Shown here: piece by piece, positions 1-40,524 of the stretch
Layout: every line of letters begins with the position of its first letter
Numbering within the stretch: position 1 is the first letter of the stretch
Origin: a virus
Taxonomy: Duplodnaviria > Heunggongvirae > Uroviricota > Caudoviricetes
Reading direction: 5' to 3' (one strand)
DNA length: 40,524 nucleotides
IMG/VR virus record: IMGVR_UViG_2627853794_000002
Location: 1 to 40,524 of that record
Position numbers and translations under genes: made by a program
The notes under the pieces: model-generated
Told to the model about the DNA's origin: nothing
What the model saw: the letters and a program-made list of their open reading frames with translations, nothing else
Databases searched by the model: none

Positions 1-753
1 TCAGATTCCCTGGTGAGTAAGAATTTTACTTTCTGAACTCCTCTGAGAGTATTGACTTGGAGAAACACCAAAATAACGTCTAAATACATAAGTAAAGTAT
101 GAGACACTGGCATAACCACAGACCTTAGCTACTTTACTAATAGGATAACAACGAGTGCTGAGTAAATATTCAGCCATTTGCATCCTCTCATCAAGTATGA
201 TCTTACTGAATGATACCCCCTCTTCTTTCAATTTCCTCTTTAGTAAACTTTCGCTGAGATATAATCTTGATGATATATCCTTAAGACGCCATGGTGCAGA
301 TAAATCCGTATGAATAATCGTTTTAACTTTAGCCCCTGTGCTTTTCAAACATCCAAACAGAAATACTCCAAATTGTTTTTCAGAAGAAAATGCAGAGAGA
401 CATGTAAAAGCAATAGACTCATCAAAAATTTCTATGTATTCAGCACAGTGATTAGCCCAACTAATTAATCCTTTAATTAAACTGAAGTCAGCAAAGTTTA
501 TTTTTAAATAAGATGGATATTCCCTACAATCAGAAATATCCCTTAAGTTATTAGCTTTCAAATAGCGACTAATAAACTCAGCGCCAAAATCCGCCACTAT
601 CACTCTTTCAGGATATGTCAGGAAAAAATCTCTAGAGCTAGAGTCGACAAGTACAGATGAACCTCTCTCCAGAAACACACTCTCTTTTCCGAAATAAACA
701 TCAAAGGACTCCAAAATCAATATAACTGAACATGTAGTTGCCATATCATCCAC
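1..753 (-). CDS. AraC/XylS-family transcriptional regulator (GadX/AppY/Rns-like)
   Basis: 250-aa ORF; C-terminal AraC-type HTH signature (CGYASVSYFTYVFRRYFGVSPSQY); AT-rich relative to the phage backbone. Confidence 0.7.
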   Translation of the reverse strand: MDDMATTCSVILILESFDVYFGKESVFLERGSSVLVDSSSRDFFLTYPERVIVADFGAEFISRYLKANNLRDISDCREYPSYLKINFADFSLIKGLISWANHCAEYIEIFDESIAFTCLSAFSSEKQFGVFLFGCLKSTGAKVKTIIHTDLSAPWRLKDISSRLYLSESLLKRKLKEEGVSFSKIILDERMQMAEYLLSTRCYPISKVAKVCGYASVSYFTYVFRRYFGVSPSQYSQRSSESKILTHQGI

Positions 754-1326
754 CCAATTTAACTGAAACCAGGATGAAGTATATGTATATAAAGTTCACT
801 TTGCCAAACTTCAGTATAAAAAACCACTAAAAATAGGGTGTGATAAAAAATACCGTAACAATAAAGCAAAGGATTATAAATTCCGTTACAGTTACAAATG
901 ATACTCAAGAAACAATTCCTTAGGAAAAACTTATTTACAGCCAATAAGTAAGACACTTATATGATATCAAGTTTTCATAAAACATAACTAGGCTAAATAG
1001 CTGCGCCTAATACCGCTACACTTTTGCCAGCCCATGTTTGCCTCCGGGTATTGACCCCTTCTCTACGCAACTTCAGTTCCCACCACCAACTTTGCGGCAG
1101 CTTTGTAGGATCAATGTCTAAAAGAATAATGGTGACCGATAAGAAAACGACTGAATAACTGCAGATTTTCGCTCAAAACCTTCCTGTCAGATCCATAGCG
1201 AATCAAGTGCTGAATGTCACAGTATCGAACAGAAAACAGTGACGATCTAACCCTTCAAGAATATTCTACGATTGTTCTGTTTAGGAAAAGCAAGGCGGGA
1301 AGTCGGGAGATAAGTCATTGATAAAG

Positions 1327-1388
1327 TGGCGGAGAGAGGGGGATTTGAACCCCCGGTAGAGTTGCCCCTACTCCGGTTTTCGAGACCG
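1327..1388 (-). pseudogene. Truncated tRNA-Ser(CGA)-like gene, 3' ~62 nt only (acceptor 3' strand, T-arm, variable arm, part of anticodon arm)
   Basis: Minus strand reads ...GGTCTCGAAAACCGGAGTAGGGGCAACTCTACCGGGGGTTCAAATCCCCCTCTCTCCGCCA; matches 3' part of E. coli serU as recalled; no D-arm or 5' acceptor strand upstream. Confidence 0.6.
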
Positions 1389-1471
1389 ACCCGATCATCA
1401 AACGAAACATAAAATTAGCTCACATTATGAGGAAAGGTATCTTTTTGCGCTATGTAAATTCAAAGGGTTAG

Positions 1472-2341
<870 letters not shown>

Positions 2342-2361
2342 GTCTTTAAGTGATAAGCATA

Positions 2362-2398
2362 AACCGCAGCACGATCTTGCATACGACGTGCTACGGTT
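2362..2398. terminator. Hairpin between convergent GIY-YIG gene and pin (candidate bidirectional terminator)
   Basis: Inverted repeat aaccgcagcacg / cgtgctacggtt with ~13-nt loop, directly after both stop codons. Confidence 0.4.
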
Positions 2399-2953
2399 TC
2401 ATTTATCTCCGACCGAAAACTTCTTATACAGTGTCGATATACCAACATCATAGATGATCGCCACCTTCTGGCGAGGAACGCCTGATGCAATTAATCGCCC
2501 GGCCTGCGCCCATTGTTCTGGTGTAAGTTTGGGACGACGTCCACCAATTCGTCCCTGTGCGCGAGCAGCTTCCAGTCCAGCTTTTGTTCGTTCAACAATC
2601 AGTTCACGCTCCATTTCAGCCGGGGCACCCATGACATGAAAAAAGAAACGGCCCATTGGGGTGCTGGTATCAATACTGTCAGTCAGGCTTCGGAAATTCA
2701 CGCCACGCTGACGCAACTCTTCTATCAGCGTAACAAGATGCCGCATACTGCGCCCCAACCTGTCCAGCTTCCAGACAACCAGAGTGTCTCCTGCCGATAG
2801 TGTCCTGAGCAGCTTTTTCAGCCCCGGTCTGTCGGACTTTGTACCGCTTATCTTGTCTTCAAAAATCAGCTCGCATCCTGCACAGTTCAACGCATTACGT
2901 TGTAGATCGGTGTTCTGGTCATTTGTTGATACGCGAACATAGCCAATAAGCAT
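2399..2953 (-). CDS. pin: Serine-recombinase DNA invertase (Pin/Gin/Hin family)
   Basis: MLIGYVRVSTNDQNTDLQRNAL... resolvase catalytic domain plus C-terminal HTH; near-identical to e14 Pin as recalled; start taken at internal ATG 2953. Confidence 0.9.
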   Translation of the reverse strand: MLIGYVRVSTNDQNTDLQRNALNCAGCELIFEDKISGTKSDRPGLKKLLRTLSAGDTLVVWKLDRLGRSMRHLVTLIEELRQRGVNFRSLTDSIDTSTPMGRFFFHVMGAPAEMERELIVERTKAGLEAARAQGRIGGRRPKLTPEQWAQAGRLIASGVPRQKVAIIYDVGISTLYKKFSVGDK

Positions 2954-3021
2954 GATAGCTCCTCCTGACAAAAACAGGAACGATGCCATTTGCGCGCTAT
3001 TTCTGCATTTTCATAAACGTT

Positions 3022-3042
3022 GGTTTGGGAGAGGCGGCAAAA
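3022..3042. repeat. Invertase crossover site, left copy
   Basis: ggtttgggagaggcggcaaaa; inverted copy at 4573-4593 with 1 mismatch; encodes GLGEAAK in both tail-fibre reading frames. Confidence 0.6.
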
Positions 3043-3366
3043 ATGTCTGCCGCTGCACTTGTCATTAACGGTAATACGTTGACAGCAAAAATCCCGGTAG
3101 TTATTAACGGCGTTAACAGGGAGTTTATTATTCAGGCATCTCAGATATCCAGCTCAGCAAGCAATGGTGTTATTACCTTCCCATCCGCATTTCCAAATGC
3201 GTGTATTGCGATTTTTGCGCATGACTTTGCGACAGCGTCTACGGATTTATCGAATGTTCGGTTCTATATGCCAGGAAGAACATCAGCATCATGGACAGGG
3301 CAAAATATGAGTACAGGCAGTGAATCATCACCTGCAACATGGTGTTGGCTGGCAATTGGCTGGTAA
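3022..3366 (+). CDS. Alternative tail-fibre C-terminal cassette (silent in this orientation)
   Basis: ORF 2983-3366 shares GLGEAAK with the expressed fibre at the crossover site; no own start downstream of site; would fuse to fibre N-terminus after inversion. Confidence 0.55.
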   Translation, partial: GLGEAAKMSAAALVINGNTLTAKIPVVINGVNREFIIQASQISSSASNGVITFPSAFPNACIAIFAHDFATASTDLSNVRFYMPGRTSASWTGQNMSTGSESSPATWCWLAIGW

Positions 3367-3786
3367 ATGGAGAAAACAATGAAATATTTTACATCTGCTC
3401 CGATTGCTCTTTATAACTCCGATATATCCTCTTATATACCCGGTGACGCAGTAGAAATCAGTGATGAAGTATATGACGCACTTATTGCTGGTCAGGAGGC
3501 AGGAAAGAATATTACGGCAGACAGTAACGGACTGCCTGTACTGGCAGAACCCGCACAACCAACTCATGATGAATTGGTTGCAGCATCTGAATTAATGAAA
3601 CAGCATCTGATTGATGCTGCTATGGCTTCCATCAGTCTGATTCAGCTGAAATTGCAGGCCGGACGTAAATTGACGCAGGCAGAAACAACCCGGCTTAACG
3701 CTGTGCTGGATTACATTGACGCAGTGACGGCAACAGATACCAGCACCGCGCCGGATGTCATCTGGCCTGAACTGCCGGAGGCGTAG
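3367..3786 (+). CDS. Tail fibre assembly protein (alternate-orientation copy, Tfa family)
   Basis: 139 aa; C-terminal ...APDVIWPELPEA typical of Tfa chaperones; follows silent fibre cassette. Confidence 0.7.
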   Translation: MEKTMKYFTSAPIALYNSDISSYIPGDAVEISDEVYDALIAGQEAGKNITADSNGLPVLAEPAQPTHDELVAASELMKQHLIDAAMASISLIQLKLQAGRKLTQAETTRLNAVLDYIDAVTATDTSTAPDVIWPELPEA

Positions 3787-4210
3787 GCCATTCAATATCT
3801 GGCGCACTGGAGGTATCAACCAGCTCCAGTGCATCCAGATAATCCAGCCACAAATTATATTGCGCCAGTTCCTCACCTTTCAGACGACCAATAGCGGCTT
3901 TACCGGGCCATTGCTTACTGTTCATGTATTCGTTGGCCTGGTTAATTAGTAGCTGTCTTTCTGATTCAGTAATTTCAATAAGCTCTTCATGCGTGGGTGG
4001 AGGAATATCTGCCCACGCAGGCAGCCCATCATCTCCGGCAATACGGATTTTTCCTTGTGGCGGTTCAGCCATAAACTCACTGATAATATTTTGATTTACT
4101 TCCTTAGCGTCTGATAAATCCCATCCCTCTGATTTATATTTATCAATCATATCCACAGGGAAAAAAGCATTATGCCTTGCGCTATAAACATATTCGTTCA
4201 TATAAATCAC
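3758..4210 (-). CDS. Tail fibre assembly protein (expressed-orientation copy, Tfa family)
   Basis: 150 aa; ...APDIEWPTPPAVQAR; immediately downstream of tail fibre gene. Confidence 0.75.
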   Translation of the reverse strand: MIYMNEYVYSARHNAFFPVDMIDKYKSEGWDLSDAKEVNQNIISEFMAEPPQGKIRIAGDDGLPAWADIPPPTHEELIEITESERQLLINQANEYMNSKQWPGKAAIGRLKGEELAQYNLWLDYLDALELVDTSSAPDIEWPTPPAVQAR

Positions 4211-4221
4211 CCTGAATAAAA

Positions 4222-4884
4222 TTACTCACCAACAGCCCACCAACTGTAATTCATCGATACCGTGTCGCTGGTTGATGACGTTCTGTAAGCAGAATTAAAG
4301 CCGGTTAACGTTGGGCCTTCTGCAGTCATCACGAACCCTCGCCCAGCGCCTAAAGGCGCACCGCCATCACCAGAATGAGTAAGCATGGCGCAGTCCGCTT
4401 TTTTGGGGAAAGGGATGCTGAATGTAATTCTCATTGTTTGCGTCGATAATGTCGGCGTAACCGCACCACGACCATATTGCAGGATTTTCCCGTTGGGTAA
4501 TTTCATCCACCCATCACCACTGGCAAAAGAGGCCATGTCCGGTATCTGATTTTCCCCTGTCCCCACATCCCGTTTTGCCGCTTCTCCCAAACCAAGGTTT
4601 TCGAGAGCCGTTTTCACCGTGCCATCCGATTTGATATCGCCAAACGGATTCTTGCGGCTTAACAGCAGCGCACGAAGCGCGGTAAGCAGCTGGTCGTGCC
4701 GCGCCTTCTCAAGACTGGCACCGGATGCCTCAACAACGCTACAAAGTTCTTCCTGCAACATGTCAAAGTAGTCATCATCCAGATCGGTGGCAGGCGTGCC
4801 AGTCTGGGGGTTACCACGGGTAAAACCGTTTTTACCCGCGCCGAACTTATCCTTCTGCGCGGTTTTCGTGTCTATACGATGCAT
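4222..4884 (-). CDS. Tail fibre protein (constant N-terminus outside, variable C-terminus inside the invertible segment)
   Basis: 220 aa; crossover site falls at codons 98-104 (GLGEAAK); followed by Tfa gene. Confidence 0.75.
4573..4593. repeat. Invertase crossover site, right copy (inside tail fibre CDS)
   Basis: ttttgccgcttctcccaaacc = reverse complement of left copy with one mismatch. Confidence 0.6.
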
Positions 4885-4887
4885 GGA

Positions 4888-5472
4888 TTACTCCGGATAT
4901 TTAAAAATTACGTAGGTATGCGACGGGCAGAGTTTGTTAAGCACACACTCGACAACGGTGTCGCCCCAGATACGCAGTGCGGAATCACAGGGATCGCCAC
5001 ATGTCATCCAGGTGGTGTTGGTGGTGGCTGGCATGTTGACCTGCCAGTAATACCGCCATTCCGGCGCATTCACCGCGTCAGTACAGGCCGATGAGCAGGT
5101 GAACGTGCTTTTGTCGTATCGCGTGATGGTGGCATCTGGTCTGCCCAGGGCAGCAAGCTGTGCAAGATAAAAATCCTCGTTGATGCCGCCCGCCAGGTTA
5201 ACCTTCGCATCCAGCCGTTGCTGACGCTGGCGAAGGGTCTGCGTTCCCGCCGGAATACATTCATCCGGCAGACCGCACAGACGCTCCCAGCGGTTTATCA
5301 GTTCAGTGGTGGTGCGCGGATCCAGCTCCCGCATCAGGGCATCCGCACGCTGATGAACACGGGTTAATGACGGTGCCGCACCGGCAATCGCCGGATCGCT
5401 GGCTGACCACGCCGGACCGGGCGGCAACAGTGCCGATAACAGGCGGATGTAATCATCGTTTGTCACGTCCAT
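4888..5472 (-). CDS. Baseplate/tail protein (YmfQ-like, Mu gp48-like)
   Basis: 194 aa; position between baseplate J-like gene and tail fibre; resembles e14 YmfQ as recalled. Confidence 0.55.
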
Positions 5473-6521
5473 GAAATCGTCCCCAGTACCGCCAGTTCGT
5501 TTTTCGCAATGGAGATATTGTCCACCGGTGCAAGCAACTGATGGCTGTATTCCCCGTTCGCACCGGAAATCGCCTCACTGATACGCGATACCTTCAGTTC
5601 TCCCTGCGGATAACCATCACGCAGCAGGAACGAACGCAACTCCGCGGTAATGGCAGCCCGTATTTCCGGTGTGTCCGGCGTCACGCGGATATGAAAATCC
5701 ACCGTATGTGCCACCGGCCTGAATACATACAAATCAGAGCCTGCCACCGGGGCCAGTGGCCCGATATGTTGTCTTGCTGCCGTTTCCGTTGATTCTTCCG
5801 GAATGGGATTAATCAGGTCACTGCTGGCAATCATCACACCGACAGTTCCCGTTCCCATCCAGTGACGGTATGTCCATGCGCGGGTAATGCCGGGCACTTC
5901 TTTAGCCCAGACGACATAGTCCCCGTCAGCCCCGCCCTGAGGCGTCCAGTAATACCGCTCAATGACGCGGGCGCGCCACGTTTCCAGCTCTTCAGTATCA
6001 AATCCACCTGTCAGGGTATCTGCCACGCCGGAAGACGGCAGACCATTAACCGGCGTGACCAGGATTAATGACGTACCGTCGTCAGCGTTACCGACCGCGC
6101 CTGCACTTGAGCAGGCGATCGGCACGCGCAGGACACCACCGGAGCTGGTTGCATCGGCAGTTGCCGTGTACTGAACCAGGTCATCGCGCTGAATAACACT
6201 CCCGGCGGTCACCTTCAGGCCATCGCTGACACCTTCCCAGCGCATATACCCGCTGGCAGCCGTGGCCCCCTTGCGCGGACACCGTTTCATCGCAGCATGT
6301 CGCGCCAGCCAGGACGCATCGCACAGGTCAGGCAGCATGTTCATTGCCAGATAATCGATGTACCCGTAAACCGTATGCAGCGCCGCCGCATACACCTTTG
6401 CCCGCACGTCTTCATCCATGCGCCGGAGCGTGTCGCTGACGTCCAGCCTGGCGAATAAATCGTTACGGAGCATACTGATATTTTCTGCCAGCGTCGGGCG
6501 CTGAAATTCACTGTCCGCCAT
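5463..6521 (-). CDS. Baseplate J-like protein (Mu gp47-like)
   Basis: 352 aa; synteny within Mu-like baseplate module. Confidence 0.65.
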
Positions 6522-6936
6522 GCGTTATCGCACTCCACAGATCATCAAAAGAAATCATTACCGGTCCGTCACGACGCCAGAGGGTGATACTGTTACCCAG
6601 TTCATTAATCCCGGTGCGGCGGATATCCAGATCAATACGGGACACCACGCCGTCATCAATCATCCATTGCAGGCATTCGCGGATATACCCCCTTACCGTC
6701 TGCACCAGCTGATTGGTCAATTTGCTGCGCTGAAGCAGCCACAGTCGGGAGCCGTAACGGTCATTCTGTACCGCAGGCCAGGTATCCCCCCACCATCCCA
6801 TCGGGACGTCGGCGTTGTCATCAGGCTCCGCCCGCCGCCAGGTAAACAGGGAAATCACCACAGCGCGGGTCAGCGGATCCAGCGGTGCGCTGGCGCAGGT
6901 GCGTTTACCGTTCACCGTCAGCCACAGTTCCATCAT
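6508..6936 (-). CDS. Baseplate protein (Mu gp46-like)
   Basis: 142 aa; overlapping coupled ORF in baseplate operon. Confidence 0.5.
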   Translation of the reverse strand: MMELWLTVNGKRTCASAPLDPLTRAVVISLFTWRRAEPDDNADVPMGWWGDTWPAVQNDRYGSRLWLLQRSKLTNQLVQTVRGYIRECLQWMIDDGVVSRIDLDIRRTGINELGNSITLWRRDGPVMISFDDLWSAITHGGQ

Positions 6937-7481
6937 GCCTCCATCGCTTTATCAGGTTTGTCGGTGTTACTGCCCTGACCGTTCTCTCTGTGACGATGCC
7001 CGTTATAGGCAAGCCGCATCGCTGACATGGTGGTGCCGCCGGAGTCGCACAGGTCTTTCACCTGTCCTGTCACTTCCAGGTCCATTTCAAAACGTGCTTT
7101 AGGTGAATTGCGAAACGTGATCGTTTTACCTGCACCGTCCACCACGATCCCCTCCCGGGTCAGCGTCACGGACTGCCCCTGATCGTCATAGACAGCCACC
7201 TCACCCGTCTGCAGCCCTTTCAGGCGGTAGCGCCGGTCCGACACCGTAACAACCACCGCATGAGAACGGTCACCATCCGGAAACAACACCACCGCTTCCG
7301 CACCGCTGTTTGCCCTTGCGGTAAAACCGTAGGGTTCAAGATGTTCAACCCCGGCTTTGGGTTCACCGGCAATCAGGGACACATCCACGGTCTGACATTT
7401 CGTGGCGGCACTGATGCTTTTCACCACCGCCCGCCCAATCAGGCCGAAGAGTTGTCGCTGTATGGTTTCAATCGCCTTCAT
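6933..7481 (-). CDS. Baseplate assembly/spike protein (gpV / Mu gp45-like)
   Basis: 182 aa; synteny; translationally coupled to neighbours. Confidence 0.5.
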   Translation of the reverse strand: MKAIETIQRQLFGLIGRAVVKSISAATKCQTVDVSLIAGEPKAGVEHLEPYGFTARANSGAEAVVLFPDGDRSHAVVVTVSDRRYRLKGLQTGEVAVYDDQGQSVTLTREGIVVDGAGKTITFRNSPKARFEMDLEVTGQVKDLCDSGGTTMSAMRLAYNGHRHRENGQGSNTDKPDKAMEA

Positions 7482-8560
7482 CAGAACGGGTCCTCCTGTA
7501 CTCTGGCCTTTTTCTTTTTCCGCGCGCCGGGGGCTTCGGGTTCAGGCAGATAAGCATCAGGTGGGCCGACACGGATTTCCGTCAGGGTGCCGTTCTGGTC
7601 CTGAGTAAACGTGACTTCCGAGACAAGCAGTTCGGTATTGTCGAAACCACAGACCGGATCGAAGACAATCACCCGCTGGTTGGGCTGCCACAGCGTACCG
7701 TTACCCTGTCGCCAGCCCTGCACCACATAGGTGGTTTCATCCGTCCGCGCCGCCCGTTGTCGGGCTTCAAAGTCAGCACGCGCAATACAGCCTGCCCCCG
7801 TAGCCTGCCCTGTCTGCCTGATATACATCGGACGGTAACGGGCAATAAATGCGTCCTCTGTGCGGGCCCGCAGCGCGGTGGTGGTGGCCTCACCGAAATC
7901 ATCGTCGTTTCCGGCACGCTGCCCCGCCACCTGGTAAACTGAAAACCGCTCCCGGATACTCTTCTCCGTATCGCAGGAAAGGATGTTTTCCCCGAGTACC
8001 AGCGCGGTATGTGCCCGCGTTGAGCCAATACCGCCAATCACCAGCCTGCCGTGCGGGTCGTCGTAAGCCAGCGCCTGCTGCTGACCGAGTATTTTGTTGA
8101 TCACCTCGATCACCGTTTCACCGTGATCAGGCTGGACATCAGGAATAACACCCGACGGCGCACCACTGTTCACCACCTCAATGCCGAAAGGCGCAGCAAG
8201 CGCCTGCGCAATCTGTACCAGCGATCGTCCGTTAAACTGTGTCGGTTCGGCTGCACAGTCAATCAGGTCAGCGGTCAGACTACGTCCGGCAATACCGGTG
8301 CTGACCGAACGGGCATCGTAACGAACGGGCGTCGCCTCCACCCAGCCGGTGATCACCAGCTCATCACCAATCAGCACCTCCACTTTTGAACCGTTTTTAA
8401 TGCGCGGCTGAAGCGTGGTGATACCCTCATCACCCGGCCACTGGCGGGTGATCTCCACACTGAAATCCCGCGCCAGCCGTTCAATACCGGCACCGATGCG
8501 CACCGATGTCCAGCCATTCCACTCCCGGCCATTTACCCGTAGCGTGACATTGTCGTTCAT
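7481..8560 (-). CDS. Baseplate hub protein (Mu P / gp44-like)
   Basis: 359 aa; synteny after DNA circulation-like gene. Confidence 0.55.
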   Translation of the reverse strand: MNDNVTLRVNGREWNGWTSVRIGAGIERLARDFSVEITRQWPGDEGITTLQPRIKNGSKVEVLIGDELVITGWVEATPVRYDARSVSTGIAGRSLTADLIDCAAEPTQFNGRSLVQIAQALAAPFGIEVVNSGAPSGVIPDVQPDHGETVIEVINKILGQQQALAYDDPHGRLVIGGIGSTRAHTALVLGENILSCDTEKSIRERFSVYQVAGQRAGNDDDFGEATTTALRARTEDAFIARYRPMYIRQTGQATGAGCIARADFEARQRAARTDETTYVVQGWRQGNGTLWQPNQRVIVFDPVCGFDNTELLVSEVTFTQDQNGTLTEIRVGPPDAYLPEPEAPGARKKKKARVQEDPF

Positions 8561-9927
8561 TGCACTGGCACCTTCAGAGGGATCACCGGCACAAAGCCGG
8601 GATGCGTAATGGCATTACGCCGAATAATGTCCGCGTCACGCGCCGCGTTATCAAACCAGGTCGCCGCCAGCACCAGCGCGGGTAAAACCTCATCCGGTGT
8701 GCGCTGAATGATCCGTGCAGACTGTTCAAGGCGCGTGTTGATATCCGCATTCAGATCTGCTTTCACCCGGCGCAGCGCCAGAAACAGCGCATCACTGGTT
8801 GTACGGGACAACTCCTTATCAATTGCCGTATTCAGTGTGTCGCGAATGTCAGTCAGTTCTTCCCACGTCGGCAGGTCAACTGTGTTTTTCACCGCCGGTG
8901 CATTGTTCAGTGCCGGATGCGTGACGGAAGGCCAGCCGGTGCTCTGCGCAGCTGTTGTTGCCTGCCCCACTGCGGCATTCTGCATCACCGCGGAAGTTGT
9001 TGGCGCAGGCAATCGGGTGACGGCATACGCCGCTTCGCTGATTGCGGTCGTACGAAGGGTGCTGGCAACCACGTTACGCTGCTGCGTCGCCGTAGCGGTG
9101 GTTTTACTGTCCGTTTTCCAGACGCCGCGCGGTTGCAGATCGCTGCCGAGGCTGACACCGGAAAGCGTTTTGATCATGGTGACCAGGTCGCTGGCGTTAC
9201 CATAAAGGCGTTTCCCGGTACGCCACATTTTCTGCACCTGCTCAACGAAATTTTTGCCTGACGATGGCGGCGGCAGAAGTACCGAGATATCCCCCTGCAA
9301 CAGCCTGGCGGCATCCGATACGGCAGAATCCACCACTTTCATCGCATCAGAAACATACCCAAGCATTATGCTGGCATTACCGATAACGTCGTTCTGCACG
9401 AAATCCGCCACGCCATCGATACTGAAACCTCTGAAGCTGTCACTGATGCAGTCATCCAGTGCAGAACAGGATGACATCAGCGTCTGCGCCGTCGCCGCAC
9501 CTGAAGTGGGGTAAGAGAGTTCTCCCGCTTCGACAAACTTCAGGTCAAAGCGGACAATACGCCCTTCACTCTTCGATGTGCTGACCCGAACTTCTCCGTC
9601 AACACAGACTTTCAGCTCACCGTATGTCGGATGGACAAGCGTGCCGGGACCGGGTTTATTCAGCGCGTCAATCAGGCGATCGCGCTGGTCAAAGCAGTCA
9701 TCTCCCACCACATAAGCCGTGATGGACGGGCGGAAAGTGATTTTCCCCAGGTCTTCGGTATAGGGTTTGTCGCGGTTCGGGTATTCGTGCGTTTCCACAC
9801 GACGACCGGTTCCCGTACTTTCTTCTTCAACCTTAAAAGGCACACCGCGAAATGACGCGTCCTGAAGTCTGTCTTTCCACGTCATATAAACTCCGTACAT
9901 AAAAAATCCCACCGGAGTGGGACTCAT
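8557..9927 (-). CDS. DNA circulation protein-like tail protein (Mu N / gp43-like)
   Basis: 456 aa; follows tape measure gene as in Mu-like tail modules. Confidence 0.55.
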   Translation of the reverse strand: MSPTPVGFFMYGVYMTWKDRLQDASFRGVPFKVEEESTGTGRRVETHEYPNRDKPYTEDLGKITFRPSITAYVVGDDCFDQRDRLIDALNKPGPGTLVHPTYGELKVCVDGEVRVSTSKSEGRIVRFDLKFVEAGELSYPTSGAATAQTLMSSCSALDDCISDSFRGFSIDGVADFVQNDVIGNASIMLGYVSDAMKVVDSAVSDAARLLQGDISVLLPPPSSGKNFVEQVQKMWRTGKRLYGNASDLVTMIKTLSGVSLGSDLQPRGVWKTDSKTTATATQQRNVVASTLRTTAISEAAYAVTRLPAPTTSAVMQNAAVGQATTAAQSTGWPSVTHPALNNAPAVKNTVDLPTWEELTDIRDTLNTAIDKELSRTTSDALFLALRRVKADLNADINTRLEQSARIIQRTPDEVLPALVLAATWFDNAARDADIIRRNAITHPGFVPVIPLKVPVQ

Positions 9928-9945
9928 TAACAGATTAATTTTTCA

Positions 9946-11781
9946 TTACCTGCCAAAGCGCGTATAGCCAACATCATGGCTGACATCAAAACCGCTGGAT
10001 CGCGTTTCCATAACCCGCATACCCGGAGGCGAATTCACAAAAGAGACCTTGATCTCACCATCAACTTTTGGCGCAGAAGCTTTGTTAATCATGAAGGGAT
10101 TCGGGCCTGTGGCACCGGAGGCGTTGTTTGACTGAGCCAGATCTACCGCCGGATAAGGTGTGTATCCCCGTGCCGGTATTCCCGTCCCATAAGCATCATA
10201 AGCACCCGCGCCCCACTGCGCAGAGTTAATGGCATCGACCGTGTCACCGGAACTGTCGGTAAACCACTCAATAATTGGCTTCAGCTTATCCCACATATCC
10301 TGAAACCACTTAACAACCGGTCCCCAGTTATTGATCACCATCTCCAGCGGCGACCAGGCAAAAACCTTCTTCAGAAGTTCCCAGCCAGCCTCAAAATAAG
10401 GACCAATGGTTTCCCAGAGTTTCTTAAAATAAGGTCCGACAACATCCCAGTTAGTGATAATTAATCCCGCAGCCAGGGCTATCGCCGTCGCAATCATGCC
10501 AATCGGCGTCATCGACATGATCCTGCTGACAATACTGATGGCACCGCCCACGCCCATCAATCCCAGCTTCAGAATCGCAAGACCGGCAGCAAGCCCGACG
10601 ACGCCGCGAATAACCCGGGGATTTTCATCCGCAAACTTCGTGAATTTCTCCCCCAACTCCCCCAGCCACTGCGTGATATTTTTGGCGTCACCAGAAAATG
10701 CGCCGCCAATAGCTGCAAGACCGTTAGTTGCGGTCCCCGTCATTGCCTCCCACAGGTTGGACAGCGTACCAAGCTGAGCCTGAACACGTTTATTCAGGCT
10801 GGCCTGTTTATTCATCTTCTGCTGGATCTGATCGTAGCCATCCTTTCCTTTATCGATTAGTGCATTGACCACCTGAAGGGTTTCGGCATCATCACCAAAT
10901 ATTGCCTTAAGTACGCCTGTTCGCTTAACGTCGGTCAGTTTTCGCAGCTTTGCCAGTTGCCTGAACATGTTATCAAGACCGCCAAAACTCCCTTTGCCGT
11001 CAGTAAAATCGAGCTGTACCCCGAGTTTCTGGCGGGCCATGATTTTATTGACGTCCCTGATTTTCTTAACGCTTAATCCGGACTGGATAACTTTTCGCAG
11101 GGCGTTACCTGCCGACTCCCCGTTCATCCCCATCTGATCCATCATGACGCTGATGGGGGCAAGGCTCTGTGCAGCCTGAAGACCGTCCTTGTTCACCATC
11201 TTCAGAACAGAACTGGTTTTAGTGAAGAAGGACAACATGTTGGTATCGTCAACGCCCAGATAAAACGCCTTCTGGATAGTGTCGAACAGCCCCATCATGT
11301 CTTCTGACGCCGTTCCGGTAGCATCCTGCATCTTTGCAGCAAACTCAGCAGCCGCTTCCGGTGTTTTTTTCAGTTGTACCGCAAGATAAGCTGTCGCTTT
11401 ACCCACACCACCCAGAATGTTTTCTGCCGGGATCCCCTGACGCACCAGCATCTGCATCATGTTCTGGAAATCAGCCGTTGTACCGGGTAGCTGGTTACCC
11501 AGGCCAATAGCCAGTTTATTGATGTCCTGAAAGCTCTTTCCAACCTCGCCGTTCGCATCCATCATGGCGACTTTCAGCCCGGTAGCGGCGTTTTCCTGAT
11601 CGGCATAAGATTTCAGGGAAAGCGTCAGCCCCGCTGCCAGTCCTCCACCAAGCGCCAGCCCACCCTGTGACGCTTCTTCCGCCTGGCGTTTAAATCCCCG
11701 GATTTTCTTTTGCATTTTCGACAGCGCGGGAGAAAGCCTGTCGACACCGGTGATCAACGCCTTAAGCTCAAATTCAGCCAT
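9946..11781 (-). CDS. Tail tape measure protein
   Basis: 611 aa; Ala/Gly-rich helical protein with hydrophobic segment near C-terminus; immediately downstream of chaperone frameshift pair. Confidence 0.8.
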   Translation of the reverse strand: MAEFELKALITGVDRLSPALSKMQKKIRGFKRQAEEASQGGLALGGGLAAGLTLSLKSYADQENAATGLKVAMMDANGEVGKSFQDINKLAIGLGNQLPGTTADFQNMMQMLVRQGIPAENILGGVGKATAYLAVQLKKTPEAAAEFAAKMQDATGTASEDMMGLFDTIQKAFYLGVDDTNMLSFFTKTSSVLKMVNKDGLQAAQSLAPISVMMDQMGMNGESAGNALRKVIQSGLSVKKIRDVNKIMARQKLGVQLDFTDGKGSFGGLDNMFRQLAKLRKLTDVKRTGVLKAIFGDDAETLQVVNALIDKGKDGYDQIQQKMNKQASLNKRVQAQLGTLSNLWEAMTGTATNGLAAIGGAFSGDAKNITQWLGELGEKFTKFADENPRVIRGVVGLAAGLAILKLGLMGVGGAISIVSRIMSMTPIGMIATAIALAAGLIITNWDVVGPYFKKLWETIGPYFEAGWELLKKVFAWSPLEMVINNWGPVVKWFQDMWDKLKPIIEWFTDSSGDTVDAINSAQWGAGAYDAYGTGIPARGYTPYPAVDLAQSNNASGATGPNPFMINKASAPKVDGEIKVSFVNSPPGMRVMETRSSGFDVSHDVGYTRFGR

Positions 11782-11956
11782 GTGTGCGTTTCTCCTGCTC
11801 TATCCTGTTTGCCTGACTGACCAGCAAGGGAATTTCACTGATCGGCATATTCAGCAATTCGAAGGGATTAATGCGCCAGTAGCTGGCGCAGTCAAAGAAG
11901 CGATCAGTGAGGTATTCAGCCGTCAGGCCTGGAGGAAAAAACCAGCCACAAGCCAC
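11774..11956 (-). CDS. -1 frame extension of tail assembly chaperone (frameshift product)
   Basis: Overlaps 3' end of 11923-12192 ORF in -1 frame; slippery heptamer at overlap; ends 7 nt before tape measure start. Confidence 0.45.
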   Translation of the reverse strand: MACGWFFPPGLTAEYLTDRFFDCASYWRINPFELLNMPISEIPLLVSQANRIEQEKRTHG

Positions 11957-12192
11957 GCCGCTGCATTCAGGTCTGCCGGAGACATCTGGTCGACAGAGCT
12001 TTGCGGCACTTTCGCCAGCCGCACAATGTATTTCGACACCACATGCGCCAGAAGTCTGACGGACTCATCCTGATTCATCTGGTAGGGATACCCCAGCTCG
12101 CGGACATCTTTCCCGGTGGGCTCATCAAACTCCAGTACGGAGAGTGTCTCGCCATGAGCGGTAATCGGTTTCTTTAACTCAAGCTCTTTCAT
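11923..12192 (-). CDS. Tail assembly chaperone (P2 gpE / Mu gp41-like)
   Basis: 89 aa ORF between tail tube and tape measure genes. Confidence 0.6.
   Translation of the reverse strand: MKELELKKPITAHGETLSVLEFDEPTGKDVRELGYPYQMNQDESVRLLAHVVSKYIVRLAKVPQSSVDQMSPADLNAAAWLVAGFFLQA
11935..11941 (-). other. Candidate -1 programmed ribosomal frameshift site T_TTT_TTC
   Basis: Minus-strand heptamer in zero frame (ggT TTT TTC) within the 34-nt overlap of the two chaperone ORFs. Confidence 0.45.
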
Positions 12193-12548
12193 TACTGGTA
12201 ATCCCCTTCTTCACCGTGGAACTCAAGATCGACCGTGCCTTCTTCGGCATTATGGTTCGCTTCGCCGTGCAGCCAGGCAGACGACAGTACATAGACCTGA
12301 CCGTTCGCCAGCTCGGCAGTGATGGTCATCTCATCAGACGAGGTGATTTTGCTCACCGGAAAATTCTTCGGCACCTTGAAGGTCCCTTTGACATAAGGCG
12401 CACGGTGAGTTTCCTTGCGGTCCACTGAACCGTCCAGGCCGATGATGTCATCATTGACCGTCCTGTTCATGGGCACCTCAATGCCGCCGGTCAGCGATAG
12501 CTGCTGACCGTCAATTTTGAAATAACAGGTTCCCCCGATACGGGCCAT
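12192..12548 (-). CDS. Tail tube protein (Mu M / gp40-like)
   Basis: 118 aa; directly downstream of sheath gene. Confidence 0.7.
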   Translation of the reverse strand: MARIGGTCYFKIDGQQLSLTGGIEVPMNRTVNDDIIGLDGSVDRKETHRAPYVKGTFKVPKNFPVSKITSSDEMTITAELANGQVYVLSSAWLHGEANHNAEEGTVDLEFHGEEGDYQ

Positions 12549-14044
12549 TATGCGGACTCCTCTGAATACTGAAGACGGAACTGGTTAACCACGGCAAAGA
12601 CACGCAACTGGTTAACATAGTCAGGCGGGAACAGCGTGTTCAGGCGGTTCGGATCGCTGGCATCACGCTCCACAACCAGGTACTGCTTAAACAGTGCGTA
12701 GTTTTCCACGATCCCCGCACGCTCAAGCTGACGGTAGGTTGCCAGCAGTTCCCCTTTGATCACCGCCGGGGTGACAATCGCCTGACCGGGACCAAAGCGG
12801 GTACCGTCACTGGCAAGCTTGTGACGCCCGTACTTACTGGTAATGACGGATTTCAGTTTGCGCAGTACATACGCGCTGGTATGCAGAGTCTCGCTGTCGA
12901 GGTAGCTGTTATCCGCAACCCCGTAAGCGTTTTTCCTGTACGTGGTGACATCACGCTGAATGCGCAGTACCCCGCTTTCGACATACGCCGTTGCCACGCC
13001 ATGAGACAGCAGGGTCTGTTGTTCGGTCATCGTGAACCGTTTCCCCTTCGGCGCAGGCAGCATACCCACCAGCTCACCGGTCTGCGTGGGACGTGCCGGA
13101 TCGTTGCGAATAAACACCGCTGCGCGGGCGGTACGGCTTGCCGCCAGTTCGTCGGCAGGCGTCTGGGTCTCTTTTTCGTACCCCGCCAGGGTAATGTGCT
13201 GCTGGTTAAACTGGTCACCTGCGGTCACCAGTTCTGACAGCGTGCCGATCTTTGCCGTATACACATGACCATACAGCTGACGCGCATAGCTCCAGCGACC
13301 GCTGGTATCGTTCATCTCGGTCACCAGCGTGTTAACGGAGGCCGTGTCGTTGAACGGCAGGCCGATATAATCAAACGGCTCATCCGCCATTGCAGCCACC
13401 GCGCCGGTGAGAACCGGAGCACCCGTTCCGGCGGTACCCGTCGCCACGGCAATCTGTACGCCCGCTGGCAGCACTTCGCCCCCACCAAAGCCGTAGTAAT
13501 TGAGGCTGACAGGAATTTCATTCCCGCAAAGCCCCTTATGACGCGCGGTCAGTGTGACCACGCCTGCCGAAGATGAAGCCGTAAACGGCAGGGCCGGAAC
13601 GGCATTGATGGCATCCTGGATACTGCTGGCAATCGTCGTGACGTTATCGCCGTTGGTCACCGGAGCCTGCACGCGGGTACGTCCCACATAGACATTCACC
13701 GTGCCGGTTTCGGTTGCCGCCCCGGTCACCGTCAGCGTAACCGTTGCCGCCGCGCCCGTGGATTCAGGAACGGCAATCACATACAGCTCACCAAACGGGT
13801 CGGTCTGGCGATAAGCCTCGACCATACGCGCCAGCTGACTTCCCGCACCACAAATCTGGCGTGCATAGTCTGCCGACGGCATCAGTACCAGACTGTTGGC
13901 AACAATCTCTGCACCGTTATTGGCATGACCAATCAGCAGCGATGCTCCGCTGTCCTGTGCAGTATTCGCCGCCTGGTTATCCATTTCCGCATAAAACAAC
14001 GGAACCAGCGTATTCGACGGAATGGTGTTAAAGCTTATCGTCAT
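12548..14044 (-). CDS. Contractile tail sheath protein (Mu L / gp39-like)
   Basis: 498 aa; sheath-tube-chaperone-tape measure gene order. Confidence 0.8.
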   Translation of the reverse strand: MTISFNTIPSNTLVPLFYAEMDNQAANTAQDSGASLLIGHANNGAEIVANSLVLMPSADYARQICGAGSQLARMVEAYRQTDPFGELYVIAVPESTGAAATVTLTVTGAATETGTVNVYVGRTRVQAPVTNGDNVTTIASSIQDAINAVPALPFTASSSAGVVTLTARHKGLCGNEIPVSLNYYGFGGGEVLPAGVQIAVATGTAGTGAPVLTGAVAAMADEPFDYIGLPFNDTASVNTLVTEMNDTSGRWSYARQLYGHVYTAKIGTLSELVTAGDQFNQQHITLAGYEKETQTPADELAASRTARAAVFIRNDPARPTQTGELVGMLPAPKGKRFTMTEQQTLLSHGVATAYVESGVLRIQRDVTTYRKNAYGVADNSYLDSETLHTSAYVLRKLKSVITSKYGRHKLASDGTRFGPGQAIVTPAVIKGELLATYRQLERAGIVENYALFKQYLVVERDASDPNRLNTLFPPDYVNQLRVFAVVNQFRLQYSEESA

Positions 14045-14198
14045 CGGTATTCACCTTTTTATTCACGCGCCGGATATCACCCGCTGCTTCACGGCGCAGC
14101 CAGTAGTTGTTCTCGTCAACATTTCGCCCTTCGGCGGGCAAAAGGTCGCCGCGGGCAGGGTCAGGAACTGACCGCCCTTTAACAGGTTTCACAAACAT
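14028..14198 (-). CDS. Small hypothetical protein preceding sheath gene (Mu gp38-like position)
   Basis: 56-codon ORF MFVKPVKGRSVPD... not in ORF track (below length cutoff); overlaps sheath start. Confidence 0.3.
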   Translation of the reverse strand: MFVKPVKGRSVPDPARGDLLPAEGRNVDENNYWLRREAAGDIRRVNKKVNTDDDKL

Positions 14199-14206
14199 GA
14201 AGATTC

Positions 14207-14767
14207 TCAGGAAGGAAGGGTTATTTCGGTGTGATGTTCGATATCGCCGTCAGGCCCGTTACCGGGATCGAGATAATCAACATCAATCGCCAGCGTTTGC
14301 AGTTCATCCAGACTGTTCAGATCATCCTGCTGGCGGGTATCGTCTTCGGTCAGCTCGCTGATGACCGAAAAATCGAACTGATAAATCAGCTCATGACGAT
14401 TCAGATCCAGCAGCGTGCCGCCGTCATAGGTAATCGGGTTACCGCACGCCTCCGGGTTCCAGCCCAGCAGAGCCTTAAAGAGCATCTGCCGGACATCGTC
14501 CACCACATCATACGAGGCAAACTGACCGCGCTCATCACGCCCGTTACTCAGTATGACAACCACGGAGAAACCCTCTTTCAGCTCCTGCCAGTAGTCGGTC
14601 TGGCTTTTGTTTTCTCCCGGAGAATCATCACCCGGTACAACATATGCTGCCGGGAGTTTCAGCTTTCCGACCTCCGGCAGATTTTTGAACTGGGCCGCGC
14701 CTGCAACCCGGTTTTCAAAATACGGACAGCGGGCACGCAGTGCAGCAATAACAGGCATCAGTTTCAT
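14207..14767 (-). CDS. Tail-associated protein (tail completion/terminator candidate)
   Basis: 186 aa; position between head-tail joining genes and sheath. Confidence 0.4.
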   Translation of the reverse strand: MKLMPVIAALRARCPYFENRVAGAAQFKNLPEVGKLKLPAAYVVPGDDSPGENKSQTDYWQELKEGFSVVVILSNGRDERGQFASYDVVDDVRQMLFKALLGWNPEACGNPITYDGGTLLDLNRHELIYQFDFSVISELTEDDTRQQDDLNSLDELQTLAIDVDYLDPGNGPDGDIEHHTEITLPS

Positions 14768-15270
14768 CTGTGTCGTCGCTCCGGCTTCAGTGATTTACGC
14801 AATTCCCGCGCCAGAAAATAGCGTGTCCAGCTGCGGTTCTTTTCAAGAGTTTCCACCATGAAGTTATTACGTGGAGCCAGTCGCCAGCCGCTGCCACCGG
14901 ATGCACCACGATGATGGCTGCGACGACGCTTTGCCCCGCGCCTCACGCCATAGAACAAAAAAGCCGGATAAAAATCACCGGTGATACGGCGGTTTCCCTC
15001 TCCATTACGCTGGTTAGGGGCTATACGTGCCATAAAACCAGGGCGATGTTTACTGGCTCTGGGTACCATGTAACCAATCGAACGAGCCAGGCGTCCGGTC
15101 TGATAACCGGGGTTTTCACCCGGTGCCGACCGCGCACGGCGCATCACCAGCCGACGGGCATCACGCATATGACGCTGACCAATCGTGACAAACGCCCGCC
15201 GGACACGGGCGCGGTTAAAGCGCATCTCCGCGGGCTGCTGAAAATCAACGTGCAAAAAGGAAGTCGTCAT
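14764..15270 (-). CDS. Virion morphogenesis / head-tail joining protein
   Basis: 168 aa basic protein; synteny. Confidence 0.4.
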   Translation of the reverse strand: MTTSFLHVDFQQPAEMRFNRARVRRAFVTIGQRHMRDARRLVMRRARSAPGENPGYQTGRLARSIGYMVPRASKHRPGFMARIAPNQRNGEGNRRITGDFYPAFLFYGVRRGAKRRRSHHRGASGGSGWRLAPRNNFMVETLEKNRSWTRYFLARELRKSLKPERRHR

Positions 15271-15655
15271 TGTTGCCTCCGTGACTCTGCCTACATTCGC
15301 CCAGCTCCGTACACTCCAGCAGCAGAAAGCGCCGCGCCCCGTTCAGATCGCGCTGACGTTTCACCCGGTACACACTGTCACCGCAGACCACCTCATAATC
15401 AGCGGTGATCCCCCGGCGGTAACGAATGGTGATGTAATGGGTGATGGCGTCCCCGGTCTGCGCGGTTTCCTGCCAGGTGGTGGCACTGGTCTGGACAACC
15501 TTCGCCCATGTCCGGAACGCAACCGGGTATTGAGGCTCCACGCCAAAGTTATCCGCGGGCATATCCACCCGCAGGCGGATCAGGACGCGTTTATTCAGTT
15601 CACCGGGGTCCGGCAGAATGTAGGTTGCGCTGGTCTGCGCCTGACGAATTTTCAT
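15245..15655 (-). CDS. Head-tail adaptor / head closure protein
   Basis: 136 aa; synteny downstream of connector-like gene. Confidence 0.4.
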   Translation of the reverse strand: MKIRQAQTSATYILPDPGELNKRVLIRLRVDMPADNFGVEPQYPVAFRTWAKVVQTSATTWQETAQTGDAITHYITIRYRRGITADYEVVCGDSVYRVKRQRDLNGARRFLLLECTELGECRQSHGGNNDDFLFAR

Positions 15656-15975
15656 TGCGGGAAATACCTGTACGGGCCGACAAGCCAGTTAAAGCTCATT
15701 GGCAACTCCATTTTCTCAACGTCTGTAACCGACGAGCGATTTTCGTAAAAATGGCTGATAAGCATCAGCATCCCCAGACGAATATCATCCGGCAGGTGCA
15801 GCCCGTCCGGATCGCTGTCCGGAATGGATTCATCCGGTGCATAGAGCTTCCGGTTCAGATACGTTTCCGTCCGCTTTTGCGCCGCACAGGCCAGCAGTTG
15901 CAGATGGCGGTCATCAGCATCGAAATCCTCATCCAGCCGGAGTTGGGCTTTAATCTCTTCCATTGTCAGAAGCAT
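15652..15975 (-). CDS. Head-tail connector protein (gp6-like)
   Basis: 107 aa; MLLTMEEIKAQLRLDEDF... typical of gp6-like connector family; follows capsid gene. Confidence 0.5.
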   Translation of the reverse strand: MLLTMEEIKAQLRLDEDFDADDRHLQLLACAAQKRTETYLNRKLYAPDESIPDSDPDGLHLPDDIRLGMLMLISHFYENRSSVTDVEKMELPMSFNWLVGPYRYFPQ

Positions 15976-15977
15976 AC

Positions 15978-16178
15978 TCAGCTCTCTTTACTGGTCGTGG
16001 CTTTTTTCTCTTTTGCCGCTTTACTGCTTTTTGCACTGGTTCCGCGCTCAGCTAACCCGGCCTGAAGTGCAATCTCCTGCACCCGGGCAGGAAGCGCCCC
16101 GTCGTCATACTCACCGGCCCGAATGACTTCAACACGCATACCGTCCGGTGACCATTTCAGATCTTGTTTCAGGATCAT
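15978..16178 (-). CDS. Small hypothetical head-region protein
   Basis: 66 aa, Lys/Ala-rich tail; between capsid and connector genes. Confidence 0.3.
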   Translation of the reverse strand: MILKQDLKWSPDGMRVEVIRAGEYDDGALPARVQEIALQAGLAERGTSAKSSKAAKEKKATTSKES

Positions 16179-16227
16179 GATTCTTCACCCGTCAGAACAG
16201 GGGGCGCGGTTCCGCGCCCCTGAATGA

Positions 16228-17433
16228 TTACGCCGCTGCAATCTTCAGCAGTTTGATGGCCTGCGAATCGACCAGCATCCCGCCGGTGCGCTTGGTGGTA
16301 TAAAAACCGACAAACGGTTTATTGGTGTACGGGTCACGCAGAATGCGGGTGCCGATACGGTCAACGATGGTGTAACCCCGTTTGAAGTTACCAAATGCAA
16401 TGGCTTTCGCATCAGCGGCGATATCCGGCATCTGTTCGTTTTCAGCGATAGCGTAACCCGCCAGAGAGGACGGCTGCCCCAGCTCCAGCCCCGGACGCCA
16501 CAGATAGTTACCCTCACTGTCTTTCAGCAGACGGATGGCAAACAGACTGTTGTTGTTCATCATGAACTTCGCGCCAGTGCGGTGTGCCTTACGCAGCGTG
16601 TAAATCAGTTTGATAATGGCATCTGCGGTCACCGCCGTCGCTTCGCCGGATACAATATGCTGAAGTTTGCCGAACGCCCGGACCTTGTCTGTTTCATCCG
16701 TGGACTCATACGCCAGGAACCCTTTCGGCTTCTTGGTACCATCGCCGGTGGTAAAGGCAATTTCTTCCTGTTCGGCAAATTCGGTTGCCAGCTCGCTGTT
16801 GATCCATGCTTCCACGTTGAAAAAGGCATCATCCAGCATTTTCTGGGTGGCCTGCGGGTTACCGTAGATTTCCCCCATGAAAGGTTCAATCAGGCCCAGT
16901 TTTGAGGTGGCAGTCTGGGAGCGCGCGTCAGTCTCGCCAACCCATCCGGAAGCCGTGCCGCCCAGATTCACCAGTTTTTTGTAGTCGGAACCACCAACGC
17001 TGATCACCGTGGCTTCCTGGCGCATCACCACTTCATCTTTCAGCAGGGTGAGAATGTTGCGATCCAGTGCTTCCGGCACGGCATAGCCGCCGTCTTCATC
17101 GGTGCCCACCTGTAATGCCTTGCGCTCCAGATCGCGCAGACCATCTTCACGGCCTTTACGCAGGAAGCCCACAAACGCTTCTTTATGCTCGGTGGCCAGT
17201 TTATTTTGCGCACCACCTGCCGGACGTTTCAGCTCAAGCAGCTCTTTTTCAAGATCGCTTTTGAGGTTTTCCAGCTCGCTGAGTTTCCCGTTCAGGGTTT
17301 CCACCTGCCCGGCAAGTTTGCCTTTTTCCTGCTCAATCGCATCCACGCGCTTGTCGTTCTTTGCTTTGAAGTCGTCAAACTTCTGCTGCAGCTCCTGCGC
17401 GACCTGTTCGACATCTTTAATATCAACCGCCAT
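16228..17433 (-). CDS. Major capsid protein (HK97 fold) with N-terminal coiled-coil delta domain
   Basis: 401 aa; coiled-coil N-terminus then capsid core; follows prohead protease. Confidence 0.85.
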   Translation of the reverse strand: MAVDIKDVEQVAQELQQKFDDFKAKNDKRVDAIEQEKGKLAGQVETLNGKLSELENLKSDLEKELLELKRPAGGAQNKLATEHKEAFVGFLRKGREDGLRDLERKALQVGTDEDGGYAVPEALDRNILTLLKDEVVMRQEATVISVGGSDYKKLVNLGGTASGWVGETDARSQTATSKLGLIEPFMGEIYGNPQATQKMLDDAFFNVEAWINSELATEFAEQEEIAFTTGDGTKKPKGFLAYESTDETDKVRAFGKLQHIVSGEATAVTADAIIKLIYTLRKAHRTGAKFMMNNNSLFAIRLLKDSEGNYLWRPGLELGQPSSLAGYAIAENEQMPDIAADAKAIAFGNFKRGYTIVDRIGTRILRDPYTNKPFVGFYTTKRTGGMLVDSQAIKLLKIAAA

Positions 17434-17447
17434 CGTATTTCTCCTGA

Positions 17448-18134
17448 TTAGAAGTTTAGATTTTTCAGTGCATTCAGTGCAGAGCCCACATCCTCAGCGT
17501 CGCGCAGGGACAGTGCGCCATAGCCCCCGGCCATGAATGCTTTGGCCTGGGTACGGGAGAGTCCGACATCACGCAGGACTCTTTCGATTTTTTTCTGTTC
17601 GGGGATTTCCCCGCGGGCCAGTGCGTTCTTGACGTCGCTGATCCGCGCCTCGTCGTTAGACGGGAACGTCACCAGGCTGACTTCCCAGAGGTCGATTTCT
17701 TTCAGCAGAAAGGCTTCTTTGCTCCGGTCGTATTCCCAGTCTTTCAGGACGTACCCAATAGAAAGGCCGGTTAACGAACCGGCCTTCATGTGTGCATGTG
17801 CGCGTTTTGCGAGGGGATCATCATCAATAAGCAACCGTCCCCTGACGTAAAGCCCGACATCGTCTTCCTTCATTTCGGTGTAAACACCGATGGGTTCATC
17901 CATGCGGTGCTGCCAGAGCAGCGCAGGTAACGCTTTTCTGTCACTCCACGCCCGCAGGGAAGCAGCAAATGCCCCGGACATCACCACATCATCGTGGCTG
18001 TCCTTTACACCAAAGACGGAGCCATACCCTTCAAACTCACCGGAGTCACTGACAGATTTCAGACTCAGCGGTACATCAAGACGTTGTTTCGTCTGCATTG
18101 GCGTTATCCTTCTGCTTACCGGCTTTACTGCCAT
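17448..18134 (-). CDS. Prohead protease (HK97 family)
   Basis: 228 aa; between portal and capsid; true start may be internal Met near 18098. Confidence 0.7.
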   Translation of the reverse strand: MAVKPVSRRITPMQTKQRLDVPLSLKSVSDSGEFEGYGSVFGVKDSHDDVVMSGAFAASLRAWSDRKALPALLWQHRMDEPIGVYTEMKEDDVGLYVRGRLLIDDDPLAKRAHAHMKAGSLTGLSIGYVLKDWEYDRSKEAFLLKEIDLWEVSLVTFPSNDEARISDVKNALARGEIPEQKKIERVLRDVGLSRTQAKAFMAGGYGALSLRDAEDVGSALNALKNLNF

Positions 18135-19317
18135 CGGAGGGTTTCGTGGTCATGTTCATCGGTGTGAGATAGACATCACCACCGGGACGCGGATTCATAT
18201 CTTCCAGGTCGCGGCAGTCATTGGGAGAGTAAATTCCCCAGTTGATCCCGGTGGCGTAGGCTTCAAAACGGGACTTCATATCCCCGCGCAGTAACGCCCC
18301 GGCGTTAAATTTGGCGTAATAAACGCCCTGCTTACTTTTTCGTACCAGTCCGGTGTTGATCCGCTGTTCGATGCGGGTCAGATACGGCACCAGTGAATAG
18401 TTGATAAATCCCAGCCCCAGCTCTTCGATATTGTTGAAGGTGGCGCGATCGGTGTTCTGCACCATGTGCAACGGCACCCGGAACAGACGACAGATTTCTT
18501 CAAGCTGAAACTTGCGGGTTTCCAGGAACTGGCTGTCCTCGGCGTTCAGCGCCATCGACTTCCAGTCCAGCCCCATCTCAAGGATCATCGGGCGGTGAGC
18601 ATTGCCAAGCCCGGTGTGACGCTCCTCAAAATCTTTCTTCAGGCGCTCATAAGCCTGATCCGACAGCGTCTGTTCTGTACGCAACACACCGGACGTCACC
18701 GCACCATTGCTGAACAGTCTGGCCCCGTGCTCTTCGGTCGCTGCTGCCAGCGATATTGCCTCGCGGGCATAGGCGATGGGATTCAGTCCCACCAGACCGT
18801 CCAGCGTCAGCGTGCGCACATGCCAGATATCCTCCTGGCTCAGTACATCCGTGGAACCGTCCGGGAATGTGACCTGATAGACCGGCTCCCAGCGACTGTT
18901 AAGCTTCGGTACCACACAGCCGGGATCGACGGGCAGCAGTTCAGCCACTTCGCCAAATGCTTTCACTTTGTAGGCGTAAAAGTTTCCCCTCAGGCACAGA
19001 CAGGTGACCACCAGCTCCCAGAACTCCTGCGGCGTCATATAGCCATTGGGATGCGTGGAGATCAGCTTATGCAGACGTTCGCCGGTGGCTCTCTGTTTCA
19101 GGCTGCCGTTCAGGTGATACAGATTGCAGGGCAACATCCCGACCGACTCTGCCAGCACTCTGACGCAGGAAAAAACCGCCGTCAGTCGCATGGCCCGCTG
19201 ACTGCTGATCTGCTTTCCGGTATAGGTGTCGTAAGACAACCCGATGGCATCCGCCAGCTCTGCTGGCGTGGTCACCGGCGCGTCACTTTTTCGTTGAAAT
19301 AATCCCGAAAAGAACAC
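18076..19317 (-). CDS. Portal protein (HK97 family)
   Basis: 413 aa (GTG start in track); terminase-portal-protease-capsid order. Confidence 0.8.
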   Translation of the reverse strand: MFFSGLFQRKSDAPVTTPAELADAIGLSYDTYTGKQISSQRAMRLTAVFSCVRVLAESVGMLPCNLYHLNGSLKQRATGERLHKLISTHPNGYMTPQEFWELVVTCLCLRGNFYAYKVKAFGEVAELLPVDPGCVVPKLNSRWEPVYQVTFPDGSTDVLSQEDIWHVRTLTLDGLVGLNPIAYAREAISLAAATEEHGARLFSNGAVTSGVLRTEQTLSDQAYERLKKDFEERHTGLGNAHRPMILEMGLDWKSMALNAEDSQFLETRKFQLEEICRLFRVPLHMVQNTDRATFNNIEELGLGFINYSLVPYLTRIEQRINTGLVRKSKQGVYYAKFNAGALLRGDMKSRFEAYATGINWGIYSPNDCRDLEDMNPRPGGDVYLTPMNMTTKPSDGSKAGKQKDNANADETTS

Positions 19318-19499
19318 TATTTACCTCCGCCGACAGACGGCTGTGTTCGGTCGAGATATCGCGCCACCAGCCACGACCAGAACAGGCACAGCACCCCGGC
19401 AACAACAAAACCCGCCGGGGGATAAATCAGCCAGGCACCATACGCCAGCAAAAGCGCACCCAGCACGCCCACCAGTGGCGCGAGAATTATCAGAAACAT
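19317..19499 (-). CDS. Small hydrophobic protein (two predicted TM helices)
   Basis: 60 aa [45 protein letters not shown]...; between terminase large subunit and portal. Confidence 0.3.
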
Positions 19500-19510
19500 A
19501 ATGACCTCGG

Positions 19511-21268
19511 TTAAAGCGAACGGATGCCCACGCTGACCAGATGTTCAGACAGATCCAGCTCCGGTTCACCACCATTGACCAGCATCCGGCTCATTGCTGT
19601 AAACATCGCAACAGGGCCGTCGATTTTGGCTTCCAGCGTGGATTTATTCGGGAAGATATTGTCGTTTTTGTCCGGTTTTACCGTAACGTTAGACATCATC
19701 CAGTTCATGACCGGATGATTGCTGTGATGGAAACGCCCGGCATAGACCAGTGATTCCGTTTCCTTCATGGCCTCTGACAGATTACGAACCGTCTGCGGAA
19801 CCTCCACCAGCGGTATCCCTTCTTCAGCCAGTGCCAGGCTGAACTGCATCGCGCTCCACGGGTCAAATCCCAGTTCCCTGAGGTTTTCACCACCAATCCA
19901 TTCCAGTAAGTCACTTTTTATCTGAGCATGATCGATAACATCACCATCCGTCAGAATCAGCTTATCCATCTCCGCCCACTTCCGGTAAAGTTCTGCCTGC
20001 TGCCGCGAGCATCGTTCCAGCCGTCCTTCCGGAAGCCAGAATTTAAAATCGGCATGAACATGCCCGTTATCCGTTCGCCAGAGTTTTGCCGCCGCACAGA
20101 TATCAATCTTATGAGCAAGGTCAACGCCGACCCACATGGGATACGTTTTCAGCTCATGTCGTGGGGCAATGTATTCGCACTTCTCCCACTTAATCATGTC
20201 CATCCAGGCAGACTCTGCTGTTACCCACACATTCATGTGTTTGGTAAAAAAATTCACCCGCGCAGAGACCTGTTCTTTCGCTTTTTTCGCCAGGCGACGC
20301 AGATCATCCCAGCGTTTACAGATGCCCAGGCCGGGATTCGCTTTCTGCCAGACCGTTTCATCAAACGGATCATCTCCCTCATCGAGGGTGTAAATAATCG
20401 CAAAGTAGGAGTCGTCTTTTACAGCGCCCTCCACATCGCTGTTATAGCCACGCAATACCTTGATGGCGTAATCACGCTGCTCGTAACAAATCCCTTCCTT
20501 GTTAAACCCTGCCGTGGTGATACCAAATAACAGGGACTGCAGGCGAGCACCGGTTGCCGTTTCCAGAACGTCCCACACGTCGCGGGTTTTATGTGCATGC
20601 AGCTCATCAATAATGGCGCAGTGGATGTTCAGACCATCCAGGTTGTTTGCATCCGAGGAAAGCGGTTCAAATTTTGATGCGCTCTGCTCCTGGTAAATCG
20701 CCAGCTTGTTGAAATCAAACAACCGCCCGAGTGTCGACCGGGCTTTTCTGACCATATTTTTGGCGTCTTCAAACACAATTCTGGCCTGGTCACGCGTGGT
20801 GGCGGCTGAATACACCTCAGCACCGCCTTCACCATCTGCCCCCGTCATATACAGGCCGATACCCGATGACAGAGTTGATTTTGCGTTTTTACGGGCGACT
20901 TCGTTGTACGCCGTCCGGAACCGGCGCACCATCACCGGACGTCCGCTGCCATCGCTGCGCATGACAACTTCCCCGGTCTCTTCATTCACCAGCGGAATGA
21001 CAAAACCAAAAATATTAATGAGGATAAATACATGCCAGTCCATCAGTTCAATGGGCTGGCCTGCCAGCGCCCCTTTTACATGAGGCACAAATTTGTAGAA
21101 ATTCAGGATGTGCTGCGCACGGGGTTCACTGAAATAAATCCCCCGCTCTTCGCCGTACTTCAGATCATCAAGAAAACGCTGGCAGGCCAGGCGGACAAAT
21201 TCGCCAGCAACAATTTCTCCTGCAACAACACGTTCGGCGTAGCGGATCCCGTCAGCCACTTTTGCCAT
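19511..21268 (-). CDS. Terminase large subunit
   Basis: 585 aa; ATPase plus nuclease architecture; ATGA overlap with small subunit stop. Confidence 0.9.
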
Positions 21269-21750
21269 CAGTCTCTCGCTTTTAAAAGCTCCGCCAGCGG
21301 ATCAACATCATCCGGTCCGGCGATATTTACTTTAGCCCGGCTTGCCGGTGACATACCAAACTCTGCAAGCATTGCCCGGATCCGCTTCCAGGCATCCGCT
21401 TTCATTGCCGCCGCGGGGTGCGCCTTAATCAGTACATCACCGCTCTGCGTTTCCGTGCGGTAGGTATACCCCTCAACATCGAGTGTTTCGCAGTGATGCC
21501 GATATTCGGTGTAGGCTTCCACCAGCAACTCGAGCGCACGCGCATCAAGCTGAGAAATGATCCCTTCCGCATTCAGCTCTTCCGCCATTCGCCTGAACCA
21601 GTACTTCCCCTGAGCCCCTAAATGCTGCGGAATTTTAGGAAGACCTTTTTCATCCTTTTTAGCGGTTTTTTTGTGGTCTTTAACGGGGCGCTTTGAGGGG
21701 TTGCCTCGAATCAAATGCAGGCGTGGCGGGGTTTTCGGAGGTCCTGACAT
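21268..21750 (-). CDS. Terminase small subunit (P27 family-like)
   Basis: 160 aa basic N-terminus; directly upstream of large subunit. Confidence 0.7.
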   Translation of the reverse strand: MSGPPKTPPRLHLIRGNPSKRPVKDHKKTAKKDEKGLPKIPQHLGAQGKYWFRRMAEELNAEGIISQLDARALELLVEAYTEYRHHCETLDVEGYTYRTETQSGDVLIKAHPAAAMKADAWKRIRAMLAEFGMSPASRAKVNIAGPDDVDPLAELLKARD

Positions 21751-21897
21751 AATCGGTCTTACCTATCAATCGTTTGTTCACATTTCCAAAAAAAAGTTTT
21801 CGAACCTGCGGCGATGTGAGGAAGGGTCAGGCGGCGGTACTGAGCAGCCAGGGTTGCAGAGATTTGACCCGCCCTCCCCTACAGATGGGAACTGTTA

Positions 21898-22248
21898 TCA
21901 ATTGATGCGTTCGCGCGCTGTTTTTGCTTTATGACAGGGCCAGCACAGACTCTGCAGGTTACTGTCTGCATCCGTGCCACCATGAGCTTTCGGAATGATG
22001 TGGTCCACAGTTCTGGCTTCAACGGCTCTCCCATTGCGCAGGCAGTTCTGACACAGATGATTATCACGCTTCAGTATGCGCGCACGTATGGCATCCCATT
22101 TCGAGCCATAGCCACGCTGGTGGCGGCTCAGTCCGCGTTGATGCTGTACCCATCCTTCGCCACGATGTTTATCGCAGTAACCAGAACTGTCTGTGGTTGT
22201 ACCTGCACATCCACGCTTACGGCAGGCGCGTGGGATTCGTGATGGCAT
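21898..22248 (-). CDS. HNH endonuclease (terminase-associated)
   Basis: 116 aa; Cys-rich HNH motif ...VDHIIPKAHGGTDADSNLQSLCWPCH...; immediately upstream of terminase genes. Confidence 0.85.
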   Translation of the reverse strand: MPSRIPRACRKRGCAGTTTDSSGYCDKHRGEGWVQHQRGLSRHQRGYGSKWDAIRARILKRDNHLCQNCLRNGRAVEARTVDHIIPKAHGGTDADSNLQSLCWPCHKAKTARERIN

Positions 22249-22290
22249 AAATACCTCATACCCTGCGAAATGTTTACCACGATAAAAAGG

Positions 22291-22755
22291 CTACTTAATG
22301 CACTGAGTGCGGATATACTCCTGTGCCCCTTCCAGTTGCATCTGCATCGTCATCAGCCGCTCTCTGAGGGTGAAATAATCCCGTTCAGCGGTGTCTGCCA
22401 GTCGGGGGCTGGTTGCATTATCCACGCCGGAGGCGGTGGTGGCTTCACGCACTGACTGACAGACTGCTTTGATGTGCAACCGACGACGACCAGCGGCAAC
22501 ATCAGCGCGCAGAGTTTCATTTTCAGCTTTCGCATTGGCTAATTCTCTCGAGTACTTTGCATCGAGCGCAGCAACATCACGCTGACGCTGCTGCATGTCA
22601 GCGATGGTGGCGATCGCCTGCTTCAGCTCACTGACTTTTTTATCACGCTGTTCTTTGTAGGCGATGGCGTTATCACGGTAATGATTGACCGCCCACGACA
22701 GGCAGACGATGATGCAAATAACCAGAGCATAAATAATCGCGGCGACTCTGCTCAC
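22291..22755 (-). CDS. rz: Rz inner-membrane spanin (i-spanin)
   Basis: N-terminal TM then coiled coil; near-identical to lambda Rz as recalled; GTG start overlapping endolysin stop. Confidence 0.85.
22353..22535 (-). CDS. rz1: Rz1 outer-membrane lipoprotein spanin, embedded in Rz in +1 frame
   Basis: 60 aa; lipobox ...VVVGC; proline-rich PPPPP; matches lambda Rz1 as recalled. Confidence 0.85.
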
Positions 22756-23285
22756 TGATCTATCCCCCAACAGGCTAATGCGCTTTCCTGGTCACGACGA
22801 ATAACCTGTCCATAGCAGTTATTTGAACGTATGCGGCAATCGCGCCCACCATCTTTTATCCACCAGCGAATCGCCTCGCATGCGCCCTTACGATCACCGG
22901 CATTCAGCCGCTTATAAAACGTCGACGGGAAACACTTACCGGGGCCAATGTTATAGGGACAGAATGATGCGATACCGGCTTTCTGTGGCTCGGTCAGTGG
23001 AACTTTTATATTGCGCTCCACCCATGCCAGCGCCTTATCACGCTCAATGGCATTAACCTGAGCGCATTTTTCCTTCGACAGTTTCATTCCTGGTACGACT
23101 GGCTTACCGTCCACCATCGTTGCACCGCGGCAGATGGTCCATATGCCGGAACCATCGCGGTATGCCGTAGTGTGGTTACCCTCTTTTTCATCCAGAAACT
23201 GGTCAAGTATTTGAGGAGCAGACGCGCCTGCAGCAATCAGCGCCAGAACAGCAGCTGACAGGCCGTATTTGATTTTTGCGCTCAT
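22752..23285 (-). CDS. SAR endolysin (T4-lysozyme-type glycoside hydrolase with N-terminal signal-anchor-release domain)
   Basis: 177 aa; hydrophobic Gly/Ala-rich N-terminus followed by lysozyme core; phage-21-type partner of pinholin. Confidence 0.85.
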
Positions 23286-23340
23286 GGATATTTATCAGGA
23301 TGCTACCAATGAAAGATACTGGAAAGCCAACTGCAAAAAG

Positions 23341-23655
23341 CTAACAACCCGTAATCGAGTTATCAGAACTGTTAATTTTTATGGTATACCGCGCCTCTGA
23401 ACAGGGGCGCGTTTGTGGCAACAGCTCGTCCCCTTCACATAACCCGGCAGCAACATCCAGGAAGACCTGTCTGATGCTCCTTCTGGCTGCTGCCTCATAA
23501 AACTCCAGCGCGGCACCTTCAACACGGTCCAGCGAGATGTCCAGGTCAAAAATTTCACCGTCAAAGCGTTTTTTGTCCCGTAATGCTACAGTTACCGCAA
23601 CTTTATTCTCAAAATTGCGGATCCCTTTCACAATCAGTTCATAGTTTTGAGTCAT
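23341..23655 (-). CDS. Hypothetical acidic protein inside lysis cassette
   Basis: 104 aa; ATG 4 nt after holin stop; no TM segment; not recognised. Confidence 0.5.
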   Translation of the reverse strand: MTQNYELIVKGIRNFENKVAVTVALRDKKRFDGEIFDLDISLDRVEGAALEFYEAAARRSIRQVFLDVAAGLCEGDELLPQTRPCSEARYTIKINSSDNSITGC

Positions 23656-23659
23656 TGAA

Positions 23660-23875
23660 TTACTCTCCCCGTGCAGCCTTACGCTTGTCTTCTCTGATTT
23701 TGAAGTACAGATTTGTCAGATAAGTCAGGAAGCCCAGAACCAGACTCCCCAGTACACCAATCGCAGCCCACTGTGACGGACTGACCTGATCAAGCCACTG
23801 TAAAAACCAGTAGCCAGCACTGCCTGCGGAGGTGCCGTAGGCAATGCCCGTTGAAATTTTGTCCATGGATTTCAT
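23660..23875 (-). CDS. Pinholin (phage 21 S21-like) with dual-start motif MKSM
   Basis: 71 aa; [59 protein letters not shown]... matches S21 as recalled. Confidence 0.85.
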
Positions 23876-24035
23876 AGCCTCACCTCCGCAAATAACGGAT
23901 GGCGTAGTTTTACACTGAGAAATGAAAGGGATTTGAAAAGAAAAAACCGCAAAAGCGGGCGAAACGATATATACGGAAAGGAAAGCACTCTATCCAACAA
24001 ACCACCCACAGTTAATCGGAATAAAAGCAGAGTGC

Positions 24036-24108
24036 TTATGAATGATCGCCTGCCCGAAGGTTAGTATTTCTGCACAGCAATTTTGCAAAAAAAGGCGATC
24101 ATTCATAA
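24036..24108. repeat. Perfect 15-bp inverted repeat with 43-bp spacer
   Basis: ttatgaatgatcgcc (24036-24050) and ggcgatcattcataa (24094-24108). Confidence 0.6.
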
Positions 24109-24115
24109 CTTAAAC

Positions 24116-24161
24116 GTCTTTCAGTCACTCCGGGATTTCCCATCATCGCAGACTGAAAGAC
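24116..24161. repeat. 11-bp inverted repeat hairpin just downstream of tRNA array
   Basis: gtctttcagtc (24116-24126) and gactgaaagac (24151-24161), 24-nt spacer, 6 nt from tRNA-Gly 3' end. Confidence 0.5.
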
Positions 24162-24167
24162 TCTAAC

Positions 24168-24242
<75 letters not shown>

Positions 24243-24245
24243 ATA

Positions 24246-24321
<76 letters not shown>

Positions 24322-24323
24322 AC

Positions 24324-24400
24324 TGGACCGCCACCGGGGACTCGAACCTCGCACACTCAACTTAAAGGGTTGACGCTCTTTCCTGATGAGCTAGTGGCGG
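24324..24400 (-). tRNA. Atypical tRNA, anticodon UUU (Lys?) with C33
   Basis: 77 nt; perfect 7-bp acceptor stem CCGCCAC/GTGGCGG, anticodon stem TCAAC/GTTGA, loop CCUUUAA, T-loop TTCGAGT with one A-C mismatch in T stem; CCA encoded. Confidence 0.55.
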
Positions 24401-24401
24401 C

Positions 24402-24477
24402 TGGTGGCCCTTGCTGGATTTGAACCAGCGACCTGGCGATTATGAGTCGCTCGCTCTCACCACTGAGCTAAAGGGCC
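24402..24477 (-). tRNA. tRNA with anticodon CAU, most similar to tRNA-Ile2 (ileX/ileY-like) rather than elongator Met
   Basis: 76 nt; loop CUCAUAA; acceptor GGCCCTT/AAGGGCC; CCA encoded. Confidence 0.75.
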
Positions 24478-24580
24478 GGGCGCAGGATAATAACGTTACG
24501 AAATCAATGTTGCAAGCATTCAAAAATCCCCCTTATCTCCTCCACCAGCGCATTCACCATGTCTATCCGAGATAAGTGGC

Positions 24581-24606
24581 ACAAAAAACCCGCTTGTGGG
24601 CGGGTT
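24581..24606 (-). terminator. Intrinsic terminator (tR'-like) between late promoter and tRNA array
   Basis: Minus strand: stem aacccgc/gcgggtt followed by TTTTTTG. Confidence 0.55.
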
Positions 24607-24659
24607 TTGTTTGCTTTTGCCATCACGTACAAAATCGGCAAAATATCAGATTTGCATGA

Positions 24660-24688
24660 AATATATGCCTTTCAATCTACTTTTGCAA
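24660..24688 (-). promoter_or_regulatory. Candidate late promoter (pR'-like), sigma70 type
   Basis: Minus strand TTGCAA - 17 nt - TATATT overlapping 3' end of Q-like gene; ~50 nt upstream of terminator. Confidence 0.4.
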
Positions 24689-25361
24689 CACTTTGCTTTG
24701 AAAATGCCACCTTTTGTTTTGAACGTGTTCTCATTACAAACAATAAAGCCTCACTATCAAGTCGGTGAAAAATGTGTTTCATTGCAACCCAGTGACGAGT
24801 AAATGTTTTGGACCAGTTTTTAGTTGTCACTCCCGCCAGTAATGCCAGCTCCTGGTATTCATAACCTTCCCCACCAAAAAGTTCTGCTTTTACTGCCTGC
24901 GCCGCCAGCCAGATTAATTTTTTCAGGCGTTCCTGCGTTTTCCCTGCAATTTTTCTGGTACCGGATTGAGTATTAAATTCATTCCACGCCCACTGTGTTA
25001 TCGCGATCTGATATTCCCAACAAATACTCCCGCTGTAACACCACAACAACCAGGCTTTATGATGTTCTTCAAGAGACAGAACTGCCCGTCGCCATGATGA
25101 TGTCGAAAACTCAACCTGACTTACCAGAGCAATTGATGAGCCTTTCGCCAGTGATTGTTTTCCCGGTATCGGTGGACTATCCCGCGTTATCATTCTTCCA
25201 GTCACTTCATCGCGGTACCGGATTTTTTTACGCCTGTAACGCCCTGTATCAAACATGGCATTCTCCTGCCAGGCTTCAAGCTGGCCTTTCGTTGCTCCGC
25301 TCAAATCAGCGGTAGCCACAATGAGTTGCTCGCGGACATACTGTAAATATTGGGTATTCAT
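24672..25361 (-). CDS. Putative late-gene antiterminator (Q-like by position); family not recognised
   Basis: 229 aa; located between rusA and late promoter/terminator/lysis genes as Q is in lambdoid phages; no recognisable zinc finger. Confidence 0.4.
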   Translation of the reverse strand: MNTQYLQYVREQLIVATADLSGATKGQLEAWQENAMFDTGRYRRKKIRYRDEVTGRMITRDSPPIPGKQSLAKGSSIALVSQVEFSTSSWRRAVLSLEEHHKAWLLWCYSGSICWEYQIAITQWAWNEFNTQSGTRKIAGKTQERLKKLIWLAAQAVKAELFGGEGYEYQELALLAGVTTKNWSKTFTRHWVAMKHIFHRLDSEALLFVMRTRSKQKVAFSKQSVAKVD

Positions 25362-25494
25362 GCGGCAGCTCCTTTCAGTGTTTTGGCGTAATTCTTCAGT
25401 ATCCGGTAATCGGTCAAAACAGAACCGGGGAAACGATATAAGCGCAGGCGCATCCAGCGGTGGCGAAGACGTTCTGTCACATAAAACTCAAACA

Positions 25495-25857
25495 TCATTC
25501 ATTCCCCAGTTCGGTGATGGTCAGCTCCAGCTTCCCACCTTTGGTAACGGGCATCTTCACAACACGGTAATCAACGACCTGAACATCATCCAGCCAGAAA
25601 CCTGCTTTGGTAAGTGCGTCAAAAGCAGCTTTTTGCAGATTATCCAGGTCACGGCGACGGCGATCCGGCATGTGACACTCAATGCGGATTTTCACAGGAA
25701 TAGCCAGGCCGATATCCAGCATTGCGTTTTTAATGATTCGGGCGACGTTATCGCGGTATGCCTGCCCCTCTGCGCTGATGTGCGTGCGCCCGCGATTATG
25801 GCGGTAATAGCGATTATTGCTCGGAGGCCAGGGTAATGTGATGCTGTAGGTATTCAC
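25495..25857 (-). CDS. rusA: Holliday junction resolvase RusA
   Basis: 120 aa [18 protein letters not shown]...; near-identical to E. coli RusA as recalled; GTG start. Confidence 0.9.
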
Positions 25858-26144
25858 GCCTTAATAACCCCCTCTTTCAGCCAGATAACCTGTGTTCTCG
25901 CCATACCTTCCAGCGCGCATTCTTTTGCATACTCAGCATCGACAAAATGTGTGCGGCGGTCGATTTCGTCGTGACAGGCAGAACATGCAATGGTGGCAAT
26001 CAGGTCTGGCGGTTTGGTACCGGTACCGCACAATCCAGCCAGCCGGATATGTGCCAGTACAGACGTTTCAGAATTGCCATTACATACGCCAGGGATTCTT
26101 ACCTGGCATTCCCGACCACGCGCTGCTTTTCTCAAATCAGCCAT
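25854..26144 (-). CDS. ybcO: YbcO-like protein (DUF1364, Cys-rich putative nuclease)
   Basis: 96 aa from internal ATG ([21 protein letters not shown]...); matches DLP12 YbcO as recalled. Confidence 0.7.
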
Positions 26145-26307
26145 GATTCCTCCTTGCTGCCAGTCGCAACCATTTTTTATCAACCAGGCTGGCGGTATAT
26201 CCGAGCAGAGTTGGTATTTCGGATGGCTTCAGCTCAGGTTTACGCTTACGACGATTTGGTACTTTGTAGATGTGTCCGTTCATGACACGAATAAGCGGTG
26301 TAGCCAT
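26137..26307 (-). CDS. ninE: NinE-like protein
   Basis: 56-aa [30 protein letters not shown]... not in ORF track; overlaps ninB stop (TAATG) and ybcO start. Confidence 0.6.
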   Translation of the reverse strand: MATPLIRVMNGHIYKVPNRRKRKPELKPSEIPTLLGYTASLVDKKWLRLAARRNHG

Positions 26308-26762
26308 TACGCCTCCTGCTTGTCGCGCAGCAGCTGGAACTCGCAGCTCTGCGGAATAGTCAGGTGGCAGCCAATATTCATCGCCCAGGCTTCAACCTTA
26401 CACAGGAAGACATACATCTCTCCGGTATCAAGATCGGAGGTATGGCGTAACGACTGGATAGTAGTGATTTCGCCGGTTACGACATCAACCAGGTCCTTGG
26501 TTTCATAACCGAGGTATGTGTGTTTGAGAGCATCTTTTACCCATGCTGCGGTAGCGAACGATTTCCCCCTGCTGATGAGGTATTCACTGATTTCGCTGTA
26601 CCACATGTGGCTGAGTGCATTCTGGGAAAGACTGCGTCTCTCTCGCCACGGTTTAAGCACCATGCGAAAGCATTTGCCTTCCTCCAGATAAGGCTGGATC
26701 TGCTGGCCGATAGCGGTGAAGTTACCACGATGCAATTTGATGCCATCTTGTAGGAGGTTCAC
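26307..26762 (-). CDS. ninB: NinB recombination protein (YbcN-like)
   Basis: 151 aa; nin-region synteny ninB-ninE-ybcO-rusA. Confidence 0.7.
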
Positions 26763-26953
26763 GATTCACCTCCGCAGAGGTCAAACGCTGGATGCAAAAA
26801 ATCGCAGGTACATTTCTGCATCTGTGAAGGGAGAAGAGAGTTTGGATTGTATGTGCGCATAAACGTCCCCGTTTAGCGCAGAAGTCACCGGAGTTGTTCA
26901 GGCTCCGGTGACTTAATTATGACAAGTTGATTATGGAAAATCAAAGCTTGTCA

Positions 26954-27499
26954 TCAGAACAACGAATAATTTAAAAACTCTATAATTTCTAAGATTTTTT
27001 CACTTATCGCTGGAATGAAACGTAAAGCAAAATAGAGCCCCAAAAAACCCAATATTGAGTACGAAACCGTGATAGCGACTCTGTATTTTTTCTCGCCTCG
27101 TTTCACTCTCTCCCACTCAGTTTTAAGAACACTGGAACTATATTCAAAATACTGTCTGACCACATCTGTAATGTTAGATGAGCGATCCATTTTTAAAATG
27201 TAATCCTCAATGATTTTCAAAAGCTGAGACTCTTCATTAGTTAAGTTTTTACTGGATAACCTAAGCTTCACTTTTGCGGAAAGAAAATAAATTTTTCCAG
27301 CTACCTCAGGGAGCTTCTCAGGCGGAGTCGTGCGTAATTGTAAAAAGTTCTCCATCAATTCAGCTAACTCTTCCCTTAAACCATCTATCCACGCTTGCCG
27401 AAACTCAGATGTTTTATTCTCCTTAGTGATAACAAGCCCCACTCCAGCTGCAGCTGCGGCAATAATTGCGGCGACAACTGAGGCTATCCCTGCATCCAT
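26954..27499 (-). CDS. Hypothetical membrane protein (N- and C-terminal predicted TM helices)
   Basis: 181 aa; MDAGIASVVAAIIAAAAAGVGLVI... and ...VSYSILGFLGLYFALRFI; AT-rich. Confidence 0.5.
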   Translation of the reverse strand: MDAGIASVVAAIIAAAAAGVGLVITKENKTSEFRQAWIDGLREELAELMENFLQLRTTPPEKLPEVAGKIYFLSAKVKLRLSSKNLTNEESQLLKIIEDYILKMDRSSNITDVVRQYFEYSSSVLKTEWERVKRGEKKYRVAITVSYSILGFLGLYFALRFIPAISEKILEIIEFLNYSLF

Positions 27500-27638
27500 G
27501 AATTACCCCTCAAAACAATATGAATATGAATATGATTCGATGCCTTCAGCAATTGAAAACTAAAACTCCCTGTAATGTCACATCTACCCATGAATGTGTT
27601 TTCTTCATACAGCTTTGCTGCAATATCTAAATCAGACA

Positions 27639-27965
27639 TTAGTCAGCGGTTCTCCCGCGCCAGCGTTTGTTACTTTCTGATATTCTTTCTGTATCAACGG
27701 ACTCAACCTCACCTTCTGAAAACCTAACTGCATTAGCTTTAGCCATTGCCTTCCTAGCATCTTCTTCCGCCTGGCTAAAATGCACCTTCTTTCTTCCCTT
27801 GAAACTACCAACGCGAATTTTGGAAGAGGCCTGCGTCTTGTACTTGCTAATCCGTAATTGTGCCGCCAAATGGGCTTTTGCCTCGGTGCGGTTCGCTGGC
27901 TTCTTCTTTACTAATTCAAGGTCTAAATGGTACTGCTGCTCAGCTCTTAGTTTCTTCGGTTTCAT
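27639..27965 (-). CDS. Hypothetical basic protein
   Basis: 108 aa from ATG 27965 (MKPKKLRAEQQYHLDLELVKKK...); AT-rich; upstream of membrane protein gene. Confidence 0.45.
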   Translation of the reverse strand: MKPKKLRAEQQYHLDLELVKKKPANRTEAKAHLAAQLRISKYKTQASSKIRVGSFKGRKKVHFSQAEEDARKAMAKANAVRFSEGEVESVDTERISESNKRWRGRTAD

Positions 27966-28290
27966 AATATCACTCTCAAACAAAGTCCATTTATCATAGA
28001 ATAAAAGCCCTCTAAGAGCTTTGATTTGTATCTATGCTAATTCCCGTCAATTTGTTCTTCATTTTACCTCCAGCTGTTGTGCTGCTGCAGTGGCATTCAA
28101 TAGTTTTCCTTCTAAGCATCCTACAAAATCGGTGACGAGTCATGACCAGTTCACGTAGTGCAATGAAATTACTGCAATCTATTATGACGCAAATGCGTCA
28201 ATACTCGAATCAACTGATCATCCTGCCACGACTGAAATCTCAAATAGGCCGTTTCTCAAGTAAGAGATTTTGAATGCATTATTGGCTACT

Positions 28291-28319
28291 GAAATAAAAA
28301 ACCCAGCGCCAACTGGGTT
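28291..28319 (-). terminator. Intrinsic terminator after exported-protein moron
   Basis: Minus strand stem aacccag/ctgggtt followed by TTTTTATTT, 18 nt after stop codon. Confidence 0.55.
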
Positions 28320-28336
28320 CATATGAAATTTTTTTG

Positions 28337-28831
28337 TCATTTCCAATTGCAAGACTGTGAAATTTTTTCCACAACCTTATCAATCTCAGACAAGTCAAAC
28401 TCAACTACTTGCATAGTTGATCCATAAGGTTCAAACCCAAAAATAGCTTTTTTATGCTTAGCCAAGGTCTTTATAAATTGTATTGGTTGTGGAGCAAATG
28501 CAGAATCACCGCCTTCCCCACCTCCCCAAACACTCTTGACCGGCTTTCCGCCATCTAACCGCACTGTAATTCTTGGGTTGTCCGACCCCATATAATCATT
28601 GAATGATAAATAGGCATCTGTTTTGTTATCACTACAACGCAACACCAGTGAAGTTGCACGATCAGTACCTGCTTTGTTATATGAATCTGGTGATAAATTA
28701 AGAGCCACAAAGTCAGTCTGGTCAGTCATTTTATTTATCTCAGACTTTGTTATCCACGGCCCTAACTTCTCTACACCAGCATTTGCTGTAAACGAGGCAC
28801 TTATGACAAAGGCTAAAATAAATTTTCTCAT
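28337..28831 (-). CDS. Exported (signal-peptide) hypothetical protein
   Basis: 164 aa; N-terminal MRKFILAFVISASFTANA signal peptide; AT-rich; own terminator. Confidence 0.55.
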   Translation of the reverse strand: MRKFILAFVISASFTANAGVEKLGPWITKSEINKMTDQTDFVALNLSPDSYNKAGTDRATSLVLRCSDNKTDAYLSFNDYMGSDNPRITVRLDGGKPVKSVWGGGEGGDSAFAPQPIQFIKTLAKHKKAIFGFEPYGSTMQVVEFDLSEIDKVVEKISQSCNWK

Positions 28832-28977
28832 AACCCTATCTCCTTGGATTTAAAGAACTAAATATTATCAAGTCTCTTGCCACTAGAAAACCCACTTTAT
28901 TTCCAAACTCTGACGGCATTCCTGAAAATCCGCTTCATACTCACTTGCCCCGCCCTATCATCCTGAGTAGCTAACCG

Positions 28978-29151
28978 TTAAACAAACGTTCGCCAGACCT
29001 TACCATCAATGACCAGGATTCCTGCCCGCGCCATTTTTGCCGCAGCCTGATTTATGCTGGTTAATGTCATACCTGTTGTCGCAGCAACGTCCGGCGCACA
29101 GAAGCTCTTGTGCGTCTCCAGATAATGAATAATTGCCTCTTTGCCCGTCAT
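28978..29151 (-). CDS. ren: Ren-like protein, C-terminally truncated
   Basis: 57-aa ORF MTGKEAIIHYLETHKSFCAPDVAATTGMTLTSINQAAAKMARAGILVIDGKVWRTFV, resembles N-terminal ~55 aa of lambda Ren (96 aa) as recalled; ATGA overlap with P stop. Confidence 0.5.
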   Translation of the reverse strand: MTGKEAIIHYLETHKSFCAPDVAATTGMTLTSINQAAAKMARAGILVIDGKVWRTFV

Positions 29152-29849
29152 ACAGTTGCTCCTTTCAGTCCGAACTTCGCTTTGATTTCTGCGATCTTCG
29201 CCAGAGCCTGTGCACGATTTAGAGGTCTACCGCCCATGACAGGAAGTTGTTTTACTGGTTCAGGTATCGCCTCACCACGGTTAATTCGCGCGGTCATACA
29301 AGTCAGTTCATCGGCAGCCTTGCGCCGTAATTCCGCATCAGTCAGCGCATTGGCCCGCATGTTCTGATACAGGTTGGTAACCAACCAGTAGTGCGCGTTT
29401 GATTTCCATGGATAAGACTCTGCATCCGGATAAAGGCCACGCTTCCGGCAATACTCGTAAACCATATCAACCAGCTCGCTGGCGTTTGGCAGCCCGGCGT
29501 TAACGGATGCTTCTTCCCGGCACCAGGCGACAAACTGCCCGGGTGATGGCAGGAATGGTCGATTCTGCCGACGGGCTACGCGCATTCCTGCGTTAACCTG
29601 TTCCATTGTGGTGATCCCGTTTTCCCGGAAAGCCAGAACCCACTGGCGGCGGATTTCGTTCAGTTCATTCTGGTCACGGTTAGCCAGGCTCGCCGGGAAA
29701 GTTGCCAGTAACTGGCTGAACACACCGTTGATGATCTGCGCTACCTGCTGTACCTGCGGCTTTTCGTCGTACTGTTCCGGCATGTTGTTGGCGATCCGGC
29801 GCATCTGCTCACGGTCAAAGTTAACCATCTGTGCGGCGATGTTTTTCAT
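29148..29849 (-). CDS. P: Replication protein P (DnaB helicase loader)
   Basis: 233 aa MKNIAAQMVNFDREQMRRIANNMPEQYDEK...; near-identical to lambda P as recalled. Confidence 0.9.
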   Translation of the reverse strand: MKNIAAQMVNFDREQMRRIANNMPEQYDEKPQVQQVAQIINGVFSQLLATFPASLANRDQNELNEIRRQWVLAFRENGITTMEQVNAGMRVARRQNRPFLPSPGQFVAWCREEASVNAGLPNASELVDMVYEYCRKRGLYPDAESYPWKSNAHYWLVTNLYQNMRANALTDAELRRKAADELTCMTARINRGEAIPEPVKQLPVMGGRPLNRAQALAKIAEIKAKFGLKGATV

Positions 29850-30865
29850 AAATCCACCCCGTAAATCCAGTCAGTGTTTGTCAGGTCGAGTTTTGATTTT
29901 CCGGCTGTCACGCCAGCCTGTTGCTTGTTACGGTTGATTTCGAGTTGGGTCCACTTGTCGCGGAGTTTGGCCGGACTCAGCACGTTACCTGACCAGAAGT
30001 TGTCCTGGCATGCCCAGCGGAACAGCACGCACATGTCGCGGTGGTTACGTCCGTCACGTTCACGCATCAGGCGGATATCGTTAGCCCACCCTGCAAAATT
30101 CGGTTTTCTGGCTGAGGGCGCGATGGTCTTCACCATGTCAAACATCCACTCTGCGGCGGTCAGGTCTTCTGCTGTCCCCCACTTGCTGCCGCTCTGAATT
30201 GCAGCATCCCGTTTCTCCACAGGAAAGTCGTTTTCTGGCTGGTCAGAGGATTCGCCAGAATTCTCGGACGAAAAAGGTTTTATATTGTCTTTTGTTAGTT
30301 TGTCTTTTGTGTTTACCTGATTCGGGTAAGTGCCTTTACCTGATTTGGGTAAACTTTTCTTACCTGATTCAGGTAAATTTACCTCTTTCAGGTAAACTTT
30401 ATTTTTCTTACCTGATTCGGGTAATGTTGACCATTCACTGACCACATTATTAATGCCGATATTCCGCCCGCTCTGAATAAAAATCCCACGCTTTACCAGA
30501 ACACTTTTTGCAGCAGAACACTTGTGCGGCAATATCCCGGTCAACTCGGAAAGTTGCTCGTTGCTCACCCAATCCAGTTTTTTATTAAAGCCATATGTTT
30601 TGCGCATGACAGCCAGGAAGACCAGAAGCTGGTGCTGTGTTAATCCGGCCAGCATCACAGCTTCCAGCAACTCATTTGCAATGCGCGTATAACCATCATC
30701 GAGATCTGCCACGCGCGGCTCCTTTTGTGCCGCATCCGGCACTGGAAAATTGAATATCTCAGCAGTGTTTGCCATAATTCCTCCCGCAATGAGTGTGTTA
30801 CGATTTGCACCTGAAAGTCGGTTCTGTTCCAGCAGACCGGCTTTCGCCATTTCTGAACCTGTCAT
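29846..30865 (-). CDS. O: Replication initiator protein O-like, ori iterons inside gene
   Basis: 339 aa; N-terminal DNA-binding region similar to lambda O, internal iteron array, overlaps P start. Confidence 0.8.
   Translation of the reverse strand: MTGSEMAKAGLLEQNRLSGANRNTLIAGGIMANTAEIFNFPVPDAAQKEPRVADLDDGYTRIANELLEAVMLAGLTQHQLLVFLAVMRKTYGFNKKLDWVSNEQLSELTGILPHKCSAAKSVLVKRGIFIQSGRNIGINNVVSEWSTLPESGKKNKVYLKEVNLPESGKKSLPKSGKGTYPNQVNTKDKLTKDNIKPFSSENSGESSDQPENDFPVEKRDAAIQSGSKWGTAEDLTAAEWMFDMVKTIAPSARKPNFAGWANDIRLMRERDGRNHRDMCVLFRWACQDNFWSGNVLSPAKLRDKWTQLEINRNKQQAGVTAGKSKLDLTNTDWIYGVDL
30313..30424. repeat. Replication origin iterons (5 copies of ~17-bp TTACCTGATTCGGGTAA) with adjacent AT-rich tract
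   Basis: Copies at 30313, 30336, 30360, 30379, 30408; AT-rich region 30270-30312. Confidence 0.7.
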
Positions 30866-31407
30866 ATCGCCCCCAGCATGGTAGTAACCATCGCCATCAA
30901 TGGACCAGCCAGATCCGGGTCCACACGAAACATCGACACAATACCTTCACTCATTTCCTTCAGTTTCTGGTGGCGTGGTGCGTTGAGAATGACAGCCTGT
31001 TTTGCCTCACTGAGTTCCTTTTCCATTTCAGCCAACCTAGCCATGAAGCTATCCTGCTCAACCAGGTAACCGCGATATTCCAGCGGTAGTACCGCCAGAA
31101 TTGCCGGGGTCAGTTCACGCACGTTATTTCGGTATTTTTCAGAATCGAATTTGTTATCGAGGAAGCGGAACAGCTTCTGGCGTGCACGGCTGACATCATC
31201 AGGGAAATCGATGGTGCCGCCGCCCTGCTCCCGATACTCATTCACAATGAGTGCGGCAACAACATCCTGATTATCTGCAGCCGACCAGGCGCGAACGGCA
31301 TCACGGATTTTTTCGTGGCCTGGCGCCTGTTTTGTTTGAGAACGATTTATCACCGCAGTCGGGCTAAATCCGCTAGTCTGTTGGTATGTAAGTGGTTGCA
31401 TAGTCAT
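30862..31407 (-). CDS. YdaT-like protein (CII-analogue regulator of Rac-type immunity regions)
   Basis: 181 aa; motifs EYREQGGG and PAILAVLPLEYR resemble Rac YdaT as recalled; directly downstream of cro-like gene. Confidence 0.5.
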   Translation of the reverse strand: MTMQPLTYQQTSGFSPTAVINRSQTKQAPGHEKIRDAVRAWSAADNQDVVAALIVNEYREQGGGTIDFPDDVSRARQKLFRFLDNKFDSEKYRNNVRELTPAILAVLPLEYRGYLVEQDSFMARLAEMEKELSEAKQAVILNAPRHQKLKEMSEGIVSMFRVDPDLAGPLMAMVTTMLGAI

Positions 31408-31431
31408 TGCCTTATCAGTTAACGCCGCAGT

Positions 31432-31659
31432 TTAGGCGGCAGAATTACTCGCGTTAAACAATGGTGCGAGGTCGGGACGAATATCTGCTGGTTTAATCTT
31501 TCCACCAGTGGCTGAGACAATTTTCATTACATAGCGGGCATCAATTCCGCCACCGTGTAGCCAACGCCAAACTGTGGGTTGGGCTACACCGCATAGATCT
31601 GCCAGTCGTTTTTGACTACCTGTAATACTGATTGCGAGTTGAATGGTTTGATTTGTCAT
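31432..31659 (-). CDS. cro: Cro-like HTH repressor (YdaS-like)
   Basis: 75 aa from ATG 31659; HTH ...LADLCGVAQPTVWRWLHGGG; divergent from cI. Confidence 0.65.
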   Translation of the reverse strand: MTNQTIQLAISITGSQKRLADLCGVAQPTVWRWLHGGGIDARYVMKIVSATGGKIKPADIRPDLAPLFNASNSAA

Positions 31660-31690
31660 TATCAATTCCTATTGGTATTACAATGAATGA

Positions 31691-31719
31691 ATAATAGCAA
31701 TGCGTATTAATCCAAGCAA
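31691..31719 (-). promoter_or_regulatory. Candidate pR promoter (toward cro) overlapping operator repeats
   Basis: Minus strand TTGCTT - 17 nt - TATTAT; operator motif copies CAATAGCAA at 31690-31729. Confidence 0.45.
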
Positions 31720-31733
31720 TAGCAAAACGTGTT

Positions 31734-31760
31734 TTGACCATCAATACGCAAGCGTATAAA
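31734..31760 (+). promoter_or_regulatory. Candidate pRM promoter (toward cI; near-leaderless transcript)
   Basis: TTGACC - 15 nt - TATAAA, ~10 nt before cI ATG; spacer suboptimal. Confidence 0.3.
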
Positions 31761-31769
31761 TTAAAACTT

Positions 31770-32462
31770 ATGAAAAAAGAAACTCTTGCTGATCGCTTAA
31801 ACCTAGCGATGGAACAATCTGGAATGTCTCAAGGCGCTCTTGCAAAGGCGTCTGGCGTAGCTCAACCCACAATCTGGAGACTGACAAGCGGCAACGCGCG
31901 CGGCTCAACAAAAATTGTTGAAATAGCTAATGCATTGGGTGTTCGAACAGAATGGCTCTCATCAGGCATAGGCCCGATGAGAAATGACGGTCAACAATCA
32001 GGGAAGCCTGCTGTCAGCCATTCAAAATACTTCAAGATTGACGTTCTTGATATAGAAGTCAGTGCCGGACCGGGTGTCATCAACCGTGAGTTTGTGGAAG
32101 TTCTACGCTCGGTTGAGTACTCGTTTGACGATGCTCGTCACATGTTCGATGGCAGGAAGGCGGAAAATATCCGCATCATTAACGTGCGCGGTGACAGCAT
32201 GTCAGGAACGATCGAACCAGGTGATCTGCTGTTCGTTGATATCACTGTTAAATCTTTCGACGGTGATGGTATCTATGCGTTTCTGTACGACGACACAGCC
32301 CATGTAAAGCGTCTGCAAATGATGAAGGATAAGCTGCTGGTTATCTCTGATAACAAGAGCTACTCACCGTGGGACCCGATCGAGAAAGACGAGATGAACC
32401 GGGTGTTCATCTTCGGTAAGGTTATTGGGAGCATGCCGCAGACTTACCGAAAGCATGGTTAA
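31770..32462 (+). CDS. cI: CI-like prophage repressor (HTH plus S24 LexA-like autopeptidase domain)
   Basis: 230 aa from ATG 31770; N-terminal HTH (SQGALAKASGVAQPTIWRL), C-terminal ...VRGDSMSGTIEPGDLLFVD... and K in ...HVKRLQ. Confidence 0.85.
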   Translation: MKKETLADRLNLAMEQSGMSQGALAKASGVAQPTIWRLTSGNARGSTKIVEIANALGVRTEWLSSGIGPMRNDGQQSGKPAVSHSKYFKIDVLDIEVSAGPGVINREFVEVLRSVEYSFDDARHMFDGRKAENIRIINVRGDSMSGTIEPGDLLFVDITVKSFDGDGIYAFLYDDTAHVKRLQMMKDKLLVISDNKSYSPWDPIEKDEMNRVFIFGKVIGSMPQTYRKHG

Positions 32463-32693
32463 ACGACCTGCATTGCGGGTCACACCGCATATTTATAGCC
32501 AAAGCATACCTAGCAATGGACTGAATGCAGCTTACAAGATATCATTGTTTTTCAAAGAAAAGGGAACAATACCCTTTTGAAAAGCAGCAATCATTGTCAA
32601 CGGCACTAATAGTACGCAATGAGCAAAACTTAGCTGTTTAATAAGCATGCAAATAATGAAGGTATCATCATATTAACAATGTGTTGGTGAAGC

Positions 32694-33017
32694 ATGAACG
32701 ACAATAACAAGAATACTCGATCGCCAGAAGAGCATGAAGCTGTAGAAAAAGCGTTATCTGTTACACGAGCAGATATCGCGGAGTATTTTACTTCATTCGA
32801 AAAGCAGCATGGCGATATGTTGTGTCCGCTATGCAAAACATCTCTTTGGGCCATCACGCCTAGAATTGATAGTGATGAGCATGCAGCTATTATCACTTTA
32901 CCATTGCCTAATGCATCTGGCAGGGGGGTTTGGGCATATCCTATTATATGCTCTGGATGTGGCTATATAATTCATCTTTCTGCAAGTTTTGTCGTAGGCA
33001 AAATCAAAGGAGAATGA
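32694..33017 (+). CDS. Hypothetical protein A with CxxC...CxxC zinc-ribbon-like motif
   Basis: 107 aa; C44PLC47 and C86SGC89; RBS ggtga; AT-rich; stop overlaps next start (ATGA). Confidence 0.6.
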   Translation: MNDNNKNTRSPEEHEAVEKALSVTRADIAEYFTSFEKQHGDMLCPLCKTSLWAITPRIDSDEHAAIITLPLPNASGRGVWAYPIICSGCGYIIHLSASFVVGKIKGE

Positions 33018-33472
33018 AAGTGGCTACTGTTGCAATAGATGGTTATTCATTCATCACGGTTTCCGATAGTTGCATCTCTGACACAGCGCTTCCACCTATT
33101 GAAAATACTTATGGTGACAATATATACATACCCAAAATCGTTGAAACCATAGGTCCGGTTTATCGCCAAAAAGACTTAGATCACAGATACATACTTTACG
33201 CAGTGGCTGTATCATTAGTGCTCACTTTAAGTGTTGTTGTATGGTCTATAGGAGGTAGGTTTATGGTCTACATTCCATTATACGTTGCACTTGCACCTAT
33301 CGTTTATTGGTTACTGAAGATTTCCTATGCTTACTGCCTCGTAAAATGTGCTGGCTCCAGTCTCCTAGATGACTTTGATTCTCACCATATTGAGAACAAC
33401 AGGTTTGTAAAGCGTATTAATAGTATTTCATTCAGAGTAGTTGCTATAACAAAAAAACTTTTCTGGAGATAA
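33014..33472 (+). CDS. Hypothetical small membrane protein B (2 predicted TM helices)
   Basis: 152 aa from ATG 33014 with aaggag RBS; hydrophobic segments YILYAVAVSLVLTLSVVVWSIGG and FMVYIPLYVALAPIVYWLL. Confidence 0.6.
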   Translation: MKVATVAIDGYSFITVSDSCISDTALPPIENTYGDNIYIPKIVETIGPVYRQKDLDHRYILYAVAVSLVLTLSVVVWSIGGRFMVYIPLYVALAPIVYWLLKISYAYCLVKCAGSSLLDDFDSHHIENNRFVKRINSISFRVVAITKKLFWR

Positions 33473-33473
33473 G

Positions 33474-33896
33474 ATGGCAGAAGGGCGTCTAAAAACCGCG
33501 GGTAAAAACAGCCTGCCTTTTGCCATTACCAGTGTTCTTTGTGGTTACATTAACCACATGGTTCCTGAAATTTTTCCGGAAGGGGAAATGCGCCAATGGG
33601 CATATAGCACGATCCCAATGCTATCGCTGGTTTTACTGTACATTATTAGGACAATTAAAGATTTTGGAACTATGAGTCTGGCTCGTCTGGCTATTACTAT
33701 ATGTGCTACCCCAGAGAAAAAGCGCCTCAAACTCATAATGTCTGATAAGCATGTCAGTGAGGAAACAAAAGCTATAGCCGAGGCTCGTTATAATCAAATT
33801 ATTCAAAAAGAATTAGAAATAGGCTCCAATGCGGTTGATTATGTAGTAGGTATGCCAATTGTACATAATCAACCCAGACCAACAATTGATGAATAA
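33474..33896 (+). CDS. Hypothetical small membrane protein C (1-2 predicted TM helices)
   Basis: 140 aa; ggag RBS; start 2 nt after B stop; hydrophobic segment TIPMLSLVLLYIIRTI. Confidence 0.6.
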   Translation: MAEGRLKTAGKNSLPFAITSVLCGYINHMVPEIFPEGEMRQWAYSTIPMLSLVLLYIIRTIKDFGTMSLARLAITICATPEKKRLKLIMSDKHVSEETKAIAEARYNQIIQKELEIGSNAVDYVVGMPIVHNQPRPTIDE

Positions 33897-33906
33897 TTCG
33901 TAAAAA

Positions 33907-33934
33907 ACCCGGCCACCGTGCCGGGTTTTCTTTT
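33907..33934 (+). terminator. Intrinsic terminator closing the cI-A-B-C transcript (tIMM-like)
   Basis: Stem acccggc/gccgggt, 6-nt loop, then TTTTCTTTTG. Confidence 0.65.
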
Positions 33935-34057
33935 GCCTCCCCTCATCACACAAACCGTTCAAAAAACCACCACACCTCACTTCAGTTATCGCTATGCGAT
34001 GCAAGTCACAAAATTAATTCTTTTTGCTATCAAACATTTAATATCAAAACACATCAA

Positions 34058-34102
34058 CCAATAGCAATAAGTATTGATATCACCAATAGCAATAGCTATT
34101 AT
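34058..34102 (+). promoter_or_regulatory. Candidate pL promoter with oL operator repeats
   Basis: Two copies of ACCAATAGCAATA (34058, 34082) sharing CAATAGCAA with the cro-cI intergenic repeats; TTGATA - 17 nt - TATTAT at 34074-34102. Confidence 0.5.
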
Positions 34103-34175
34103 CACCATATCGCAACAACACAACGATACGGCAACCACCTGATTCACCGTTGCGATGACCGCTTAGATCCGCAGT

Positions 34176-34586
34176 TTGAATTTCAGCAGGCTTCGGGGAG
34201 TGCGAGGGGTGAAACGGACGCGTGAACGTCGGTGTGACCAGCTGAAATCAACACAACACTTTATACCTCAGTCGCTTCAACGAGGCGGCTTAGTTATGAC
34301 AACCGGCGGCCATCCACCGCCTGAATACGCGCAGAAGTCTCTATATGTTCAGCAGCCCAGCTTACGGGCAGGAGTTTTTATGGTTCATCAACATTACGGA
34401 ACGCAGACCGTTAATCGAGGTGCGGTCATGCCAGGAATGCTGGTCAAACACAAAGATGGTACCTGGACTGCATCAGCTAATTTACGCGGACGGCTTTATC
34501 TGCATCGCGGCATCGAGCGCACTTATACCCGTGATTTGCTCGTGGAAGTTTTTCTCGACGGACGCGGTAACGGCCTGAATCGCTAA
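34176..34586 (+). CDS. First gene of leftward early operon; possible N-like antiterminator or Kil-like protein, start uncertain
   Basis: ORF track start is TTG 34176; Arg-rich stretch [15 protein letters not shown] near N-terminus; first ATG with RBS at 34296 gives 96 aa; ends just before gam. Confidence 0.4.
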
Positions 34587-34661
34587 TCCCCTTTCCTGTT
34601 TTCCTAATCAGCCTGGCATTTCGCGGGCGATATTTTCACAGCCATTTTCAGGAGTTCAGCC

Positions 34662-34958
34662 ATGAACGCTTATTACATTCAGGATCGTCTTGAGGCTCAG
34701 AGCTGGGCGCGTTACTACCAGCAGATCGCCCGTGAAGAGAAAGAGGCAGAACTGGCAGACGACATGGAAAAAGGCCTGCCCCAGCACCTGTTTGAATCGC
34801 TATGCATCGATCATTTGCAACGCCACGGGGCCAGCAAAAAAGCCATTACCCGTGCGTTTGATGACGATGTTGAGTTTCAGGAGCGCATGGCAGAACACAT
34901 CCGGTACATGGTTGAAACCATTGCTCACCACCAGGTTGATATTGATTCAGAGGTATAA
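34662..34958 (+). CDS. gam: Gam (RecBCD inhibitor), short form
   Basis: 98 aa [28 protein letters not shown]...; near-identical to lambda GamS as recalled. Confidence 0.9.
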
Positions 34959-34963
34959 AACGG

Positions 34964-35749
34964 ATGAGTACAGCACTCGCAACGCTGGCTGGGAAGCTGG
35001 CTGAACGTGTCGGCATGGATTCTGTCGACCCACAGGAACTGATCACCACTCTTCGCCAGACGGCATTTAAAGGTGATGCCAGCGATGCGCAGTTCATCGC
35101 ATTGTTGATCGTCGCCAACCAGTACGGCCTTAATCCGTGGACGAAAGAAATTTACGCCTTCCCTGACAAGCAGAACGGCATCGTTCCGGTGGTGGGCGTT
35201 GATGGCTGGTCCCGCATCATCAATGAAAACCAGCAGTTTGATGGCATGGACTTTGAGCAGGACAATGAATCCTGCACATGCCGGATTTACCGCAAAGACC
35301 GCAATCATCCGATCTGCGTTACCGAGTGGATGGATGAATGCCGCCGCGAACCATTCAAAACCCGCGAAGGCAGAGAAATCACGGGGCCGTGGCAGTCGCA
35401 TCCCAAACGGATGTTACGGCATAAAGCCATGATTCAGTGTGCCCGTCTCGCCTTCGGATTTGCTGGTATCTATGACAAGGATGAAGCCGAGCGCATTGTC
35501 GAAAATACCGCATACACTGCAGAACGTCAGCCGGAACGCGACATCACTCCGGTTAACGATGAAACCATGCAGGAGATTAACACTCTGCTGATTGCCCTGG
35601 ACAAAACATGGGATGACGACTTATTGCCGCTCTGTTCCCAGATATTTCGCCGCGACATTCGCGCATCGTCAGAACTGACACAGGCCGAAGCAGTGAAAGC
35701 TCTTGGATTCCTGAAACAGAAAGCCACTGAGCAGAAGGTGGCAGCATGA
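34964..35749 (+). CDS. bet: Bet (Red-beta single-strand annealing protein)
   Basis: 261 aa [30 protein letters not shown]...; near-identical to lambda Bet as recalled. Confidence 0.95.
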
Positions 35750-36426
35750 CACCGGACATTATCCTGCAGCGTACCGGGATCGACGTGAGAGCTGTCGAAC
35801 AGGGGGATGATGCATGGCACAAATTACGGCTCGGCGTCATCACCGCTTCAGAAGTTCACAACGTGATAGCAAAGCCCCGCTCAGGAAAGAAGTGGCCTGA
35901 CATGAAAATGTCCTACTTCCACACCCTGCTGGCTGAGGTTTGCACCGGTGTGGCTCCGGAAGTTAATGCTAAGGCGCTGGCGTGGGGAAAACAGTACGAG
36001 AACGACGCCAGAACCCTGTTTGAATTCACTTCCGGCGTGAATGTTACTGAATCCCCGATCATCTATCGCGACGAAAGTATGCGCACCGCCTGCTCTCCCG
36101 ATGGTTTATGCAGTGACGGCAATGGCCTTGAGCTGAAATGCCCGTTTACCTCCCGGGATTTCATGAAGTTCCGGCTCGGTGGTTTCGAGGCCATAAAGTC
36201 GGCTTACATGGCCCAGGTGCAGTACAGCATGTGGGTGACACGAAAAGATGCCTGGTACTTTGCCAACTATGACCCACGAATGAAGCGTGAAGGCCTGCAT
36301 TATGTCGTGGTTGAGCGGGATGAAAATTACATGGCGAGTTTTGACGAGATGGTGCCGGAGTTCATCGAAAAAATGGACGAGGCACTGGCTGAAATTGGTT
36401 TTGTATTTGGGGAGCAATGGCGATGA
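35746..36426 (+). CDS. exo: Exo (lambda 5'-3' exonuclease, Red-alpha)
   Basis: 226 aa [40 protein letters not shown]...; near-identical to lambda Exo as recalled. Confidence 0.95.
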
Positions 36427-36605
36427 AGCATCCTCACGATAATATCCGGGTAGGCGCGATCACTTTCGTCTACTCCGTTACAAAGCGAGGCTGGGTATTT
36501 CCCGGCCTTTCTGTTACCCGAAATCCCCTGAAAGCACAGCGGCTGGCTGAGGAGATAAATAATAAACGGGGAGCTGTATGCACAAAGCATCTCCTGTTGA
36601 GTTAA
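36417..36605 (+). CDS. Lambda orf60a-like hypothetical protein
   Basis: 62 aa; overlaps exo stop; resembles lambda b-region ORF as recalled. Confidence 0.55.
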
Positions 36606-36769
36606 GAACGAGCATTGAGATGGCACATAGCCTCGCTCAAATTGGAGTCAGGTTTGTGCCAATACCAGTAGAAACAGACGAAGAATTTCATACGTTAGCC
36701 GCATCCCTTTCACAAAAGCTGGAAATGATGGTGGCGAAAGCAGAAGCAGATGAGAGAGACCAGGTATGA
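36578..36769 (+). CDS. Lambda orf63-like hypothetical protein
   Basis: 63 aa [23 protein letters not shown]... Confidence 0.55.
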   Translation: MHKASPVELRTSIEMAHSLAQIGVRFVPIPVETDEEFHTLAASLSQKLEMMVAKAEADERDQV

Positions 36770-36845
36770 CAACCACTGAATGCATTTTTCTGGCAGCGGG
36801 CTTCATATTCTGTGTGCTTATGCTTGCCGACATGGGACTTGTTCA

Positions 36846-37061
36846 ATGACACCTCAGCAGGAAAACGCCCTTCGCAGCATTGCCCGTCAGGCTAATTCTG
36901 AAATCAAAAAAGCCAGACAGCAGTTTCCGGATAAAAACGTCGATGACATTTGCCGTAGCGTACTTAAGAAGCACCGCGAAACGGTAACGCTGATGGGATT
37001 CACACCGACTCATTTAAGCCTGGCGATCGGCATGTTAAACGGCGTCTTTAAGGAACGGTGA
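36846..37061 (+). CDS. Lambda orf61-like hypothetical protein
   Basis: 71 aa from ATG 36846 (MTPQQENALRSIARQANSEIKK...). Confidence 0.5.
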   Translation: MTPQQENALRSIARQANSEIKKARQQFPDKNVDDICRSVLKKHRETVTLMGFTPTHLSLAIGMLNGVFKER

Positions 37062-37083
37062 ACATGAAAAGCAAAATCATCAG

Positions 37084-37104
37084 GGAGCTACAGGCTCCTT
37101 TTTT
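37084..37104 (+). terminator. Intrinsic terminator in leftward operon upstream of int region
   Basis: Stem ggagc/gctcc, loop tacag, then TTTTTT. Confidence 0.5.
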
Positions 37105-37159
37105 ATTGTTCGCATTCATCCTCAAGCGTATTAACCAACAATTCAGGGATTAATGGAAG

Positions 37160-37378
37160 ATGGCAGACATCATTGATTCAGCATCAGAAATCGAAGAATT
37201 ACAGCGCAATACAGCAATAAAAATGCGTCGTCAGAACTACCAGACTGTATCCGCAACTCATTGTTGTGAGTGTGGCGATCCGATAGATGAGCGAAGACGC
37301 CTGGCTGTTCAGGGTTGTCGGACTTGTGCAAGTTGCCAGGAGGAGATCGAACTTAAGAACAAACAATGGGGACTGTGA
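37160..37378 (+). CDS. TraR/DksA-family C4 zinc-finger protein
   Basis: 72 aa; CCECGDPIDERRRLAVQGCRTCASCQ four-Cys motif. Confidence 0.7.
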   Translation: MADIIDSASEIEELQRNTAIKMRRQNYQTVSATHCCECGDPIDERRRLAVQGCRTCASCQEEIELKNKQWGL

Positions 37379-37425
37379 TGGCCTCAAAGCAGCAAATTTC
37401 AACATCGTCCAACTGAGGTGTAAAA

Positions 37426-37704
37426 ATGTTCAGAATCATTTTTCCTAACACCTGGTACGTCGACCACCACGGCACTCCCTGCAAAATCCTGCGTTCTACC
37501 CACAACAAAGTTCACTACATCCGAAAAGGCAGAACATGTATCGCCAGCATGTTCCGCTTTAATCATGACTTTGAACCTGTGAATAAAGCTGATGCAGATC
37601 GGATAGTAGAAGAGATCGAAACGGCAGAACACATTAAGAAGTTACGTGACATGCGTTCAAAAAGCAGAGGTAACCATGGAATCATACAGCCTCACACTCG
37701 ATGA
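37426..37704 (+). CDS. Hypothetical protein
   Basis: 92 aa; gaggtg RBS; upstream of excisionase-like gene. Confidence 0.45.
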   Translation: MFRIIFPNTWYVDHHGTPCKILRSTHNKVHYIRKGRTCIASMFRFNHDFEPVNKADADRIVEEIETAEHIKKLRDMRSKSRGNHGIIQPHTR

Positions 37705-38026
37705 GGCCTGTCAGTTTCTCAAGATATCCAGACCTACCGCTACCAACTGGATACGAACAGGCCGCCTACAGGCAACACGCAAAGACCCCACTAAACCAAA
37801 ATCTCCTTACCTCACAACGCGACAAGCCTGCATTGCGGCGCTTCAGTCTCCGCTGCATACTATCAAGGTGAGCGCGGGTGATGGCATAACAGAGGAAAGA
37901 AAATGTCACTCTTCCGCAGAAGTGAAATATGGTACGCCAGTTTCACATTGCCGAACGGTAAAAGATTTAAACAGTCTCTTGGAACAAAGGACAAAAGGCA
38001 GGCGACAGAGCTCCATGACAAGCTAA
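37676..38026 (+). CDS. xis: Excisionase-like HTH protein (AlpA/Xis family); 3' end overlaps int
   Basis: [33 protein letters not shown]... HTH; ORF runs 124 nt into int in another frame, true C-terminus uncertain. Confidence 0.5.
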
Positions 38027-39066
38027 AGGCTGAAGCATGGCGGGTCAGCAAACTTGGTGAAATACCTGATATGACGTTTGAGGAAGCGTGTGTCAGGTGG
38101 CTCGAAGAGAAAGCACATAAGAAATCACTGGACGATGACAAAAGCCGGATCGGATTCTGGCTTCAACATTTCGCAGGGATGCAACTAAGAGACATCACTG
38201 AATCAAAAATTTATTCAGCGATGCAGAAAATGACAAACCGGCGTCATGAGGAAAACTGGAAACTCAGGGCAGAAGCATGCAGAAAAAAAGGGAAACCTGT
38301 TCCAGAATACACGCCAAAACCAGCGTCCGTTGCAACGAAGGCTACGCATCTTTCATTTATAAAGGCCCTGCTAAGAGCCGCAGAGCGTGAATGGAAAATG
38401 CTGGATAAGGCACCAATTATTAAAGTGCCTCAACCAAAGAATAAACGGATCCGCTGGCTGGAGCCCCATGAAGCACAAAGGCTGATTGATGAATGTCCGG
38501 AGCCATTAAAGTCTGTTGTTGAATTTGCACTGGCAACAGGCTTAAGACGCTCGAACATCATCAACCTTGAATGGCAACAAATAGATATGCAGCGCCGGGT
38601 GGCATGGATAAACCCGGAAGAGAGTAAATCAAACCGCGCAATTGGCGTTGCGCTGAATGATACTGCATGTCGCGTATTGAAAAAACAAATCGGGAATCAT
38701 CACCGTTGGGTATTTGTGTACAAGGAAAGCTGTACCAAACCAGACGGAACGAAAGCGCCAACAGTAAGGAAGATGCGGTATGACGCAAACACAGCCTGGA
38801 AAGCGGCGCTGAGACGGGCTGGTATTGATGATTTCAGATTTCACGACTTGAGACACACCTGGGCAAGTTGGCTGGTTCAAGCCGGAGTCCCGTTGTCAGT
38901 GTTACAGGAAATGGGGGGTTGGGAGTCTATCGAAATGGTTCGTCGATATGCTCACCTTGCACCTAATCACCTTACCGAACACGCACGGCAAATAGACTCG
39001 ATCCTGAATCCATCGGTCCCAAATTTGTCCCAGTCAAAAAATAAGGAAGGTACTAATGATGTGTAA
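37903..39066 (+). CDS. int: Tyrosine integrase (lambdoid prophage integrase)
   Basis: 387 aa; N-terminal [14 protein letters not shown]...; catalytic region ...[39 protein letters not shown]; stop 14 nt from tRNA 3' end. Confidence 0.9.
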
Positions 39067-39080
39067 CTTATTGATTTAAA

Positions 39081-39156
39081 TGGTGCCGATAATAGGAGTC
39101 GAACCTACGACCTTCGCATTACGAATGCGCTGCTCTACCAACTGAGCTATATCGGC
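39081..39156 (-). tRNA. thrW: tRNA-Thr (anticodon CGU), intact; prophage attachment site
   Basis: 76 nt; minus strand GCCGATATAGCTCAGTTGGTAGAGCAGCGCATTCGTAATGCGAAGGTCGTAGGTTCGACTCCTATTATCGGCACCA; adjacent to proA as in E. coli. Confidence 0.9.
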
Positions 39157-39270
39157 CCTGAAAGGACATGTTCACGAACGTGAATCACGGTGGACAAGGT
39201 TAAAACTAACCGGGCGATGCGTCAATGGCCTTGTGAATCAAACGGCTACTTTTGCATCACCCGGTTTTAT

Positions 39271-40524
39271 TTACGCACGAATGGTGTAATCACCAATGCC
39301 GATCCACTTGTAAGTGGTCAGTGCTTCCAGCCCCATTGGGCCACGCGCGTGGAGTTTTTGTGTGCTTACCGCCACTTCCGCACCCAGTCCAAACTGGCCG
39401 CCGTCGGTAAAACGCGTAGAGGCGTTAACGTAAACAGCGGACGAATCCACTTCGTTAACAAAACGCTGGGCGTTGCGCATATCGCGGGTCAGGATCGCAT
39501 CGGAGTGTTGTGTGCCGTGTTCACGAATATGGGCGATGGCATCGTCAAGATCGCTGACGATTTTGACGTTCAAATCTAATGACAGAAACTCATCGTCATA
39601 CTCTTCAGCTTTAACCGCCACCACCTTCGCAGGGCCTGCCTGCAACTGTGTCAGCGCAGCTGCATCTGCGTGTAATGTCACGCCGCTTTCCGCCATTTGT
39701 TTGCTTAATGCGGGCAGGAAGCTATCGGCGATGTTTTTATTCACCAGCAACGTTTCTACCGTATTACATGTGCTCGGACGCTGAGTTTTCGCGTTGACGA
39801 TCACTTTTAATGCTTCAGCGATCTCTGCACTTTCATCAACGTAAATATGGCATACGCCTATACCACCAGTGATCACCGGGATCGTCGACTGTTCACGGCA
39901 CAGTTTATGCAAACCAGCGCCACCACGCGGGATCAGCATGTCGATGTATTTATCCATACGCAGCATTTCACTGACCAGCGCACGGTCAGGATTATCAATC
40001 GCCTGCACGGCACCCGCCGGTAAGCCACAGGATTTCAGGGCGTCCTGAATCACCGCTACCGTTGCCGCGTTAGTGCGACAGGTTTCTTTGCCACCACGCA
40101 GGATCACCGCATTACCGGTTTTCAGGCACAGCGAAGCGACATCAACCGTCACGTTCGGGCGCGCTTCATAAATCACGCCAATAACCCCCAGCGGTACGCG
40201 ACGACGCTCAAGACGCAGGCCGCTGTCCAGTACGCCGCCATCGATTACCTGCCCCACCGGATCGGCGAGGTTACACACCTGGCGTACATCGTCGGCAATG
40301 CCTTTCAGCCGTGCGGGCGTCAGTGCCAGACGGTCAAGCATCGCTTCGCTAAGGCCATTGGCTCGCGCGTCAGCAACATCCTGGGCGTTAGCGTTGAGGA
40401 TGATTTCGCTTTGTGCTTCCAGTTCATCGGCGATTTTTTCCAGCACGCGATTTTTTTCGCGGCTGGAGAGTTGCGCTAATTTATACGAGGCTTGCTTCGC
40501 GGCAATGCCCATTTGTTCCAGCAT
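39271..40524 (-). CDS. proA: Gamma-glutamyl phosphate reductase
   Basis: 417 aa, full length; aldehyde dehydrogenase-type fold; matches E. coli ProA as recalled. Confidence 0.95.

Follow-up and report, generated by a model that had tools for sequence, protein, structure and literature searches.

The fragment at 1327-1388 of the window (the whole 40,524-nt stretch of viral DNA analysed here) is best read, with a probability of roughly 0.8, as a fossil attR site, left by an old integration into the tRNA gene serU and carried afterwards as phage cargo into prophages that occupy other attachment sites, and not as the border of an island at this locus. The window holds a Mu-tail (SfV-like) prophage of roughly 40 kb, with thrW as its integration site. 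The intact tRNA-Thr(CGU) gene thrW (39081-39156, minus strand; called by ARAGORN and Rfam) forms its proximal attachment site (attL), and a tyrosine integrase gene (37903-39066, plus strand; Pfam Phage_integrase) abuts thrW, in the same position relative to it as in strain CH458, which is 97% identical to the window over 1-19529. Across 5,426 complete RefSeq E. coli genomes, the best coverage of the window's first 25 kb was 76%, and positions 800-1600, which include the fragment, were 99.9% identical to O157:H7 strains. The prophage of the window is full-length, but O157 has in its place just a 10.5-kb remnant, Sp1.

On the minus strand, 1327-1388 reads CGGTCTCGAAAACCGGAGTAGGGGCAACTCTACCGGGGGTTCAAATCCCCCTCTCTCCGCCA and matches nucleotides 29-90 of the 90-nt serU tRNA-Ser(CGA) gene of E. 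coli at 62/62 positions. This identity, together with a pseudo-tRNA-Ser annotation in the prophage SerU-LTIIb, defines the stretch as the tRNA-derived core of the junction. Thousands of complete genomes, K-12 MG1655 among them, have the serU reference sequence at 100% identity under a tRNA-Ser annotation, and a full-length copy was present in 5,419 of the 5,426 genomes; in about 1,266 genomes a serU copy was 95-99% identical to the K-12 sequence. What remains in the fragment is the anticodon arm, short of one base at its start, together with the variable and T arms, the 3' acceptor strand, and an encoded CCA. The 5' half of serU is missing, with neither a D arm nor an acceptor 5' strand, and the DNA upstream of 1388 is phage, resembling the tRNA only in 7 of the next 9 bases. 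The initial annotation had described a 3' tRNA-Ser(CGA) fragment of about 62 nt that begins at the anticodon arm, encodes CCA, lacks a 5' half, lies in the same orientation as thrW, and has a low-GC AraC-type gene beyond it, and every part of that description was borne out.

The similarity to the serU locus extends past the tRNA. An ordinary att direct repeat ends where the tRNA-identical core ends; here, the adjoining 278 nt (1049-1326, minus strand) are captured host DNA, placed by K-12 alignment in the native intergenic flank directly 3' of serU towards yodB, and in about 5,400 E. coli genomes the DNA directly downstream of the intact gene shows ~97% identity to them. The native flank nearest to the captured one is that of strain SCU-301, at 99.3%. 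Window positions 1388-1049 are thus collinear and gapless with K-12 serU nucleotides 29-90 followed by 278 nt of the serU-yodB intergenic region, with 331/340 positions identical. A chance match is excluded by the perfect identity of the core and by this longer match once the adjoining native flank is counted, and because host chromosome is carried beyond the core, the 340 nt together with the arm from 1389 onward, which leads into a GIY-YIG gene, have the form of a complete attR junction.

The captured flank breaks off at 1048/1049, where the last 55 nt of an IS630-family element follow (994-1048), consisting of the 3' end of the transposase gene and 22 nt past its stop codon. The true terminus of this scrap lies at ~994, towards the AraC gene, and its cut at 1048 is internal. 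The break falls within the IS630 sequence, which makes 1048/1049 a deletion scar instead of an insertion site, and the DNA formerly between the serU flank and the IS630 element has been lost. A TA dinucleotide at the break was considered as an IS630 insertion site and rejected on the same grounds. Further on lies a region of low GC content (29%) upstream of the AraC gene (745-993, minus strand), delimited by its composition and contained within a 1,869-nt block common to phage ev099. The AraC-family regulator gene itself (1-744, minus strand; 247 aa, 35% GC; Pfam HTH_AraC and HTH_18) is annotated as AraC family in EDL933, Sakai (ECs_0287), and ev099 (gp29), and it is also carried by the phages mEp332 and PhiR70_1. 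Judged by gene order only, it is probably patE (z0321) of O157: Z0314 and Z0316 are tail-fibre genes of CP-933H, and ECs_0287 lies seven genes past ECs_0280. In EDL933, patE encodes a prophage-encoded AraC-like activator of acid-resistance genes that also represses some LEE genes (reviewed in PMC10877973). A scan of 700-1650 for promoters and terminators returned nothing beyond the expectation from shuffled sequence.

On the phage side of the core, the P arm of the serU-type attR (1389-1567, minus strand) leads into a LEM-3-like GIY-YIG gene (1568-2341, plus strand; Pfam PF22945), with which the gene order ends on the right side of the phage. The arm is near-identical to that of an attR found in place at serU in strain MB15, where a GIY-YIG gene likewise adjoins attR. 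Genes of this type are the last before attR in Mu-tail prophages at serU and at thrW, and were found in about 850 of the 5,426 E. coli genomes. The neighbouring gene encodes a pin-type serine DNA invertase of the tail-fibre switch (2399-2953, minus strand; Pfam Resolvase and HTH_7; pinE in relatives). It stands beside oppositely oriented tail-fibre and tail-fibre-assembly ORFs, an arrangement that suggests an invertible host-range segment at 2399-4210, and it is in this invertase and tail-fibre region that the window diverges from the MB15 phage (3043-4580).

Junctions of the same form were found in place at serU. A chimeric query that joined the GIY-YIG arm of the window to the core and the 278-nt flank, and then to more K-12 sequence reaching into yodB, was covered to 100% in strains MB15 and RMDEC332. 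In MB15, intact serU is followed by three small genes and a tyrosine integrase; next come a complete Mu-tail (SfV-like) prophage and pinE, and then the GIY-YIG gene and the serU core, beyond which lies yodB. Its attL/attR repeat measures 68 nt (GGAC + 62 nt + CT), of which 66 nt are identical to the tRNA, and its attR differs from the window junction at 4 of about 200 aligned positions. The late genes of the window prophage also match those of the MB15 serU phage (1049-3042 at 95.5%, 4581-9873 at 98.3%, and 12155-19528 at 94.7%), while the early region and the integrase are not in common. In the SerU-LTIIb prophage (KU052038.1, 9169-9230), a 62-nt pseudo-tRNA-Ser is annotated between side-tail-fibre genes and yodB, and at the distal end of Sakai Sp14 a 61-nt serU core adjoins yodB. 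A cluster of phage-borne tRNA genes within the window prophage (24168-24477, minus strand) comprises Gly(UCC), Thr(UGU), Lys(UUU), and Met(CAU), and the SerU-LTIIb record has tRNA pairs with 95% identity to its Thr and Gly part (about 24166-24326).

The flank runs on into yodB at MB15, RMDEC332, SerU-LTIIb, and Sakai Sp14 only. Strains Q5, GF130, and PM4 were considered as cases of a longer captured flank at thrW and set aside: Q5, the one inspected, proved to be the true serU locus with a deletion reaching yodB. Altogether, four different phage arms (window/MB15, ev099/mEp332, SerU-LTIIb, and Sakai Sp14) join the core at most 1 nt from one position, as expected of a site-specific junction. 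With its arm, core, and flank all collinear with an in-place serU junction, the composite in the window has the P-O-B' order of an attR made by a serU-integrating phage and is the genuine scar of an element that targeted serU.

The Sakai locus also indicates where strand exchange takes place. The working serU gene on the attL side of Sp14 (locus L012, 12172-12261) carries A48G and T59C, a compensated variable-arm pair relative to K-12, while the Sp14 attR copy (locus L013, 3645-3705) has retained the K-12-type bases at nucleotides 48 and 59. Sequence 3' of the crossover derives from the phage in attL and from the host in attR. The A48G/T59C pair in Sakai serU was brought by prophage Sp14, and its presence in attL together with host bases in attR places the serU-type crossover 5' of nucleotide 48, within the anticodon arm. 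The window fragment has host-type bases at 48 and 59, consistent with the 3' part of its core being continuous with the host flank. The accessory region beside the Sp14 serU attR holds the effector genes espJ and tccP (L013, 4211-6202), a map position that corresponds to that of the AraC block in thrW and att-lambda phages.

The junction and its cargo are found in phage genomes. PhiR70_1, ev099, and mEp332 match window positions 1-1389 at about 99%, with the match stopping exactly at the 5' edge of the core, and in all three the core, flank, and AraC gene lie between a tail-fibre assembly gene and int. The full order in ev099 and mEp332 is tail-fibre assembly gene, AT-rich arm, core, 278-nt flank, IS630 scrap, AraC gene, IS scraps, a gap, int, and xis, which puts the block at the position of lambda's b region. 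The block common to EDL933 and ev099 measures 1,869 nt (99% identity), runs from the core edge to the truncated end of an IS3 scrap, and comprises the core, flank, IS630 scrap, AraC gene, and IS3 scrap; mEp332 and PhiR70_1 carry this block at 99% as well. No thrW core was found in ev099, mEp332, or PhiR70_1. The int-side arm of ev099-type phages matches lysogens only up to a point about 70 nt short of int, and an ev099-type prophage in strain 214-4 adjoins ybhB-bioA, the classical lambda site. Strain E8 has the block after a lambda-type siphovirus prophage located at thrW.

In place of the window's P arm, ev099 and mEp332 carry a different, AT-rich arm joined to the core at the same nucleotide. 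It matches the attR arm of SerU-LTIIb at 95.4% over 456 nt, core and flank included, and is itself a genuine serU-phage arm. The captured flanks of the window and ev099 have 7 SNPs in common relative to K-12, LT-IIb, and MB15, and an identical breakpoint. These 7 common SNPs and the one common deletion scar indicate a single capture event, followed by exchange of the arm and the int module. The block was present in 33 IMG/VR contigs and in about 535 of the 5,426 complete E. coli genomes, where it came with the GIY-YIG arm in 412; the arm was readable in 19 IMG/VR contigs, as GIY-YIG in 12 and AT-rich in 7. The flank/IS630 junction had no match among GTDB species representatives. Copies of the block are decaying, with a G-to-C change at core position 2 in mEp332 and a mutated anticodon loop in one IMG/VR contig.

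The comparisons above establish what the piece is and that it carries captured host flank, that it lies within att-bounded prophages of relatives and in phage genomes, and that it has a single origin. According to the route proposed here, a temperate phage would have integrated into serU and created a junction of phage arm, 62-68 nt of serU core, and downstream host DNA. This junction and its 278 nt of host flank would then have become part of a phage genome, lodged in the accessory region that separates the tail-fibre end from attP; I infer, as the simplest means of capture, an imprecise lambda-bio-type excision from serU that took attR and adjacent DNA along. Fusion of the junction to the IS630 scrap, the low-GC AraC gene, and the IS3 scrap would have produced the 1.87-kb block, and IS activity, deletion, and modular recombination would have added a thrW-type or lambda-type int/attP as well as either of the two serU-phage arms. 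The block would finally have moved by modular recombination among temperate phages of other specificity, reaching thrW in the present case and att-lambda in the ev099 type. Excision of the lambda-bio type would be expected to cost the phage some genes at its other end, and the int modules now beside the block have specificities other than serU. Since neither the AraC gene nor the IS scraps are serU-locus DNA, additional events must be assumed. A donor-like state, that is, intact native serU followed by the flank, IS630 scrap, and AraC gene, occurred in 0 of the 5,426 genomes, so that no capture intermediate survives among them.

A serious rival, although an unlikely one, accepts the same identity for the fragment and has the block assembled in the chromosome through recombination of a serU prophage with a related prophage at thrW or att-lambda. 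The recombination would be homologous or IS-mediated (a double crossover, gene conversion, or an inversion followed by re-inversion), would require no imprecise excision, and would deliver the block to circulating phages only afterwards. This would suit the mosaic build of the window prophage, whose late region matches a serU phage and whose integrase matches thrW phages, as well as the IS scraps (IS630 and IS3) at both non-tRNA ends of the block. O157 moreover holds Sp1 at thrW and Sp14 at serU simultaneously, and experiments have shown new phages arising by recombination among the prophages resident in O157 (PMC2669165). However, the flank is just 278 nt long and the chromosome past the prophage is collinear (the pao genes in CH458), so this route would require no fewer than two exchanges at exact positions. 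The 1048/1049 break also lies inside the IS630 scrap and not at an IS end, which marks it as a deletion scar and not as a crossover in IS homology, and the reciprocal or intermediate product was found in no genome. Capture by a phage excising from serU is retained as the simplest origin.

More doubtful is the proposal of residual activity, in which serU-type integrases would use the relic as a secondary attachment site within prophages. Phages with serU specificity would insert into thrW or att-lambda prophages and swap modules there, and the 340-nt homology would also promote exchange with native serU. Strand exchange maps 5' of tRNA nucleotide 48, in the anticodon arm that the fragment has kept, and one captured block carries, joined at the same nucleotide, either of two genuine serU-phage arms. 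A suitable enzyme may be at hand as well: Sakai Sp14 has an intact integrase and formed circles after mitomycin C treatment, and it coexists with the relic in this strain (PMC2669165). Homologous recombination anywhere in the 340 nt of core and flank would, however, explain the arm swaps equally well. Neither a tandem intermediate (AT-rich arm, core, MB15-type int arm) nor a native serU 5' half joined to the captured block was present in any of the 5,426 genomes (0/5,426 for each), and some copies of the block have mutations in the anticodon arm. If the proposal were true, the relic would be a portable secondary attachment site at which an Sp14-type integrase in an O157 cell could exchange modules across site specificities, the presence of two unrelated serU-phage arms on a single block would be explained, and the relic could seed large thrW-serU inversions, as the two copies are mutually inverted in Sakai.

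The initial annotation had placed the fragment outside the prophage, as the in-place distal repeat of a second island that targets a tRNA-Ser gene, and this is very improbable. A second thrW copy of at least 12 nt was absent from the window, and the distal prophage end thus lies beyond it. In CH458, thrW (locus L009, 44925-45000) and a 46-nt thrW 3' repeat (4949-4994) enclose the serU core (7075-7136), which lies 2.1 kb inside the distal repeat, and the core chromosome (the pao genes) resumes past that repeat. The last 46 nt of thrW recur as the distal repeat in EDL933 and E8 too, with the same adjoining phage arm and likewise about 2.1 kb beyond the fragment, and the three relatives carry three different sequences after it. 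The Sp1 feature of Sakai (300042-310627), which extends from inside thrW to the repeat, spans the GIY-YIG gene, the serU piece, the AraC gene, and the IS3 scrap, a partial ISEc48. By comparison with these relatives, 97-99.9% identical over the region, the fragment can be placed inside the thrW prophage, although the window ends before the repeat; from the three relatives, the window's own distal repeat should lie about 0.76-0.80 kb to the left of position 1. The current Sakai annotation lacks locus tag ECs_0286 at the relic (locus L011, Sakai 308278-309100), and the tRNA-Ser fragment is unannotated in the RefSeq records of both Sakai and EDL933.

The second-island reading draws on the form of the fragment, which is that of a 3' tRNA direct repeat, and on the P4-like Sp2 integrase that lies 2.3 kb further on in O157. 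That integrase is directly preceded by the thrW repeat and not by a serU repeat, CH458 has the fragment without any second element, and the fragment sits between thrW and its repeat as part of a block that is also found in phage genomes. An island attR in its original place would combine the tRNA 3' identity seen here (62/62) with an intact cognate tRNA gene and integrase at the element's other end and native chromosome beyond the repeat, but the native sequence gives out after 278 nt and is followed by the IS630 scrap and the AraC gene. The direct repeat expected near the fragment did not materialise: no intact or second serU copy, no serU 5' half, and no serU-type integrase was found in the window or in 40 kb of EDL933. 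The intact gene that had been proposed as a check was located, in O157 Sakai about 2.4 Mb from the relic, where it is occupied by prophage Sp14. The placements of Sp1 and Sp2 at thrW and of Sp14 at serU have been reported previously (PMC8190617). What survives of the earlier proposal is the tRNA-Ser-targeting element, as the scar is a genuine serU junction, while the island border at this locus falls away. Its other suggestion, a rearrangement joining two islands, came closer and is incomplete, in that the block is portable and 99% identical in phages that use another attachment site. The sequences after the distal thrW repeat are P4-like Sp2/CP-933I in EDL933 (locus L001, 17058-18447) and another satellite in E8 (locus L003, 17062-18487), each with its own integrase, and CH458 has none. 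The arrangement at thrW is a tandem array, in which the attR repeat of one element serves as the attL of the next.

The weakest reading, that of a degraded or unusual yet functional tRNA gene or of a chance resemblance, can practically be dismissed, since a permissive Rfam scan gave no more than a sub-threshold tRNA-Sec-like alignment over 1338-1408 (27.5 bits against a cut-off of 47), the acceptor 5' strand and D arm are missing, the RNA fold is no stabler than that of shuffled sequence (z = -0.32), and the 62/62 identity with its contiguous flank excludes chance. ARAGORN and Rfam at its gathering threshold called 5 tRNAs in the window and none at 1327-1388, so a re-reading of the letters yielded no intact tRNA and the call of a fragment stands; with an incomplete cloverleaf and negative tRNA finders, it is not a working tRNA-Ser. 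A match of RF04351 (Plastid-psbl-rps4 3' UTR) to the antisense of the fragment (1330-1381, plus strand; E = 1.8e-7, 40.9 bits, cut-off 68) was set aside as below the gathering score and antisense to tRNA-Ser-like sequence, and it probably arises because this plastid family overlaps a tRNA-Ser-like sequence.

The overall importance of the relic is modest. It is a caution for island calling, where 3' tRNA fragments are commonly taken to delimit an element that has integrated at the tRNA in question; here such a fragment, left out of the EDL933 and Sakai RefSeq annotations, is a transplanted scar within a prophage of different specificity. It is also a natural record of how a phage/host junction and some host DNA became part of phage genomes and reached roughly one in ten complete E. 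coli genomes, on phages with Mu-type and lambda-type tails and at both thrW and att-lambda. Through its linkage to the probable patE gene, it helps to trace the source and movement of an AraC cargo module.

Several known systems offer a comparison. Phage attP sites may carry the 3' end of their target gene, as in P22 and SfV at thrW or e14 and phage 21 at icd. The relic resembles these in that phage DNA carries a copy of the 3' portion of a gene from the host. A working attP, however, consists of a core, a P' arm, and a cognate int, and in the relic the core is followed by host flank and the nearest integrases are of the thrW type or the lambda type, directed to another site. The fragment ptwF is a 3' pseudo-fragment of thrW at the distal end of the K-12 prophage CP4-6. 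Both ptwF and the relic are 3' tRNA fragments of the kind left as a direct repeat by a tRNA-targeting element, and they lie in the same chromosomal region. Unlike the relic, ptwF has its matching tRNA gene at the opposite end of the same element and is a true border, and its counterpart here is the 46-nt thrW repeat beyond the AraC gene and not the serU piece.

The closest likeness in form is to the in-place serU attR sites of SerU-LTIIb, Sp14, and MB15, with which the relic shares 61-62 nt of serU, the boundary with the phage arm, and a host flank towards yodB. Those sites lie at serU, with intact serU and the cognate integrase at the opposite end and a flank that continues into yodB, whereas the flank of the relic stops after 278 nt and its junction lies inside a thrW prophage. 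Specialised transducing phages of the lambda bio and gal type are formed by imprecise excision. As in those phages, host DNA adjoins the att core on one side within the att-proximal accessory region, and the attR-type (P-O-B') site has been retained. The relic differs from them in being natural and widespread (about 10% of complete E. coli genomes), in carrying only 278 nt and no host gene, and in being attached to int/att modules of other specificities, with an origin by excision that is proposed as the simplest route. The relic is thus a variant of known phenomena: a transplanted attR scar with its host flank, carried in prophages of other specificity.

Follow-up and report, generated by a model that had tools for sequence, protein, structure and literature searches.

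A P-segment-type tail-fibre inversion locus with a Pin L111P allele in an SfI-like Escherichia coli prophage

The window analysed here, a stretch of 40,524 nucleotides of tailed-phage DNA, carries a DNA invertase gene next to two sets of tail-fibre and chaperone coding sequences that face each other. Along the window pin is followed by the silent fibre tip, tfa', tfa, the expressed fibre gene and ymfQ; the features of the locus are as follows.

2399..2953, minus strand: pin, DNA invertase, 184 aa (Pfam Resolvase, E 2e-51, and HTH_7), with a probable ATG start at 2953
2621..2623, minus strand: codon 111 of pin, CCG (Pro) here and CTG (Leu) in relatives, in oligomerisation helix E; equivalent to Hin Leu112
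2869..2932, minus strand: predicted recombinational (Fis) enhancer, 64 bp, nucleotides 22-85 of pin, assigned from position and homology
3008..3033, no strand assigned: left, pin-proximal 26-bp recombination site, TTTTCATAAACG-TT-GGTTTGGGAGAG, crossover dinucleotide at 3020-3021
3020..4595, no strand assigned: invertible segment, 1576 bp, delimited by in-silico flipping and by a natural flipped counterpart (L008 compared with L015)
3022..3366, plus strand: silent alternative fibre C-terminus, cassette B (Pfam Gp53-like_C, E 5e-11)
3367..3786, plus strand: tfa', tail-fibre assembly chaperone of cassette B, 139 aa (Pfam Caudo_TAP, E 3.5e-23; phrog_188)
3758..4201, minus strand: tfa, tail-fibre assembly chaperone of cassette A, 147 aa, ATG at 4201 (Pfam Caudo_TAP, E 2e-31; phrog_188, E 3e-63)
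4222..4884, minus strand: expressed tail fibre, 220 aa (Gp53-like_C at residues 128-219; phrog_1396 tail fibre)
4222-4593, minus strand: variable cassette A, within the expressed fibre gene
4594-4884, minus strand: constant N-terminal part of the fibre, codons 1-97, within the expressed fibre gene
4582..4607, no strand assigned: right 26-bp recombination site, within the fibre gene, TTCTCCCAAACC-AA-GGTTTTCGAGAG, crossover dinucleotide at 4594-4595
4888..5472, minus strand: ymfQ, a Mu gp48-like baseplate gene upstream of the fibre (Pfam Phage_Mu_Gp48, E 1e-26)

The backbone around these genes is that of an SfI/SfII-like E. coli prophage; it shares 97.9% identity with the structural module of SfI, a Shigella phage that has been isolated and is functional. 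The prophage looks complete; a search of the first 3 kb for an attachment repeat returned no copy of the thrW end of at least 12 nt. The fibre gene starts 3 nt past the stop codon of ymfQ/gp48 and therefore belongs to the late tail operon, with ymfQ as the source of fibre transcription.

The N-terminal part of the fibre is nearly invariant relative to E. coli K-12, with 99 of residues 1-101 identical to StfP. In the PDB the fibre sequence is matched only weakly, by the phage short tail fibre 9zd7 gp92 (E 4e-4). An initial reading of this DNA without database searches (the sequence-only reading) had the fibre gene cross the right-hand repeat at codons 98-104, and GLGEAAK does occupy residues 98-104 of the 220 aa. 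That reading also described an ORF leaving the left repeat and ending at 3366, with its own Tfa gene behind it; the plus-strand frame 3022-3366 indeed continues GLGEAAK and is followed by the Caudo_TAP gene at 3367-3786. Flipping 3020-4595 in silico produces an intact 211-aa fibre in which cassette B supplies residues 98-211, and this flipped fibre is also found in nature, in agreement with the proposal that inversion would exchange the C-terminus of the fibre together with its chaperone. The two chaperone genes are convergent, overlap by 29 bp and encode proteins 36% identical to each other; gene calls in relatives likewise give 147 aa for the tfa of cassette A. The divergence of the two fibre tips (approximately 26% identity over 68 aa) suggests that they confer different host ranges.

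The best inverted repeat recovered by a repeat search of the first 9 kb has arms of 28 nt at 3015-3042 and 4573-4600 that are 93% complementary, with two mismatches (3019/4596 and 3033/4582); 26 matches out of 28 were reached in none of 20 shuffles of the 9-kb region. The 21-bp repeats with one mismatch reported earlier at 3022-3042 and 4573-4593 are present inside it, but the true repeat runs 7 nt further outward. The recombination site has its centre in this extension (3020-21 / 4594-95), which puts the point of crossover immediately beyond the 21-bp arms. Both sites have the canonical 12-2-12 layout of serine-invertase sites, in inverted orientation and with matching cores, TT and AA. The left site is identical to its K-12 e14 counterpart (L005 5606-5631) at 25 of 26 positions, and the right site to the one in K-12 stfP (L005 3779-3804) at all 26.

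Codon mapping places the crossover dinucleotide of the right site at positions 2-3 of the Leu97 codon, CTT. The exact site, which the sequence-only reading had left to be mapped, can thus be assigned to the Leu97 codon and not to the GLGEAAK codons. That the crossover repeats lie within coding sequence holds for the right site, which is wholly inside the expressed gene, but only in part for the left, the outer half of which is in the 68-bp spacer between pin and the segment. Similarly, GLGEAAK is encoded in both fibre versions, but across the family the cassettes share only GLGE, corresponding to the inner half-site. This half-site, GGTTTGGGAGAA, is read as Gly-Leu-Gly-Glu, and therefore each cassette must start with GLGE; the site imposes these four residues only, and AAK is homology between the two cassettes. 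We also looked for extra pix-like sites of the kind expected for multiple inversion, as in Min or the shufflon, and found none beyond the two sites and one chance-level match at 15104.

The genome of the window represents one assembled orientation of the segment, but both orientations, which the sequence-only reading proposed to look for, occur among its relatives, including in combination with this cassette pair. The predicted flipped 211-aa fibre is identical letter for letter to WP_407242012.1 and is encoded on 4-6 contigs of public assemblies, and a 127-aa ORF specific to the orientation of the window (state A) is found on 5 contigs. Two loci with the same cassettes, L015 and L008, differ by 1 SNP in 8450 bp and by an exact inversion, and are otherwise equal. 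The breakpoints of this inversion fall inside the site core and are bounded to TTGGTTTGGGAGA (3020-3032 / 4583-4595 in the window), which supports a crossover at the Leu97 codon; the polymorphism at 3033/4582 moves with the segment. The 8846-bp loci of the clonal isolates CH458 and CH423 are identical but for an exact inversion whose ends lie within TTGGTTTGGGAGAA, and in O157:H7 genomes both orientations are seen at the same locus. In the orthologous K-12 segment both states coexist within clonal cultures (PMC4272514), and that segment is inverted by PinE, PinQ and PinR (PMC12529663).

The 184-aa Pin protein, for which a longer listed ORF begins at 2989, is 78% identical to Mu Gin (PDB 3UJ3, E 8e-93) and identical to K-12 PinE at 171 of 184 positions (93%). 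It carries Ser9 at the position of the nucleophile, as well as Arg42. Together with the Resolvase and HTH_7 domains and the near-perfect agreement of both sites with those of e14, these similarities bear out the initial identification of a Pin/Gin/Cin-type invertible tail fibre. Hin K47, K/R48, K/R51, Q151, R154 and L155 have been reported to be unique to Fis-dependent invertases (PMC3798978), and the Fis-dependent-invertase residues are all present in Pin, as Lys46, Lys47, Arg50, Gln150, Arg153 and Leu154.

The enhancer of hin is 65 bp long, has a Fis site at both ends and is located about 100 bp from a hix site (PMC3798978). An enhancer inside pin had been named as something to be mapped, and a candidate does exist in the 5' end of the gene. 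The predicted 64-bp stretch is identical to K-12 pinE at 62 positions and to Mu gin at 50; both of its ends carry a G-N13-C core (GTATCAACAAATGAC and GTGCAGGATGCGAGC), with core centres 49 bp apart and the nearer core approximately 96 bp from the centre of the left site. Scanning pin for the G-N13-C pattern around an A/T-rich centre gives several candidates and is not discriminating by itself, so that the assignment of 2869-2932 as an enhancer bound by Fis is a prediction from position and homology.

Comparison with known systems indicates that this one is the already described e14 P segment, not merely a Gin/Pin/Cin-like system, and that the Mu G segment is a relative. The e14 P segment was reportedly treated by Plasterk and van de Putte in 1985 and by Mehta et al. 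in 2004. It was re-examined in 2014 and 2025 (PMC4272514; PMC12529663). Gene order and orientation are the same in K-12 (pinE, stfE/tfaE, tfaP/stfP(ycfK), ymfQ), and beyond the similarity of sites (26/26 and 25/26), Pin (93%) and constant fibre part (99/101), the overlap of the convergent tfa genes is 29 bp in either prophage, and a defence gene lies just past pin in both. The differences concern size (1576 bp here, 1797 bp in K-12), cargo past pin (PD-T4-3, of GIY-YIG type, here; McrA in K-12), the L111P replacement in Pin, and the cassettes. The two variable tips of this locus are Gp53-like_C domains; cassette B shares only 31% identity with the StfP tip, and neither K-12 cassette gives a significant match to cassette A. 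Furthermore, the SfI-like prophage described here seems complete and is integrated next to thrW/proA; e14, a remnant of 15 kb, sits at icd.

With the Mu G segment (S/U, S'/U' and Gin), and also with the P1 C segment (Cin), the locus shares a constant N-terminus joined at a 26-bp 12-2-12 site. As in Mu, there are two alternative tips with a chaperone each, and an adjacent invertase gene runs in the same direction as the fibre, with 78% identity between Pin and Gin. The half-sites have TTNTCNNAAACC in common with those of Mu gix, and the annotated boundaries of the G segment fall on the central dinucleotide. However, the core reads AA/TT in this locus and GA/TC in Mu, the fibre has 220 aa compared to 504 aa, the segment measures 1.6 kb compared to 3 kb, and the host is a lambdoid/SfI-type temperate phage, not a transposable one. 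The locus works like the Mu G segment but is not a member of it, because fibre, core dinucleotide and phage backbone all differ.

The same two cassettes are also found in P2-like E. coli prophages (strain A38, locus L002; phage pro483), at 91.5% DNA identity over 84% of the query, together with the same left site and a Pin-like invertase 89% identical to the one described here. In those prophages the cassettes are attached to a P2 gpH-type fibre shaft and not to a short StfP-type anchor, which shows that cassettes plus pin form a module that is passed from one phage family to another. Hin/hix, responsible for flagellar phase variation in Salmonella, has a recombinase of the same subfamily and 26-bp sites. 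Its Fis enhancer occupies the 5' end of hin, roughly 100 bp from a site (PMC3798978), and the one predicted in pin has a comparable position. Hin flips a promoter, whereas here a coding segment is swapped.

Taken together, the locus is very probably the P-segment inversion switch of an E. coli prophage of the e14/SfI family, with the following anatomy and expected mechanism. The tail-fibre gene is transcribed as part of the late baseplate operon (ymfQ, then fibre); its constant anchor comprises codons 1-97, and from the Leu97 codon on it enters the 1576-bp invertible segment. This segment holds two divergent receptor-binding tips, tail to tail, each with its own Tfa. Following the Hin/Gin paradigm, Pin dimers would bind the inverted 26-bp sites at 3008-3033 and 4582-4607 and synapse with the help of Fis bound to the enhancer in the 5' end of pin. 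Pin would then cut the central TT/AA with a 2-bp stagger, and rotation of one subunit pair followed by religation would exchange cassette A (220-aa fibre and 147-aa Tfa) for cassette B (211-aa fibre and 139-aa Tfa). By analogy with the better known invertases, dependence on Fis and this cleavage chemistry are anticipated, and one lysogen population would presumably release phage with two host ranges.

The Pin allele itself deserves attention. Position 111 is Leu in Gin and in 147 of the 147 other family proteins fetched, and Pro here. Hin Leu112, the equivalent residue, belongs to the Phe105/Met109/Leu112 'ratchet' for subunit rotation (PMC4513852), and since Phe104 and Met108 are kept but Leu111 is replaced, the rotation interface of helix E is not intact in Pin. 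Because the change affects an invariant position whose Hin equivalent is in the rotation interface, activity of this Pin may be reduced, with inversion perhaps relying on other invertases of the same cell. The replacement is the only unusual detail of an otherwise ordinary switch; it bears on the sequence-only reading, which had counted an inactive pin among the observations that would speak against inversion, and it concerns the activity of this allele, not the family membership of the locus.

One could therefore argue that the switch is locked or orphaned here, i.e. that L111P cripples Pin and the segment stays in state A for good or is flipped only in trans, by the invertase of a P2-like prophage or by PinQ/PinR. 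Apart from the residue itself, this is consistent with the presence of the exact Pin allele on a single contig and with the common decay of pin in relatives, where it is cut down to 42 aa (L010, L016, L017), is frameshifted (L012) or is absent (L011). Action in trans is established for the invertase family (PMC12529663), and the median number of matching places is 2 among E. coli genomes in which the query region is matched at all. On the other hand, L015 and L008, separated by 1 SNP and the inversion, both carry Pin-P111, meaning that the segment flipped in a P111 background; P111 is common to backbones 1.4% apart (the window and L015), meaning that the allele persisted; and in Hin and Gin many substitutions within helix E hyperactivate the enzyme instead of inactivating it (PMC4513852). 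A Pin sequence combining P111 and P180 had no match in the collection searched; the L015/L008 allele differs from it elsewhere. We consider a locked or orphaned switch tentative and on balance unlikely. The stricter version, in which L111P disables Pin and the fibre switch of an intact prophage is run only by invertases of other prophages in the cell, is slightly more doubtful; if it were true, one phage would determine the host range of another, and the locus would be a natural intact-phage counterpart of the action of PinQ/PinR on e14 reported in 2025.

A different role for the silent cassette was also considered. The ORF that includes it had been called promoterless, and a promoter scan places no promoter-like site upstream of it on the plus strand and yields as many such sites as chance would give; nevertheless, there is an in-frame ATG at 2983, from which a 127-aa ORF with the leader MPFARYFCIFINV can be read. 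Translated from this ATG, the cassette could act in host defence: as a free receptor-binding domain it would mask a receptor on the cell surface and so keep other phages from adsorbing. Such a role has been claimed for StfE2 of K-12 e14, a chimera that lowers adsorption of T2 (PMC12529663). The ATG yields an ORF of 127 aa in state A and of 136 aa in state B, which are called as genes on 5 and more than 340 contigs, respectively, and the leader is conserved with K-12 (MPFACYFFIFINV). However, besides the lack of promoter-like sites above chance, AGGAA is just 2 nt from the ATG, and the outer half-site and the presumed promoter of pin both overlap the leader, which would account for its conservation without a coding role. 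Since the prophage looks complete and is close to the infectious SfI, the classical host-range role is sufficient, and we regard a defensive function as improbable here. Host-defence and host-range roles are not mutually exclusive.

Finally, that the repeat is a by-product of shared cassette ancestry and that the rearrangement results from RecA-dependent homologous recombination is scarcely credible: the innermost 9 bp of each arm, GCGGCAAAA, which encode AAK, do represent cassette homology outside the site, but inversion between CH458 and CH423 is exact with a repeat of just 15 bp, the exchange between L015 and L008 is confined to 13 nt (site centre and inner half-site) with the inner 9-10 bp of homology excluded, and canonical 12-2-12 sites adjoin a cognate invertase, so that homologous inversion was rejected on the breakpoint evidence.

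The P-segment switch is already known, and in its sites, its recombinase and the constant part of its fibre the locus is essentially e14; it is a textbook serine-invertase host-range switch and adds little beyond correct annotation. An annotation should treat the 127-aa ORF from 2983 and the 220-aa fibre as two states of a single gene system and accept the segment in an assembly in either orientation. The Pin L111P allele, present in lineages that flipped, offers a cheap test case for whether position 111 of helix E is essential, and also for whether the invertases of co-resident prophages cross-operate fibre switches.

A sequence-only reading had proposed a Pin-invertible tail-fibre segment at 3022-4593, and its reading as an invertible fibre segment is supported here, with corrections concerning the crossover codon (Leu97), the peptide imposed by the site (GLGE) and an upstream start codon (ATG 2983). 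This switch has been described before, as the P segment of the K-12 element e14; here it carries another cassette pair, uncommon in this backbone, and it is nothing new in kind. It is also a close functional relative of the G segment of phage Mu. ORF and domain searches recovered the fibre, both chaperones, the silent frame and the recombinase as that reading had described them, and the features of the segment are as follows, with the sites compared to those of the K-12 e14 P segment (locus L005).

2399-2953, minus strand: pin, a gene with Resolvase and HTH_7 domain matches
3008-3033: left recombination site, TTTTCATAAACG-TT-GGTTTGGGAGAG, 25/26 identical to the e14 site
Left repeat to 3366, plus strand: open frame of the silent tip, with a Gp53-like_C domain match
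3367-3786, plus strand: second Caudo_TAP gene, convergent with the first chaperone gene
3758-4201, minus strand: chaperone gene with a Caudo_TAP domain match
4222-4884, minus strand: tail fibre of 220 aa; the baseplate gene just upstream, Mu gp48/YmfQ-like, reaches its stop 3 nt before the fibre start
4582-4607: right recombination site, TTCTCCCAAACC-AA-GGTTTTCGAGAG, 26/26 identical to the e14 site

The gp48/YmfQ-like gene is itself preceded by homologues of gp47, gp46, gp45 and gp44. The two tfa genes overlap by 29 bp (3758-3786), so that this stretch specifies the C-terminus of one chaperone on one strand and that of the other on the complementary strand, and tfaP and tfaE of K-12 e14 show the same convergent overlap. 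The two fibre tips share about 26% identity across 68 aa and the two chaperones 36%, a divergence consistent with different receptor specificities. The silent ORF, previously considered promoterless, is indeed an open frame, but an in-frame ATG lies upstream at 2983, adding a 13-residue leader (MPFARYFCIFINV, encoded at 2983-3021) that is conserved relative to its K-12 counterpart (MPFACYFFIFINV). The ORF from this ATG is routinely annotated as a gene, whichever state the segment is in. The K-12 equivalent, StfE2, has been claimed to be made and to block T2 adsorption (PMC12529663, 2025).

Within the first 9 kb of the window, the top-scoring inverted repeat pairs 3015-3042 with 4573-4600. Its 28-nt arms are 93% complementary, the two mismatched pairs being 3019/4596 and 3033/4582, and 20 shuffled versions of these 9 kb gave no repeat reaching 26/28 matches. 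The 21-bp repeat originally noticed (3022-3042 and 4573-4593) is present but too short, representing the inner three quarters of this one. Both arms belong to 26-bp sites with the 12-2-12 layout found in hix, gix, cix and pix. The pattern search that found them also recovered both gix sites of phage Mu. The window has no extra pix-like sites except one chance-level match. In the Mu RefSeq record the "G-segment boundary" features coincide with the central dinucleotide of the gix sites, from which the crossover in the window is predicted at 3020-21 and 4594-95, on the second and third bases of CTT, the codon for Leu97. The crossover repeats had been placed within GLGEAAK coding sequence; this peptide does correspond to fibre residues 98-104, but the predicted crossover is one codon upstream, just outside the 3022-4593 span. 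GLGEAAK is shared by both fibre versions in the window, as claimed, but the site imposes GLGE alone: the inner half-site GGTTTGGGAGAA translates as Gly-Leu-Gly-Glu, and GLGE is the sole part common to both cassettes in K-12 and strain CH458 (GLGEGAK vs GLGEGSAL), so the shared AAK of the window reflects cassette homology outside the site.

The proposed swap of fibre C-terminus and chaperone is borne out by in-silico inversion of 3020-4595, which yields an intact 211-aa fibre identical to WP_407242012.1. This flipped fibre occurs on 4-6 contigs of a public collection, and a 127-aa ORF specific to the window orientation on 5. The same cassette pair is found in the window's state in L015 and flipped in L008, two related loci that differ across 8450 bp by one SNP and an exact inversion. 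Their breakpoints are bounded to window positions 3020-3032 and 4583-4595 (TTGGTTTGGGAGA); the polymorphism at 3033/4582 travels with the segment while that at 3019/4596 remains where it is, which places the exchange within the core and inner half-site of the site and outside the 9-10 bp of homology further inwards. Independently of this pair, the 8846-bp loci of hospital isolates CH458 and CH423 are identical apart from an exact inversion ending within TTGGTTTGGGAGAA; in these isolates the repeat is just 15 bp. Among complete E. coli genomes, the window sequence and the flipped sequence each matched O157:H7 genomes at one and the same locus, but the two sets of genomes differed, indicating that both states exist in this lineage. 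The orthologous K-12 segment occurs in both states side by side in clonal cultures (PMC4272514), and is inverted by PinE, PinQ and PinR alike, at TTGGTTTGGGAGAAGG (PMC12529663).

Pin, 184 aa counted from the ATG at 2953, shares 93% identity with K-12 PinE and 78% with Mu Gin (PDB 3UJ3; E 8e-93), and Ser9 is present. The residues reported to be conserved solely in invertases that depend on Fis and an enhancer (Hin K47, K/R48, K/R51, Q151, R154 and L155; PMC3798978) all have their equivalents in Pin (K46, K47, R50, Q150, R153 and L154). Nucleotides 22-85 of pin (window 2869-2932) form a 64-bp stretch, 62/64 identical to K-12 pinE, with a G-N13-C core at either end and about 96 bp between the left site and the nearer core centre. 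Judged by position and homology, this is a putative recombinational enhancer that fits the description of the hin enhancer, a 65-bp element with Fis sites at both ends that lies roughly 100 bp away from a hix site (PMC3798978).

The structural module (5000-19500) is 97.9% identical to that of Shigella phage SfI and close to those of SfII, SfIV and SfV, and K-12 e14 is a remnant that shares this tail, fibre and pin module. Both cassettes of the window also occur on P2-like prophages (locus L002; phage pro483), together with an invertase that is Pin-like (89% identical). This indicates that the pin-plus-cassette module has been exchanged between phage families. In L002 (E. coli A38, 5884-8130), the fibre-shaft gene upstream of the cassette pair and invertase is annotated as truncated. 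At a query coverage of at least 80%, only one genome per orientation was found among 5426 complete E. coli genomes, and both appear to carry the cassettes on P2-like elements rather than the window's backbone, as inspected directly for L002 and judged from coverage and annotation for H61. The window's cassette pair is thus uncommon in this phage backbone.

Directly beyond pin is a gene for a 257-aa GIY-YIG (LEM-3-like) protein (1568-2341, plus strand), which aligns over its full length with PD-T4-3, an anti-phage model of PADLOC (E 2e-140). The same slot holds McrA in K-12 e14, L012 and phage vB_EcoM-689R6, GmrSD in L010, L016 and L017, EcoRII and Dcm besides the GIY-YIG gene in L007, DUF4145 in L011 and an AAA_15/SMC-like ATPase in L013. 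The slot resembles a variable site for defence cargo at the prophage end. A tRNA gene 3' fragment ending in CCA (1320-1385, minus strand), uncalled by ARAGORN and resembling tRNA-Ser with a CGA anticodon loop, is probably a scar left by another integrative element. The right end of the window carries an integrase, tRNA-Thr(CGT) and a 417-aa ORF; the tRNA-Thr(CGT) end (39081-39156) has no repeat of at least 12 nt within the first 3 kb of the window. Four clustered tRNA genes (Gly-TCC, Thr-TGT, Lys-TTT and Met-CAT) lie inside the prophage at 24168-24477 on the minus strand.

Decay of pin is frequent among relatives: the gene is cut to 42 aa, adjoining the GmrSD gene, in L010, L016 and L017 (8258-8395), frameshifted in L012 (8258-8813) and absent from L011. 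These relatives express the same 220-aa fibre as the window; having lost pin, they presumably keep the fibre segment in a locked state, except where it is flipped in trans. In the window, pin codon 111 (2621-2623) is CCG (Pro), at a position occupied by Leu in K-12 PinE, three other E. coli Pins, Mu Gin and 147 of 147 other Pin-family proteins fetched. This position, in helix E, is equivalent to Hin Leu112, which together with Phe105 and Met109 is the proposed "ratchet" of helix E rotation (PMC4513852), and Pro111 could plausibly impair Pin. The exact window allele (L111P with P180S) was found on a single contig, an E. coli chromosome of 5.10 Mb, and P111 is also present in the Pin of L015 and L008. 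Since these two loci differ by inversion, the segment has flipped in a P111 background, either by Pin-P111 itself or by a co-resident invertase in trans. The Pin L111P allele is the sole feature of this system that might repay experiment.

Follow-up and report, generated by a model that had tools for sequence, protein, structure and literature searches.

The tail assembly chaperone gene of an SfV/SfI/SfII-like prophage of E. coli very probably yields two proteins, the longer of which would arise by slippage of tandem tRNA-Phe on the heptamer T_TTT_TTC, giving a predicted fusion of 139 aa that corresponds to lambda GT and P2 E+E'. The window, that is, the whole 40,524-nucleotide stretch analysed (IMG/VR record IMGVR_UViG_2627853794_000002, positions 1 to 40,524), is a prophage of this group carrying a Mu-type contractile tail, and all features described below lie on its minus strand. 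The slip site is real and conserved but ordinary, being the usual site of tailed phages, and the conceptual gain is small because the case is the textbook G/GT (P2 E/E+E') recoding in another phage lineage.

Mechanistically, we infer a ribosomal shift. Most ribosomes would make the 89-aa chaperone and stop at the UGA at 11925-11923, while a minority, with the P-site tRNA-Phe on UUU and the A-site tRNA-Phe on UUC, would slip back by one base, both tRNAs re-pairing with UUU in the -1 frame. The slipped ribosomes would read 53 more codons and release the 139-aa fusion 8 nt into the tape measure gene. Lambda G/GT and P2 E/E+E' suggest by analogy that the shared N-terminal part would coat the tape measure protein and that the T domain would recruit its presumed partner, the tail tube protein, with the tube then polymerising around the tape measure. 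By the same analogy, slip efficiency would set the proportion of short to long product, and neither would enter the virion.

Gene order and geometry of the slip site

The chaperone gene (the lambda G / P2 E equivalent; 12192-11923) starts with ATG and encodes 89 aa (9.9 kDa) up to a zero-frame TGA at 11925-11923. Its product matches PF10109 Phage_TAC_7, the family of P2 gpE and Mu gp41, over positions 2-78 of the 79-position model (E=1.9e-16; 60.3 bits, with a gathering cut-off of 25 bits), as do all 14 members of set A3, and it also falls in phrog_166 of PHROGs ('tail protein', E=7e-24); PGAP labels the gene 'phage tail assembly protein'. Directly upstream, with its stop overlapping the chaperone ATG as TAATG, lies the tail tube gene (12192-12548; 118 aa; PF10618 Tail_tube, E=2.4e-33; phrog_185), preceded by the tail sheath gene (12548-14044; 498 aa; PF04984, PF17482 and PF17481; phrog_165), whose presence identifies a contractile, Mu-like tail module. 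The module is otherwise Mu-like as well, with a DNA circularisation protein and a gpP-type hub. Downstream follows the tape measure protein gene (9946-11781; 611 aa; PF10145, E=1.3e-26; phrog_28 and phrog_17727), with an AGGAG about 12 nt upstream of its ATG. The chaperone pair thus sits between the tube and tape measure genes, as the G/GT class requires, a class reportedly attributed to Xu, Hendrix & Duda 2004. A scan of the locus revealed no promoter and no minus-strand terminator inside it.

Within this arrangement, the first-pass annotation had noticed two ORFs overlapping in a -1 relation, with T_TTT_TTC in the zero frame of the overlap, and had read them as a chaperone pair with a -1 frameshift preceding the tape measure gene. 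Both the geometry and the reading hold. The second ORF (11956-11774; 60 aa from a GTG) ends with a TGA at 11776-11774, overlapping the tape measure ATG (11781-11779) as ATGGCTGA, and the two ORFs share 34 nt (11923-11956). The heptamer (U_UUU_UUC in the mRNA) occupies 11941-11935, 16 nt ahead of the zero-frame stop, and is in the right phase: its first T is the third base of Gly84, which would make Phe85 (UUU) the P-site codon and Phe86 (UUC) the A-site codon. The zero frame reads ...GCT GGT TTT TTC CTC CAG GCC TGA across the site, and after a slip the -1 frame would read TTT TTT CCT CCA GGC CTG ACG..., which is the second ORF's ...FFPPGLT. The predicted fusion CDS, join(12192..11935, 11935..11774), reads base 11935 twice and encodes 139 aa (15.8 kDa) with the junction peptide ...VAGFFPPGLTAEY...; its -1 extension, the T domain (11774-11935), comprises 53 codons (11935-11777) and the TGA at 11776-11774. 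The reading as a chaperone frameshift draws on the PF10109 match and the gene order above, and on the conservation and the homologous P2 column described below.

In E. coli, U_UU.U_UU.C falls into one of the classes of heptamer that shift efficiently (H_HH.U_UU.Y; PMC4066793). Heptamer and overlap, on the other hand, are common in the window and no proof by themselves: TTTTTTY occurs 38 times against 22.8 +/- 6.6 in shuffles, and 12 in-phase X_XXY_YYZ heptamers have a -1 continuation past the zero-frame stop, a count that takes in ORFs of at least 80 aa on both strands, spurious ORFs and ordinary gene overlaps included. What raises the case above chance is its conservation across relatives.

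Conservation of the site and of the two-frame layout

Sequence diversity was drawn from a genome collection and from tblastn against phage records, since two scans of IMG/VR gave almost exclusively near-identical loci. T_TTT_TTN was present in the same phase in all 21 loci examined, from 100% down to 40% aa identity. Twenty of these are genome loci (from Edwardsiella, Shigella, Buttiauxella, Citrobacter, Erwinia, Pantoea, Kosakonia, Derxia and others), and in every one the T run begins at the third base of codon 84, with the slip point after exactly 86 aa. Across the loci the zero-frame stop lies 16, 31, 34 or 49 nt past the start of the T run, and the -1 frame is always open to the tape measure start. 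Among 12 distinct enterobacterial sequences the heptamer forms part of an 11-nt block, GGTTTTTTCCT, that does not vary, whereas 75 of 83 wobble columns upstream of it do.

More distant phages and elements likewise have the in-phase run and an open -1 frame, in varying codon contexts: CGT TTT TTT in SfIV and phiP27, AAT TTT TTT in ST64B, GGT TTT TTC in Burkholderia BgVeeders33 and in a Haematospirillum element, AGT TTT TTC in Pseudomonas DVM-2008, GAT TTT TTG in Bordetella PBb001, CCT TTT TTG in Stutzerimonas PG1 and GGT TTT TTG in P2. The residue ahead of the T run differs accordingly (G, R, N, S, D or P), and its codon ends in T in every case. In IMG/VR, GGT TTT TTC was found in 118 of 120 loci; three prophage loci there have GGG TTT TTC or GGG TTT TTT, so that the X_XX part of the heptamer is disrupted.

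These alignments bear on whether RNA polymerase, rather than the ribosome, does the slipping. Addition of one U on the T6 run would make a single-frame fusion mRNA and an identical protein with no ribosomal shift, and a homopolymeric run of six to seven T is indeed found in every relative; Sharma et al. report avoidance of U7 and A7 runs in all three frames and name transcriptional slippage as a possible cause (PMC4066793). Against this stands the phase of the run, which is always locked as X_XXY_YYZ, with a T-ending preceding codon whatever the residue (GGT, CGT, AAT, AGT, GAT, CCT), because phase matters only for tandem tRNA slippage. The run is also short (six here, seven in some relatives), below the length of 8-9 or more that is typical of documented polymerase slippage sites in bacteria. 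Moreover, the P2 record (NC_001895) annotates the homologous site as a -1 translational frameshift. We therefore regard transcriptional slippage as quite improbable.

The extension itself evolves as coding sequence, since variable columns beyond the zero-frame stop follow the -1 codon positions (28/48, 18/49 and 40/49 for the first, second and third). Its motif FDCAxYWRINPxExL...QANRI aligns with P2 E' and with the Mu T domain, and across the T domains of all lineages, P2 E' and the -2-frame extension of Mu included, the alignment has an invariant Pro, a near-invariant Ala and the common motif A-x-[YF]-[WFH]...P-x-E-L; the T domain of Bordetella PBb001 has the exact FHWPPSEL of P2. No Pfam family matched the T domain searched alone. 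For the fusion, AlphaFold modelling of the chain alone gave a pLDDT of 44.7, and a sequence search of the PDB returned only a chance match (E=0.034).

It is consequently highly improbable that the overlap is fortuitous and the 141 nt from the chaperone stop to the tape measure start an untranslated spacer. The 12 in-phase heptamers with long -1 continuations, trivial cases included, show how readily such a geometry arises in the window, and PGAP and the SfV records leave these 141 nt unannotated; yet every relative down to 40% identity keeps the -1 frame open while the zero-frame stop moves, the substitutions fit a -1 codon pattern, and the resulting peptide can be aligned with P2 E' and other T domains.

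Translation of 11956-11774 as a small gene of its own is likewise extremely unlikely. An independently used start of the downstream ORF was named in the first-pass annotation, together with the lack of a fusion peptide, as what would speak against a fusion, and the window does have the GTG at 11956; ON470584 annotates the -1 ORF separately as a 'hypothetical protein', and PHROGs places it in a family, phrog_32181. However, inspection by eye revealed no AGGAGG-like Shine-Dalgarno sequence before this GTG, and 11 of 18 distinct related sequences lack any ATG, GTG or TTG that precedes the heptamer in the -1 frame, leaving an independent start unsupported. In several relatives the -1 frame opens just 15-30 nt ahead of the heptamer. 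Where a start is present, it consists of the wobble base of codon 79 and the TG of Trp80, a chance product of these two codons. No initiation codon of the second ORF is conserved among the relatives.

We give next to no credence to the last alternative, a decayed gene in a defective prophage, in which a single 139-codon ORF was hit by a 1-nt homopolymer indel. Homopolymer runs are indel-prone and the database holds 'fused' proteins, but those designated P0001-P0003 are singletons from short contigs with other indel scars, and the six candidates P0001-P0006 were dropped as natural in-frame fusions, being singletons with indel scars. No natural in-frame fusion was found among the 21 loci, SfIV and eight further phages and elements including P2, all of which keep the zero-frame stop. 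The two-frame layout is, furthermore, found in 1,098 of 5,426 complete E. coli genomes, the number in which a 901-bp stretch of the locus is present, in phages SfI, SfII and SfV, which form plaques, and in distant genera.

Known systems and current annotation

Among known systems, P2 gpE/gpE+E' is the closest, sharing with this locus the PF10109 family, the place between the tube and tape measure genes and a contractile tail. The slip site falls in the homologous column (VVG-F, GGT TTT TTG in P2; VAG-F, GGT TTT TTC here) with a T6 run in the same phase, and the products are of similar size (91/142 aa in P2, 89/139 aa here). In both, the end of the -1 ORF overlaps the tape measure start and a downstream hairpin in the canonical position is lacking. 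The heptamers differ in their last codon, T_TTT_TTG (Phe-Leu) in P2 and T_TTT_TTC (Phe-Phe) here. PMC3091744, which cites Christie et al. 2002 for the P2 frameshift, places it at TTTTTTG.

Pairwise BLASTP gave no significant match between the fusion and P2 E+E' (E=0.37), which made a profile comparison necessary. With hhalign, a profile of 14 predicted fusions aligned to P2 E+E' with E=7.5e-5 over 122 columns across the junction, placing VAGFF on VVGFF, at a probability of only 62% and 23% identity. Judged by these alignments, the predicted fusion is a homologue of P2 E+E' in both slip column and extension.

Lambda gpG/gpGT, with its slip site G_GGA_AAG, follows the same logic from the same gene position, but the lambda tail is non-contractile, whereas the tail here is contractile, and no sequence similarity was detected or expected. 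There, binding to the tape measure protein resides in the G part and binding to the major tail protein in the T part, and neither product is found in the virion (review PMC5009743).

Mu presents a different case. The tail module around the locus is Mu-type, Mu gp41 is named in the PF10109 description, and the gp41 (Mup41) extension aligns with the T domains; nevertheless, Mu lacks a T run and encodes its extension in the +1/-2 frame, the chaperone frameshift being '-2 in Mu' (PMC2628397). A Mu-type -2 shift was ruled out for our locus, where the +1 frame around the stop is open for only 16 codons. As far as sequence comparison shows, SfV-type 'Mu-like' tails resemble P2 in having a -1 site on a T run, and not Mu with its -2 shift.

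The predicted fusion is missing from the SfV, SfI, SfII and SfIV-group phage records and from the one E. coli RefSeq (PGAP) annotation inspected, in which the -1 stretch is either blank or a separate 'hypothetical protein'. The SfI and SfIV genome papers make no mention of a frameshift, and our literature search found no report that SfV-type phages produce the fusion or need it in tail assembly. Passages of the Sharma et al. 2014 supplement give A_AAA_AAG_25 as the tail assembly chaperone cluster, and no prophage T_TTT_TTC cluster was found in those passages. The practical value of the present result is thus the annotation of the fusion product, and engineering of these prophages, or of Mu/SfV-type tailocins, requires both products in the right ratio.

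Stimulatory elements and a distal hairpin

A downstream stimulatory RNA structure, suggested earlier as a check on the frameshift, was also sought, and no canonical element was found. Canonical stimulators of the dnaX / IS3 type consist of a hairpin or pseudoknot 5-9 nt downstream of the heptamer and/or a Shine-Dalgarno-like element 6-17 nt upstream. The 50-nt fold after the heptamer (-6.5 kcal/mol, z=+0.71) is no better than shuffles, the 45-nt folds in enterobacterial relatives have z near 0, Rfam has no relevant match at the locus, and a by-eye reading of the aligned loci gave no conserved upstream Shine-Dalgarno-like sequence, a GGGAGG being confined to some distant relatives, L016 among them. 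On these folds, the Rfam search and the upstream sequence, we rejected membership of the stimulated -1 frameshifting class. A 100-nt downstream fold does reach significance (z=-3.44), but the consensus structure of nine relatives lacks its long-range stem, CACUGAUCG/CGAUCAGUG, and the fold was discarded as a stimulator.

In E. coli reporters, passages of the PMC4066793 supplement give 0.12% frameshifting for UUUUUUC without a stimulator, and 0.89% and 7.6% with the IS911 and IS3 stimulators, respectively. With U_UUU_UUC alone reaching only about 0.1% and no stimulator nearby, a non-canonical modulator was considered, namely a perfect 8-bp hairpin, UGCGCCAG-CUA-CUGGCGCA, which lies within the T-domain codons (11872-11890), 45 nt 3' of the heptamer and inside a larger fold (z=-3.4), and is too distant for a canonical frameshift stimulator. 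In its stems all four degenerate wobble sites are invariant, whereas the wobble position of the loop and 40 of 49 other wobble columns vary. No covariation or compensatory changes were seen among the relatives compared, and the hairpin is broken in L017 and L020 and absent in SfIV. We consider it unlikely, on balance, to be a selected RNA element, one that might tune the G:GT ratio from a distance or might instead stabilise the 141-nt stretch, left untranslated by most ribosomes, or affect tape measure expression.

Layout of the chaperone locus

On the minus strand, the sheath gene (14044-12548; Pfam Phage_sheath), the tube gene (12548-12192; Tail_tube), an 89-codon tail chaperone ORF (12192-11923; Phage_TAC_7, PF10109, E=1.9e-16) and a 611-codon tape measure ORF (11781-9946; PhageMin_Tail) follow one another, with PHROGs agreeing; genes for a DNA-circularisation protein and then a Mu gpP-type baseplate hub come next. 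Pfam describes PF10109 as 'tail assembly chaperone proteins E, or 41 or 14'. The start codon (ATG) of the chaperone gene shares bases with the stop codon of the tube gene. A 60-codon ORF in the -1 frame (11956-11774, minus), with no Pfam family, terminates in ATGGCTGA, where it overlaps the start of the tape measure gene.

The first-pass annotation had proposed a programmed -1 frameshift joining the chaperone and this second ORF, and its reading of the sequence is exact: the two ORFs, their -1 relation, the 34-nt overlap and the in-phase T_TTT_TTC are all there. The chaperone gene finishes GCT GGT TTT TTC CTC CAG GCC TGA, which places the heptamer (11941-11935) in X_XXY_YYZ phase. The computed products would be a protein of 89 aa (9.9 kDa) and a fusion of 139 aa (15.8 kDa).

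By itself, this geometry is no more than chance, and it is the comparative evidence that decides. The window contains 38 copies of TTTTTTY where shuffled sequences have 22.8 +/- 6.6, and 12 in-phase heptamers have a -1 continuation beyond the zero-frame stop (ORFs of at least 80 aa on both strands, spurious ORFs included), several of them being ordinary gene overlaps. Two sites from which the -1 frame enters the next gene, T_TTA_AAA 16 nt before the stop of 21268-21750 (minus) and T_TTC_CCG 10 nt before that of 15652-15975 (minus), look like ordinary overlapping-gene junctions; the geometry alone is therefore not diagnostic.

Conservation of the slip site and its extension

We compared 20 loci from the genome collection, spanning 100% to 40% identity and including Edwardsiella, Shigella, Buttiauxella, Citrobacter, Erwinia, Pantoea, Kosakonia, Derxia and others. 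In all 20 the T run begins at the third base of codon 84, after exactly 86 residues. The zero-frame stop moves, lying 16, 31, 34 or 49 nt past the start of the run; despite this, the -1 frame stays open for 50-59 codons and terminates where the tape measure gene starts. Across 12 distinct close relatives the block GGTTTTTTCCT is invariant, while upstream wobble positions are variable in 75 of 83 columns and the Ala codon directly before the site occurs with all four wobble bases.

Distant relatives keep the phase-locked run as the preceding residue changes: CGT TTT TTT in SfIV and phiP27, AAT TTT TTT in ST64B, AGT TTT TTC in Pseudomonas DVM-2008, GAT TTT TTG in Bordetella PBb001, CCT TTT TTG in Stutzerimonas PG1, GGT TTT TTC in Burkholderia BgVeeders33 and a Haematospirillum element, and GGT TTT TTG in P2. 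A T-ending codon regardless of the amino acid is a requirement of tandem tRNA slippage, a pattern that protein conservation alone would not yield. The strict phase-locking of the run, together with its shortness, also argues against transcriptional slippage as the source of the fusion in place of a ribosomal shift, which the homologues suggest.

Three IMG/VR loci (L075, L081 and L044) carry GGG TTT TTC or GGG TTT TTT at the position homologous to 11935-11943, a change that disrupts the heptamer in its P-site part and leaves the chaperone protein unaltered (one scan had 2 among 120 loci). These may be low-efficiency variants or defective prophages.

Past the zero-frame stop, variable columns fall on the three -1 codon positions as 28/48, 18/49 and 40/49, the pattern expected of coding sequence. 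The extension peptide has a conserved motif, FDCAxYWRINPxExL...QANRI, and can be aligned with those of every other lineage, P2 E' and Mu among them, through one Pro that never varies and one Ala that hardly does; that of Bordetella PBb001 shares FHWPPSEL with P2. A separately used start for the downstream ORF, the alternative raised by the first-pass annotation, is not conserved: in 11 of 18 distinct relatives the -1 frame upstream of the heptamer contains no ATG, GTG or TTG. Where a start is present, including the window GTG at 11956, it always lies at -15, arises from the codon-79 wobble base followed by the TG of Trp80, and is therefore incidental.

SfIV shows a mosaic junction homologous to about 12155-12164 of the window. 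SfIV-type phages have the sheath, tube and first ~10 chaperone codons in common with it at about 97% identity; beyond the junction, their chaperone and tape measure module falls below 50% and has its own T_TTT_TTT site, which fits a swap of the two genes as one co-adapted unit.

Homologous systems, mechanism and stimulators

In the P2 record, GGT TTT TTG is marked as the site of a -1 translational frameshift (E 91 aa, E+E' 142 aa). A profile built from 14 predicted fusions matches P2 E+E' across the junction over 122 columns (E=7.5e-5, probability 62%) and places VAGFF on VVGFF. From the annotated shift and this alignment it follows that the window site is the homologue of the P2 T-run site. 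The conserved phase-locked run, the coding extension and the P2 homology together support a conserved programmed -1 frameshift site of the P2 E/E+E' type in the tail chaperone gene of this SfV-like prophage, and we consider it very probable that the site is a genuine, selected recoding site. Mu has the tail module nearest in gene content, but it lacks a T run and carries its extension in the +1/-2 frame, its chaperone frameshift being described as '-2 in Mu' (PMC2628397).

In the lambda G/GT model (PMC5009743), the G part binds to the tape measure and the T part brings in the tube subunit; the shift efficiency sets the product ratio, and neither product is found in the virion. By analogy with this model, and going by the homologues, the 89-aa and fusion products may have corresponding functions. 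An unexpected role for a member of PF10109 comes from Burkholderia gladioli Bg_9562, reported as a secreted antifungal effector (PMC5581363).

Mechanistically, E. coli has one tRNA-Phe species, reading both UUU and UUC, so both tRNAs could re-pair fully on a -1 slip from UUU_UUC to U_UUU_UU. The prophage encodes four clustered tRNAs (24168-24477, minus: Gly-tcc, Thr-tgt, Lys-ttt, Met-cat), none of which is a tRNA-Phe, so that no connection with the slip site is apparent. Sharma et al. (PMC4066793) count H_HH.U_UU.Y among the efficient E. coli heptamers, yet give UUUUUUC shifting as only 0.12% with no stimulator present, rising to 0.89% with those of IS911 and to 7.6% with the IS3 pseudoknot.

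The downstream stimulatory RNA structure that the first-pass annotation suggested looking for did not appear at canonical distance, the first 45-50 nt folding no better than shuffles; nor was there a conserved upstream SD-like element or an Rfam match. The P2 E/E+E' shift is likewise described with no downstream hairpin (PMC3091744). A perfect 8-bp GC-rich hairpin, UGCGCCAG-CUA-CUGGCGCA (11890-11872, minus), lies inside the T-domain codons 45 nt downstream of the heptamer, which is too far for a standard stimulator; the 100-nt fold containing it has z=-3.44. In 10 distinct enterobacterial sequences its degenerate stem wobble sites are invariant (4/4) and the loop wobble varies, against 40 of 49 variable wobble columns in the T region overall. 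The stems are intact in two relatives at 55% identity (L021, L022), broken in two others (L017, L020) and missing from SfIV; the compared relatives showed no compensatory changes. Since most ribosomes terminate before this stretch, the hairpin could serve mRNA stability just as plausibly as frameshifting.

Annotation gap and prophage context

A stretch of 901 bases around the site matches Shigella phages SfI, SfV and SfII and two E. coli phages at 98.7-99.2% identity, and is found in 1,098 of 5,426 complete E. coli genomes. None of the inspected records annotates the fusion: PGAP and the SfV records leave a 141-nt gap between genes, and one depositor lists the second ORF as a hypothetical protein in its own right. 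The genome papers on SfI and SfIV say nothing of a frameshift or a chaperone. The site is thus new as an annotation, its kind being already known from P2 E/E+E'; this gap and the missing stimulator are the points of note.

The prophage ends with an integrase gene (37903-39066), adjoined by a tRNA-Thr(cgt) (39081-39156) and an aldehyde-dehydrogenase-family gene taken as proA (39271-40524). This would fit SfV, which integrates at thrW beside proA. At the opposite end lie an AraC-family gene (1-753) and a GIY-YIG (LEM-3-like) ORF (1517-2341). The prophage of E. coli S19-651 (L001), otherwise identical, has an extra plus-strand 'OB-fold protein' gene (771-1217 of that locus) between the DNA-circularisation and tape measure genes, an insertion that the window lacks. 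Positions 2399-4884 appear to be an invertible tail-fibre segment resembling the Mu G segment, in which a resolvase/invertase gene (2399-2989, minus) adjoins two oppositely oriented sets of tail-fibre C-terminus and tail-fibre assembly genes (2983-3786, plus; 3758-4884, minus).

Follow-up and report, generated by a model that had tools for sequence, protein, structure and literature searches.

A YdfR/DUF1327-family gene between the pinholin and endolysin genes of a lambdoid phage, a probable accessory gene of the late operon

Introduction

In a stretch of tailed-phage DNA of 40,524 nucleotides (Caudoviricetes; IMG/VR record IMGVR_UViG_2627853794_000002, positions 1 to 40,524; hereafter the window), the genes for a pinholin and for an endolysin with a SAR-like N-terminus are separated by an open reading frame for a soluble protein of 104 amino acids. 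The first-pass annotation took this protein to be an unrecognised intruder in an otherwise canonical cassette of the phage 21 type, in which the endolysin gene would normally follow the holin gene directly, and offered two functions for it: a regulator of lysis timing, or a moron exploiting late expression. What kind of protein is encoded at this junction, how unusual is its presence there, and is it more likely to serve lysis or merely to travel with the late genes? The gene was compared with its counterparts in complete bacterial genomes and phage collections, and the protein was examined for family membership, modular structure, selection and fold.

The lysis cassette and late operon of the window

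The late operon of the window is encoded on a single strand in the order Q, pR'-like promoter, tR' hairpin, tRNAs, S, ydfR-like gene, R and Rz (Table 1). The ORF list and the sequence both confirm an open reading frame of 104 codons for amino acids that opens 4 nt past the holin stop, as the first-pass annotation had it; the four bases between the holin TAA (23662-23660) and the ATG are TTCA. The protein was rightly said to lack a membrane segment: the highest Kyte-Doolittle score of any 19-aa window is 0.84, whereas the holin reaches 1.72 and the endolysin N-terminus (residues 9-27) 1.78. It is also acidic, though only mildly so (pI 4.97; 17 D+E versus 14 K+R). The G+C content of the gene is 47.6%, compared with 50.5-52.1% in its neighbours, and its composition is not deviant. 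A Shine-Dalgarno-like run, GGGGAGAG, appears to be placed to serve as the ribosome-binding site of the open reading frame.

The description of the cassette as canonical and S21-type applies to some of its parts. The holin is 98.6% identical to S of phage 21 and its N-terminus, MKSMDK, has the dual start of a class II holin; Rz and Rz1 are both recognized by Pfam. The endolysin, in contrast, is of the rrrQ/933W-R type and not of the R21 type: its identity with R21 is only 34%, and with R of VT2-Sakai 92%, and its start, 374 nt past the holin stop, does not overlap the holin gene as the start of an R21-type gene does. The endolysin N-terminus is Gly/Ala-rich and weakly hydrophobic, a SAR-like composition that is consistent with SAR export.

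Table 1. Features of the lysis cassette and of the late operon upstream of it in the window.
Feature	Coordinates	Strand	Remarks
Upstream late-operon context	24168..25361	minus	
Q antiterminator	24672-25361	minus	
pR'-like promoter	24688-24660	minus	
tR'-like hairpin	24585-24608	minus	
Four tRNA genes	24168-24477	minus	
Class II (S21-type) pinholin	23660..23875	minus	71 aa; MKSM dual start; PF04971, E 1.4e-35
Shine-Dalgarno-like run GGGGAGAG	23663..23670	minus	within the final holin codons; followed by TAA, TTCA and ATG
YdfR/DUF1327-family gene	23341..23655	minus	104 aa; ATG 23655-23653, TAG stop 23343-23341; ORF list, Pfam, PHROG
Core module A, aa 1-75	23431..23655	minus	conserved family part; predicted antiparallel strands 5-14, 18-27 and 34-43, helix 50-71
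Tail module B, aa 76-104	23341..23430	minus	ends ..DELLPQTRPCSEARYTIKINSSDNSITGC and stop; variable; pLDDT < 50
Spacer between YdfR-family gene and endolysin gene	23286..23340	minus	55 nt
Lysozyme-family endolysin (rrrQ/933W-R type)	22752..23285	minus	177 aa; PF00959, E 1.7e-24; rrrQ lysozyme in AH25
Rz i-spanin	22291..22770	minus	RefSeq start = 22755; PF03245, E 2.4e-49
Rz1 o-spanin	22353..22535	minus	embedded in Rz, +1 frame; PF06085, E 6.4e-20

Family identity, prevalence and distribution

The protein proved to be recognisable. It matches Pfam DUF1327 (PF07041) at 131.6 bits, far above the curated gathering cut-off of 25 (E 1.2e-38; residues 1-96 on positions 1-90 of the 93 in the profile), and PHROG 2735 over its full length (E 1.8e-54), so that its membership in the YdfR/DUF1327 family is, from sequence similarity, virtually certain. 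Homologues carry the name 'YdfR family protein' in RefSeq and in many phage records, among the latter mEp460, BP-4795 and Stx2 phage 86, and annotated examples of the cassette are found in mEp460, BP-4795, Tritos, Stx1_699 and AH25. A prophage of E. coli AH25 has a copy that is 100% identical at the DNA level (WP_040234544.1, 'DUF1327 domain-containing protein'), with the gene order of the window: Q, four tRNAs, class II holin, YdfR-family gene, rrrQ lysozyme, lysis protein, HNH and terminase. The family is therefore already catalogued, the identical protein is already in RefSeq, and the arrangement is common rather than anomalous. The match does not amount to clear homology with a known lysis accessory protein, an outcome that the first-pass annotation had named as counting against its proposal, because the YdfR/DUF1327 family has no established function. 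In the literature, 'DUF1327' is mentioned only in passing, by a single paper, and E. coli 'ydfR' appears in lists, with the exception of PMC13232886. The 104-aa protein matched no NCBIfam model, and sequence searches found no relative of solved structure at E <= 1. Hits to giant adhesin-like proteins (P0146 and P0152; E 1e-10 to 1e-8), which are Ig/cadherin/G2F repeat proteins, were taken as compositional beta-strand matches and set aside.

The YdfR family is present in 4351 of the 5426 complete E. coli genomes (about 80%), where it occupies 8613 places; S21-type holin genes occupy 16886 places in the same genomes. Approximately every second S21-type holin therefore has a YdfR-family gene after it, a ratio that compares two blastn searches of somewhat different sensitivity. 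An endolysin gene directly after the holin gene is thus not the norm in E. coli, contrary to what had been supposed, since about half of the S21-type holin loci carry a YdfR-family gene. The phage collection contains 101 records with a YdfR-family gene and 438 with an S21-type holin, and the carriers include Shiga-toxin phages (H-19B, BP-4795, Stx1a and Stx2c phages). With few exceptions the family is restricted to Escherichia and Shigella. When 1.84 billion representative proteins were scanned exhaustively with phmmer, only 58 YdfR-family clusters emerged. In a scan of one genome per species, the family turned up in E. coli, E. albertii, E. ruysiae, Shigella and a pair of probably mis-binned metagenome-assembled genomes (MAGs) but nowhere else; profile searches brought to light a small number of further proteins, from Salmonella, Yersinia and Cronobacter.

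Conserved core and variable tail

The invariant and near-invariant columns of the family alignment lie in core module A. This module is equivalent to the 72-aa stand-alone proteins of Yersinia and Cronobacter and to the fragment of E. coli K-12 YdfR that comprises residues 1-72, and AlphaFold2, given an alignment of 25 sequences, predicts it confidently (pLDDT 81-94 over residues 1-70). Long forms of the family continue as ITGSLKTPP..SEKDDIES.. (modules C and D) where the window protein ends with ITGC and a stop codon; because this stop falls exactly where the long forms continue, the window protein, composed of modules A and B, is a truncated version.

The family as a whole is combinatorial. 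Core module A falls into three allele groups; of module B there are two alleles, ending in ..RYTIKINSSDNSITG (the window) or ..VWITYKGKLPGRITG; and a helical module C, itself with two alleles, is optional; still longer forms are of 206-287 aa. The DNA of the gene is correspondingly a mosaic, with breakpoints at approximately nt 206, nt 252 and nt 336-359. There are many length variants, and frameshifted versions and internal duplications are also seen in the family, but the core is retained through every deletion and mosaic variant. For the ratio of nonsynonymous to synonymous substitution (dN/dS) in the core, comparisons between allele groups whose dS is not saturated give 0.20-0.29, and those within the Stx-type allele group 0.4-2; these values indicate a real protein under moderate constraint that is sometimes relaxed. 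With the DUF1327 match and hundreds of homologues in addition to the core dN/dS, the open reading frame is more than a chance reading frame.

The first-pass annotation had recommended homology and structure searches, of which the former gave the family and the latter gave no convincing fold match. When the confident core model was compared by Foldseek with the PDB and BFVD, nothing was found below E 1e-2, and none of the proteins picked out by fold-search score is convincing (Rv1738, 5.4; phiKZ Dip, 4.2; a T3SS chaperone, 4.2). The predicted beta3-alpha unit is too generic for a fold assignment. The model of a long form of 180 aa, in which two long helices and a hairpin of low confidence are added to the core, is uninformative (pTM 0.38). 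A double-stranded RNA-binding domain (dsRBD; alpha-beta-beta-beta-alpha, with KKxAK where its last helix begins) was considered on account of the motifs RRSIR in the window protein and KKQAK in the Stx alleles, and rejected: there was no dsrm hit at E <= 10, the model is without the N-terminal helix alpha1, and a KKxAK-like motif is not a family feature, because members from Yersinia and Cronobacter have INKAK, VEKAK or INKVV instead.

Comparison of holin-endolysin junctions

The S-R junction was surveyed in about 93 Escherichia loci that carry a YdfR-family gene. In nearly all of them the ATG is 4 nt past the holin stop, with the start codon and Shine-Dalgarno sequence intact, and the next gene downstream always encodes the 177-aa type of endolysin and never the R21 type. 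The window has this typical Escherichia setting of a class II holin, the YdfR-family gene and a 177-aa lysozyme. The distance from the YdfR-family gene to the endolysin gene varies among loci, being -4, 50, 55, 321, 343, 370, 452 or 511 nt.

Phage 21 resembles the window in its nearly identical dual-start holin, in its Rz gene with embedded Rz1 and in a late operon that lies behind Q, pR' and tRNA genes; it differs in that the S stop overlaps the R start with nothing between them, and in that R21 is a protein of 165 aa, only distantly similar to the endolysin of the window. Phage 434 likewise has S overlapping R21 without an intervening gene. The closest comparison is offered by the VT2-Sakai/933W-type cassette, in which the order is S, 4 nt, 177-aa R, ant and Rz. 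VT2-Sakai has the endolysin type of the window and the same GGGGAGAG-TAA-4 nt-ATG junction past the holin, whereas the ATG in that slot starts the endolysin and the YdfR-family gene is absent. Because the VT2-Sakai endolysin uses an identical junction, the YdfR-family gene takes the endolysin's slot and ribosome-binding site, and the two cassettes constitute a presence/absence pair that marks the YdfR-family gene as an insert or a deletion.

The namesake of the family, YdfR of E. coli K-12 (P76160), is encoded in the Qin prophage (essQ-ydfR-rrrQ-rzpQ) and also matches DUF1327. In loci of the K-12 type (L004 and L009), the gene lies between a class II holin and a 177-aa lysozyme with the same 4-nt junction as in the window. 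The K-12-type protein is 66% identical to the window protein overall and nearly identical to it over residues 1-69, but past residue ~70 the tails are unrelated (EKLSEKVESYLQHQYSFKIENPANKH.. versus GLCEGDELLPQTRPCSEARYTIKINSS..). The endolysin ATG overlaps the ydfR stop in the K-12 type (ATGA), which would imply that translation of the endolysin is coupled to that of ydfR, whereas the window has a spacer at this point. One identical core was found with nine different holin sequences, and no co-inheritance of YdfR-family alleles with holin alleles, which would be a sign of physical partnership, was found.

Relatives at other genomic positions

The most divergent members of the family (33-49% identity; 71-99 aa) consist essentially of module A, and none of them is located between S and R. 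In Yersinia enterocolitica, one and the same 72-aa protein has its gene between tail genes I and J on one contig but between M and L on other contigs; other relatives are found between I and J, between M and L, or just past Rz (Cronobacter and an unassigned contig). All of these distant relatives are on the late-gene strand, and each is followed by a hairpin and then by a gene on the opposite strand (L097-L106). As far as gene neighbourhoods can tell, the YdfR family behaves as a portable late-operon cassette and not as a part tied to the holin or to the endolysin.

A late-expressed accessory gene

The explanation considered best overall, and modestly probable when taken as a whole, is that the YdfR-family gene is an accessory late gene whose core may act on RNase E or RNA. 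The product would be a small soluble cytoplasmic protein with a predicted beta-beta-beta-alpha core of 72-75 aa and a short, poorly ordered tail. To judge from the layout, it would be transcribed only within the Q-dependent late (pR') transcript and translated from the Shine-Dalgarno sequence in the final pinholin codons, the slot that is used by the endolysin in cassettes without a YdfR-family gene; the gene is on the late-gene strand and should therefore be expressed with the lytic late genes and not from the prophage. The comparisons suggest an accessory, moron-like gene that is not a working part of the pinholin/SAR-endolysin/spanin machinery. It would occupy several late-operon positions in enterobacterial lambdoid phages and be fixed at the S-R junction in Escherichia, where repeated shuffling and trimming would always have kept the core. 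That the gene is accessory rather than a component of lysis is likely, because the cassettes of close relatives work without a YdfR-family gene, one core is paired with nine holins, relatives are located in tail modules, and the tail of the protein is shuffled and truncated.

Known morons of lambdoid phages include bor and lom of lambda and those of HK97 and HK022. As reportedly defined by Juhala and colleagues in 2000, a moron has its own promoter and terminator and an atypical base composition. The YdfR-family gene resembles the lambdoid morons as a small extra gene that is present or absent between genes adjacent in related phages, at several sites of the late operon; it differs from them in that it has neither a promoter and terminator of its own nor a deviant composition. 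It is not a textbook moron, because the 4 nt that separate it from the holin stop are too few to contain a promoter. The proposed moron exploiting late expression is thus favoured in spirit, given the presence/absence pattern and the other late positions, though not in the strict sense of the term. A terminator-like hairpin at 23366-23341 is within chance (2 found versus 2.8 expected).

The molecular activity of the core most likely consists, by analogy with the K-12 homologue, of binding to the catalytic N-terminal half of RNase E and/or to RNA in the cytoplasm late in infection, and its effect would be on RNA decay rather than on membrane or wall events. K-12 YdfR, and also its residues 1-72 alone, gave a two-hybrid signal with RNase E 1-597 (Gopel et al. 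2026; PMC13232886), and a full-length fusion with a short linker was positive with one RNase E construct only (PMC13232886). RNase E 1-598 co-eluted with Strep-YdfR from lysates, and the Strep-YdfR eluate contained much DNase-resistant nucleic acid (PMC13232886). This co-purification could be RNA-bridged, because the lysates were without nuclease treatment (PMC13232886). Overproduction of YdfR changed few transcripts and caused no growth or envelope phenotype in K-12 (PMC13232886). The RNase E and RNA binding data all concern the K-12 protein. Transferred from a homologue and biochemically preliminary, they still provide the best available molecular lead; that the window protein itself acts on RNase E or RNA is a tentative proposition and somewhat doubtful. 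The net acidic character of the protein is unusual for an RNA binder.

Several phages encode modulators of RNase E (T4 Srd, T7 gp0.7 and phiKZ Dip), of which Srd contacts the N-terminal catalytic half. If the K-12 data can be transferred, the YdfR family resembles them in supplying a small phage protein that contacts the host RNase E; it has no sequence relation to them, and the YdfR-family gene is late whereas the modulators are early. A more specific proposal, which is unlikely, is that the 72-aa core is a new phage-encoded adaptor, a minimal beta3-alpha module for RNA binding that would attach to the catalytic half of RNase E late in infection and would divert or prevent the cleavage of particular transcripts, so that, for example, the long late mRNA would be protected or host messages would be shut down. 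Such an adaptor, if real, would travel as a portable cassette in lambdoid phages of Escherichia, Yersinia and Cronobacter and would be carried by some 80% of E. coli genomes.

The gene deserves attention because it is present in approximately four fifths of E. coli genomes and in many Shiga-toxin phages, and adjoins the genes for release of phage and toxin. Were the RNase E/RNA activity real, lambdoid biology would gain a widespread host-RNA factor that acts late. The comparative picture of a portable core, a shuffled and truncated tail, and tail-module relatives paired with an opposite-strand gene narrows experiments to a domain of 72 residues.

Alternative explanations

Of the explanations that compete with an accessory late gene, the one that survives best, though distinctly unlikely, is a cytoplasmic factor in lysis timing that would bind the basic C-terminal tail of the pinholin in an antiholin-like manner, or would chaperone or retain the SAR endolysin. 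Such a factor would be produced at a constant ratio to the holin, since its ribosome-binding site lies in the 3' end of the holin gene, and a role of this kind keeps some probability because in Escherichia the gene is found nowhere but at the S-R junction and is invariably accompanied by one endolysin type. The position directly past the holin stop is invariant in the ~93 Escherichia loci, and a SAR-like endolysin of 177 aa, never one of the R21 type, comes next; this constancy, which a lysis-linked role would also explain, speaks against the accessory reading. The mildly acidic YdfR-family protein would also face a holin tail that is basic and almost invariant. Small soluble regulators beside holins have precedents in the antiholin-like proteins P1 LydB and T4 RIII, and Gp1 of mycobacteriophage Ms6 is an endolysin chaperone. 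The YdfR-family protein is likewise small, soluble, mildly acidic and encoded beside a holin or endolysin, but related phages have cassettes that work without the gene and relatives of the gene lie away from lysis genes; similarity to soluble lysis regulators was not found in the general libraries (Pfam, NCBIfam, PHROGs, PDB and BFVD). Holins and endolysins nearly identical to those of the window operate without a YdfR-family gene, S21-type holins encode their own antiholin by way of the dual start, which is present in the window, and neither the lack of allele-specific holin pairing nor the relatives in tail modules with no lysis genes nearby would be expected of a lysis-timing factor. Overproduction in K-12, with no effect on growth or envelope (PMC13232886), also argues against it.

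The Keio ydfR mutant was among the hits of a screen for envelope leakiness and integrity (Paradis-Bleau 2014), an observation that would fit lysis timing better than an accessory gene. A polar effect is suspected, because the resistance cassette of the mutant lies directly upstream of the endolysin gene rrrQ, and the phenotype could be due to the promoter of that cassette acting on rrrQ. If lysis is indeed tuned by the YdfR family, the gene bears on the timing of toxin release.

Three further readings are lesser alternatives. The insertion might act in cis: it would capture the strong ribosome-binding site in the final holin codons and displace the endolysin gene by 370 nt to a start without a Shine-Dalgarno sequence, so that endolysin translation is lowered or re-timed and the protein itself matters little. 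The VT2-Sakai endolysin does use the GGGGAGAG-TAA-4 nt-ATG slot directly, while cassettes that contain DUF1327 have no obvious Shine-Dalgarno sequence before the endolysin ATG and conserve in that place the last 14 nt of the spacer, CCTGATAAATATCC (23299-23286 in the window); the overlap of the endolysin ATG with the ydfR stop in the K-12 type, with the coupling that it implies, is a further point in favour of this possibility. An effect in cis is nevertheless improbable in view of the purifying selection on the core at the protein level (dN/dS 0.2-0.3), the survival of the core in all deletion and mosaic variants, and the existence of the core as a stand-alone gene far from endolysins. The spacer RNA is also without significant structure, its fold being no better than those of shuffled sequences (z -1.08), and an Rfam search of the window returned tRNAs only, with no structured RNA element in or after the open reading frame.

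The second of these alternatives, that the gene belongs to a two-gene conflict module (for immunity, exclusion or counter-defence) whose other gene would have been lost from the Escherichia copies, has an equally small probability. It derives from the 72-aa gene of Yersinia and Cronobacter, which always occurs with the hairpin and the opposite-strand gene (L097-L106), and from the presence of one such module at different tail positions. The partner usually encodes a protein of ~99 aa (PHROG 25324) and has its own upstream region. In addition, a segment of ~78 nt before the E. coli endolysin gene has a homologue in Cronobacter, in the DNA that lies upstream of the partner gene, and because of this homology the Escherichia insert and the Yersinia/Cronobacter module share ancestry. 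However, the PHROG 25324 partner was found neither in the window nor in any of the E. coli loci examined, and none of the PADLOC defence models matched the window protein, the long forms or the partner proteins of Yersinia and Cronobacter. The partners also vary by locus, being 99-aa, 74-aa and 186-aa proteins of different PHROGs, so that their pairing with the 72-aa gene might amount to no more than the common use of an insertion hotspot beside a bidirectional terminator.

Least probable is a decaying remnant without function, kept since deletions that reach the end of the holin gene or the start of the endolysin gene would be lethal to the phage: the tail is truncated relative to longer forms, the family has many length variants as well as frameshifted and internally duplicated versions, the Stx-type allele group has an internal dN/dS of 0.4-2 and overexpression had little effect (PMC13232886), but dN/dS is 0.2-0.3 between the major allele groups, the start and Shine-Dalgarno sequence are intact in nearly all loci, the confidently folded core is present in every variant, and the family is held by 80% of complete E. 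coli genomes.

DNA upstream of the endolysin gene

In the cassettes that contain a DUF1327 gene, the sequence CCTGATAAATATCC is conserved immediately 5' of the endolysin start codon (positions 23286-23299 of the window, and the compared loci L002, L003, L089 and L090), and no obvious Shine-Dalgarno sequence was found in it ahead of the ATG. A segment of approximately 78 nt, which contains the inverted repeats CGCCAGTG..CACTGGCG and CCAGGG..CCCTG, also lies upstream of the endolysin gene in most DUF1327-containing loci. The K-12-type loci differ in that the ydfR stop codon is overlapped by the endolysin ATG. Among the envelope-leaky, CPRG-positive mutants listed in supplementary files 2 and 5 of PMC3879167 is the Keio ydfR deletion mutant of K-12. 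In this mutant the deletion cassette is located immediately 5' of rrrQ, the endolysin gene of the prophage, so this phenotype could be explained by polar activation of that gene.

DUF1327 modules in Yersinia, Cronobacter and unassigned contigs, and unusual matches

In Yersinia, Cronobacter and unassigned contigs, a 72-aa DUF1327 gene, a GC-rich hairpin and a gene on the opposite strand form a compact module, of which the location varies: between tail genes I and J, between tail genes M and L, or after Rz. The opposite-strand partner usually encodes a protein of approximately 99 aa (PHROG 25324), and the Cronobacter DNA upstream of it (L104:1810-1900) is homologous to the 78-nt pre-endolysin segment.

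Several database proteins depart from the usual DUF1327 architecture. Most of the conserved core is tandemly duplicated within the E. coli proteins P0167 and P0168, each having two copies of ..NYPDKITVTVALEIGGYPSLLLPDVAISLDRTEGATLEFYEAEAKKQAKQFFMDV.., and P0002, P0005 and P0056 are annotated as holin-DUF1327 fusions; all of these entries may be real variants, or they may have arisen through errors of assembly or annotation. Two giant repeat proteins, P0146 (3128 aa) and P0152 (2356 aa), with G2F, Big_9 and cadherin-like repeat domains, matched the DUF1327 query (E values of 1e-10 to 5e-8) through six to eight repeats each. This similarity is probably a compositional match of beta strands; alternatively, a segment of the Ig-like repeat could resemble the sheet of the DUF1327 core.

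Other genes in the window

Four tRNA genes are clustered between the holin gene and a pR'/tR'-like region (24585-24688), the site at which tRNAs and stx genes occur in Stx phages; the tRNA with anticodon CAT is tRNA-Ile according to RefSeq. On the other side of the cassette, Rz is followed directly by an HNH endonuclease gene and then by a P27-family small terminase gene, a pair typical of cos-type HK97-like packaging modules. The 387-aa ORF is probably an integrase gene and the adjoining tRNA-Thr gene its attachment site (together 37903-39156); one end of the prophage occupying most of the window would then lie here.

Coordinates of features in the window and of DUF1327 modules in compared loci (L numbers)
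Feature	Location	Strand	Remarks
Four-gene tRNA cluster	window 24168-24477	minus	anticodons CAT, TTT, TGT, TCC
387-aa ORF	window 37903-39066	plus	putative integrase
tRNA-Thr(CGT) gene	window 39081-39156		adjoins 387-aa ORF
HNH endonuclease gene	window 21898-22248	minus	RefSeq name from identical prophage of E. coli AH25
P27-family small terminase gene	window 21268-21750	minus	RefSeq name from identical prophage of E. coli AH25
DUF1327 module	L101:3501-4222		
DUF1327 module	L102:3501-4222		
DUF1327 module	L104:1226-1930		
DUF1327 module	L098:449-1001		
DUF1327 module	L097:4001-4506

What the first reader, a model, noticed from the sequence alone, without database searches (positions are those of the whole stretch)
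24036..24161. Perfect 15-bp inverted repeat with 43-bp spacer plus a second 11-bp hairpin between the tRNA array and the holin gene
Seen: ttatgaatgatcgcc (24036-24050) and ggcgatcattcataa (24094-24108) are exact reverse complements; a further 11-bp inverted repeat (24116-24126 / 24151-24161) lies 6 nt from the tRNA-Gly 3' end. No ORF explains them. Inference: possible RNA processing or termination structures for the tRNA precursor, a protein-binding palindrome controlling lysis-gene expression, or the scar of a small inserted element.
Basis: seen in the sequence. Interest (0 to 1): 0.4.

Follow-up and report, generated by a model that had tools for sequence, protein, structure and literature searches.

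The report
Conserved RNA hairpins trailing phage tRNAs
The two inverted repeats are real and are part of a conserved, unannotated, three-hairpin RNA that follows the tRNA gene cluster of a lambda-like prophage just upstream of its lysis genes; it is found in about one in ten E. coli genomes, and its function is still unknown.

Summary
The large repeat is a perfect 16-bp pair (24036-24051 / 24093-24108, 41-nt spacer). The 11-bp pair lies 6 nt from the tRNA-Gly 3' end. A third hairpin (H3, about 23984-24036) and a terminator-like hairpin with a U tract (about 23935-23960) follow.

All of these lie on the minus strand, the sense strand of Q, the tRNA array (Met-Lys-Thr-Gly) and the S21-type holin.

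In relatives from E. coli, Shigella, Enterobacter, Citrobacter, Yokenella and Phytobacter prophages (including HK639 and Stx2f phage phi467) the stems are kept through compensatory changes. 98% of cells are paired, against 36-50% in slid controls. G·U pairs outnumber A·C pairs 174 to 8, so the structure is RNA on the sense strand, not a DNA palindrome.

A sigma-70 promoter with conserved hexamers sits just upstream of the first tRNA. The array plus trailer therefore looks like a self-contained unit inside the late operon.

H2-H3 is the constant core. H1 is optional and resembles a decayed partial copy of tRNA-Gly.

No Rfam family and none of the Pas sRNAs (PasA-D) matches.

Best reading: a structured tRNA-operon 3' trailer, probably released as a stable non-coding RNA. 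It is a new member of a known kind and of moderate interest.

The parts
24672..25361 (-). Late antiterminator gene Q (229 aa)
   Evidence: Pfam PF06323 Phage_antiter_Q, E=3e-90; ORF list
24660..24688 (-). Late promoter pR'-like site (TTGCAA-17-TATATT) at the end of Q
   Evidence: Consensus scan; position relative to Q and to the terminator below. Function is inferred.
24585..24608 (-). tR'-like intrinsic terminator ending the short pR' leader. The leader at 24583-24656 gives weak isrK/isrJ-like Rfam matches.
   Evidence: Terminator scan, 10-pair stem plus T run; Rfam sub-threshold hits isrJ 24.5 bits and isrK 22.7 bits
24487..24515 (-). Sigma-70 promoter-like site (TTGCAA-17-TATTAT, G+C-rich discriminator) 9 nt upstream of tRNA-Met
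   Evidence: Scan. The -35 TTGCR and -10 TATYAT hexamers are kept at the same distance from the first tRNA in many loci whose spacer and upstream sequence differ.
24168..24477 (-). tRNA array Met(CAU)-Lys(UUU)-Thr(UGU)-Gly(UCC)
   Evidence: ARAGORN; Rfam tRNA scores 72.5, 44.4, 73.8 and 64.9 bits. tRNA-Gly is at least 99% identical to a core E. coli tRNA-Gly gene found in 5420 of 5426 genomes.
24110..24167 (-). H1: 11-bp stem (24161-24151 with 24126-24116), conserved internal loop UGCGAUGAU / GGAGU, and an inner GGG-loop-CCC hairpin. Optional module, probably a decayed partial copy of tRNA-Gly.
   Evidence: fold. Alignment A4: 96.8% of cells paired against 35-59% in slid controls, and 3 pairs changed on both sides. 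Absent in L144, L152, L153, L165, L166, L194, L207 and L212. Similarity to tRNA-Gly.
24037..24108 (-). H2: 15-16-bp outer stem (the 16-bp perfect inverted repeat) enclosing an 8-bp inner hairpin with a conserved 9-nt loop AAAUUGCUG, plus a small CC-UUCG-GG hairpin
   Evidence: Alignment A3: helix 1 is 98.6% paired with 5 pairs changed on both sides; helix 2 is 99.3% paired. Covariance model R1 hit at 23980-24109, minus strand, 138.6 bits.
23984..24036 (-). H3: 53-nt hairpin abutting H2 with no linker. It has an outer 8-9-bp stem, inner UCCGA/UUGGA and AACY/GGUU helices, and the invariant GGGUGGUUUGUUGG.
   Evidence: Helix 5 has 4 of 5 pairs changed on both sides and is 99.5% paired.
23935..23960 (-). 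Terminator-like hairpin (CCGC-UUUU-GCGG) plus UUUUUUCUUUU, preceded by a roughly 25-nt unpaired U/A-rich linker (23961-23983)
   Evidence: Sequence and fold. The window copy has only 4 pairs and is not called by the scan. Relatives have GCCCGC/GCGGGC or different G+C-rich stems at the same place. HK639 annotates a terminator there.
23660..23875 (-). Class II (S21-type) holin, first gene of the lysis cassette
   Evidence: Pfam PF04971, E=1.4e-35. Followed by DUF1327 and a lysozyme.

Best explanation
The two inverted repeats are hairpins H1 and H2 of a roughly 230-nt structured non-coding RNA (H1-H2-H3, linker, terminator). This RNA is the 3' trailer of a phage-borne tRNA operon embedded between Q/pR' and the lysis cassette of a lambdoid prophage. 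Shown: the structure exists at the RNA level, on the sense strand, and is under selection. H2-H3 is the constant core that follows a tRNA-Gly(UCC)-type gene across Enterobacteriaceae prophages. A promoter with conserved hexamers precedes the array, and a terminator-like hairpin with a U tract follows H3. Inferred: the unit is transcribed from its own promoter in lysogens, and by Q-modified polymerase from pR' during lytic growth. RNase P and RNase E (AG|UU motifs directly after the CCA end and again before H2) release the tRNAs. The trailer is left as a stable, end-protected RNA, with a hairpin near its 5' end and a terminator hairpin at its 3' end. It then acts in trans through its invariant exposed segments (AAAUUGCUG loop, GGGUGGUUUGUUGG region), in the manner of a tRNA-trailer (3'ETS-type) or prophage sRNA. 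At the same time, its terminator keeps the constitutive tRNA promoter from reading into the holin gene. H1 is an optional add-on that most likely arose from a partial duplicate of tRNA-Gly and was remodelled into a hairpin.
For: Anatomy and context. Fold of the sense RNA: -78.7 kcal/mol, z = -4.87, three adjacent hairpins, then an unpaired linker and a terminator hairpin. Conservation: found in 535 of 5426 complete E. coli genomes and never annotated; in phages phi467, 606R7, 689R5, PhiR47_1 and, at 76% identity, HK639; in species-representative genomes of six genera: Escherichia, Shigella, Enterobacter, Citrobacter, Yokenella and Phytobacter. Covariation in H2-H3: 98.3% of 1552 cells paired against 36-50% with slid partners; 11 pairs changed on both sides; 0 of 500 shuffles reach the observed percentage paired or covariation score. 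Covariation in H1: 96.8% paired against 35-59%. Strand: 174 G·U cells against 8 A·C cells. The covariance model scores 138.6 bits on the minus strand, against 14-20 bits for the antisense hits reported in six related loci. Promoter hexamers are conserved upstream of the first tRNA across divergent flanks. A terminator is annotated or recognisable at the same position, with different stems, in relatives. The Q-to-holin interval of HK639 also carries a bona fide STnc100 sRNA copy just downstream (52.6 bits against a 47-bit gathering score). This shows that the interval is a site where small terminated RNA genes accumulate.
Against: There is no expression, processing or binding data for this RNA, and no target is known. 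The window's own terminator stem has only 4 pairs and fails the scan. In one relative (L038) H2 keeps a long covarying stem but has a different loop, which suggests the stem rather than the loop sequence may be what matters. Most compensatory changes separate two clades (window type and HK639 type), so the number of independent events is limited. The apparent invariance of the H1 internal loop is partly due to the search pattern used. Arrays that start with tRNA-Thr (the arrangement annotated in Stx2f phage phi467) lack the recognisable promoter.
Confidence: 0.55

Rival explanations
1. A purely cis-acting RNA element. The hairpins serve the transcript they sit in. They could be double-stranded processing sites (for example RNase III on the 16-bp H2 stem, possibly stacked on H3) or 5'/3' protective structures. 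Such structures would uncouple tRNA maturation from the downstream lysis mRNA, stabilise the tRNA precursor or the lysis message, and help insulate the holin from the upstream tRNA promoter. No trans-acting product would be involved.
For: The element lies between a promoter-driven tRNA array and lethal lysis genes. H2 and H3 abut without a linker in all relatives. In L038 the long H2 stem is kept by many compensatory changes while the loop is replaced. HK639-type loci carry two to four successive terminators before the holin.
Against: The loop and bulge sequences (GCAAAAUUGCUGUG; GGGUGGUUUGUUGG) are nearly invariant across about 25% overall divergence, which goes beyond what a generic stem requires. 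The terminator alone would suffice for insulation. The 16-bp stem is shorter than typical RNase III substrates (general knowledge, not tested).
Confidence: 0.27
2. An evolutionary relic without function. H1 (and perhaps H2 and H3) would be decaying tRNA duplicates, or the leftover partial tRNA copy (attR-like) of a lost element that had integrated into tRNA-Gly. The palindromes would be kept perfect by templated (quasi-palindrome) mutation rather than by selection.
For: H1 is optional. It is flanked by AGTTA/AGTTT direct repeats. It aligns co-linearly with tRNA-Gly from the anticodon stem to the T arm (Smith-Waterman against shuffles, p about 0.002-0.08 depending on the variant). MAFFT places the tRNA-Gly 3' part of H1-less loci onto H1. 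L009 shows a deletion between the two CAGYCT segments.
Against: H2 and H3 show no similarity to tRNA-Gly (p about 0.8), and ARAGORN and the Rfam tRNA model do not match them. One-sided changes are G·U rather than A·C (174 against 8), which a DNA-level templating process would not produce. H1 is not a dispersed repeat: the collection scan found it only in this context. The core is retained across six genera.
Confidence: 0.12
3. A DNA-level palindrome: an operator for a regulator of the lysis genes, or a cruciform or recombination site.
For: A perfect 16-bp inverted repeat lies immediately upstream of the lysis cassette.
Against: The strand-asymmetric G·U pattern. The 41-nt and 24-nt spacers contain their own conserved hairpins. 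The arm sequences differ between clades while pairing is kept, whereas a protein site would keep the sequence. The covariance model scores strongly on one strand only.
Confidence: 0.03

Closest known systems
3'ETS-leuZ type tRNA-trailer sRNA of E. coli (glyW-cysT-leuZ operon; Lalaouna et al. 2015, recalled from memory)
   Same: It lies directly 3' of the last tRNA of a polycistronic tRNA operon, ends at the operon's intrinsic terminator, and has A/U-rich RNase E-type motifs right after the CCA end.
   Different: It is about four times longer and far more structured (three long hairpins). It is phage-borne and shares no sequence similarity. Release, Hfq binding and sponge activity are untested here.
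Prophage sRNAs of the Q-to-lysis interval of lambdoid phages: STnc100/PasD, PasA/PasC, AgvB, AsxR, Esr41, IsrK (Rfam families; Pearl Mizrahi 2021 PMC8550237; Zhu et al. 2026 bioRxiv 10.64898/2026.05.13.724894)
   Same: The same genomic niche (between Q and the holin, often next to tRNA genes), ending in a terminator, and horizontally spread among E. coli prophages. In HK639 an STnc100 copy lies directly downstream of this element.
   Different: No Rfam model matches, even at E<=10. The four Pas probes are absent from the window. The three Pas loci of E2348/69 that were fetched (PasB, PasA/PasD2, PasC; the PasD1 locus was not fetched) are not hit by the covariance model. PasA is antisense to the late operon, whereas this RNA is sense.
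Stable RNAs 'species 1' and 'species 2' (rnaD, rnaC) of the phage T4 tRNA cluster (recalled from memory)
   Same: Small structured RNAs of unknown function, co-transcribed with and processed from a phage tRNA gene cluster.
   Different: A different phage type (virulent myovirus). No sequence relationship was tested. The T4 RNAs lie within the cluster rather than forming a terminator-ended trailer before lysis genes.
Partial tRNA 3' copies left at the ends of elements integrated into tRNA genes (att repeats; Williams 2002, recalled from memory)
   Same: H1 aligns with tRNA-Gly from the anticodon stem onward and is followed by the same AGTTW tail as the tRNA.
   Different: The two copies are adjacent with no element between them. 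H1 is strongly diverged and refolded into a hairpin whose pairs covary.

Membership tests
Rfam prophage sRNA families (STnc100 RF02076, AgvB RF02702, AsxR RF02703, Esr41 RF02676, isrK RF01394) and all other Rfam 15 families | Covariance-model score at or above the family's gathering threshold | tested here: not met
   No match in 23930-24167, even at E<=10. The same holds for the HK639 copy, apart from weak terminator-driven hits such as istR at 26 bits against a 45-bit threshold.
Pas sRNAs (PasA, PasB, PasC, PasD1/2) | Sequence identity to the E2348/69 genes and their Northern probes | tested here: not met
   The four probes have no match with 6 or fewer substitutions anywhere in the window. 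The fetched E2348/69 loci L198-L201 (PasB, PasA/PasD2 and PasC regions plus one further novel-sRNA locus; the PasD1 locus was not fetched) give no hit with model R1.
Intrinsic (Rho-independent) terminator | G+C-rich hairpin immediately followed by a U tract | tested here: not met
   H1 and H2, the two repeats of the finding, are followed by GUUUAAGUUAU and GCACUCU, not by a U tract, and the scan does not call them. A separate hairpin plus U tract at about 23935-23960 fits by eye but has only 4 pairs here; relatives have 6 pairs or different stems.
tRNA-operon 3' trailer sRNA (3'ETS type) | Lies directly downstream of the last tRNA of a multi-tRNA transcription unit and upstream of that unit's terminator | tested here: met
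   tRNA-Gly ends at 24168. The trailer spans 24167-23935. The promoter is at 24515-24487 and is conserved in relatives.
tRNA-operon 3' trailer sRNA (3'ETS type) | Released as a stable RNA by RNase E and acts by base pairing, with Hfq dependence | not testable with these tools
   Only motifs are available: AG|UU after the CCA end and before H2, an unpaired U/A-rich linker, and a U tail.
Miniature inverted-repeat element or small insertion | Terminal inverted repeats, a target-site duplication, and multiple dispersed copies | tested here: not met
   H1 has inverted ends, a flanking AGTTA/AGTTT repeat, and is absent from some loci. However, the collection scan finds it only in this one context, and the 15-mer of H2 is unique in the window.
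tRNA or tRNA pseudogene | Cloverleaf recognised by ARAGORN or the Rfam tRNA model | tested here: not met
   No call for H1, H2 or H3. H1 shows only weak co-linear similarity to tRNA-Gly.
Self-cleaving ribozymes that flank phage tRNAs (HDV-like, hammerhead, twister and others in Rfam) | Match to the family's covariance model and catalytic core | tested here: not met
   No Rfam hit at E<=10. The GAUGA...GA motif of H1 lacks a stem I and the CUGAUGA/GAAA core when inspected by eye.
RNase III processing site | About two turns of double-stranded RNA cleaved by RNase III | tested here: inconclusive
   H2 offers 15-16 pairs and may stack on H3. Cleavage cannot be tested here.

The most novel reading that the evidence does not exclude
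The H2-H3 core is a new family of phage-encoded trans-acting RNA that is made as the trailer of a tRNA operon. Lysogens would produce it constitutively, and it would act on host RNAs or proteins through its invariant exposed segments. It might work as a sponge or decoy, possibly linked to the apparent counter-defence role of the adjacent tRNA array, whose second tRNA has a hypervariable anticodon loop.
Probability: 0.3. Interest if true: 0.6.

Novelty: new member of a known kind. Interest (0 to 1): 0.4.

Why it matters
About 10% of complete E. coli genomes, plus Shigella, Enterobacter, Citrobacter and other enterobacterial prophages including Stx2f-converting phages, carry this covariation-supported RNA. 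No annotation or Rfam family covers it.

It sits at a sensitive point, between a promoter-driven tRNA array and the holin gene. It could therefore influence tRNA supply, prophage-host RNA networks, or the tightness of lysis and toxin-release control.

It gives a concrete candidate for a new RNA family and a testable example of a phage tRNA-trailer RNA. It does not overturn any current view, because prophage Q-to-lysis intervals are already known to collect small RNA genes.

Tried and rejected
- **Rfam.** Searches at gathering and at permissive thresholds on the window and on the HK639 copy returned nothing for the element.
- **Pas sRNAs.** I checked the probes and coordinates from PMC8550237 table S6. 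The probes are absent from the window. The fetched Pas loci are in different contexts or orientations and are not hit by model R1. A local BLAST against those loci failed for a file reason and was replaced by the covariance-model search.
- **Literature.** Full-text searches for conserved sequence strings of the element found no paper. Searches on tRNA-trailer sponges in prophages and on HK639 gave nothing specific.
- **K-turn, box C/D or hammerhead reading of the H1 internal loop (GAUGA ... GA).** Rejected by inspection: the register does not fit a K-turn, and stem I and the core are missing.
- **HDV-like ribozyme directly after the tRNA.** No complementary P1 and no Rfam hit.
- **Similarity to GcvB (GGUCUGCGAU, UUUGCAA..UUG).** Noted from memory only. 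The order of the two segments is reversed, so I treated it as probable coincidence.
- **Coding potential.** The small overlapping ORFs are interrupted by 1-2-nt indels in relatives.
- **Non-enterobacterial hits of the genome scan (L209-L211, L213).** These are chance matches; model R1 finds nothing there.

Full report
**Observation**

The two inverted repeats are present as described. The larger one is one pair longer than reported: 24036-24051 and 24093-24108 are 16 nt and 100% complementary, with 41 nt between them. The smaller one is 24116-24126 with 24151-24161, 11 nt, with 24 nt between them.

ARAGORN and Rfam place four tRNA genes on the minus strand: Met 24402-24477, Lys 24324-24400, Thr 24246-24321 and Gly 24168-24242. 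The 11-bp repeat is therefore 6 nt from the 3' end of tRNA-Gly.

A perfect 16-bp inverted repeat is unlikely by chance. Only 2 of 200 Markov shuffles of the whole window reach 16 bp. The window holds five repeats of 11 bp or more, against 0.6 expected, and two of them are adjacent here. The 15-mer is not repeated elsewhere in the window.

**Context**

All genes around the site are on the minus strand. In reading order they are:
- Q (24672-25361; PF06323, E=3e-90).
- A pR'-like promoter (24688-24660) and a strong terminator (24608-24585). The short leader between them weakly resembles isrK/isrJ.
- A second promoter-like site, TTGCAA-17-TATTAT (24515-24487), 9 nt before tRNA-Met.
- The four tRNAs.
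- The 290-nt interval that contains the finding.
- An S21-type class II holin (23875-23660; PF04971), then DUF1327, a lysozyme, Rz, HNH and terminase.

This is the late region of a lambdoid prophage.

**Anatomy on the sense strand**

I folded the 238 nt after tRNA-Gly as RNA. The result was -78.7 kcal/mol, with z = -4.87 against 200 shuffles. It forms three adjacent hairpins:
- H1 has the 11-bp stem, extendable by five weaker pairs, around an internal loop and a small GGG/CCC hairpin.
- H2 has the 15-16-bp stem around an 8-bp inner hairpin and a CC-UUCG-GG hairpin.
- H3 (about 23984-24036) starts at the nucleotide after H2.

A roughly 25-nt unpaired U/A-rich linker follows, and then CCGC-UUUU-GCGG with UUUUUUCUUUU. 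H1 and H2 are not followed by U tracts, so they are not terminators themselves. The scan tool does not call the downstream 4-pair hairpin, but relatives have stronger stems at the same place.

**Relatives**

The interval is 97-100% identical in most of the 535 (of 5426) complete E. coli genomes that contain it, and it is annotated in none of them. It is also found in phages phi467 (an Stx2f phage), vB_EcoM-606R7, vB_EcoS-689R5 and PhiR47_1. HK639 has a 76%-identical version between its Q-like gene and its holins.

Pattern scans of viral contigs and of species-representative genomes gave 74 distinct versions from viral contigs. They also gave copies in species-representative genomes of six genera: Escherichia, Shigella, Enterobacter, Citrobacter, Yokenella and Phytobacter. 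Hits outside Enterobacteriaceae were chance matches.

**Structure is selected, at the RNA level, on the sense strand**

On 37 distinct H2-H3 sequences, RNAalifold recovers the same hairpins. Of 1552 pair cells, 98.3% are standard pairs, against 36-50% when partners are slid by 1-3 columns. Eleven pairs change on both sides, for example UA/AU, GC/UA and UA/CG in H2, and UA/CG, CG/UA and CG/UA in H3. No shuffle out of 500 reaches the observed pairing or covariation score.

H1 on 27 sequences gives 96.8% pairing against 35-59%, with three pairs changed on both sides.

One-sided changes are almost always G·U on this strand: 174 cells, against 8 A·C cells. A·C cells are what G·U pairs on the opposite strand would look like. 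A covariance model built from the alignment scores 138.6 bits on the minus strand of the window, and only 14-20 bits for antisense hits in related loci.

This rules out a duplex-DNA palindrome and identifies the transcribed strand as that of the tRNAs and late genes.

Two caveats apply. Most double changes separate two clades, so independent events are fewer than cells. The shuffle control does not correct for phylogeny.

**Modularity**

- H2-H3 is the constant core and follows a tRNA-Gly(UCC)-type gene or its remnant. The upstream tRNAs vary: Met-Lys-Thr, Met-Arg-Thr, Asn, Arg and others.
- H1 is missing from eight loci, where CCA-GUUUUGAAUG runs straight into H2.
- In one clade H3 is replaced (L003, L060).
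- In L038 a diverged H2 keeps a long stem through many compensatory changes but has another loop.
- Two loci (L125, L155) have lost the tRNAs and part of the H2 5' arm to an unrelated insertion.

**Origin of H1**

H1 and the short tail after it align co-linearly with tRNA-Gly from the anticodon stem to the T arm: AGCYTTYC..GATGATG(C)GGG..CCCG. Both the tRNA and H1 end in the same AGTTW tail. MAFFT aligns the tRNA 3' part of H1-less loci onto H1. One locus (L009) shows a deletion between the two CAGYCT segments. Smith-Waterman scores against shuffles give p of about 0.002 to 0.08, depending on the variant.

I take H1 to be a decayed partial duplicate of tRNA-Gly, possibly an att-type remnant, that was refolded into a hairpin. 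This is an inference and is only moderately supported. H2 and H3 show no such similarity.

**A self-contained transcription unit**

Upstream of the first tRNA, the hexamers TTGCR and TATYAT are kept 17 nt apart and 7-9 nt from the tRNA 5' end in dozens of loci. Their spacer and upstream sequences are otherwise unrelated. Together with the terminator after H3, the tRNA array plus trailer looks like a promoter-to-terminator unit set inside the late operon.

Without Q, its transcripts should stop before the holin. With Q, polymerase from pR' should read through. These steps are inferred.

**Comparison with known elements**

- No Rfam 15 family matches the element at E<=10, including AgvB, AsxR, Esr41, STnc100, isrK, tRNA and the ribozyme families.
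- The Pas sRNAs of EPEC occupy similar prophage niches. Their probes and the fetched loci do not match, and PasA is antisense to the late operon.
- In HK639 a genuine STnc100 copy lies just downstream of this element. The Q-to-holin interval is therefore a place where terminated small RNA genes accumulate.
- Full-text searches for the element's conserved strings found no paper.
- The nearest functional analogues are the 3'ETS-leuZ tRNA-trailer RNA of E. coli and the stable RNAs of the T4 tRNA cluster. Both comparisons rest on my own knowledge and are analogies of position and biogenesis, not of sequence.

**Verdict**

The finding is real and is more than a pair of hairpins. It is part of a conserved, unannotated structured RNA at the 3' end of a prophage tRNA operon.

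The most likely mechanism is release as a stable trailer RNA that acts in trans, with its terminator also insulating the lysis genes (confidence about 0.55). A purely cis-acting processing, stability or insulation role is the main rival (about 0.27). A functionless relic (about 0.12) and a DNA operator (about 0.03) are unlikely.

It is a new member of a known kind, either a prophage sRNA or a tRNA-trailer RNA. Interest is moderate at 0.4, because the element is widespread and sits next to lysis (and, in Stx2f phages, toxin) genes, but nothing about it contradicts current understanding.

Noticed in passing
window 24324-24400 (minus strand), and the second tRNA of the arrays in related loci (e.g. 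L010, L014, L024, L032): The second tRNA of the array shares one scaffold across loci but has a hypervariable anticodon loop. Versions include Lys-UUU with C instead of U at position 33 (the window; only 44 bits on the Rfam tRNA model), Arg-UCU, 'Phe-AAA', Leu-UAA, an ochre-suppressor-like UUA, and loops of non-standard length that ARAGORN cannot assign. This looks like diversification under pressure, for example from anticodon nucleases, or like decay.
   Followed up: partly
window 24487-24515 (minus strand): A sigma-70 promoter-like site with a G+C-rich discriminator lies directly upstream of tRNA-Met, inside the late operon. Its two hexamers are conserved in many relatives whose surrounding sequence differs, so the tRNA array is probably expressed independently of Q.
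   Followed up: partly
window 24583-24656 (minus strand): The short pR'-to-tR' leader gives sub-threshold Rfam matches to isrK and isrJ (Salmonella prophage leader sRNAs). It is probably the counterpart of the short pR' transcripts such as StxS and IsrK.
   Followed up: no
L001 (HK639) 3254-3459: An STnc100 copy above the Rfam gathering score (52.6 against 47 bits) lies immediately downstream of the HK639 version of this element, before the holins. It is not annotated in the phage record.
   Followed up: no
L001 (HK639) 2917-2988: The HK639 tRNA-Gly copy is degenerate (27.5 bits, below the 29-bit threshold, and missed by ARAGORN), with a 5' acceptor strand that no longer pairs. The trailer hairpins downstream are nonetheless intact.
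   Followed up: partly
L003 (E. coli NCTC 13148) 1029-1454: An HNH endonuclease gene is inserted between tRNA-Asn and the remnant 3' end of tRNA-Gly that precedes H1-H2. In this clade H3 is replaced by unrelated sequence.
   Followed up: no
window 23825-23834 with 23881-23890: A perfect 10-bp inverted repeat pairs the holin Shine-Dalgarno region (UGCGGAGGUG) with codons 14-17 of the holin gene. It could be a translation-control hairpin for the dual-start S21-type holin.
   Followed up: no
window 24168-24242: The phage tRNA-Gly(UCC) is at least 99% identical to a core E. coli tRNA-Gly gene present in 5420 of 5426 genomes. It is a host-type copy rather than a diverged phage tRNA.
   Followed up: yes
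window 33833-33874 and 26882-26914: Two other perfect inverted repeats (13 bp with a 16-nt loop, and 12 bp with a 9-nt loop) stand out against shuffles. I did not examine them.
   Followed up: no
window 39081-39156: A lone tRNA-Thr(CGU) lies on the minus strand near the end of the window. It may be the prophage attachment site.
   Followed up: no

Follow-up and report, generated by a model that had tools for sequence, protein, structure and literature searches.

A UUU-anticodon tRNA gene of the phage argN family, carrying C33, in the tRNA array of a lambdoid Escherichia coli prophage

The gene at positions 24324–24400 of the window, by which we mean the whole 40,524-nucleotide stretch of viral DNA analysed here, is a genuine tRNA gene. 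It belongs to a known phage family, has a switched anticodon and carries a C at position 33. By sequence comparison this family is that of the argN tRNAs of lambdoid phages, and the anticodon was remoulded from Arg (UCU) to Lys (UUU), with an additional U33C change. As to the function of this gene, hereafter tRNA X, we give about an even chance to the view that it is a dispensable, weak lysine decoder that may confer an advantage when the host tRNA-Lys is attacked.

The tRNA gene and its place in the prophage

ARAGORN reported a tRNA-Lys(ttt) at exactly 24324–24400 on the minus strand, a strand that the initial annotation had not given. The Rfam model RF00005 matched positions 24327–24400 (model positions 1–71) with 44.4 bits and an E-value of 2.2e-6 for the whole window, which is above the curated gathering threshold of 29 bits, whereas the three array neighbours of tRNA X scored 64.9–73.8 bits. 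In identical copies from E. coli, PGAP names the allele tRNA-Lys and sets no pseudogene flag. The gene and its relevant parts are:

24324..24400, minus strand: tRNA X, 77 nt, argN family, anticodon UUU, C33, CCA encoded (ARAGORN, Rfam, and PGAP on identical E. coli copies)
24362..24368, minus strand: anticodon loop CCUUUAA, with C33 at 24367, UUU at 24364–24366 and A37 at 24363 (sequence and Infernal alignment)
24357..24373, minus strand: anticodon arm UCAAC-CCUUUAA-GUUGA, with G39, U40 and U41 and without a CNG triplet on either strand (sequence)
24337..24349, minus strand: core of the T arm with the mismatch A51 (24349)·C63 (24337), non-canonical in Infernal

The cloverleaf has stems of 7, 4, 5 and 5 bp. 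Its acceptor stem (CCGCCAC/GUGGCGG, as read from the sequence) and anticodon stem (UCAAC/GUUGA) are perfectly paired, with 7/7 and 5/5 pairs respectively, the D stem is GCUC/GAGC, and A51·C63 in the T stem (CGAGG/CCCCG) is the sole non-standard pair. The T loop reads UUCGAGU, the anticodon loop consists of C32 C33 U34 U35 U36 A37 A38, where C33 is a G on the plus strand, and the CCA end is encoded at 24326–24324. Furthermore, the near-invariant residues U8, A14, G18, G19, a purine at 37, G53, U54, U55, C56, A58 and C61 are all kept, and U33 is the only near-invariant residue that was lost. The discriminator is U73 (24327), not the A73 typical of lysine tRNAs. The acceptor and anticodon stems, the anticodon and T loops, C33 and the mismatch had all been read off in the initial annotation, and all of them are present in the sequence. 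The G that it had noted ahead of the acceptor stem is also present (24401), but carries no signal, as the closest relatives have an A at this position in 40 cases and a G in 26. Upon minimum free energy folding, the cloverleaf of tRNA X had −22.3 kcal/mol, with a predicted optimum of −25.0 kcal/mol (z = −1.46). This outcome is uninformative, because the cloverleaf of the bona fide neighbour Ile2 was likewise not the optimum.

ARAGORN placed tRNA X second in a run of four adjacent minus-strand tRNA genes with the order Ile2-X-Thr-Gly, which are spaced 1–3 nt apart, and Rfam matched all four as well as a fifth tRNA outside the array. The surrounding features are:

24402..24477, minus strand: ileZ-type tRNA(CAU), tRNA-Ile in PGAP, leading the array and lying 1 nt ahead of tRNA X, identical to Stx-phage ileZ (ARAGORN, Rfam)
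24246..24321, minus strand: tRNA-Thr(UGU), 100% identical to host thrU (ARAGORN, Rfam, K-12 comparison)
24168..24242, minus strand: tRNA-Gly(UCC), 100% identical to host glyT (ARAGORN, Rfam, K-12 comparison)
39081–39156: fifth tRNA, thrW-type Thr(CGU), outside the array (ARAGORN, Rfam)
24487..24515, minus strand: promoter-like site TTGCAA-17-TATTAT, ending ~10 nt before the first tRNA (sequence, 94 related arrays)
24660–24688, minus strand: late promoter-like site, within the region 24579..24688
24583–24656, minus strand: short leader with sub-threshold similarity to isrK/isrJ (sequence similarity)
24579–24614, minus strand: tR′-like hairpin and U-run (sequence)
24672..25361, minus strand: gene of the antiterminator Q (229 aa), on the upstream side of the array
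23660..23875, minus strand: gene of a class II holin, the first of the late genes on the downstream side

The prophage, a lambdoid, lambda-like element of E. coli, lies beside proA at thrW and has genes for Gam, Bet and Exo. In a close relative of this prophage the lysis module is a different one and lacks the tRNAs, and the same tRNA array is found in an unrelated, siphovirus-type prophage. This indicates that the array travels with the mosaic Q-lysis module. The hexamers of the site at 24487..24515 were invariant across the 94 related arrays, while the flank around them was variable, and the site is a possible promoter of the array. A role of prophage tRNAs as attachment sites of other prophages was considered and dropped, since the attB sites of the PPompW prophages lie elsewhere and the respective paper is without any mention of tRNA (PMC8112680).

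Origin in the argN family and distribution of the alleles

According to the initial annotation, this tRNA does not match the host tRNA-Lys. Indeed, tRNA X and K-12 lysT are 51.9% identical, which is the general level among tRNAs, and homology to the lysT family is absent. The idea of a phage-specific gene rather than a host copy was borne out by a phage-lineage tRNA in the late-region array of a prophage, and it could be refined to the argN family with an anticodon changed from UCU to UUU. Specifically, tRNA X was 84.4% identical to the Stx-phage argN (UCG) and 87.0% to an Arg(UCU) allele of the loci L240/L242; identity reached 89.6% with the Arg(UCU) allele of CFT073 and 90.9% with a Lys(UUU) allele (L123/L130) that has U33, the loop CUUUUAU and a perfect T stem. 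All of these relatives share C1-G72 with tRNA X and most share U73; these idiosyncrasies, together with the D loop AUCRGGAWA and the T loop UUCGAGU, are all found in tRNA X. In addition, the gene sits directly after the ileZ-type tRNA and between Q/tR′ and the late genes, which is the argN slot. What it does not have is an Arg anticodon (UCG or UCU), the loop of the nearest Arg allele differing solely at positions 33 and 35. In L240/L242, the Arg(UCU) allele combines an anticodon stem identical to that of tRNA X with the loop CUUCUAA, so that the arm of tRNA X equals that very arm plus two transitions, C35U and U33C.

In the ileZ-argN-argO array of Stx phages (933W type), argN occupies the same slot, second after an identical ileZ-type tRNA and between Q/tR′ and the late genes. 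It shares C1-G72, U73, the A51·C63 mismatch and the T loop UUCGAGU with tRNA X, and its Rfam score is 43.0 bits as compared to 44.4. However, Stx argN has the anticodon UCG with U33 and tRNA X has UUU with C33; there are compensatory differences at 27-43 and 30-40, and pair 7-66 is U·G in argN and C-G in tRNA X. Downstream of tRNA X follow host-derived Thr and Gly tRNAs, whereas argO and stx follow Stx argN. Elsewhere among the relatives, pair 51-63 is G-C (L123) or A-U (CFT073, L242).

The family of tRNAs in this slot was aligned as 52 distinct 77-nt alleles, where the counts represent sequences and not events. In this alignment, 96.1% of the cells were paired, as opposed to 28.7–53.2% when the partners were slid. 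Double changes were present at 7-66 (U-A/C-G), 27-43 (C-G/U-A), 30-40 (G-C/A-U), 4-69 and 51-63, and the CFT073 allele displays the intermediate G30·U40 at pair 30-40. These pairs show that constraint of the tRNA type acted on the lineage leading to tRNA X and that the family evolves as a cloverleaf.

When species-representative genomes were scanned for the argN-slot family, it was detected in E. coli and Shigella flexneri only. Copies at least 95% identical to tRNA X occurred in 750 records, or ~14% of the 5,426 complete E. coli genomes, in which the exact copies were distributed as follows:

Window allele (intact cloverleaf, C33): exact copies in 278 records, named tRNA-Lys by PGAP
U4/C8/U11 haplotype (C33): exact copies in 165 records, without a PGAP annotation
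ΔU12/U70 haplotype (C33): exact copies in 222 records, without a PGAP annotation
U33 Lys allele (L123 type): exact copies in 13 records, named tRNA-Lys by PGAP

Annotation of the C33 clade is thus inconsistent: PGAP names the intact allele tRNA-Lys and overlooks its lesioned counterparts, and in some phage records the gene is left out. For example, the isolated phages vB_EcoM-606R7 and vB_EcoS-689R5 carry the exact window allele, and their GenBank records leave the tRNA unannotated. Phage PhiR47_1 has an allele that is near-identical to tRNA X, differing at two positions. Among 222 arrays from IMG/VR and GenBank anchored on the ileZ-type tRNA, a sample inflated by one scan that was anchored on the T arm of tRNA X itself, CCUUUAA was the commonest loop and the exact window allele the commonest single allele (68/222).

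ARAGORN identified 140 distinct tRNAs in the related loci. The 17 without U33 were all alleles of the C33 clade, and the other 123 all had U33, which implies that C33 arose once, never reverted and is unique within these arrays. In the 17 distinct C33-clade alleles, UUU and A37 were never reverted or lost. Throughout IMG/VR, the U33 Lys allele of the L123/L130 type was present on one contig only, and no U33 revertant in the window backbone was found there apart from this separate allele.

C33 in other phage tRNAs, and decay or constraint of tRNA X

The initial annotation had singled out C33 as an oddity, given that U is nearly universal at this position. The residue is indeed present, and to our knowledge C33 is nearly absent from cellular elongator tRNAs. 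As the key oddity of this gene it did not hold up: C33 recurs as a minority state among phage tRNAs, and is by itself no evidence of a pseudogene. This was established by scanning the whole of IMG/VR for CCTTTAA with GGTTCRAATCC behind it at the spacing of a tRNA, a pattern that excludes the E. coli family, which has a different T loop. The scan returned 102 matches, 31 of which were called by ARAGORN as tRNA-Lys(UUU) with the loop CCUUUAA exactly in register. These 31 tRNAs represent 23 distinct sequences, no two of which are 85% or more identical and none of which exceeds 64% identity to tRNA X. They thus have the loop CCUUUAA and the anticodon UUU in common with tRNA X, but they differ from it by unrelated backbones, by A73 wherever the 3′ end was readable, by scores up to 70 bits (42.6–70.1 bits for the 13 that were checked against Rfam) and by their occurrence in tRNA-rich phages, where they are usually the sole Lys(UUU) in a large tRNA set, often beside a normal Lys(CUU). 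With the control transition A37G, the scan of IMG/VR gave only 2 such tRNAs.

In 496 phage tRNAs that had not triggered the search, position 33 was U in 474, C in 19 (~4%), G in 2 and A in 1, and 9 of the 496 had a pyrimidine at 37; the figures of this survey rest on ARAGORN calls, with the Infernal check covering the 13 Lys tRNAs. C33 was not specific for lysine or for tRNAs with t6A, a signature we had considered and rejected: the matches listed from a scan for C32-C33-N-N-U36-A37-A38 (at least 120 contigs) include Met(CAU), Asn, Ile, Arg(UCU) and Thr tRNAs in addition to Lys tRNAs. Likewise, C33 was no commoner in tRNAs with U36 (8/183) than in others (21/336; p = 0.43). In bacterial ANN-decoding tRNAs C33 is reported to be absent (PMC8887486). 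A literature search on C33 in phage tRNAs and on ileZ/argN returned nothing relevant, and although tRNA X is annotated in RefSeq, a description of its origin or of its C33 was not found in the literature searched. With C33 in a few percent of phage tRNAs and in at least 23 independent Lys(UUU) lineages, this state merits a proper census.

A different reading of tRNA X is that of a decaying relic: the U33C change would have crippled the tRNA after its anticodon had changed, and the gene would now be hitchhiking neutrally beside a useful ileZ-type tRNA while slowly degenerating. We consider this possible, but on balance somewhat unlikely. In its favour, more than half of the E. coli C33-clade copies carry additional lesions in the D arm, the lesioned haplotypes U4/C8/U11 and ΔU12/U70 outnumbering the intact allele by 387 to 278 records. 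Both of them score below the Rfam threshold and are recognised neither by Infernal nor by PGAP, and the U4/C8/U11 haplotype has lost U8, which the intact tRNA X keeps. Moreover, further alleles have deletions of the anticodon arm (L090, L136, L183 and L190), and the slot also holds aberrant 80-nt alleles with a broken T loop as well as an argN/argO chimera. The frequency of the lesioned alleles speaks for selection on the fold of tRNA X being weak or absent. The low covariance-model score and the T-stem mismatch of tRNA X point in the same direction, as does the block of t6A37 formation by C33 in vitro (PMC8887486). With respect to the carriers, the PPompW prophages that harbour the ΔU12 allele have been described as defective (PMC8112680), and the U8C haplotype was detected in one prophage remnant and also, at 7 of 17 loci, beside Q and lysozyme genes that were intact.

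Several observations stand against decay. C33 is present in no fewer than 23 independent phage Lys(UUU) tRNAs with high scores and in ~4% of phage tRNAs in general, which implies that it is not in itself inactivating. The Stx-phage argN scores no better than tRNA X despite its U33. The intact allele is the single commonest one and is found in isolated phages, and UUU/A37 was kept in 17 of 17 distinct C33 alleles. In the 94 four-tRNA arrays, a variant tRNA was seen at Ile2 in 12, at X in 34, at Thr in 30 and at Gly in 34 arrays. The better conservation of the ileZ-type neighbour (12 versus 34) would fit a relic, but the host-identical Thr and Gly genes proved to be as variable as tRNA X. Variable sites amounted to 18 of the 58 unascertained nucleotides of tRNA X, part of which (the T arm) was fixed by the search pattern, 19 of 76 in Ile2, 16 of 76 in Thr and 11 of 75 in Gly. 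These 94 arrays revealed no clear excess or deficit of polymorphism in tRNA X relative to its neighbours and flanks. Even if tRNA X were only a decaying relic, it would still be a record of a switched anticodon and of how quickly the tRNA arrays of prophages turn over.

Possible function and comparison with known systems

Cleavage of tRNAs is a major bacterial strategy against phages, as exemplified by PrrC, PARIS, retron-Eco7 and OLD, and the host tRNA-Lys(UUU) is a prime target. LysRS reads U35, U34 and U36, with U35 as the main determinant, and ArgRS needs C35. The main LysRS determinants are present in tRNA X as U34 U35 U36 (24364–24366). A need for codon supply was rejected as the main role of this tRNA: the lysine codons of the late genes, with 32 AAA and 19 AAG per 1000 codons, are common and unremarkable, and the host has several lysine tRNA genes, K-12 having six, of which five were seen here.

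The course of events that we infer for tRNA X as a weak lysine decoder is as follows. With Q, pR′ and tR′ on its upstream side and the holin gene on its downstream side, it would be made with the late transcript, and the conserved promoter-like site that directly precedes the array might also drive its transcription. The tRNA, the CCA end of which is encoded, would be freed by RNase P and 3′ trimming. LysRS would most likely charge it via the UUU anticodon, though less efficiently than the host tRNA-Lys because of U73. Studies on the anticodon stem-loop of tRNA-Lys (ASL-Lys) imply that AAA and AAG should be decoded less well once t6A37 and the U33 turn are lost, and tRNA X would serve as a dispensable, second-rate decoder of these codons. 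Its plausible selective value is that of a spare lysine tRNA that survives tRNA-cutting defences.

The UUU tRNA of the host is targeted by PrrC and by AriB of PARIS, and to a lesser extent by P2 OLD (PMC12409363, PMC12445682, PMC13191261). AriB cuts the host tRNA-Lys at U36AAUC|A41, and the changes U39A, A41C and U16C abolish or impair this cleavage (PMC12409363). At these positions tRNA X has G39, U41 and C16 instead of the required U39, A41 and U16, with U40 between the former two. P2 OLD requires a paired CNG in the anticodon stem (PMC12445682), which tRNA X lacks. Since its anticodon arm derives from an Arg tRNA, the sequence determinants by which AriB and P2 OLD act on the host tRNA-Lys are missing. 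The PrrC cut falls 5′ of U34, and both mnm5s2U34 and t6A37 promote it (PMC13191261). C33 adjoins the PrrC scissile bond, so that it changes the nucleotide at this bond, and it should also block t6A37: the E. coli TsaBCDE enzymes leave a U33C tRNA unmodified, C33 acting as an anti-determinant, and C33 stops t6A37 formation by bacterial and yeast enzymes alike (PMC8887486). From these positions, tRNA X is predicted to be a poor substrate for AriB, P2 OLD and perhaps PrrC. The Thr(UGU) of the array, on the other hand, is identical to a host tRNA that is cut by both AriB and OLD, and an extra host ThrU gave little protection against P2 OLD (PMC12445682); the array as a whole is therefore not an obvious anti-defence kit.

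A bolder version of this idea would be that lambdoid prophages recruited an Arg-tRNA body and gave it a UUU anticodon so as to have a lysine tRNA that is proof against defences. With the foreign anticodon stem and D loop the AriB and OLD determinants would be gone, C33 would block t6A37 and alter the PrrC scissile nucleotide, late proteins would still be made when nucleases destroy the host tRNA-Lys, and C33, in ~4% of phage tRNAs, would be a recurrent, undescribed signature of counter-defence. We regard this version as doubtful.

An improbable alternative is that tRNA X delivers no amino acid at all, and that its RNA serves either as a decoy or competitive inhibitor of a tRNA-targeting nuclease or as processing punctuation in the late transcript. 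The AriB study raised inhibition of the nuclease by competing overexpressed viral tRNAs (PMC12409363), and punctuation would agree with the 1–3 nt packing of the tRNAs, which requires RNase P cuts. Yet the absence of the determinants by which AriB binds the host tRNA-Lys would make tRNA X a poor decoy for this nuclease. In the C33 clade the D arm and acceptor are variable and the anticodon arm hardly changes, but the difference in variability between arms was not significant and the T arm was fixed by the search pattern; the family offers no precedent for a non-decoding role.

It is still less probable that tRNA X retained enough of its Arg body to be charged with arginine or another amino acid and to place the wrong residue at AAA/AAG. 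The argN-family backbone, A20 and U73 in place of A73 would be in line with such mis-acylation, and the sister alleles Stx argN and ΔU12 have G3·U70, the identity pair for alanine. The window allele, however, has G3-C70; under the identity rules the loss of C35 and the presence of U35 speak for LysRS and against ArgRS, and a wrong residue at so abundant a codon would be toxic. Altered decoding, which the initial annotation had offered as an option, is a formal possibility that we find barely credible: a U-turn shifted by one base owing to C33, with U34 taking its role, would let U35-U36-A37 read UAA, or tRNA X would promote frameshifting, but its sequence has no alternative loop or stem register, and in unrelated phages C33 Lys(UUU) is often the only Lys(UUU) and is accompanied by a normal Lys(CUU), as would be expected if lysine is decoded in the ordinary way. 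A frameshifting role was dropped, as the lysine slippery site AAAAAAG occurs 16 times in the window and not once in the tail-chaperone region.

If tRNA X as a weak lysine decoder is functional and insensitive to nucleases, temperate phages would have in it their first example of a spare lysine tRNA that arose by remoulding. The existing PARIS and PrrC assays could test tRNA X directly.

Among known systems, the eukaryotic initiator tRNA-Met resembles tRNA X as a natural tRNA with C33, which is functional in the case of the initiator; it differs in being an initiator that acts at the P site, in being eukaryotic and in its anticodon CAU. Certain phage tRNAs with substituted anticodon loops have been proposed to evade nucleases (PMC10264068). 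Like tRNA X, they combine the anticodon of a host target with a change beside the PrrC site (33/34). In contrast to tRNA X, which is a prophage gene, C33 was not described in that set, and the coliphage Lys(UUU) was treated as an exception rescued by tRNA ligases. [quoted passage not shown] T5 has A39, C41 and C16 where tRNA X has G39, U41 and C16, so that both depart from the host at 39, 41 and 16. The two have no homology beyond general tRNA features: the T5 tRNA has U33 and a Lys-type body, belongs to a virulent phage, and its resistance and rescue were demonstrated experimentally, whereas tRNA X is known from sequence, has an Arg-family body and belongs to a temperate phage.

C33 tRNAs in phages and annotation of the UUU tRNA

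Approximately 4% of the phage tRNAs called by ARAGORN in the IMG/VR loci L247-L503 were found to carry C33, and these tRNAs represent many isoacceptors, for example:

L265, 327-401: C33 phage tRNA
L270, 700-772: C33 phage tRNA

Among them, Met(CAU) with the loop CCCAUAA was particularly common, while CCUUUAA, the loop of the window tRNA at 24324-24400 (minus strand), was displayed by at least 23 unrelated Lys(UUU) tRNAs from the same loci. A literature search for C33 as a recurrent state of phage tRNAs yielded no description. The annotation of the window tRNA and its sister alleles is inconsistent: PGAP labels the 24324-24400 sequence tRNA-Lys, but identical copies are omitted in the phage records ON470580.1 and ON470583.1 in GenBank. 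Likewise, the lesioned relatives of its C33 clade (the U4/C8/U11 haplotype and the delta-U12/U70 allele) are tRNA-Lys according to ARAGORN and the PPompW prophage records, but remain uncalled by PGAP and Infernal.

Further tRNAs and alleles of these arrays

The array Thr(UGU) and Gly(UCC) tRNAs (window 24168-24321) were 100% identical to the host genes thrU and glyT, respectively. A 3-nt spacer separates them, whereas chromosomal thrU and glyT are separated by tyrU. The pair looks like host genes captured in processed or recombined form. In addition, a thrU-derived array tRNA with its anticodon changed from UGU to UUU was observed in seven IMG/VR contigs and one ETEC O6:H16 genome:

L125, 1280-1355: thrU-derived tRNA with UUU anticodon
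L236-L242, for example L242, 4835-4910: thrU-derived tRNA with UUU anticodon

PGAP labels this tRNA tRNA-Lys, and its UUU anticodon originated independently, as the second such case in these arrays. In two contigs carrying it, the argN slot, directly after the ileZ-type tRNA, is occupied by a good Arg(UCU) allele.

The same slot also harbors an aberrant allele:

L135, 2726-2805, and about 22 further loci: aberrant 80-nt argN-slot allele

This allele retains the acceptor and D arm, but its anticodon arm is swapped for GACGACACGAUAACAGGGUUGUUG and its T loop reads GCGGGU. Despite being common, it was recognised neither by ARAGORN nor by Rfam. Furthermore, three loci (L142) carry a chimeric tRNA that joins the 5′ half of argN to the 3′ half of argO and apparently arose by a deletion between the two genes.

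Sequences flanking the array and the prophage end

24487-24515, minus strand: TTGCAA/TATTAT hexamers resembling a promoter, immediately upstream of the array
24036-24108 and 24116-24161: a pair of perfect inverted repeats, between the last tRNA (Gly) and the holin gene

The hexamers showed no variation in 94 related arrays, while the surrounding spacer was highly polymorphic; transcription of the array may be independent of Q antitermination. The inverted repeats (16-nt arms spaced 41 nt and 11-nt arms spaced 24 nt, respectively), the first with a T-run after it on the minus strand, could represent a terminator or small RNA. Related loci have copies of STnc100 at this position, and L136 has AgvB.

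The integrase gene adjoins a thrW-type Thr(CGU) tRNA next to proA (window 37903-39156 and 39271-40524), and the end of the prophage, with its attachment site, lies at this junction. The same prophage encodes Gam/Bet/Exo homologues at about 34.6-36.4 kb, and Gam triggers P2 OLD.

The third acceptor-stem pair

L002, 1501-1577, and L232, 1501-1576: G3·U70 acceptor-stem pair, in Stx-phage argN and the delta-U12 allele

G3·U70 is the identity pair read by alanyl-tRNA synthetase. In contrast to Stx-phage argN and the delta-U12 allele, the window tRNA has G3-C70.

Follow-up and report, generated by a model that had tools for sequence, protein, structure and literature searches.

A moron is an independent transcription unit that has been added to a phage genome (Juhala et al. 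2000, summarised in PMC3594210). In phage HK97, an exclusion moron located between the tail chaperone and tape-measure genes encodes gp15, an inner-membrane protein of 62 residues whose exclusion activity has been proven (Cumby et al. 2012, summarised in PMC3594210). The locus described here belongs to a lambda-like E. coli prophage. It was analysed in a window of 40,524 nucleotides, which is the whole stretch of DNA available, and in which the early-right operon is on the minus strand. All features described below are on this strand.

A block of AT-rich DNA (26950-28883) separates ren from ninB. Its G+C content is 0.397 compared to 0.505 for the window, the third lowest value among 386 sliding windows of the same size, and the GC3 of its genes is 0.33-0.47 compared to 0.52-0.62 in P, O, ninB and rusA. 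The initial annotation had reported the low G+C and five open reading frames in this region (29151-28978, 28831-28337, 27965-27639, 27639-27484 and 27499-26954), all of which are confirmed. The genes for the 164-aa, 108-aa and 181-aa proteins are under purifying selection (dN/dS of 0.06-0.11) and are therefore real genes. Pairwise comparison with three other prophages or phages and with lambda divides the block into three modules: module A (~28883-28187, G+C 0.388), which carries an exported protein gene with its own expression signals; module B1 (28089-27602, G+C 0.428), which consists of the gene for a 108-aa basic protein and a 12-codon stub of another gene; and module B2 (27509-26950, G+C 0.393), which is a lone gene for a 181-aa membrane protein. 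The G+C content of the flanks is 0.49-0.51. The ren-ninB interval is thus a patchwork of at least three separately acquired and independently mobile modules, and the evidence supports the view that the block is accessory cargo, gained by horizontal transfer, in a ren-nin interval known to be variable. The explanation preferred here, to which a probability of roughly 0.5 is given, combines this mosaic of at least three modules with a decayed ren gene and with cargo that acts at the cell envelope in lysogenic conversion or exclusion.

The short ren open reading frame (57 codons, 29151-28978) is a pseudogene, the decayed remainder of which can be followed downstream (28884-29151 in total). It had been proposed initially that an insertion truncated ren after codon 57 and replaced its 3' end. 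Realignment indeed finds no full-length frame, but the homology to Ren runs past the stop codon for about 95 nt, to ~28884, which corresponds to about residue 88 of the 96 residues in lambda, and at the protein level it carries on in two frames. Two lesions inside this ren-derived sequence have inactivated the gene: a nonsense change (TAC to TAA) at codon 58 and a -1 frameshift near 28920. Together with the missing 3' end, they leave no intact frame of ~96 codons. The acquired DNA replaces only the last ~8 codons of ren and the lambda tR2 region, so that the proposed replacement stands for these codons and fails as the cause of the truncation. The sequence resembles the gene for lambda Ren, the Rex-exclusion escape protein, in overlapping the end of P and in its nucleotide identity, which is 87% in the 5' part (the first 55 codons) and 62% in the 3' part. 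The open reading frame matches the Ren-like family phrog_142 (3e-20), and its PGAP annotation reads 'protein ren, frameshifted; internal stop'. Because the gene is a pseudogene, lysogens of this phage would have no Ren function.

At the other end of the block, the backbone had been thought to resume at ninB (ybcN; 26762-26307). It resumes earlier, as homology to phages without module B starts again at 26949, in a conserved linker (26860-26954) that is followed by a ylcH-like open reading frame of 33 aa (26860-26759). The gene ylcH itself belongs to the DLP12 prophage. In the linker, a folding scan finds two hairpins, at 26954-26919 and at 26912-26884, the second of 11 bp, and a sequence scan finds a promoter-like TTGATT-17-CATAAT at 26944-26916. 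The folding z-score in the linker is -5.8. The linker is conserved in prophages of E. coli and Enterobacter and is present twice in phage IdasGreatGrand, where the two copies flank cargo.

The junction between modules A and B is at 28187/28186. Homology to GB089 stops at 28187, and the adjacent non-coding stretch (28170-28257) is what is left of the 3' end of an antirepressor-like gene. It is 77% identical to a segment of phage IdasGreatGrand (L003:6781-6868) belonging to a gene with Bro-N and P22_AR_C domains. A palindrome at this position, TGACGCATTTGCGTCA (28200-28185), was considered as an operator and rejected, as it is a product of the recombination junction.

Module B1 has its origin in another lambdoid lineage, as a part of the nin region, and its DNA homology extends over 28089-27602. 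Its 108-aa basic protein (27639-27965) matches phrog_14068 (3.5e-64), and the alignment of the family has the invariant C-terminus KRWRGRTAD. The gene is common in the nin regions of lambdoid prophages of Citrobacter, Enterobacter and Klebsiella, where it occurs without the gene for the 181-aa protein and is usually coupled to a gene of the DNA polymerase III theta/Hot-like family (PF06440). In the window, a hairpin (28022-28004) lies 5' of the 108-aa gene.

The possible 51-codon gene of the initial annotation (27484-27639) is, to judge from its alignments, a chimera of a theta/Hot-like stub and unrelated sequence, and most likely no gene. It begins with the conserved N-terminus of phage P1 Hot and theta, MSD.(D/N)IAAK, and it occupies the usual position of the Hot/theta homologues of nin regions, overlapping the stop codon of the 108-aa gene. 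Unlike in these homologues, whose full domain has ~75-85 residues, only the first ~12 codons (27639-27602) are homologous, and for this reason the open reading frame is regarded as a remnant. The homology to five other loci (L027-L031) ends at 27602 (MSDLDIAAK... compared to MSDWNIAAK...). No homologue of the whole frame was found in any locus compared, PGAP leaves it unannotated, and it has no Pfam match. Module B2 has taken the place of the remaining theta-like sequence. The 108-aa gene ends in a stop codon that overlaps the ATG of the 51-codon frame, which in turn overlaps the start of the 181-aa gene, and this tight packing is due to the truncation of the theta-like gene and not to the design of an operon.

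The product of module B2 (26954-27499) is an inner-membrane protein of 181 residues. The hydrophobic helices noticed earlier at both of its ends are present in a confident structure model, which consists of TM1 (residues ~4-25), a four-helix bundle and TM2 (residues ~141-165). The mean number of lysines and arginines in 55 sequences of the family is 0.04 before TM1, 4.1 after TM1 and 6.0 before TM2, which suggests an N-out/C-out topology with the bundle in the cytoplasm. Invariant residues are found directly after TM1, before TM2 and at L79/R80, and the conserved motifs are TKENKTSEFRQxWI and LKxEWxRVKxGE. Judging from the order of the helices in the model, all of the invariant residues should lie at that end of the bundle which is nearest to the membrane.

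The 181-aa family is very large. It comprises ~4800 clusters at 50% identity and ranges from Proteobacteria to Acidobacteria, Nitrospira and Verrucomicrobia. The libraries Pfam, PHROGs, NCBIfam and PADLOC contain no model that covers it, and scanning 55 members against Pfam and PHROG gave no consistent family. Weak matches to Bestrophin-like proteins (DUF4239) fall on inconsistent regions, and this identity was rejected. Longer members were inspected for fused domains, and only collagen-like or low-complexity extensions were seen. Neither the 181-aa nor the 108-aa protein has a tblastn match in 50,697 deposited phage genomes. Searches of PDB sequences with the block proteins, both as single sequences and as profiles, gave nothing significant, and a Foldseek search against viral structures gave no match at E <= 1e-3.

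The 181-aa gene occurs alone, with varying neighbors, in prophages of Klebsiella, Enterobacter, Citrobacter, Pantoea, Limnobaculum and Rhodoferax. Among 124 matches in viral contigs, 28% are less than 3 kb from a contig end compared to 13% expected, and many members are found at prophage ends beside integrases. Theta-like, NinG and Q genes are the commonest neighbors in viral contigs. A conserved partner gene was sought and rejected, as the only association seen in the viral loci is a shared location with theta-like, NinG, Q and integrase genes. The 145 neighbors in 80 diverse bacterial genomes are heterogeneous and mostly non-phage, with each Pfam family present three times at most, and therefore the gene is not strictly a phage gene.

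A -35/-10 scan of the window finds no promoter-like site upstream of the 181-aa gene or of the 108-aa gene. Such sites are not enriched in the 181-aa family as a whole (10% compared to 7% in controls), and its expression in a lysogen is therefore doubtful. The two genes would most likely be transcribed with the N-antiterminated early operon. The 108-aa protein would be an early accessory protein, which possibly binds nucleic acid. For superinfection exclusion at the membrane, or for abortive infection, the 181-aa protein would be the better candidate. The lack of promoters is also what would be expected if both were delayed-early lytic genes, with accessory roles in host takeover, counter-defence or lysis timing, that are idle in the lysogen. 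This alternative can draw further on the regular presence of the 108-aa gene in nin regions, translationally coupled to a theta-like replication-accessory gene, and on the neighbors of the 181-aa gene in viral contigs. It is nevertheless rather unlikely, given that 22 of 73 members of the 181-aa family (30%) have their own terminator, compared to 7% of controls, that many members adjoin integrases at prophage ends, and that the gene is also found as an orphan in non-phage chromosomal contexts across phyla. In the window, the 181-aa gene has no terminator of this kind, as its strong hairpins are not followed by a T-run.

Module A was described initially as an exported-protein gene with its own terminator, and it proves to be a self-contained cassette to which a conserved promoter-like element can now be added. 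The predicted extended -10 element, TGATAATAT (28862-28870), is 39 nt 5' of the ATG and is followed by a strong ribosome-binding site, AAGGAGATAGGG (28845-28834). A TGnTAnnnT motif, mostly TGnTAGGAT, recurs at a similar distance in 24 of 34 distinct regions upstream of homologous genes in different phage contexts. The element was not flagged by the generic -35/-10 scan; its recurrence suggests that it may be the promoter of the cassette. The intrinsic terminator (28299-28320) is confirmed, with a 9-bp stem, a T-run, a folding energy of -12.2 kcal/mol and a z-score of -2.6. In nearly all of 13 sampled contexts of the homologues, a terminator directly follows the stop codon. With its deviant G+C, promoter-like element, terminator and patchy presence, module A has the predicted makeup of a textbook moron.

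The 164-aa protein of this cassette (28337-28831) carries a classic signal peptide with predicted cleavage after A18 (MRKFILAFVISASFTANA|G), in agreement with the export proposed earlier, and has two invariant cysteines, C66 and C161. Its relationship to the VasI family (PF11319) is marginal as judged from profile scores. The protein reaches 26.7 bits against a Pfam cut-off of 26.5, over profile positions 78-184 only, and 25 of 25 relatives match the C-terminal two-thirds of PF11319 (best E-value 4e-9). The NCBIfam equivalog TIGR03360 is not reached (14.4 bits against a cut-off of 124.2). The structure model, of moderate confidence (pLDDT 78.7), has an IalB-like beta fold (PDB 3dtd) at 9% sequence identity, and a profile search of PDB sequences gave no match. 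There are 109 matches to the VasI-like family in viral contigs. All contexts examined are prophage nin regions or tail modules, the latter including Klebsiella and Pantoea prophages in which homologues of 55-60% identity lie between the tail chaperone and tape-measure genes, and none is a type VI secretion gene cluster. The name 'TagO' given to the protein by PGAP, and with it the type VI secretion label in RefSeq, is an over-annotation and is misleading. In the literature on VasI/TagO function and on phage-borne VasI, no paper was found that assigns a function to VasI, and the name therefore carries no mechanism.

It is possible to describe how the cassette might work. The VasI-like protein would be made in the lysogen from its own predicted promoter and exported to the periplasm, where it would most likely be an envelope-level lysogenic-conversion factor. 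Its most plausible target would be a machine that crosses the envelope, either the tail or DNA conduit of an incoming phage or an attacking type VI secretion system (T6SS). The best guess for the role of the cargo is thus lysogenic conversion or superinfection exclusion acting at the envelope. An extension of this proposal, which is speculative and unlikely to hold in full, joins the two proteins. The 181-aa family would be single-gene effectors of mobile elements against competitors, anchored in the membrane and acting through their invariant cytoplasmic membrane-proximal site to block or abort infection by competing phages, and the VasI/IalB-fold protein would shield lysogens by guarding against the phage tail or T6SS.

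The cargo might instead serve the fitness or virulence of the host and not conflict between phages, with the exported protein acting on the envelope or on the interaction with host cells, and the membrane protein being a stress or envelope factor. The models for such cargo are lambda Bor and Lom, or YbcL of DLP12, a periplasmic protein the gene of which is located in the ren-ybcN interval of that prophage, the same interval as that of the block. The architecture of the cassette suits expression in a lysogen, strains with the block were isolated from diverse hosts and environments, including wastewater, frogs, crayfish, poultry and humans, and the fold resembles that of the Bartonella 'invasion-associated protein B'. 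Many fitness factors are known among morons (PMC3594210). This alternative is unlikely as well: the likeness to IalB is at the level of the fold only, the mechanism of IalB is itself not established, and the strain list shows no association of the block with a pathotype.

The distribution of the modules bears on their origin. Of 5426 complete E. coli genomes, 83 carry the VasI-like cassette, and in only 14 is it adjoined by the 108-aa and 181-aa genes. The earlier view of an accessory insertion in the ren/nin region is thus upheld as to the cargo site and must be given up as to a single event. That the three genes form one functional unit, for example a multi-gene anti-phage defence or exclusion system, which destroyed ren in a single insertion, is very improbable: the genes are adjacent, co-oriented and densely packed with overlapping starts and stops, the entire block is AT-rich, and the full arrangement recurs in the 14 genomes at >=99% identity, but the unequal distributions largely refute the idea, each gene is found without the others in other phages, the first gene is closed off from the others by a terminator, the modules have gene debris between them, the packing stems from the truncated theta-like gene, ren was inactivated by point changes, and PADLOC gives no match. 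In GB089 and phage IdasGreatGrand the B slot is filled by other DNA, and lambda has none of the block. Related phages have an antirepressor-like gene or unknown genes in this slot, with no known defence genes among them, and the argument that the slot is a defence site by its location was rejected on this ground.

For the six open reading frames, Pfam, NCBIfam, PADLOC and PHROG returned only the marginal VasI match, Ren and PHROGs without a function. The best E-values of the block proteins against the PADLOC-DB v2.0 defence models are 0.013-0.029, to unrelated models, and no known defence or exclusion family was identified among them by these four resources or by comparison with P22 SieA. An Rfam scan of the window found tRNAs only. 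Literature searches on nin-region defence hotspots and on the RefSeq accessions returned nothing relevant, and no expression data turned up.

The block is ordinary lambdoid cargo that includes two uncharacterised families, and it serves as a clear case study of lambdoid mosaicism, in which cargo is replaced in a nested manner at a conserved linker. Two practical corrections follow: the 'TagO / type VI secretion' label in RefSeq misleads for this prophage protein, and the short ren frame should be read as a pseudogene. Two candidates for further study emerge, a self-contained cassette for an exported protein, which has reached two different moron sites among enterobacterial phages, and a very large two-TM family without a model in the major collections. 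If either is an exclusion or defence factor, it would represent a new single-gene mechanism, and in the case of the VasI-like protein this would be the first clue to the role of the VasI family.

Comparison with known systems places these proteins as follows. The order TM1, four-helix bundle, TM2 of the 181-aa protein is also that of the sensor modules of QseE, NarQ, TorS and Tar, with an identity of 5-13% and with the reservation that generic bundles match easily. Unlike the histidine kinase and chemoreceptor sensors, however, the 181-aa protein has no output domain, and its charge distribution would put the bundle in the cytoplasm, in the opposite orientation. As a small prophage inner-membrane protein encoded by a stand-alone gene at cargo sites, it resembles P22 SieA, lambda/P22 SieB and T4 Imm. 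It differs from all three in its architecture of TM1, a predicted cytoplasmic four-helix bundle and TM2, from SieA in an hhalign probability of 0.2 for the family, and from SieB in having no Pfam SieB match. The 164-aa protein and its 25 relatives share a similar size, a signal peptide and a PF11319 match with the accessory protein VasI/TagO of the T6SS (TIGR03360; V. cholerae VCA0118), but the protein is at the Pfam threshold, far below the TIGR03360 cut-off, and in phage contexts only among those examined. Its model shares the beta fold of Bartonella IalB, with the low identity and the negative profile search given above. HK97 gp15 has no sequence or fold relation to the 164-aa protein, which is predicted to be a Sec-exported, soluble, beta-rich protein. 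The likeness to the gp15 moron is one of organization: module A deviates in G+C, has a promoter-like element and a terminator, and is present or absent among relatives; its product is predicted to be bound for the envelope, as gp15 is; and its homologues in Klebsiella and Pantoea occupy the very position of gp15.

The stretch contains a complete lambdoid prophage. The integrase ORF (37903-39066, plus strand) abuts a tRNA-Thr(CGT) gene (39081-39156), and this region (37903-39156) is likely to be the attachment site and the prophage end. On the minus strand, the early-right operon runs through O (30865-29846), P (29849-29148) and a ren-like ORF (29151-28978) to the AT-rich block, and continues beyond it with a 33-aa ylcH-like ORF (26860-26759), ninB/ybcN (26762-26307), ninE, ybcO, rusA, ylcG and Q. 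Directly after Q (25361-24672) there are four tRNA genes (Gly-TCC, Thr-TGT, Lys-TTT and Met-CAT; 24168-24477, minus strand). A tRNA cluster occupies the same position in Stx-type lambdoid phages.

Every ORF coordinate of the initial annotation was confirmed, as was the low G+C content of the block. The G+C content of 26950-28883 is 0.397, compared to 0.505 for the whole window, and ranks third lowest among 386 windows of equal size. GC3 is 0.33-0.47 in the three block genes and 0.52-0.62 in P, O, ninB and rusA. The terminator, a 9-bp stem followed by a T-run, is located at 28320-28299. As dN/dS is 0.06-0.11 for the 164-aa (28337-28831), 108-aa (27639-27965) and 181-aa (26954-27499) ORFs (against homologues of 60-85% identity), all three can be taken with confidence as real genes. 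Fourteen complete E. coli genomes carry the 2.5 kb that contain the block, with an identity of at least 99%. Other low-G+C stretches (0.39-0.41) occur at 1-2500 and ~32200-34600. The latter adjoins a cI-like S24 repressor, at the position of lambda rexAB, and its ORFs (32930-33472, 33474-33896 and 34176-34586) are candidate cargo; none has a significant match in Pfam or PADLOC, the sole listing being a weak one in PADLOC (Cas3d, E 0.0023) for 33474-33896.

The block was originally described as one insertion that cuts ren at codon 57. Alignment with lambda and translation contradict this, because the Ren-like sequence runs on beyond the stop. Nucleotide identity to lambda is 87% over the first 165 nt and 62% over the next 104 nt. 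Frame 0 reads ...KVWRTFV-stop-RLATQDDRAGQVSMKRIF, and a -1 shift then gives FQECRQSLEIKWVF-stop, the lambda counterpart of which is KVWRTVYYRFATREEREGKMSTNLVFKECRQSAAMKRVL.... Since the Ren-like translation persists past the stop and then in the shifted frame, ren has become a pseudogene via a TAC>TAA change and a frameshift; the PGAP annotation likewise describes a pseudogene with an internal stop and frameshift. The foreign DNA begins at ~28883 and takes the place of no more than the final ~8 codons of ren plus the lambda tR2 region.

The single-insertion picture also fails, as pairwise homology boundaries and the differing prevalence of the modules show that the block is a composite with a mosaic history. 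Comparison strain GB089 and phage IdasGreatGrand match the window from P to the terminator that follows the 164-aa gene, and their homology stops at 28187 and 28259, respectively. Beyond these points they carry 699 bp and 2.7 kb of different DNA. The leftover 3' end of an antirepressor-like gene, intact in IdasGreatGrand, occupies 28257-28170. The next segment, 28089-27602, matches (83%) nin-region DNA of lambdoid prophages from Citrobacter, Enterobacter and Klebsiella. In these, an 85-aa Pol III theta/Hot-like gene comes next after the 108-aa gene, its start codon overlapping the stop codon of the latter. From 27509, ten bases 5' of the ATG, the window is homologous to the Enterobacter copy of the 181-aa gene. 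Of 5426 complete E. coli genomes, 83 contain the 164-aa cassette, which almost always adjoins the ren pseudogene, and 14 contain the 181-aa gene. IS1 or IS3 insertions lie beside or within the 164-aa cassette, in this cargo interval, in some strains (matching genomes H36/H61 (NZ_CP084055.1), H45 and H52). The interval tolerates disruption.

The possible 51-codon ORF (27484-27639, minus strand) is a leftover and not a gene. The nin-region homology ends 37 nt into it: the opening ~12 codons (MSDLDIAAKLYEE) belong to the beginning of the theta-like gene (MSDWNIAAKPQED), and the remainder matches nothing. The basic 108-aa protein ends in an invariant ...NKRWRGRTAD and has a conserved helix-like segment at its N-terminus. 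It belongs to phrog_14068, is confined to nin regions of Enterobacteriaceae prophages, and has no relation in Pfam, PDB or PADLOC. The regular translational coupling of its gene to the theta/Hot-like gene (~4001-4584 in compared loci L027-L032, from Citrobacter, Enterobacter and Klebsiella prophages) hints at a pairing linked to replication, broken in the window.

The phage backbone was thought to resume at ninB. In both GB089 and IdasGreatGrand homology returns at 26949, four bases past the stop codon of the 181-aa gene and before the ylcH-like ORF. The linker (26954-26860) contains two strong hairpins (z = -5.8), one of them the 11-bp hairpin GTCACCGGAG...CTCCGGTGAC, and a promoter-like TTGATT-17-CATAAT. 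E. coli and Enterobacter prophages keep it ahead of the ylcH-like ORF. It occurs twice in IdasGreatGrand, around the cargo (~5714-5851 and 7688-8037 of L003), and is found in another compared locus (L020, ~5550-5640). The linker resembles a recombination joint or an element regulating the nin operon; as a joint, it could plausibly serve cargo exchange by homologous recombination.

The 181-aa protein has no family model in Pfam, NCBIfam, PHROGs or PADLOC. A word-indexed search gave 336 matches, and the family comprises 4800 clusters (50% identity) at E <= 1e-3 and 755 at E <= 1e-30, from Proteobacteria, Acidobacteria, Nitrospira, Verrucomicrobia and Bacteroidota; 124 matches are in viral contigs. 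In a confident AlphaFold2 model (pLDDT 90), TM1 (~4-25) is continuous with helix 1 of a four-helix bundle, and TM2 (~141-165) with helix 4. Mean K+R counts in 55 sequences are 0.04 ahead of TM1, 4.1 over the 20 residues that follow it and 6.0 over the 21 that precede TM2; they would place the bundle in the cytoplasm and both termini outside, an orientation opposite to that of a sensor. Invariant residues follow TM1 (K26, K29, S31-Q35, W37 and R42) and precede TM2 (W129, V132, K133, G135 and E136), with L79/R80 elsewhere; judging from the helix order in the model, all would lie at the end of the bundle closest to the membrane. In the alignment, conservation is poor across the middle of the protein.

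The 181-aa gene is solitary in every case; its site is the nin region in Klebsiella, Enterobacter and Citrobacter prophages, and the neighbourhood of the integrase in those of Limnobaculum, Rhodoferax and Pantoea. On long viral contigs, it is within 3 kb of a contig end in 13 of 47 cases (13% expected). Its commonest neighbours in viral loci, theta-like genes (21/84 loci), NinG, integrase and Q, reflect shared location instead of partnership. In 80 bacterial genomes, the 145 neighbours represent 98 Pfam families, each occurring at most three times. A terminator lies within 100 nt in 30% of distinct family members versus 7% of controls; upstream promoter-like sites are not enriched (10% versus 7%).

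The 164-aa protein has a canonical Sec signal peptide and is presumably exported. It matches the C-terminal two-thirds of the Pfam VasI model, barely reaching the threshold (26.7 versus 26.5 bits), and scores far under the TIGR03360 equivalog cut-off. All 25 relatives, in which C66 and C161 are invariant, also match the VasI model. Its family has 109 matches in viral contigs, and the context is phage in every case looked at. The site is the ren-nin interval in E. coli; Klebsiella and Pantoea homologues (55-60% identity) are flanked by the genes for the tail chaperone and the tape measure. As none of the contexts examined is a T6SS cluster, the RefSeq name 'TagO' is an overstatement. The 90%-identity cluster of this protein also holds 233-aa replication protein P sequences, one being the representative. 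This must be an artefact of the clustering, and may explain the few matches in the first homologue search.

An extended -10-like motif, TGnTAnnnT (usually TGnTAGGAT), precedes the ATG by ~40 nt in 24 of 34 distinct upstream regions; in the window it is TGATAATAT at 28870-28862. A GGGATAGGGAT-type ribosome-binding site is conserved, and a terminator directly follows the stop codon across contexts. The gene thus travels with its own signals, the promoter being predicted. A moron has deviant G+C, its own promoter and its own terminator (PMC3594210), and this cassette, given its G+C, promoter-like motif and terminator, fits that architecture with a predicted promoter. From that promoter, it alone in the block would be expressed in a lysogen.

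The anatomy of the block is established; its function is a matter of guesses. We favour an envelope-level role of the exported protein against other phages or T6SS attackers, and membrane-level exclusion or abortive infection by the 181-aa protein, which is unrelated to P22 SieA and has no significant match among viral structures. These guesses are weakened by the lack of any PADLOC defence-family match to the block proteins and by the non-defence nature of other occupants of the same slot. A host-fitness role of the cargo and a purely lytic-cycle role are both serious alternatives. The block is a genuine yet ordinary lambdoid cargo region, and its uncharacterised 181-aa family and mis-named phage VasI-like cassette merit experimental follow-up. 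The exclusion moron gp15 of HK97 occupies the same tail-module site as the Klebsiella and Pantoea homologues of this cassette.
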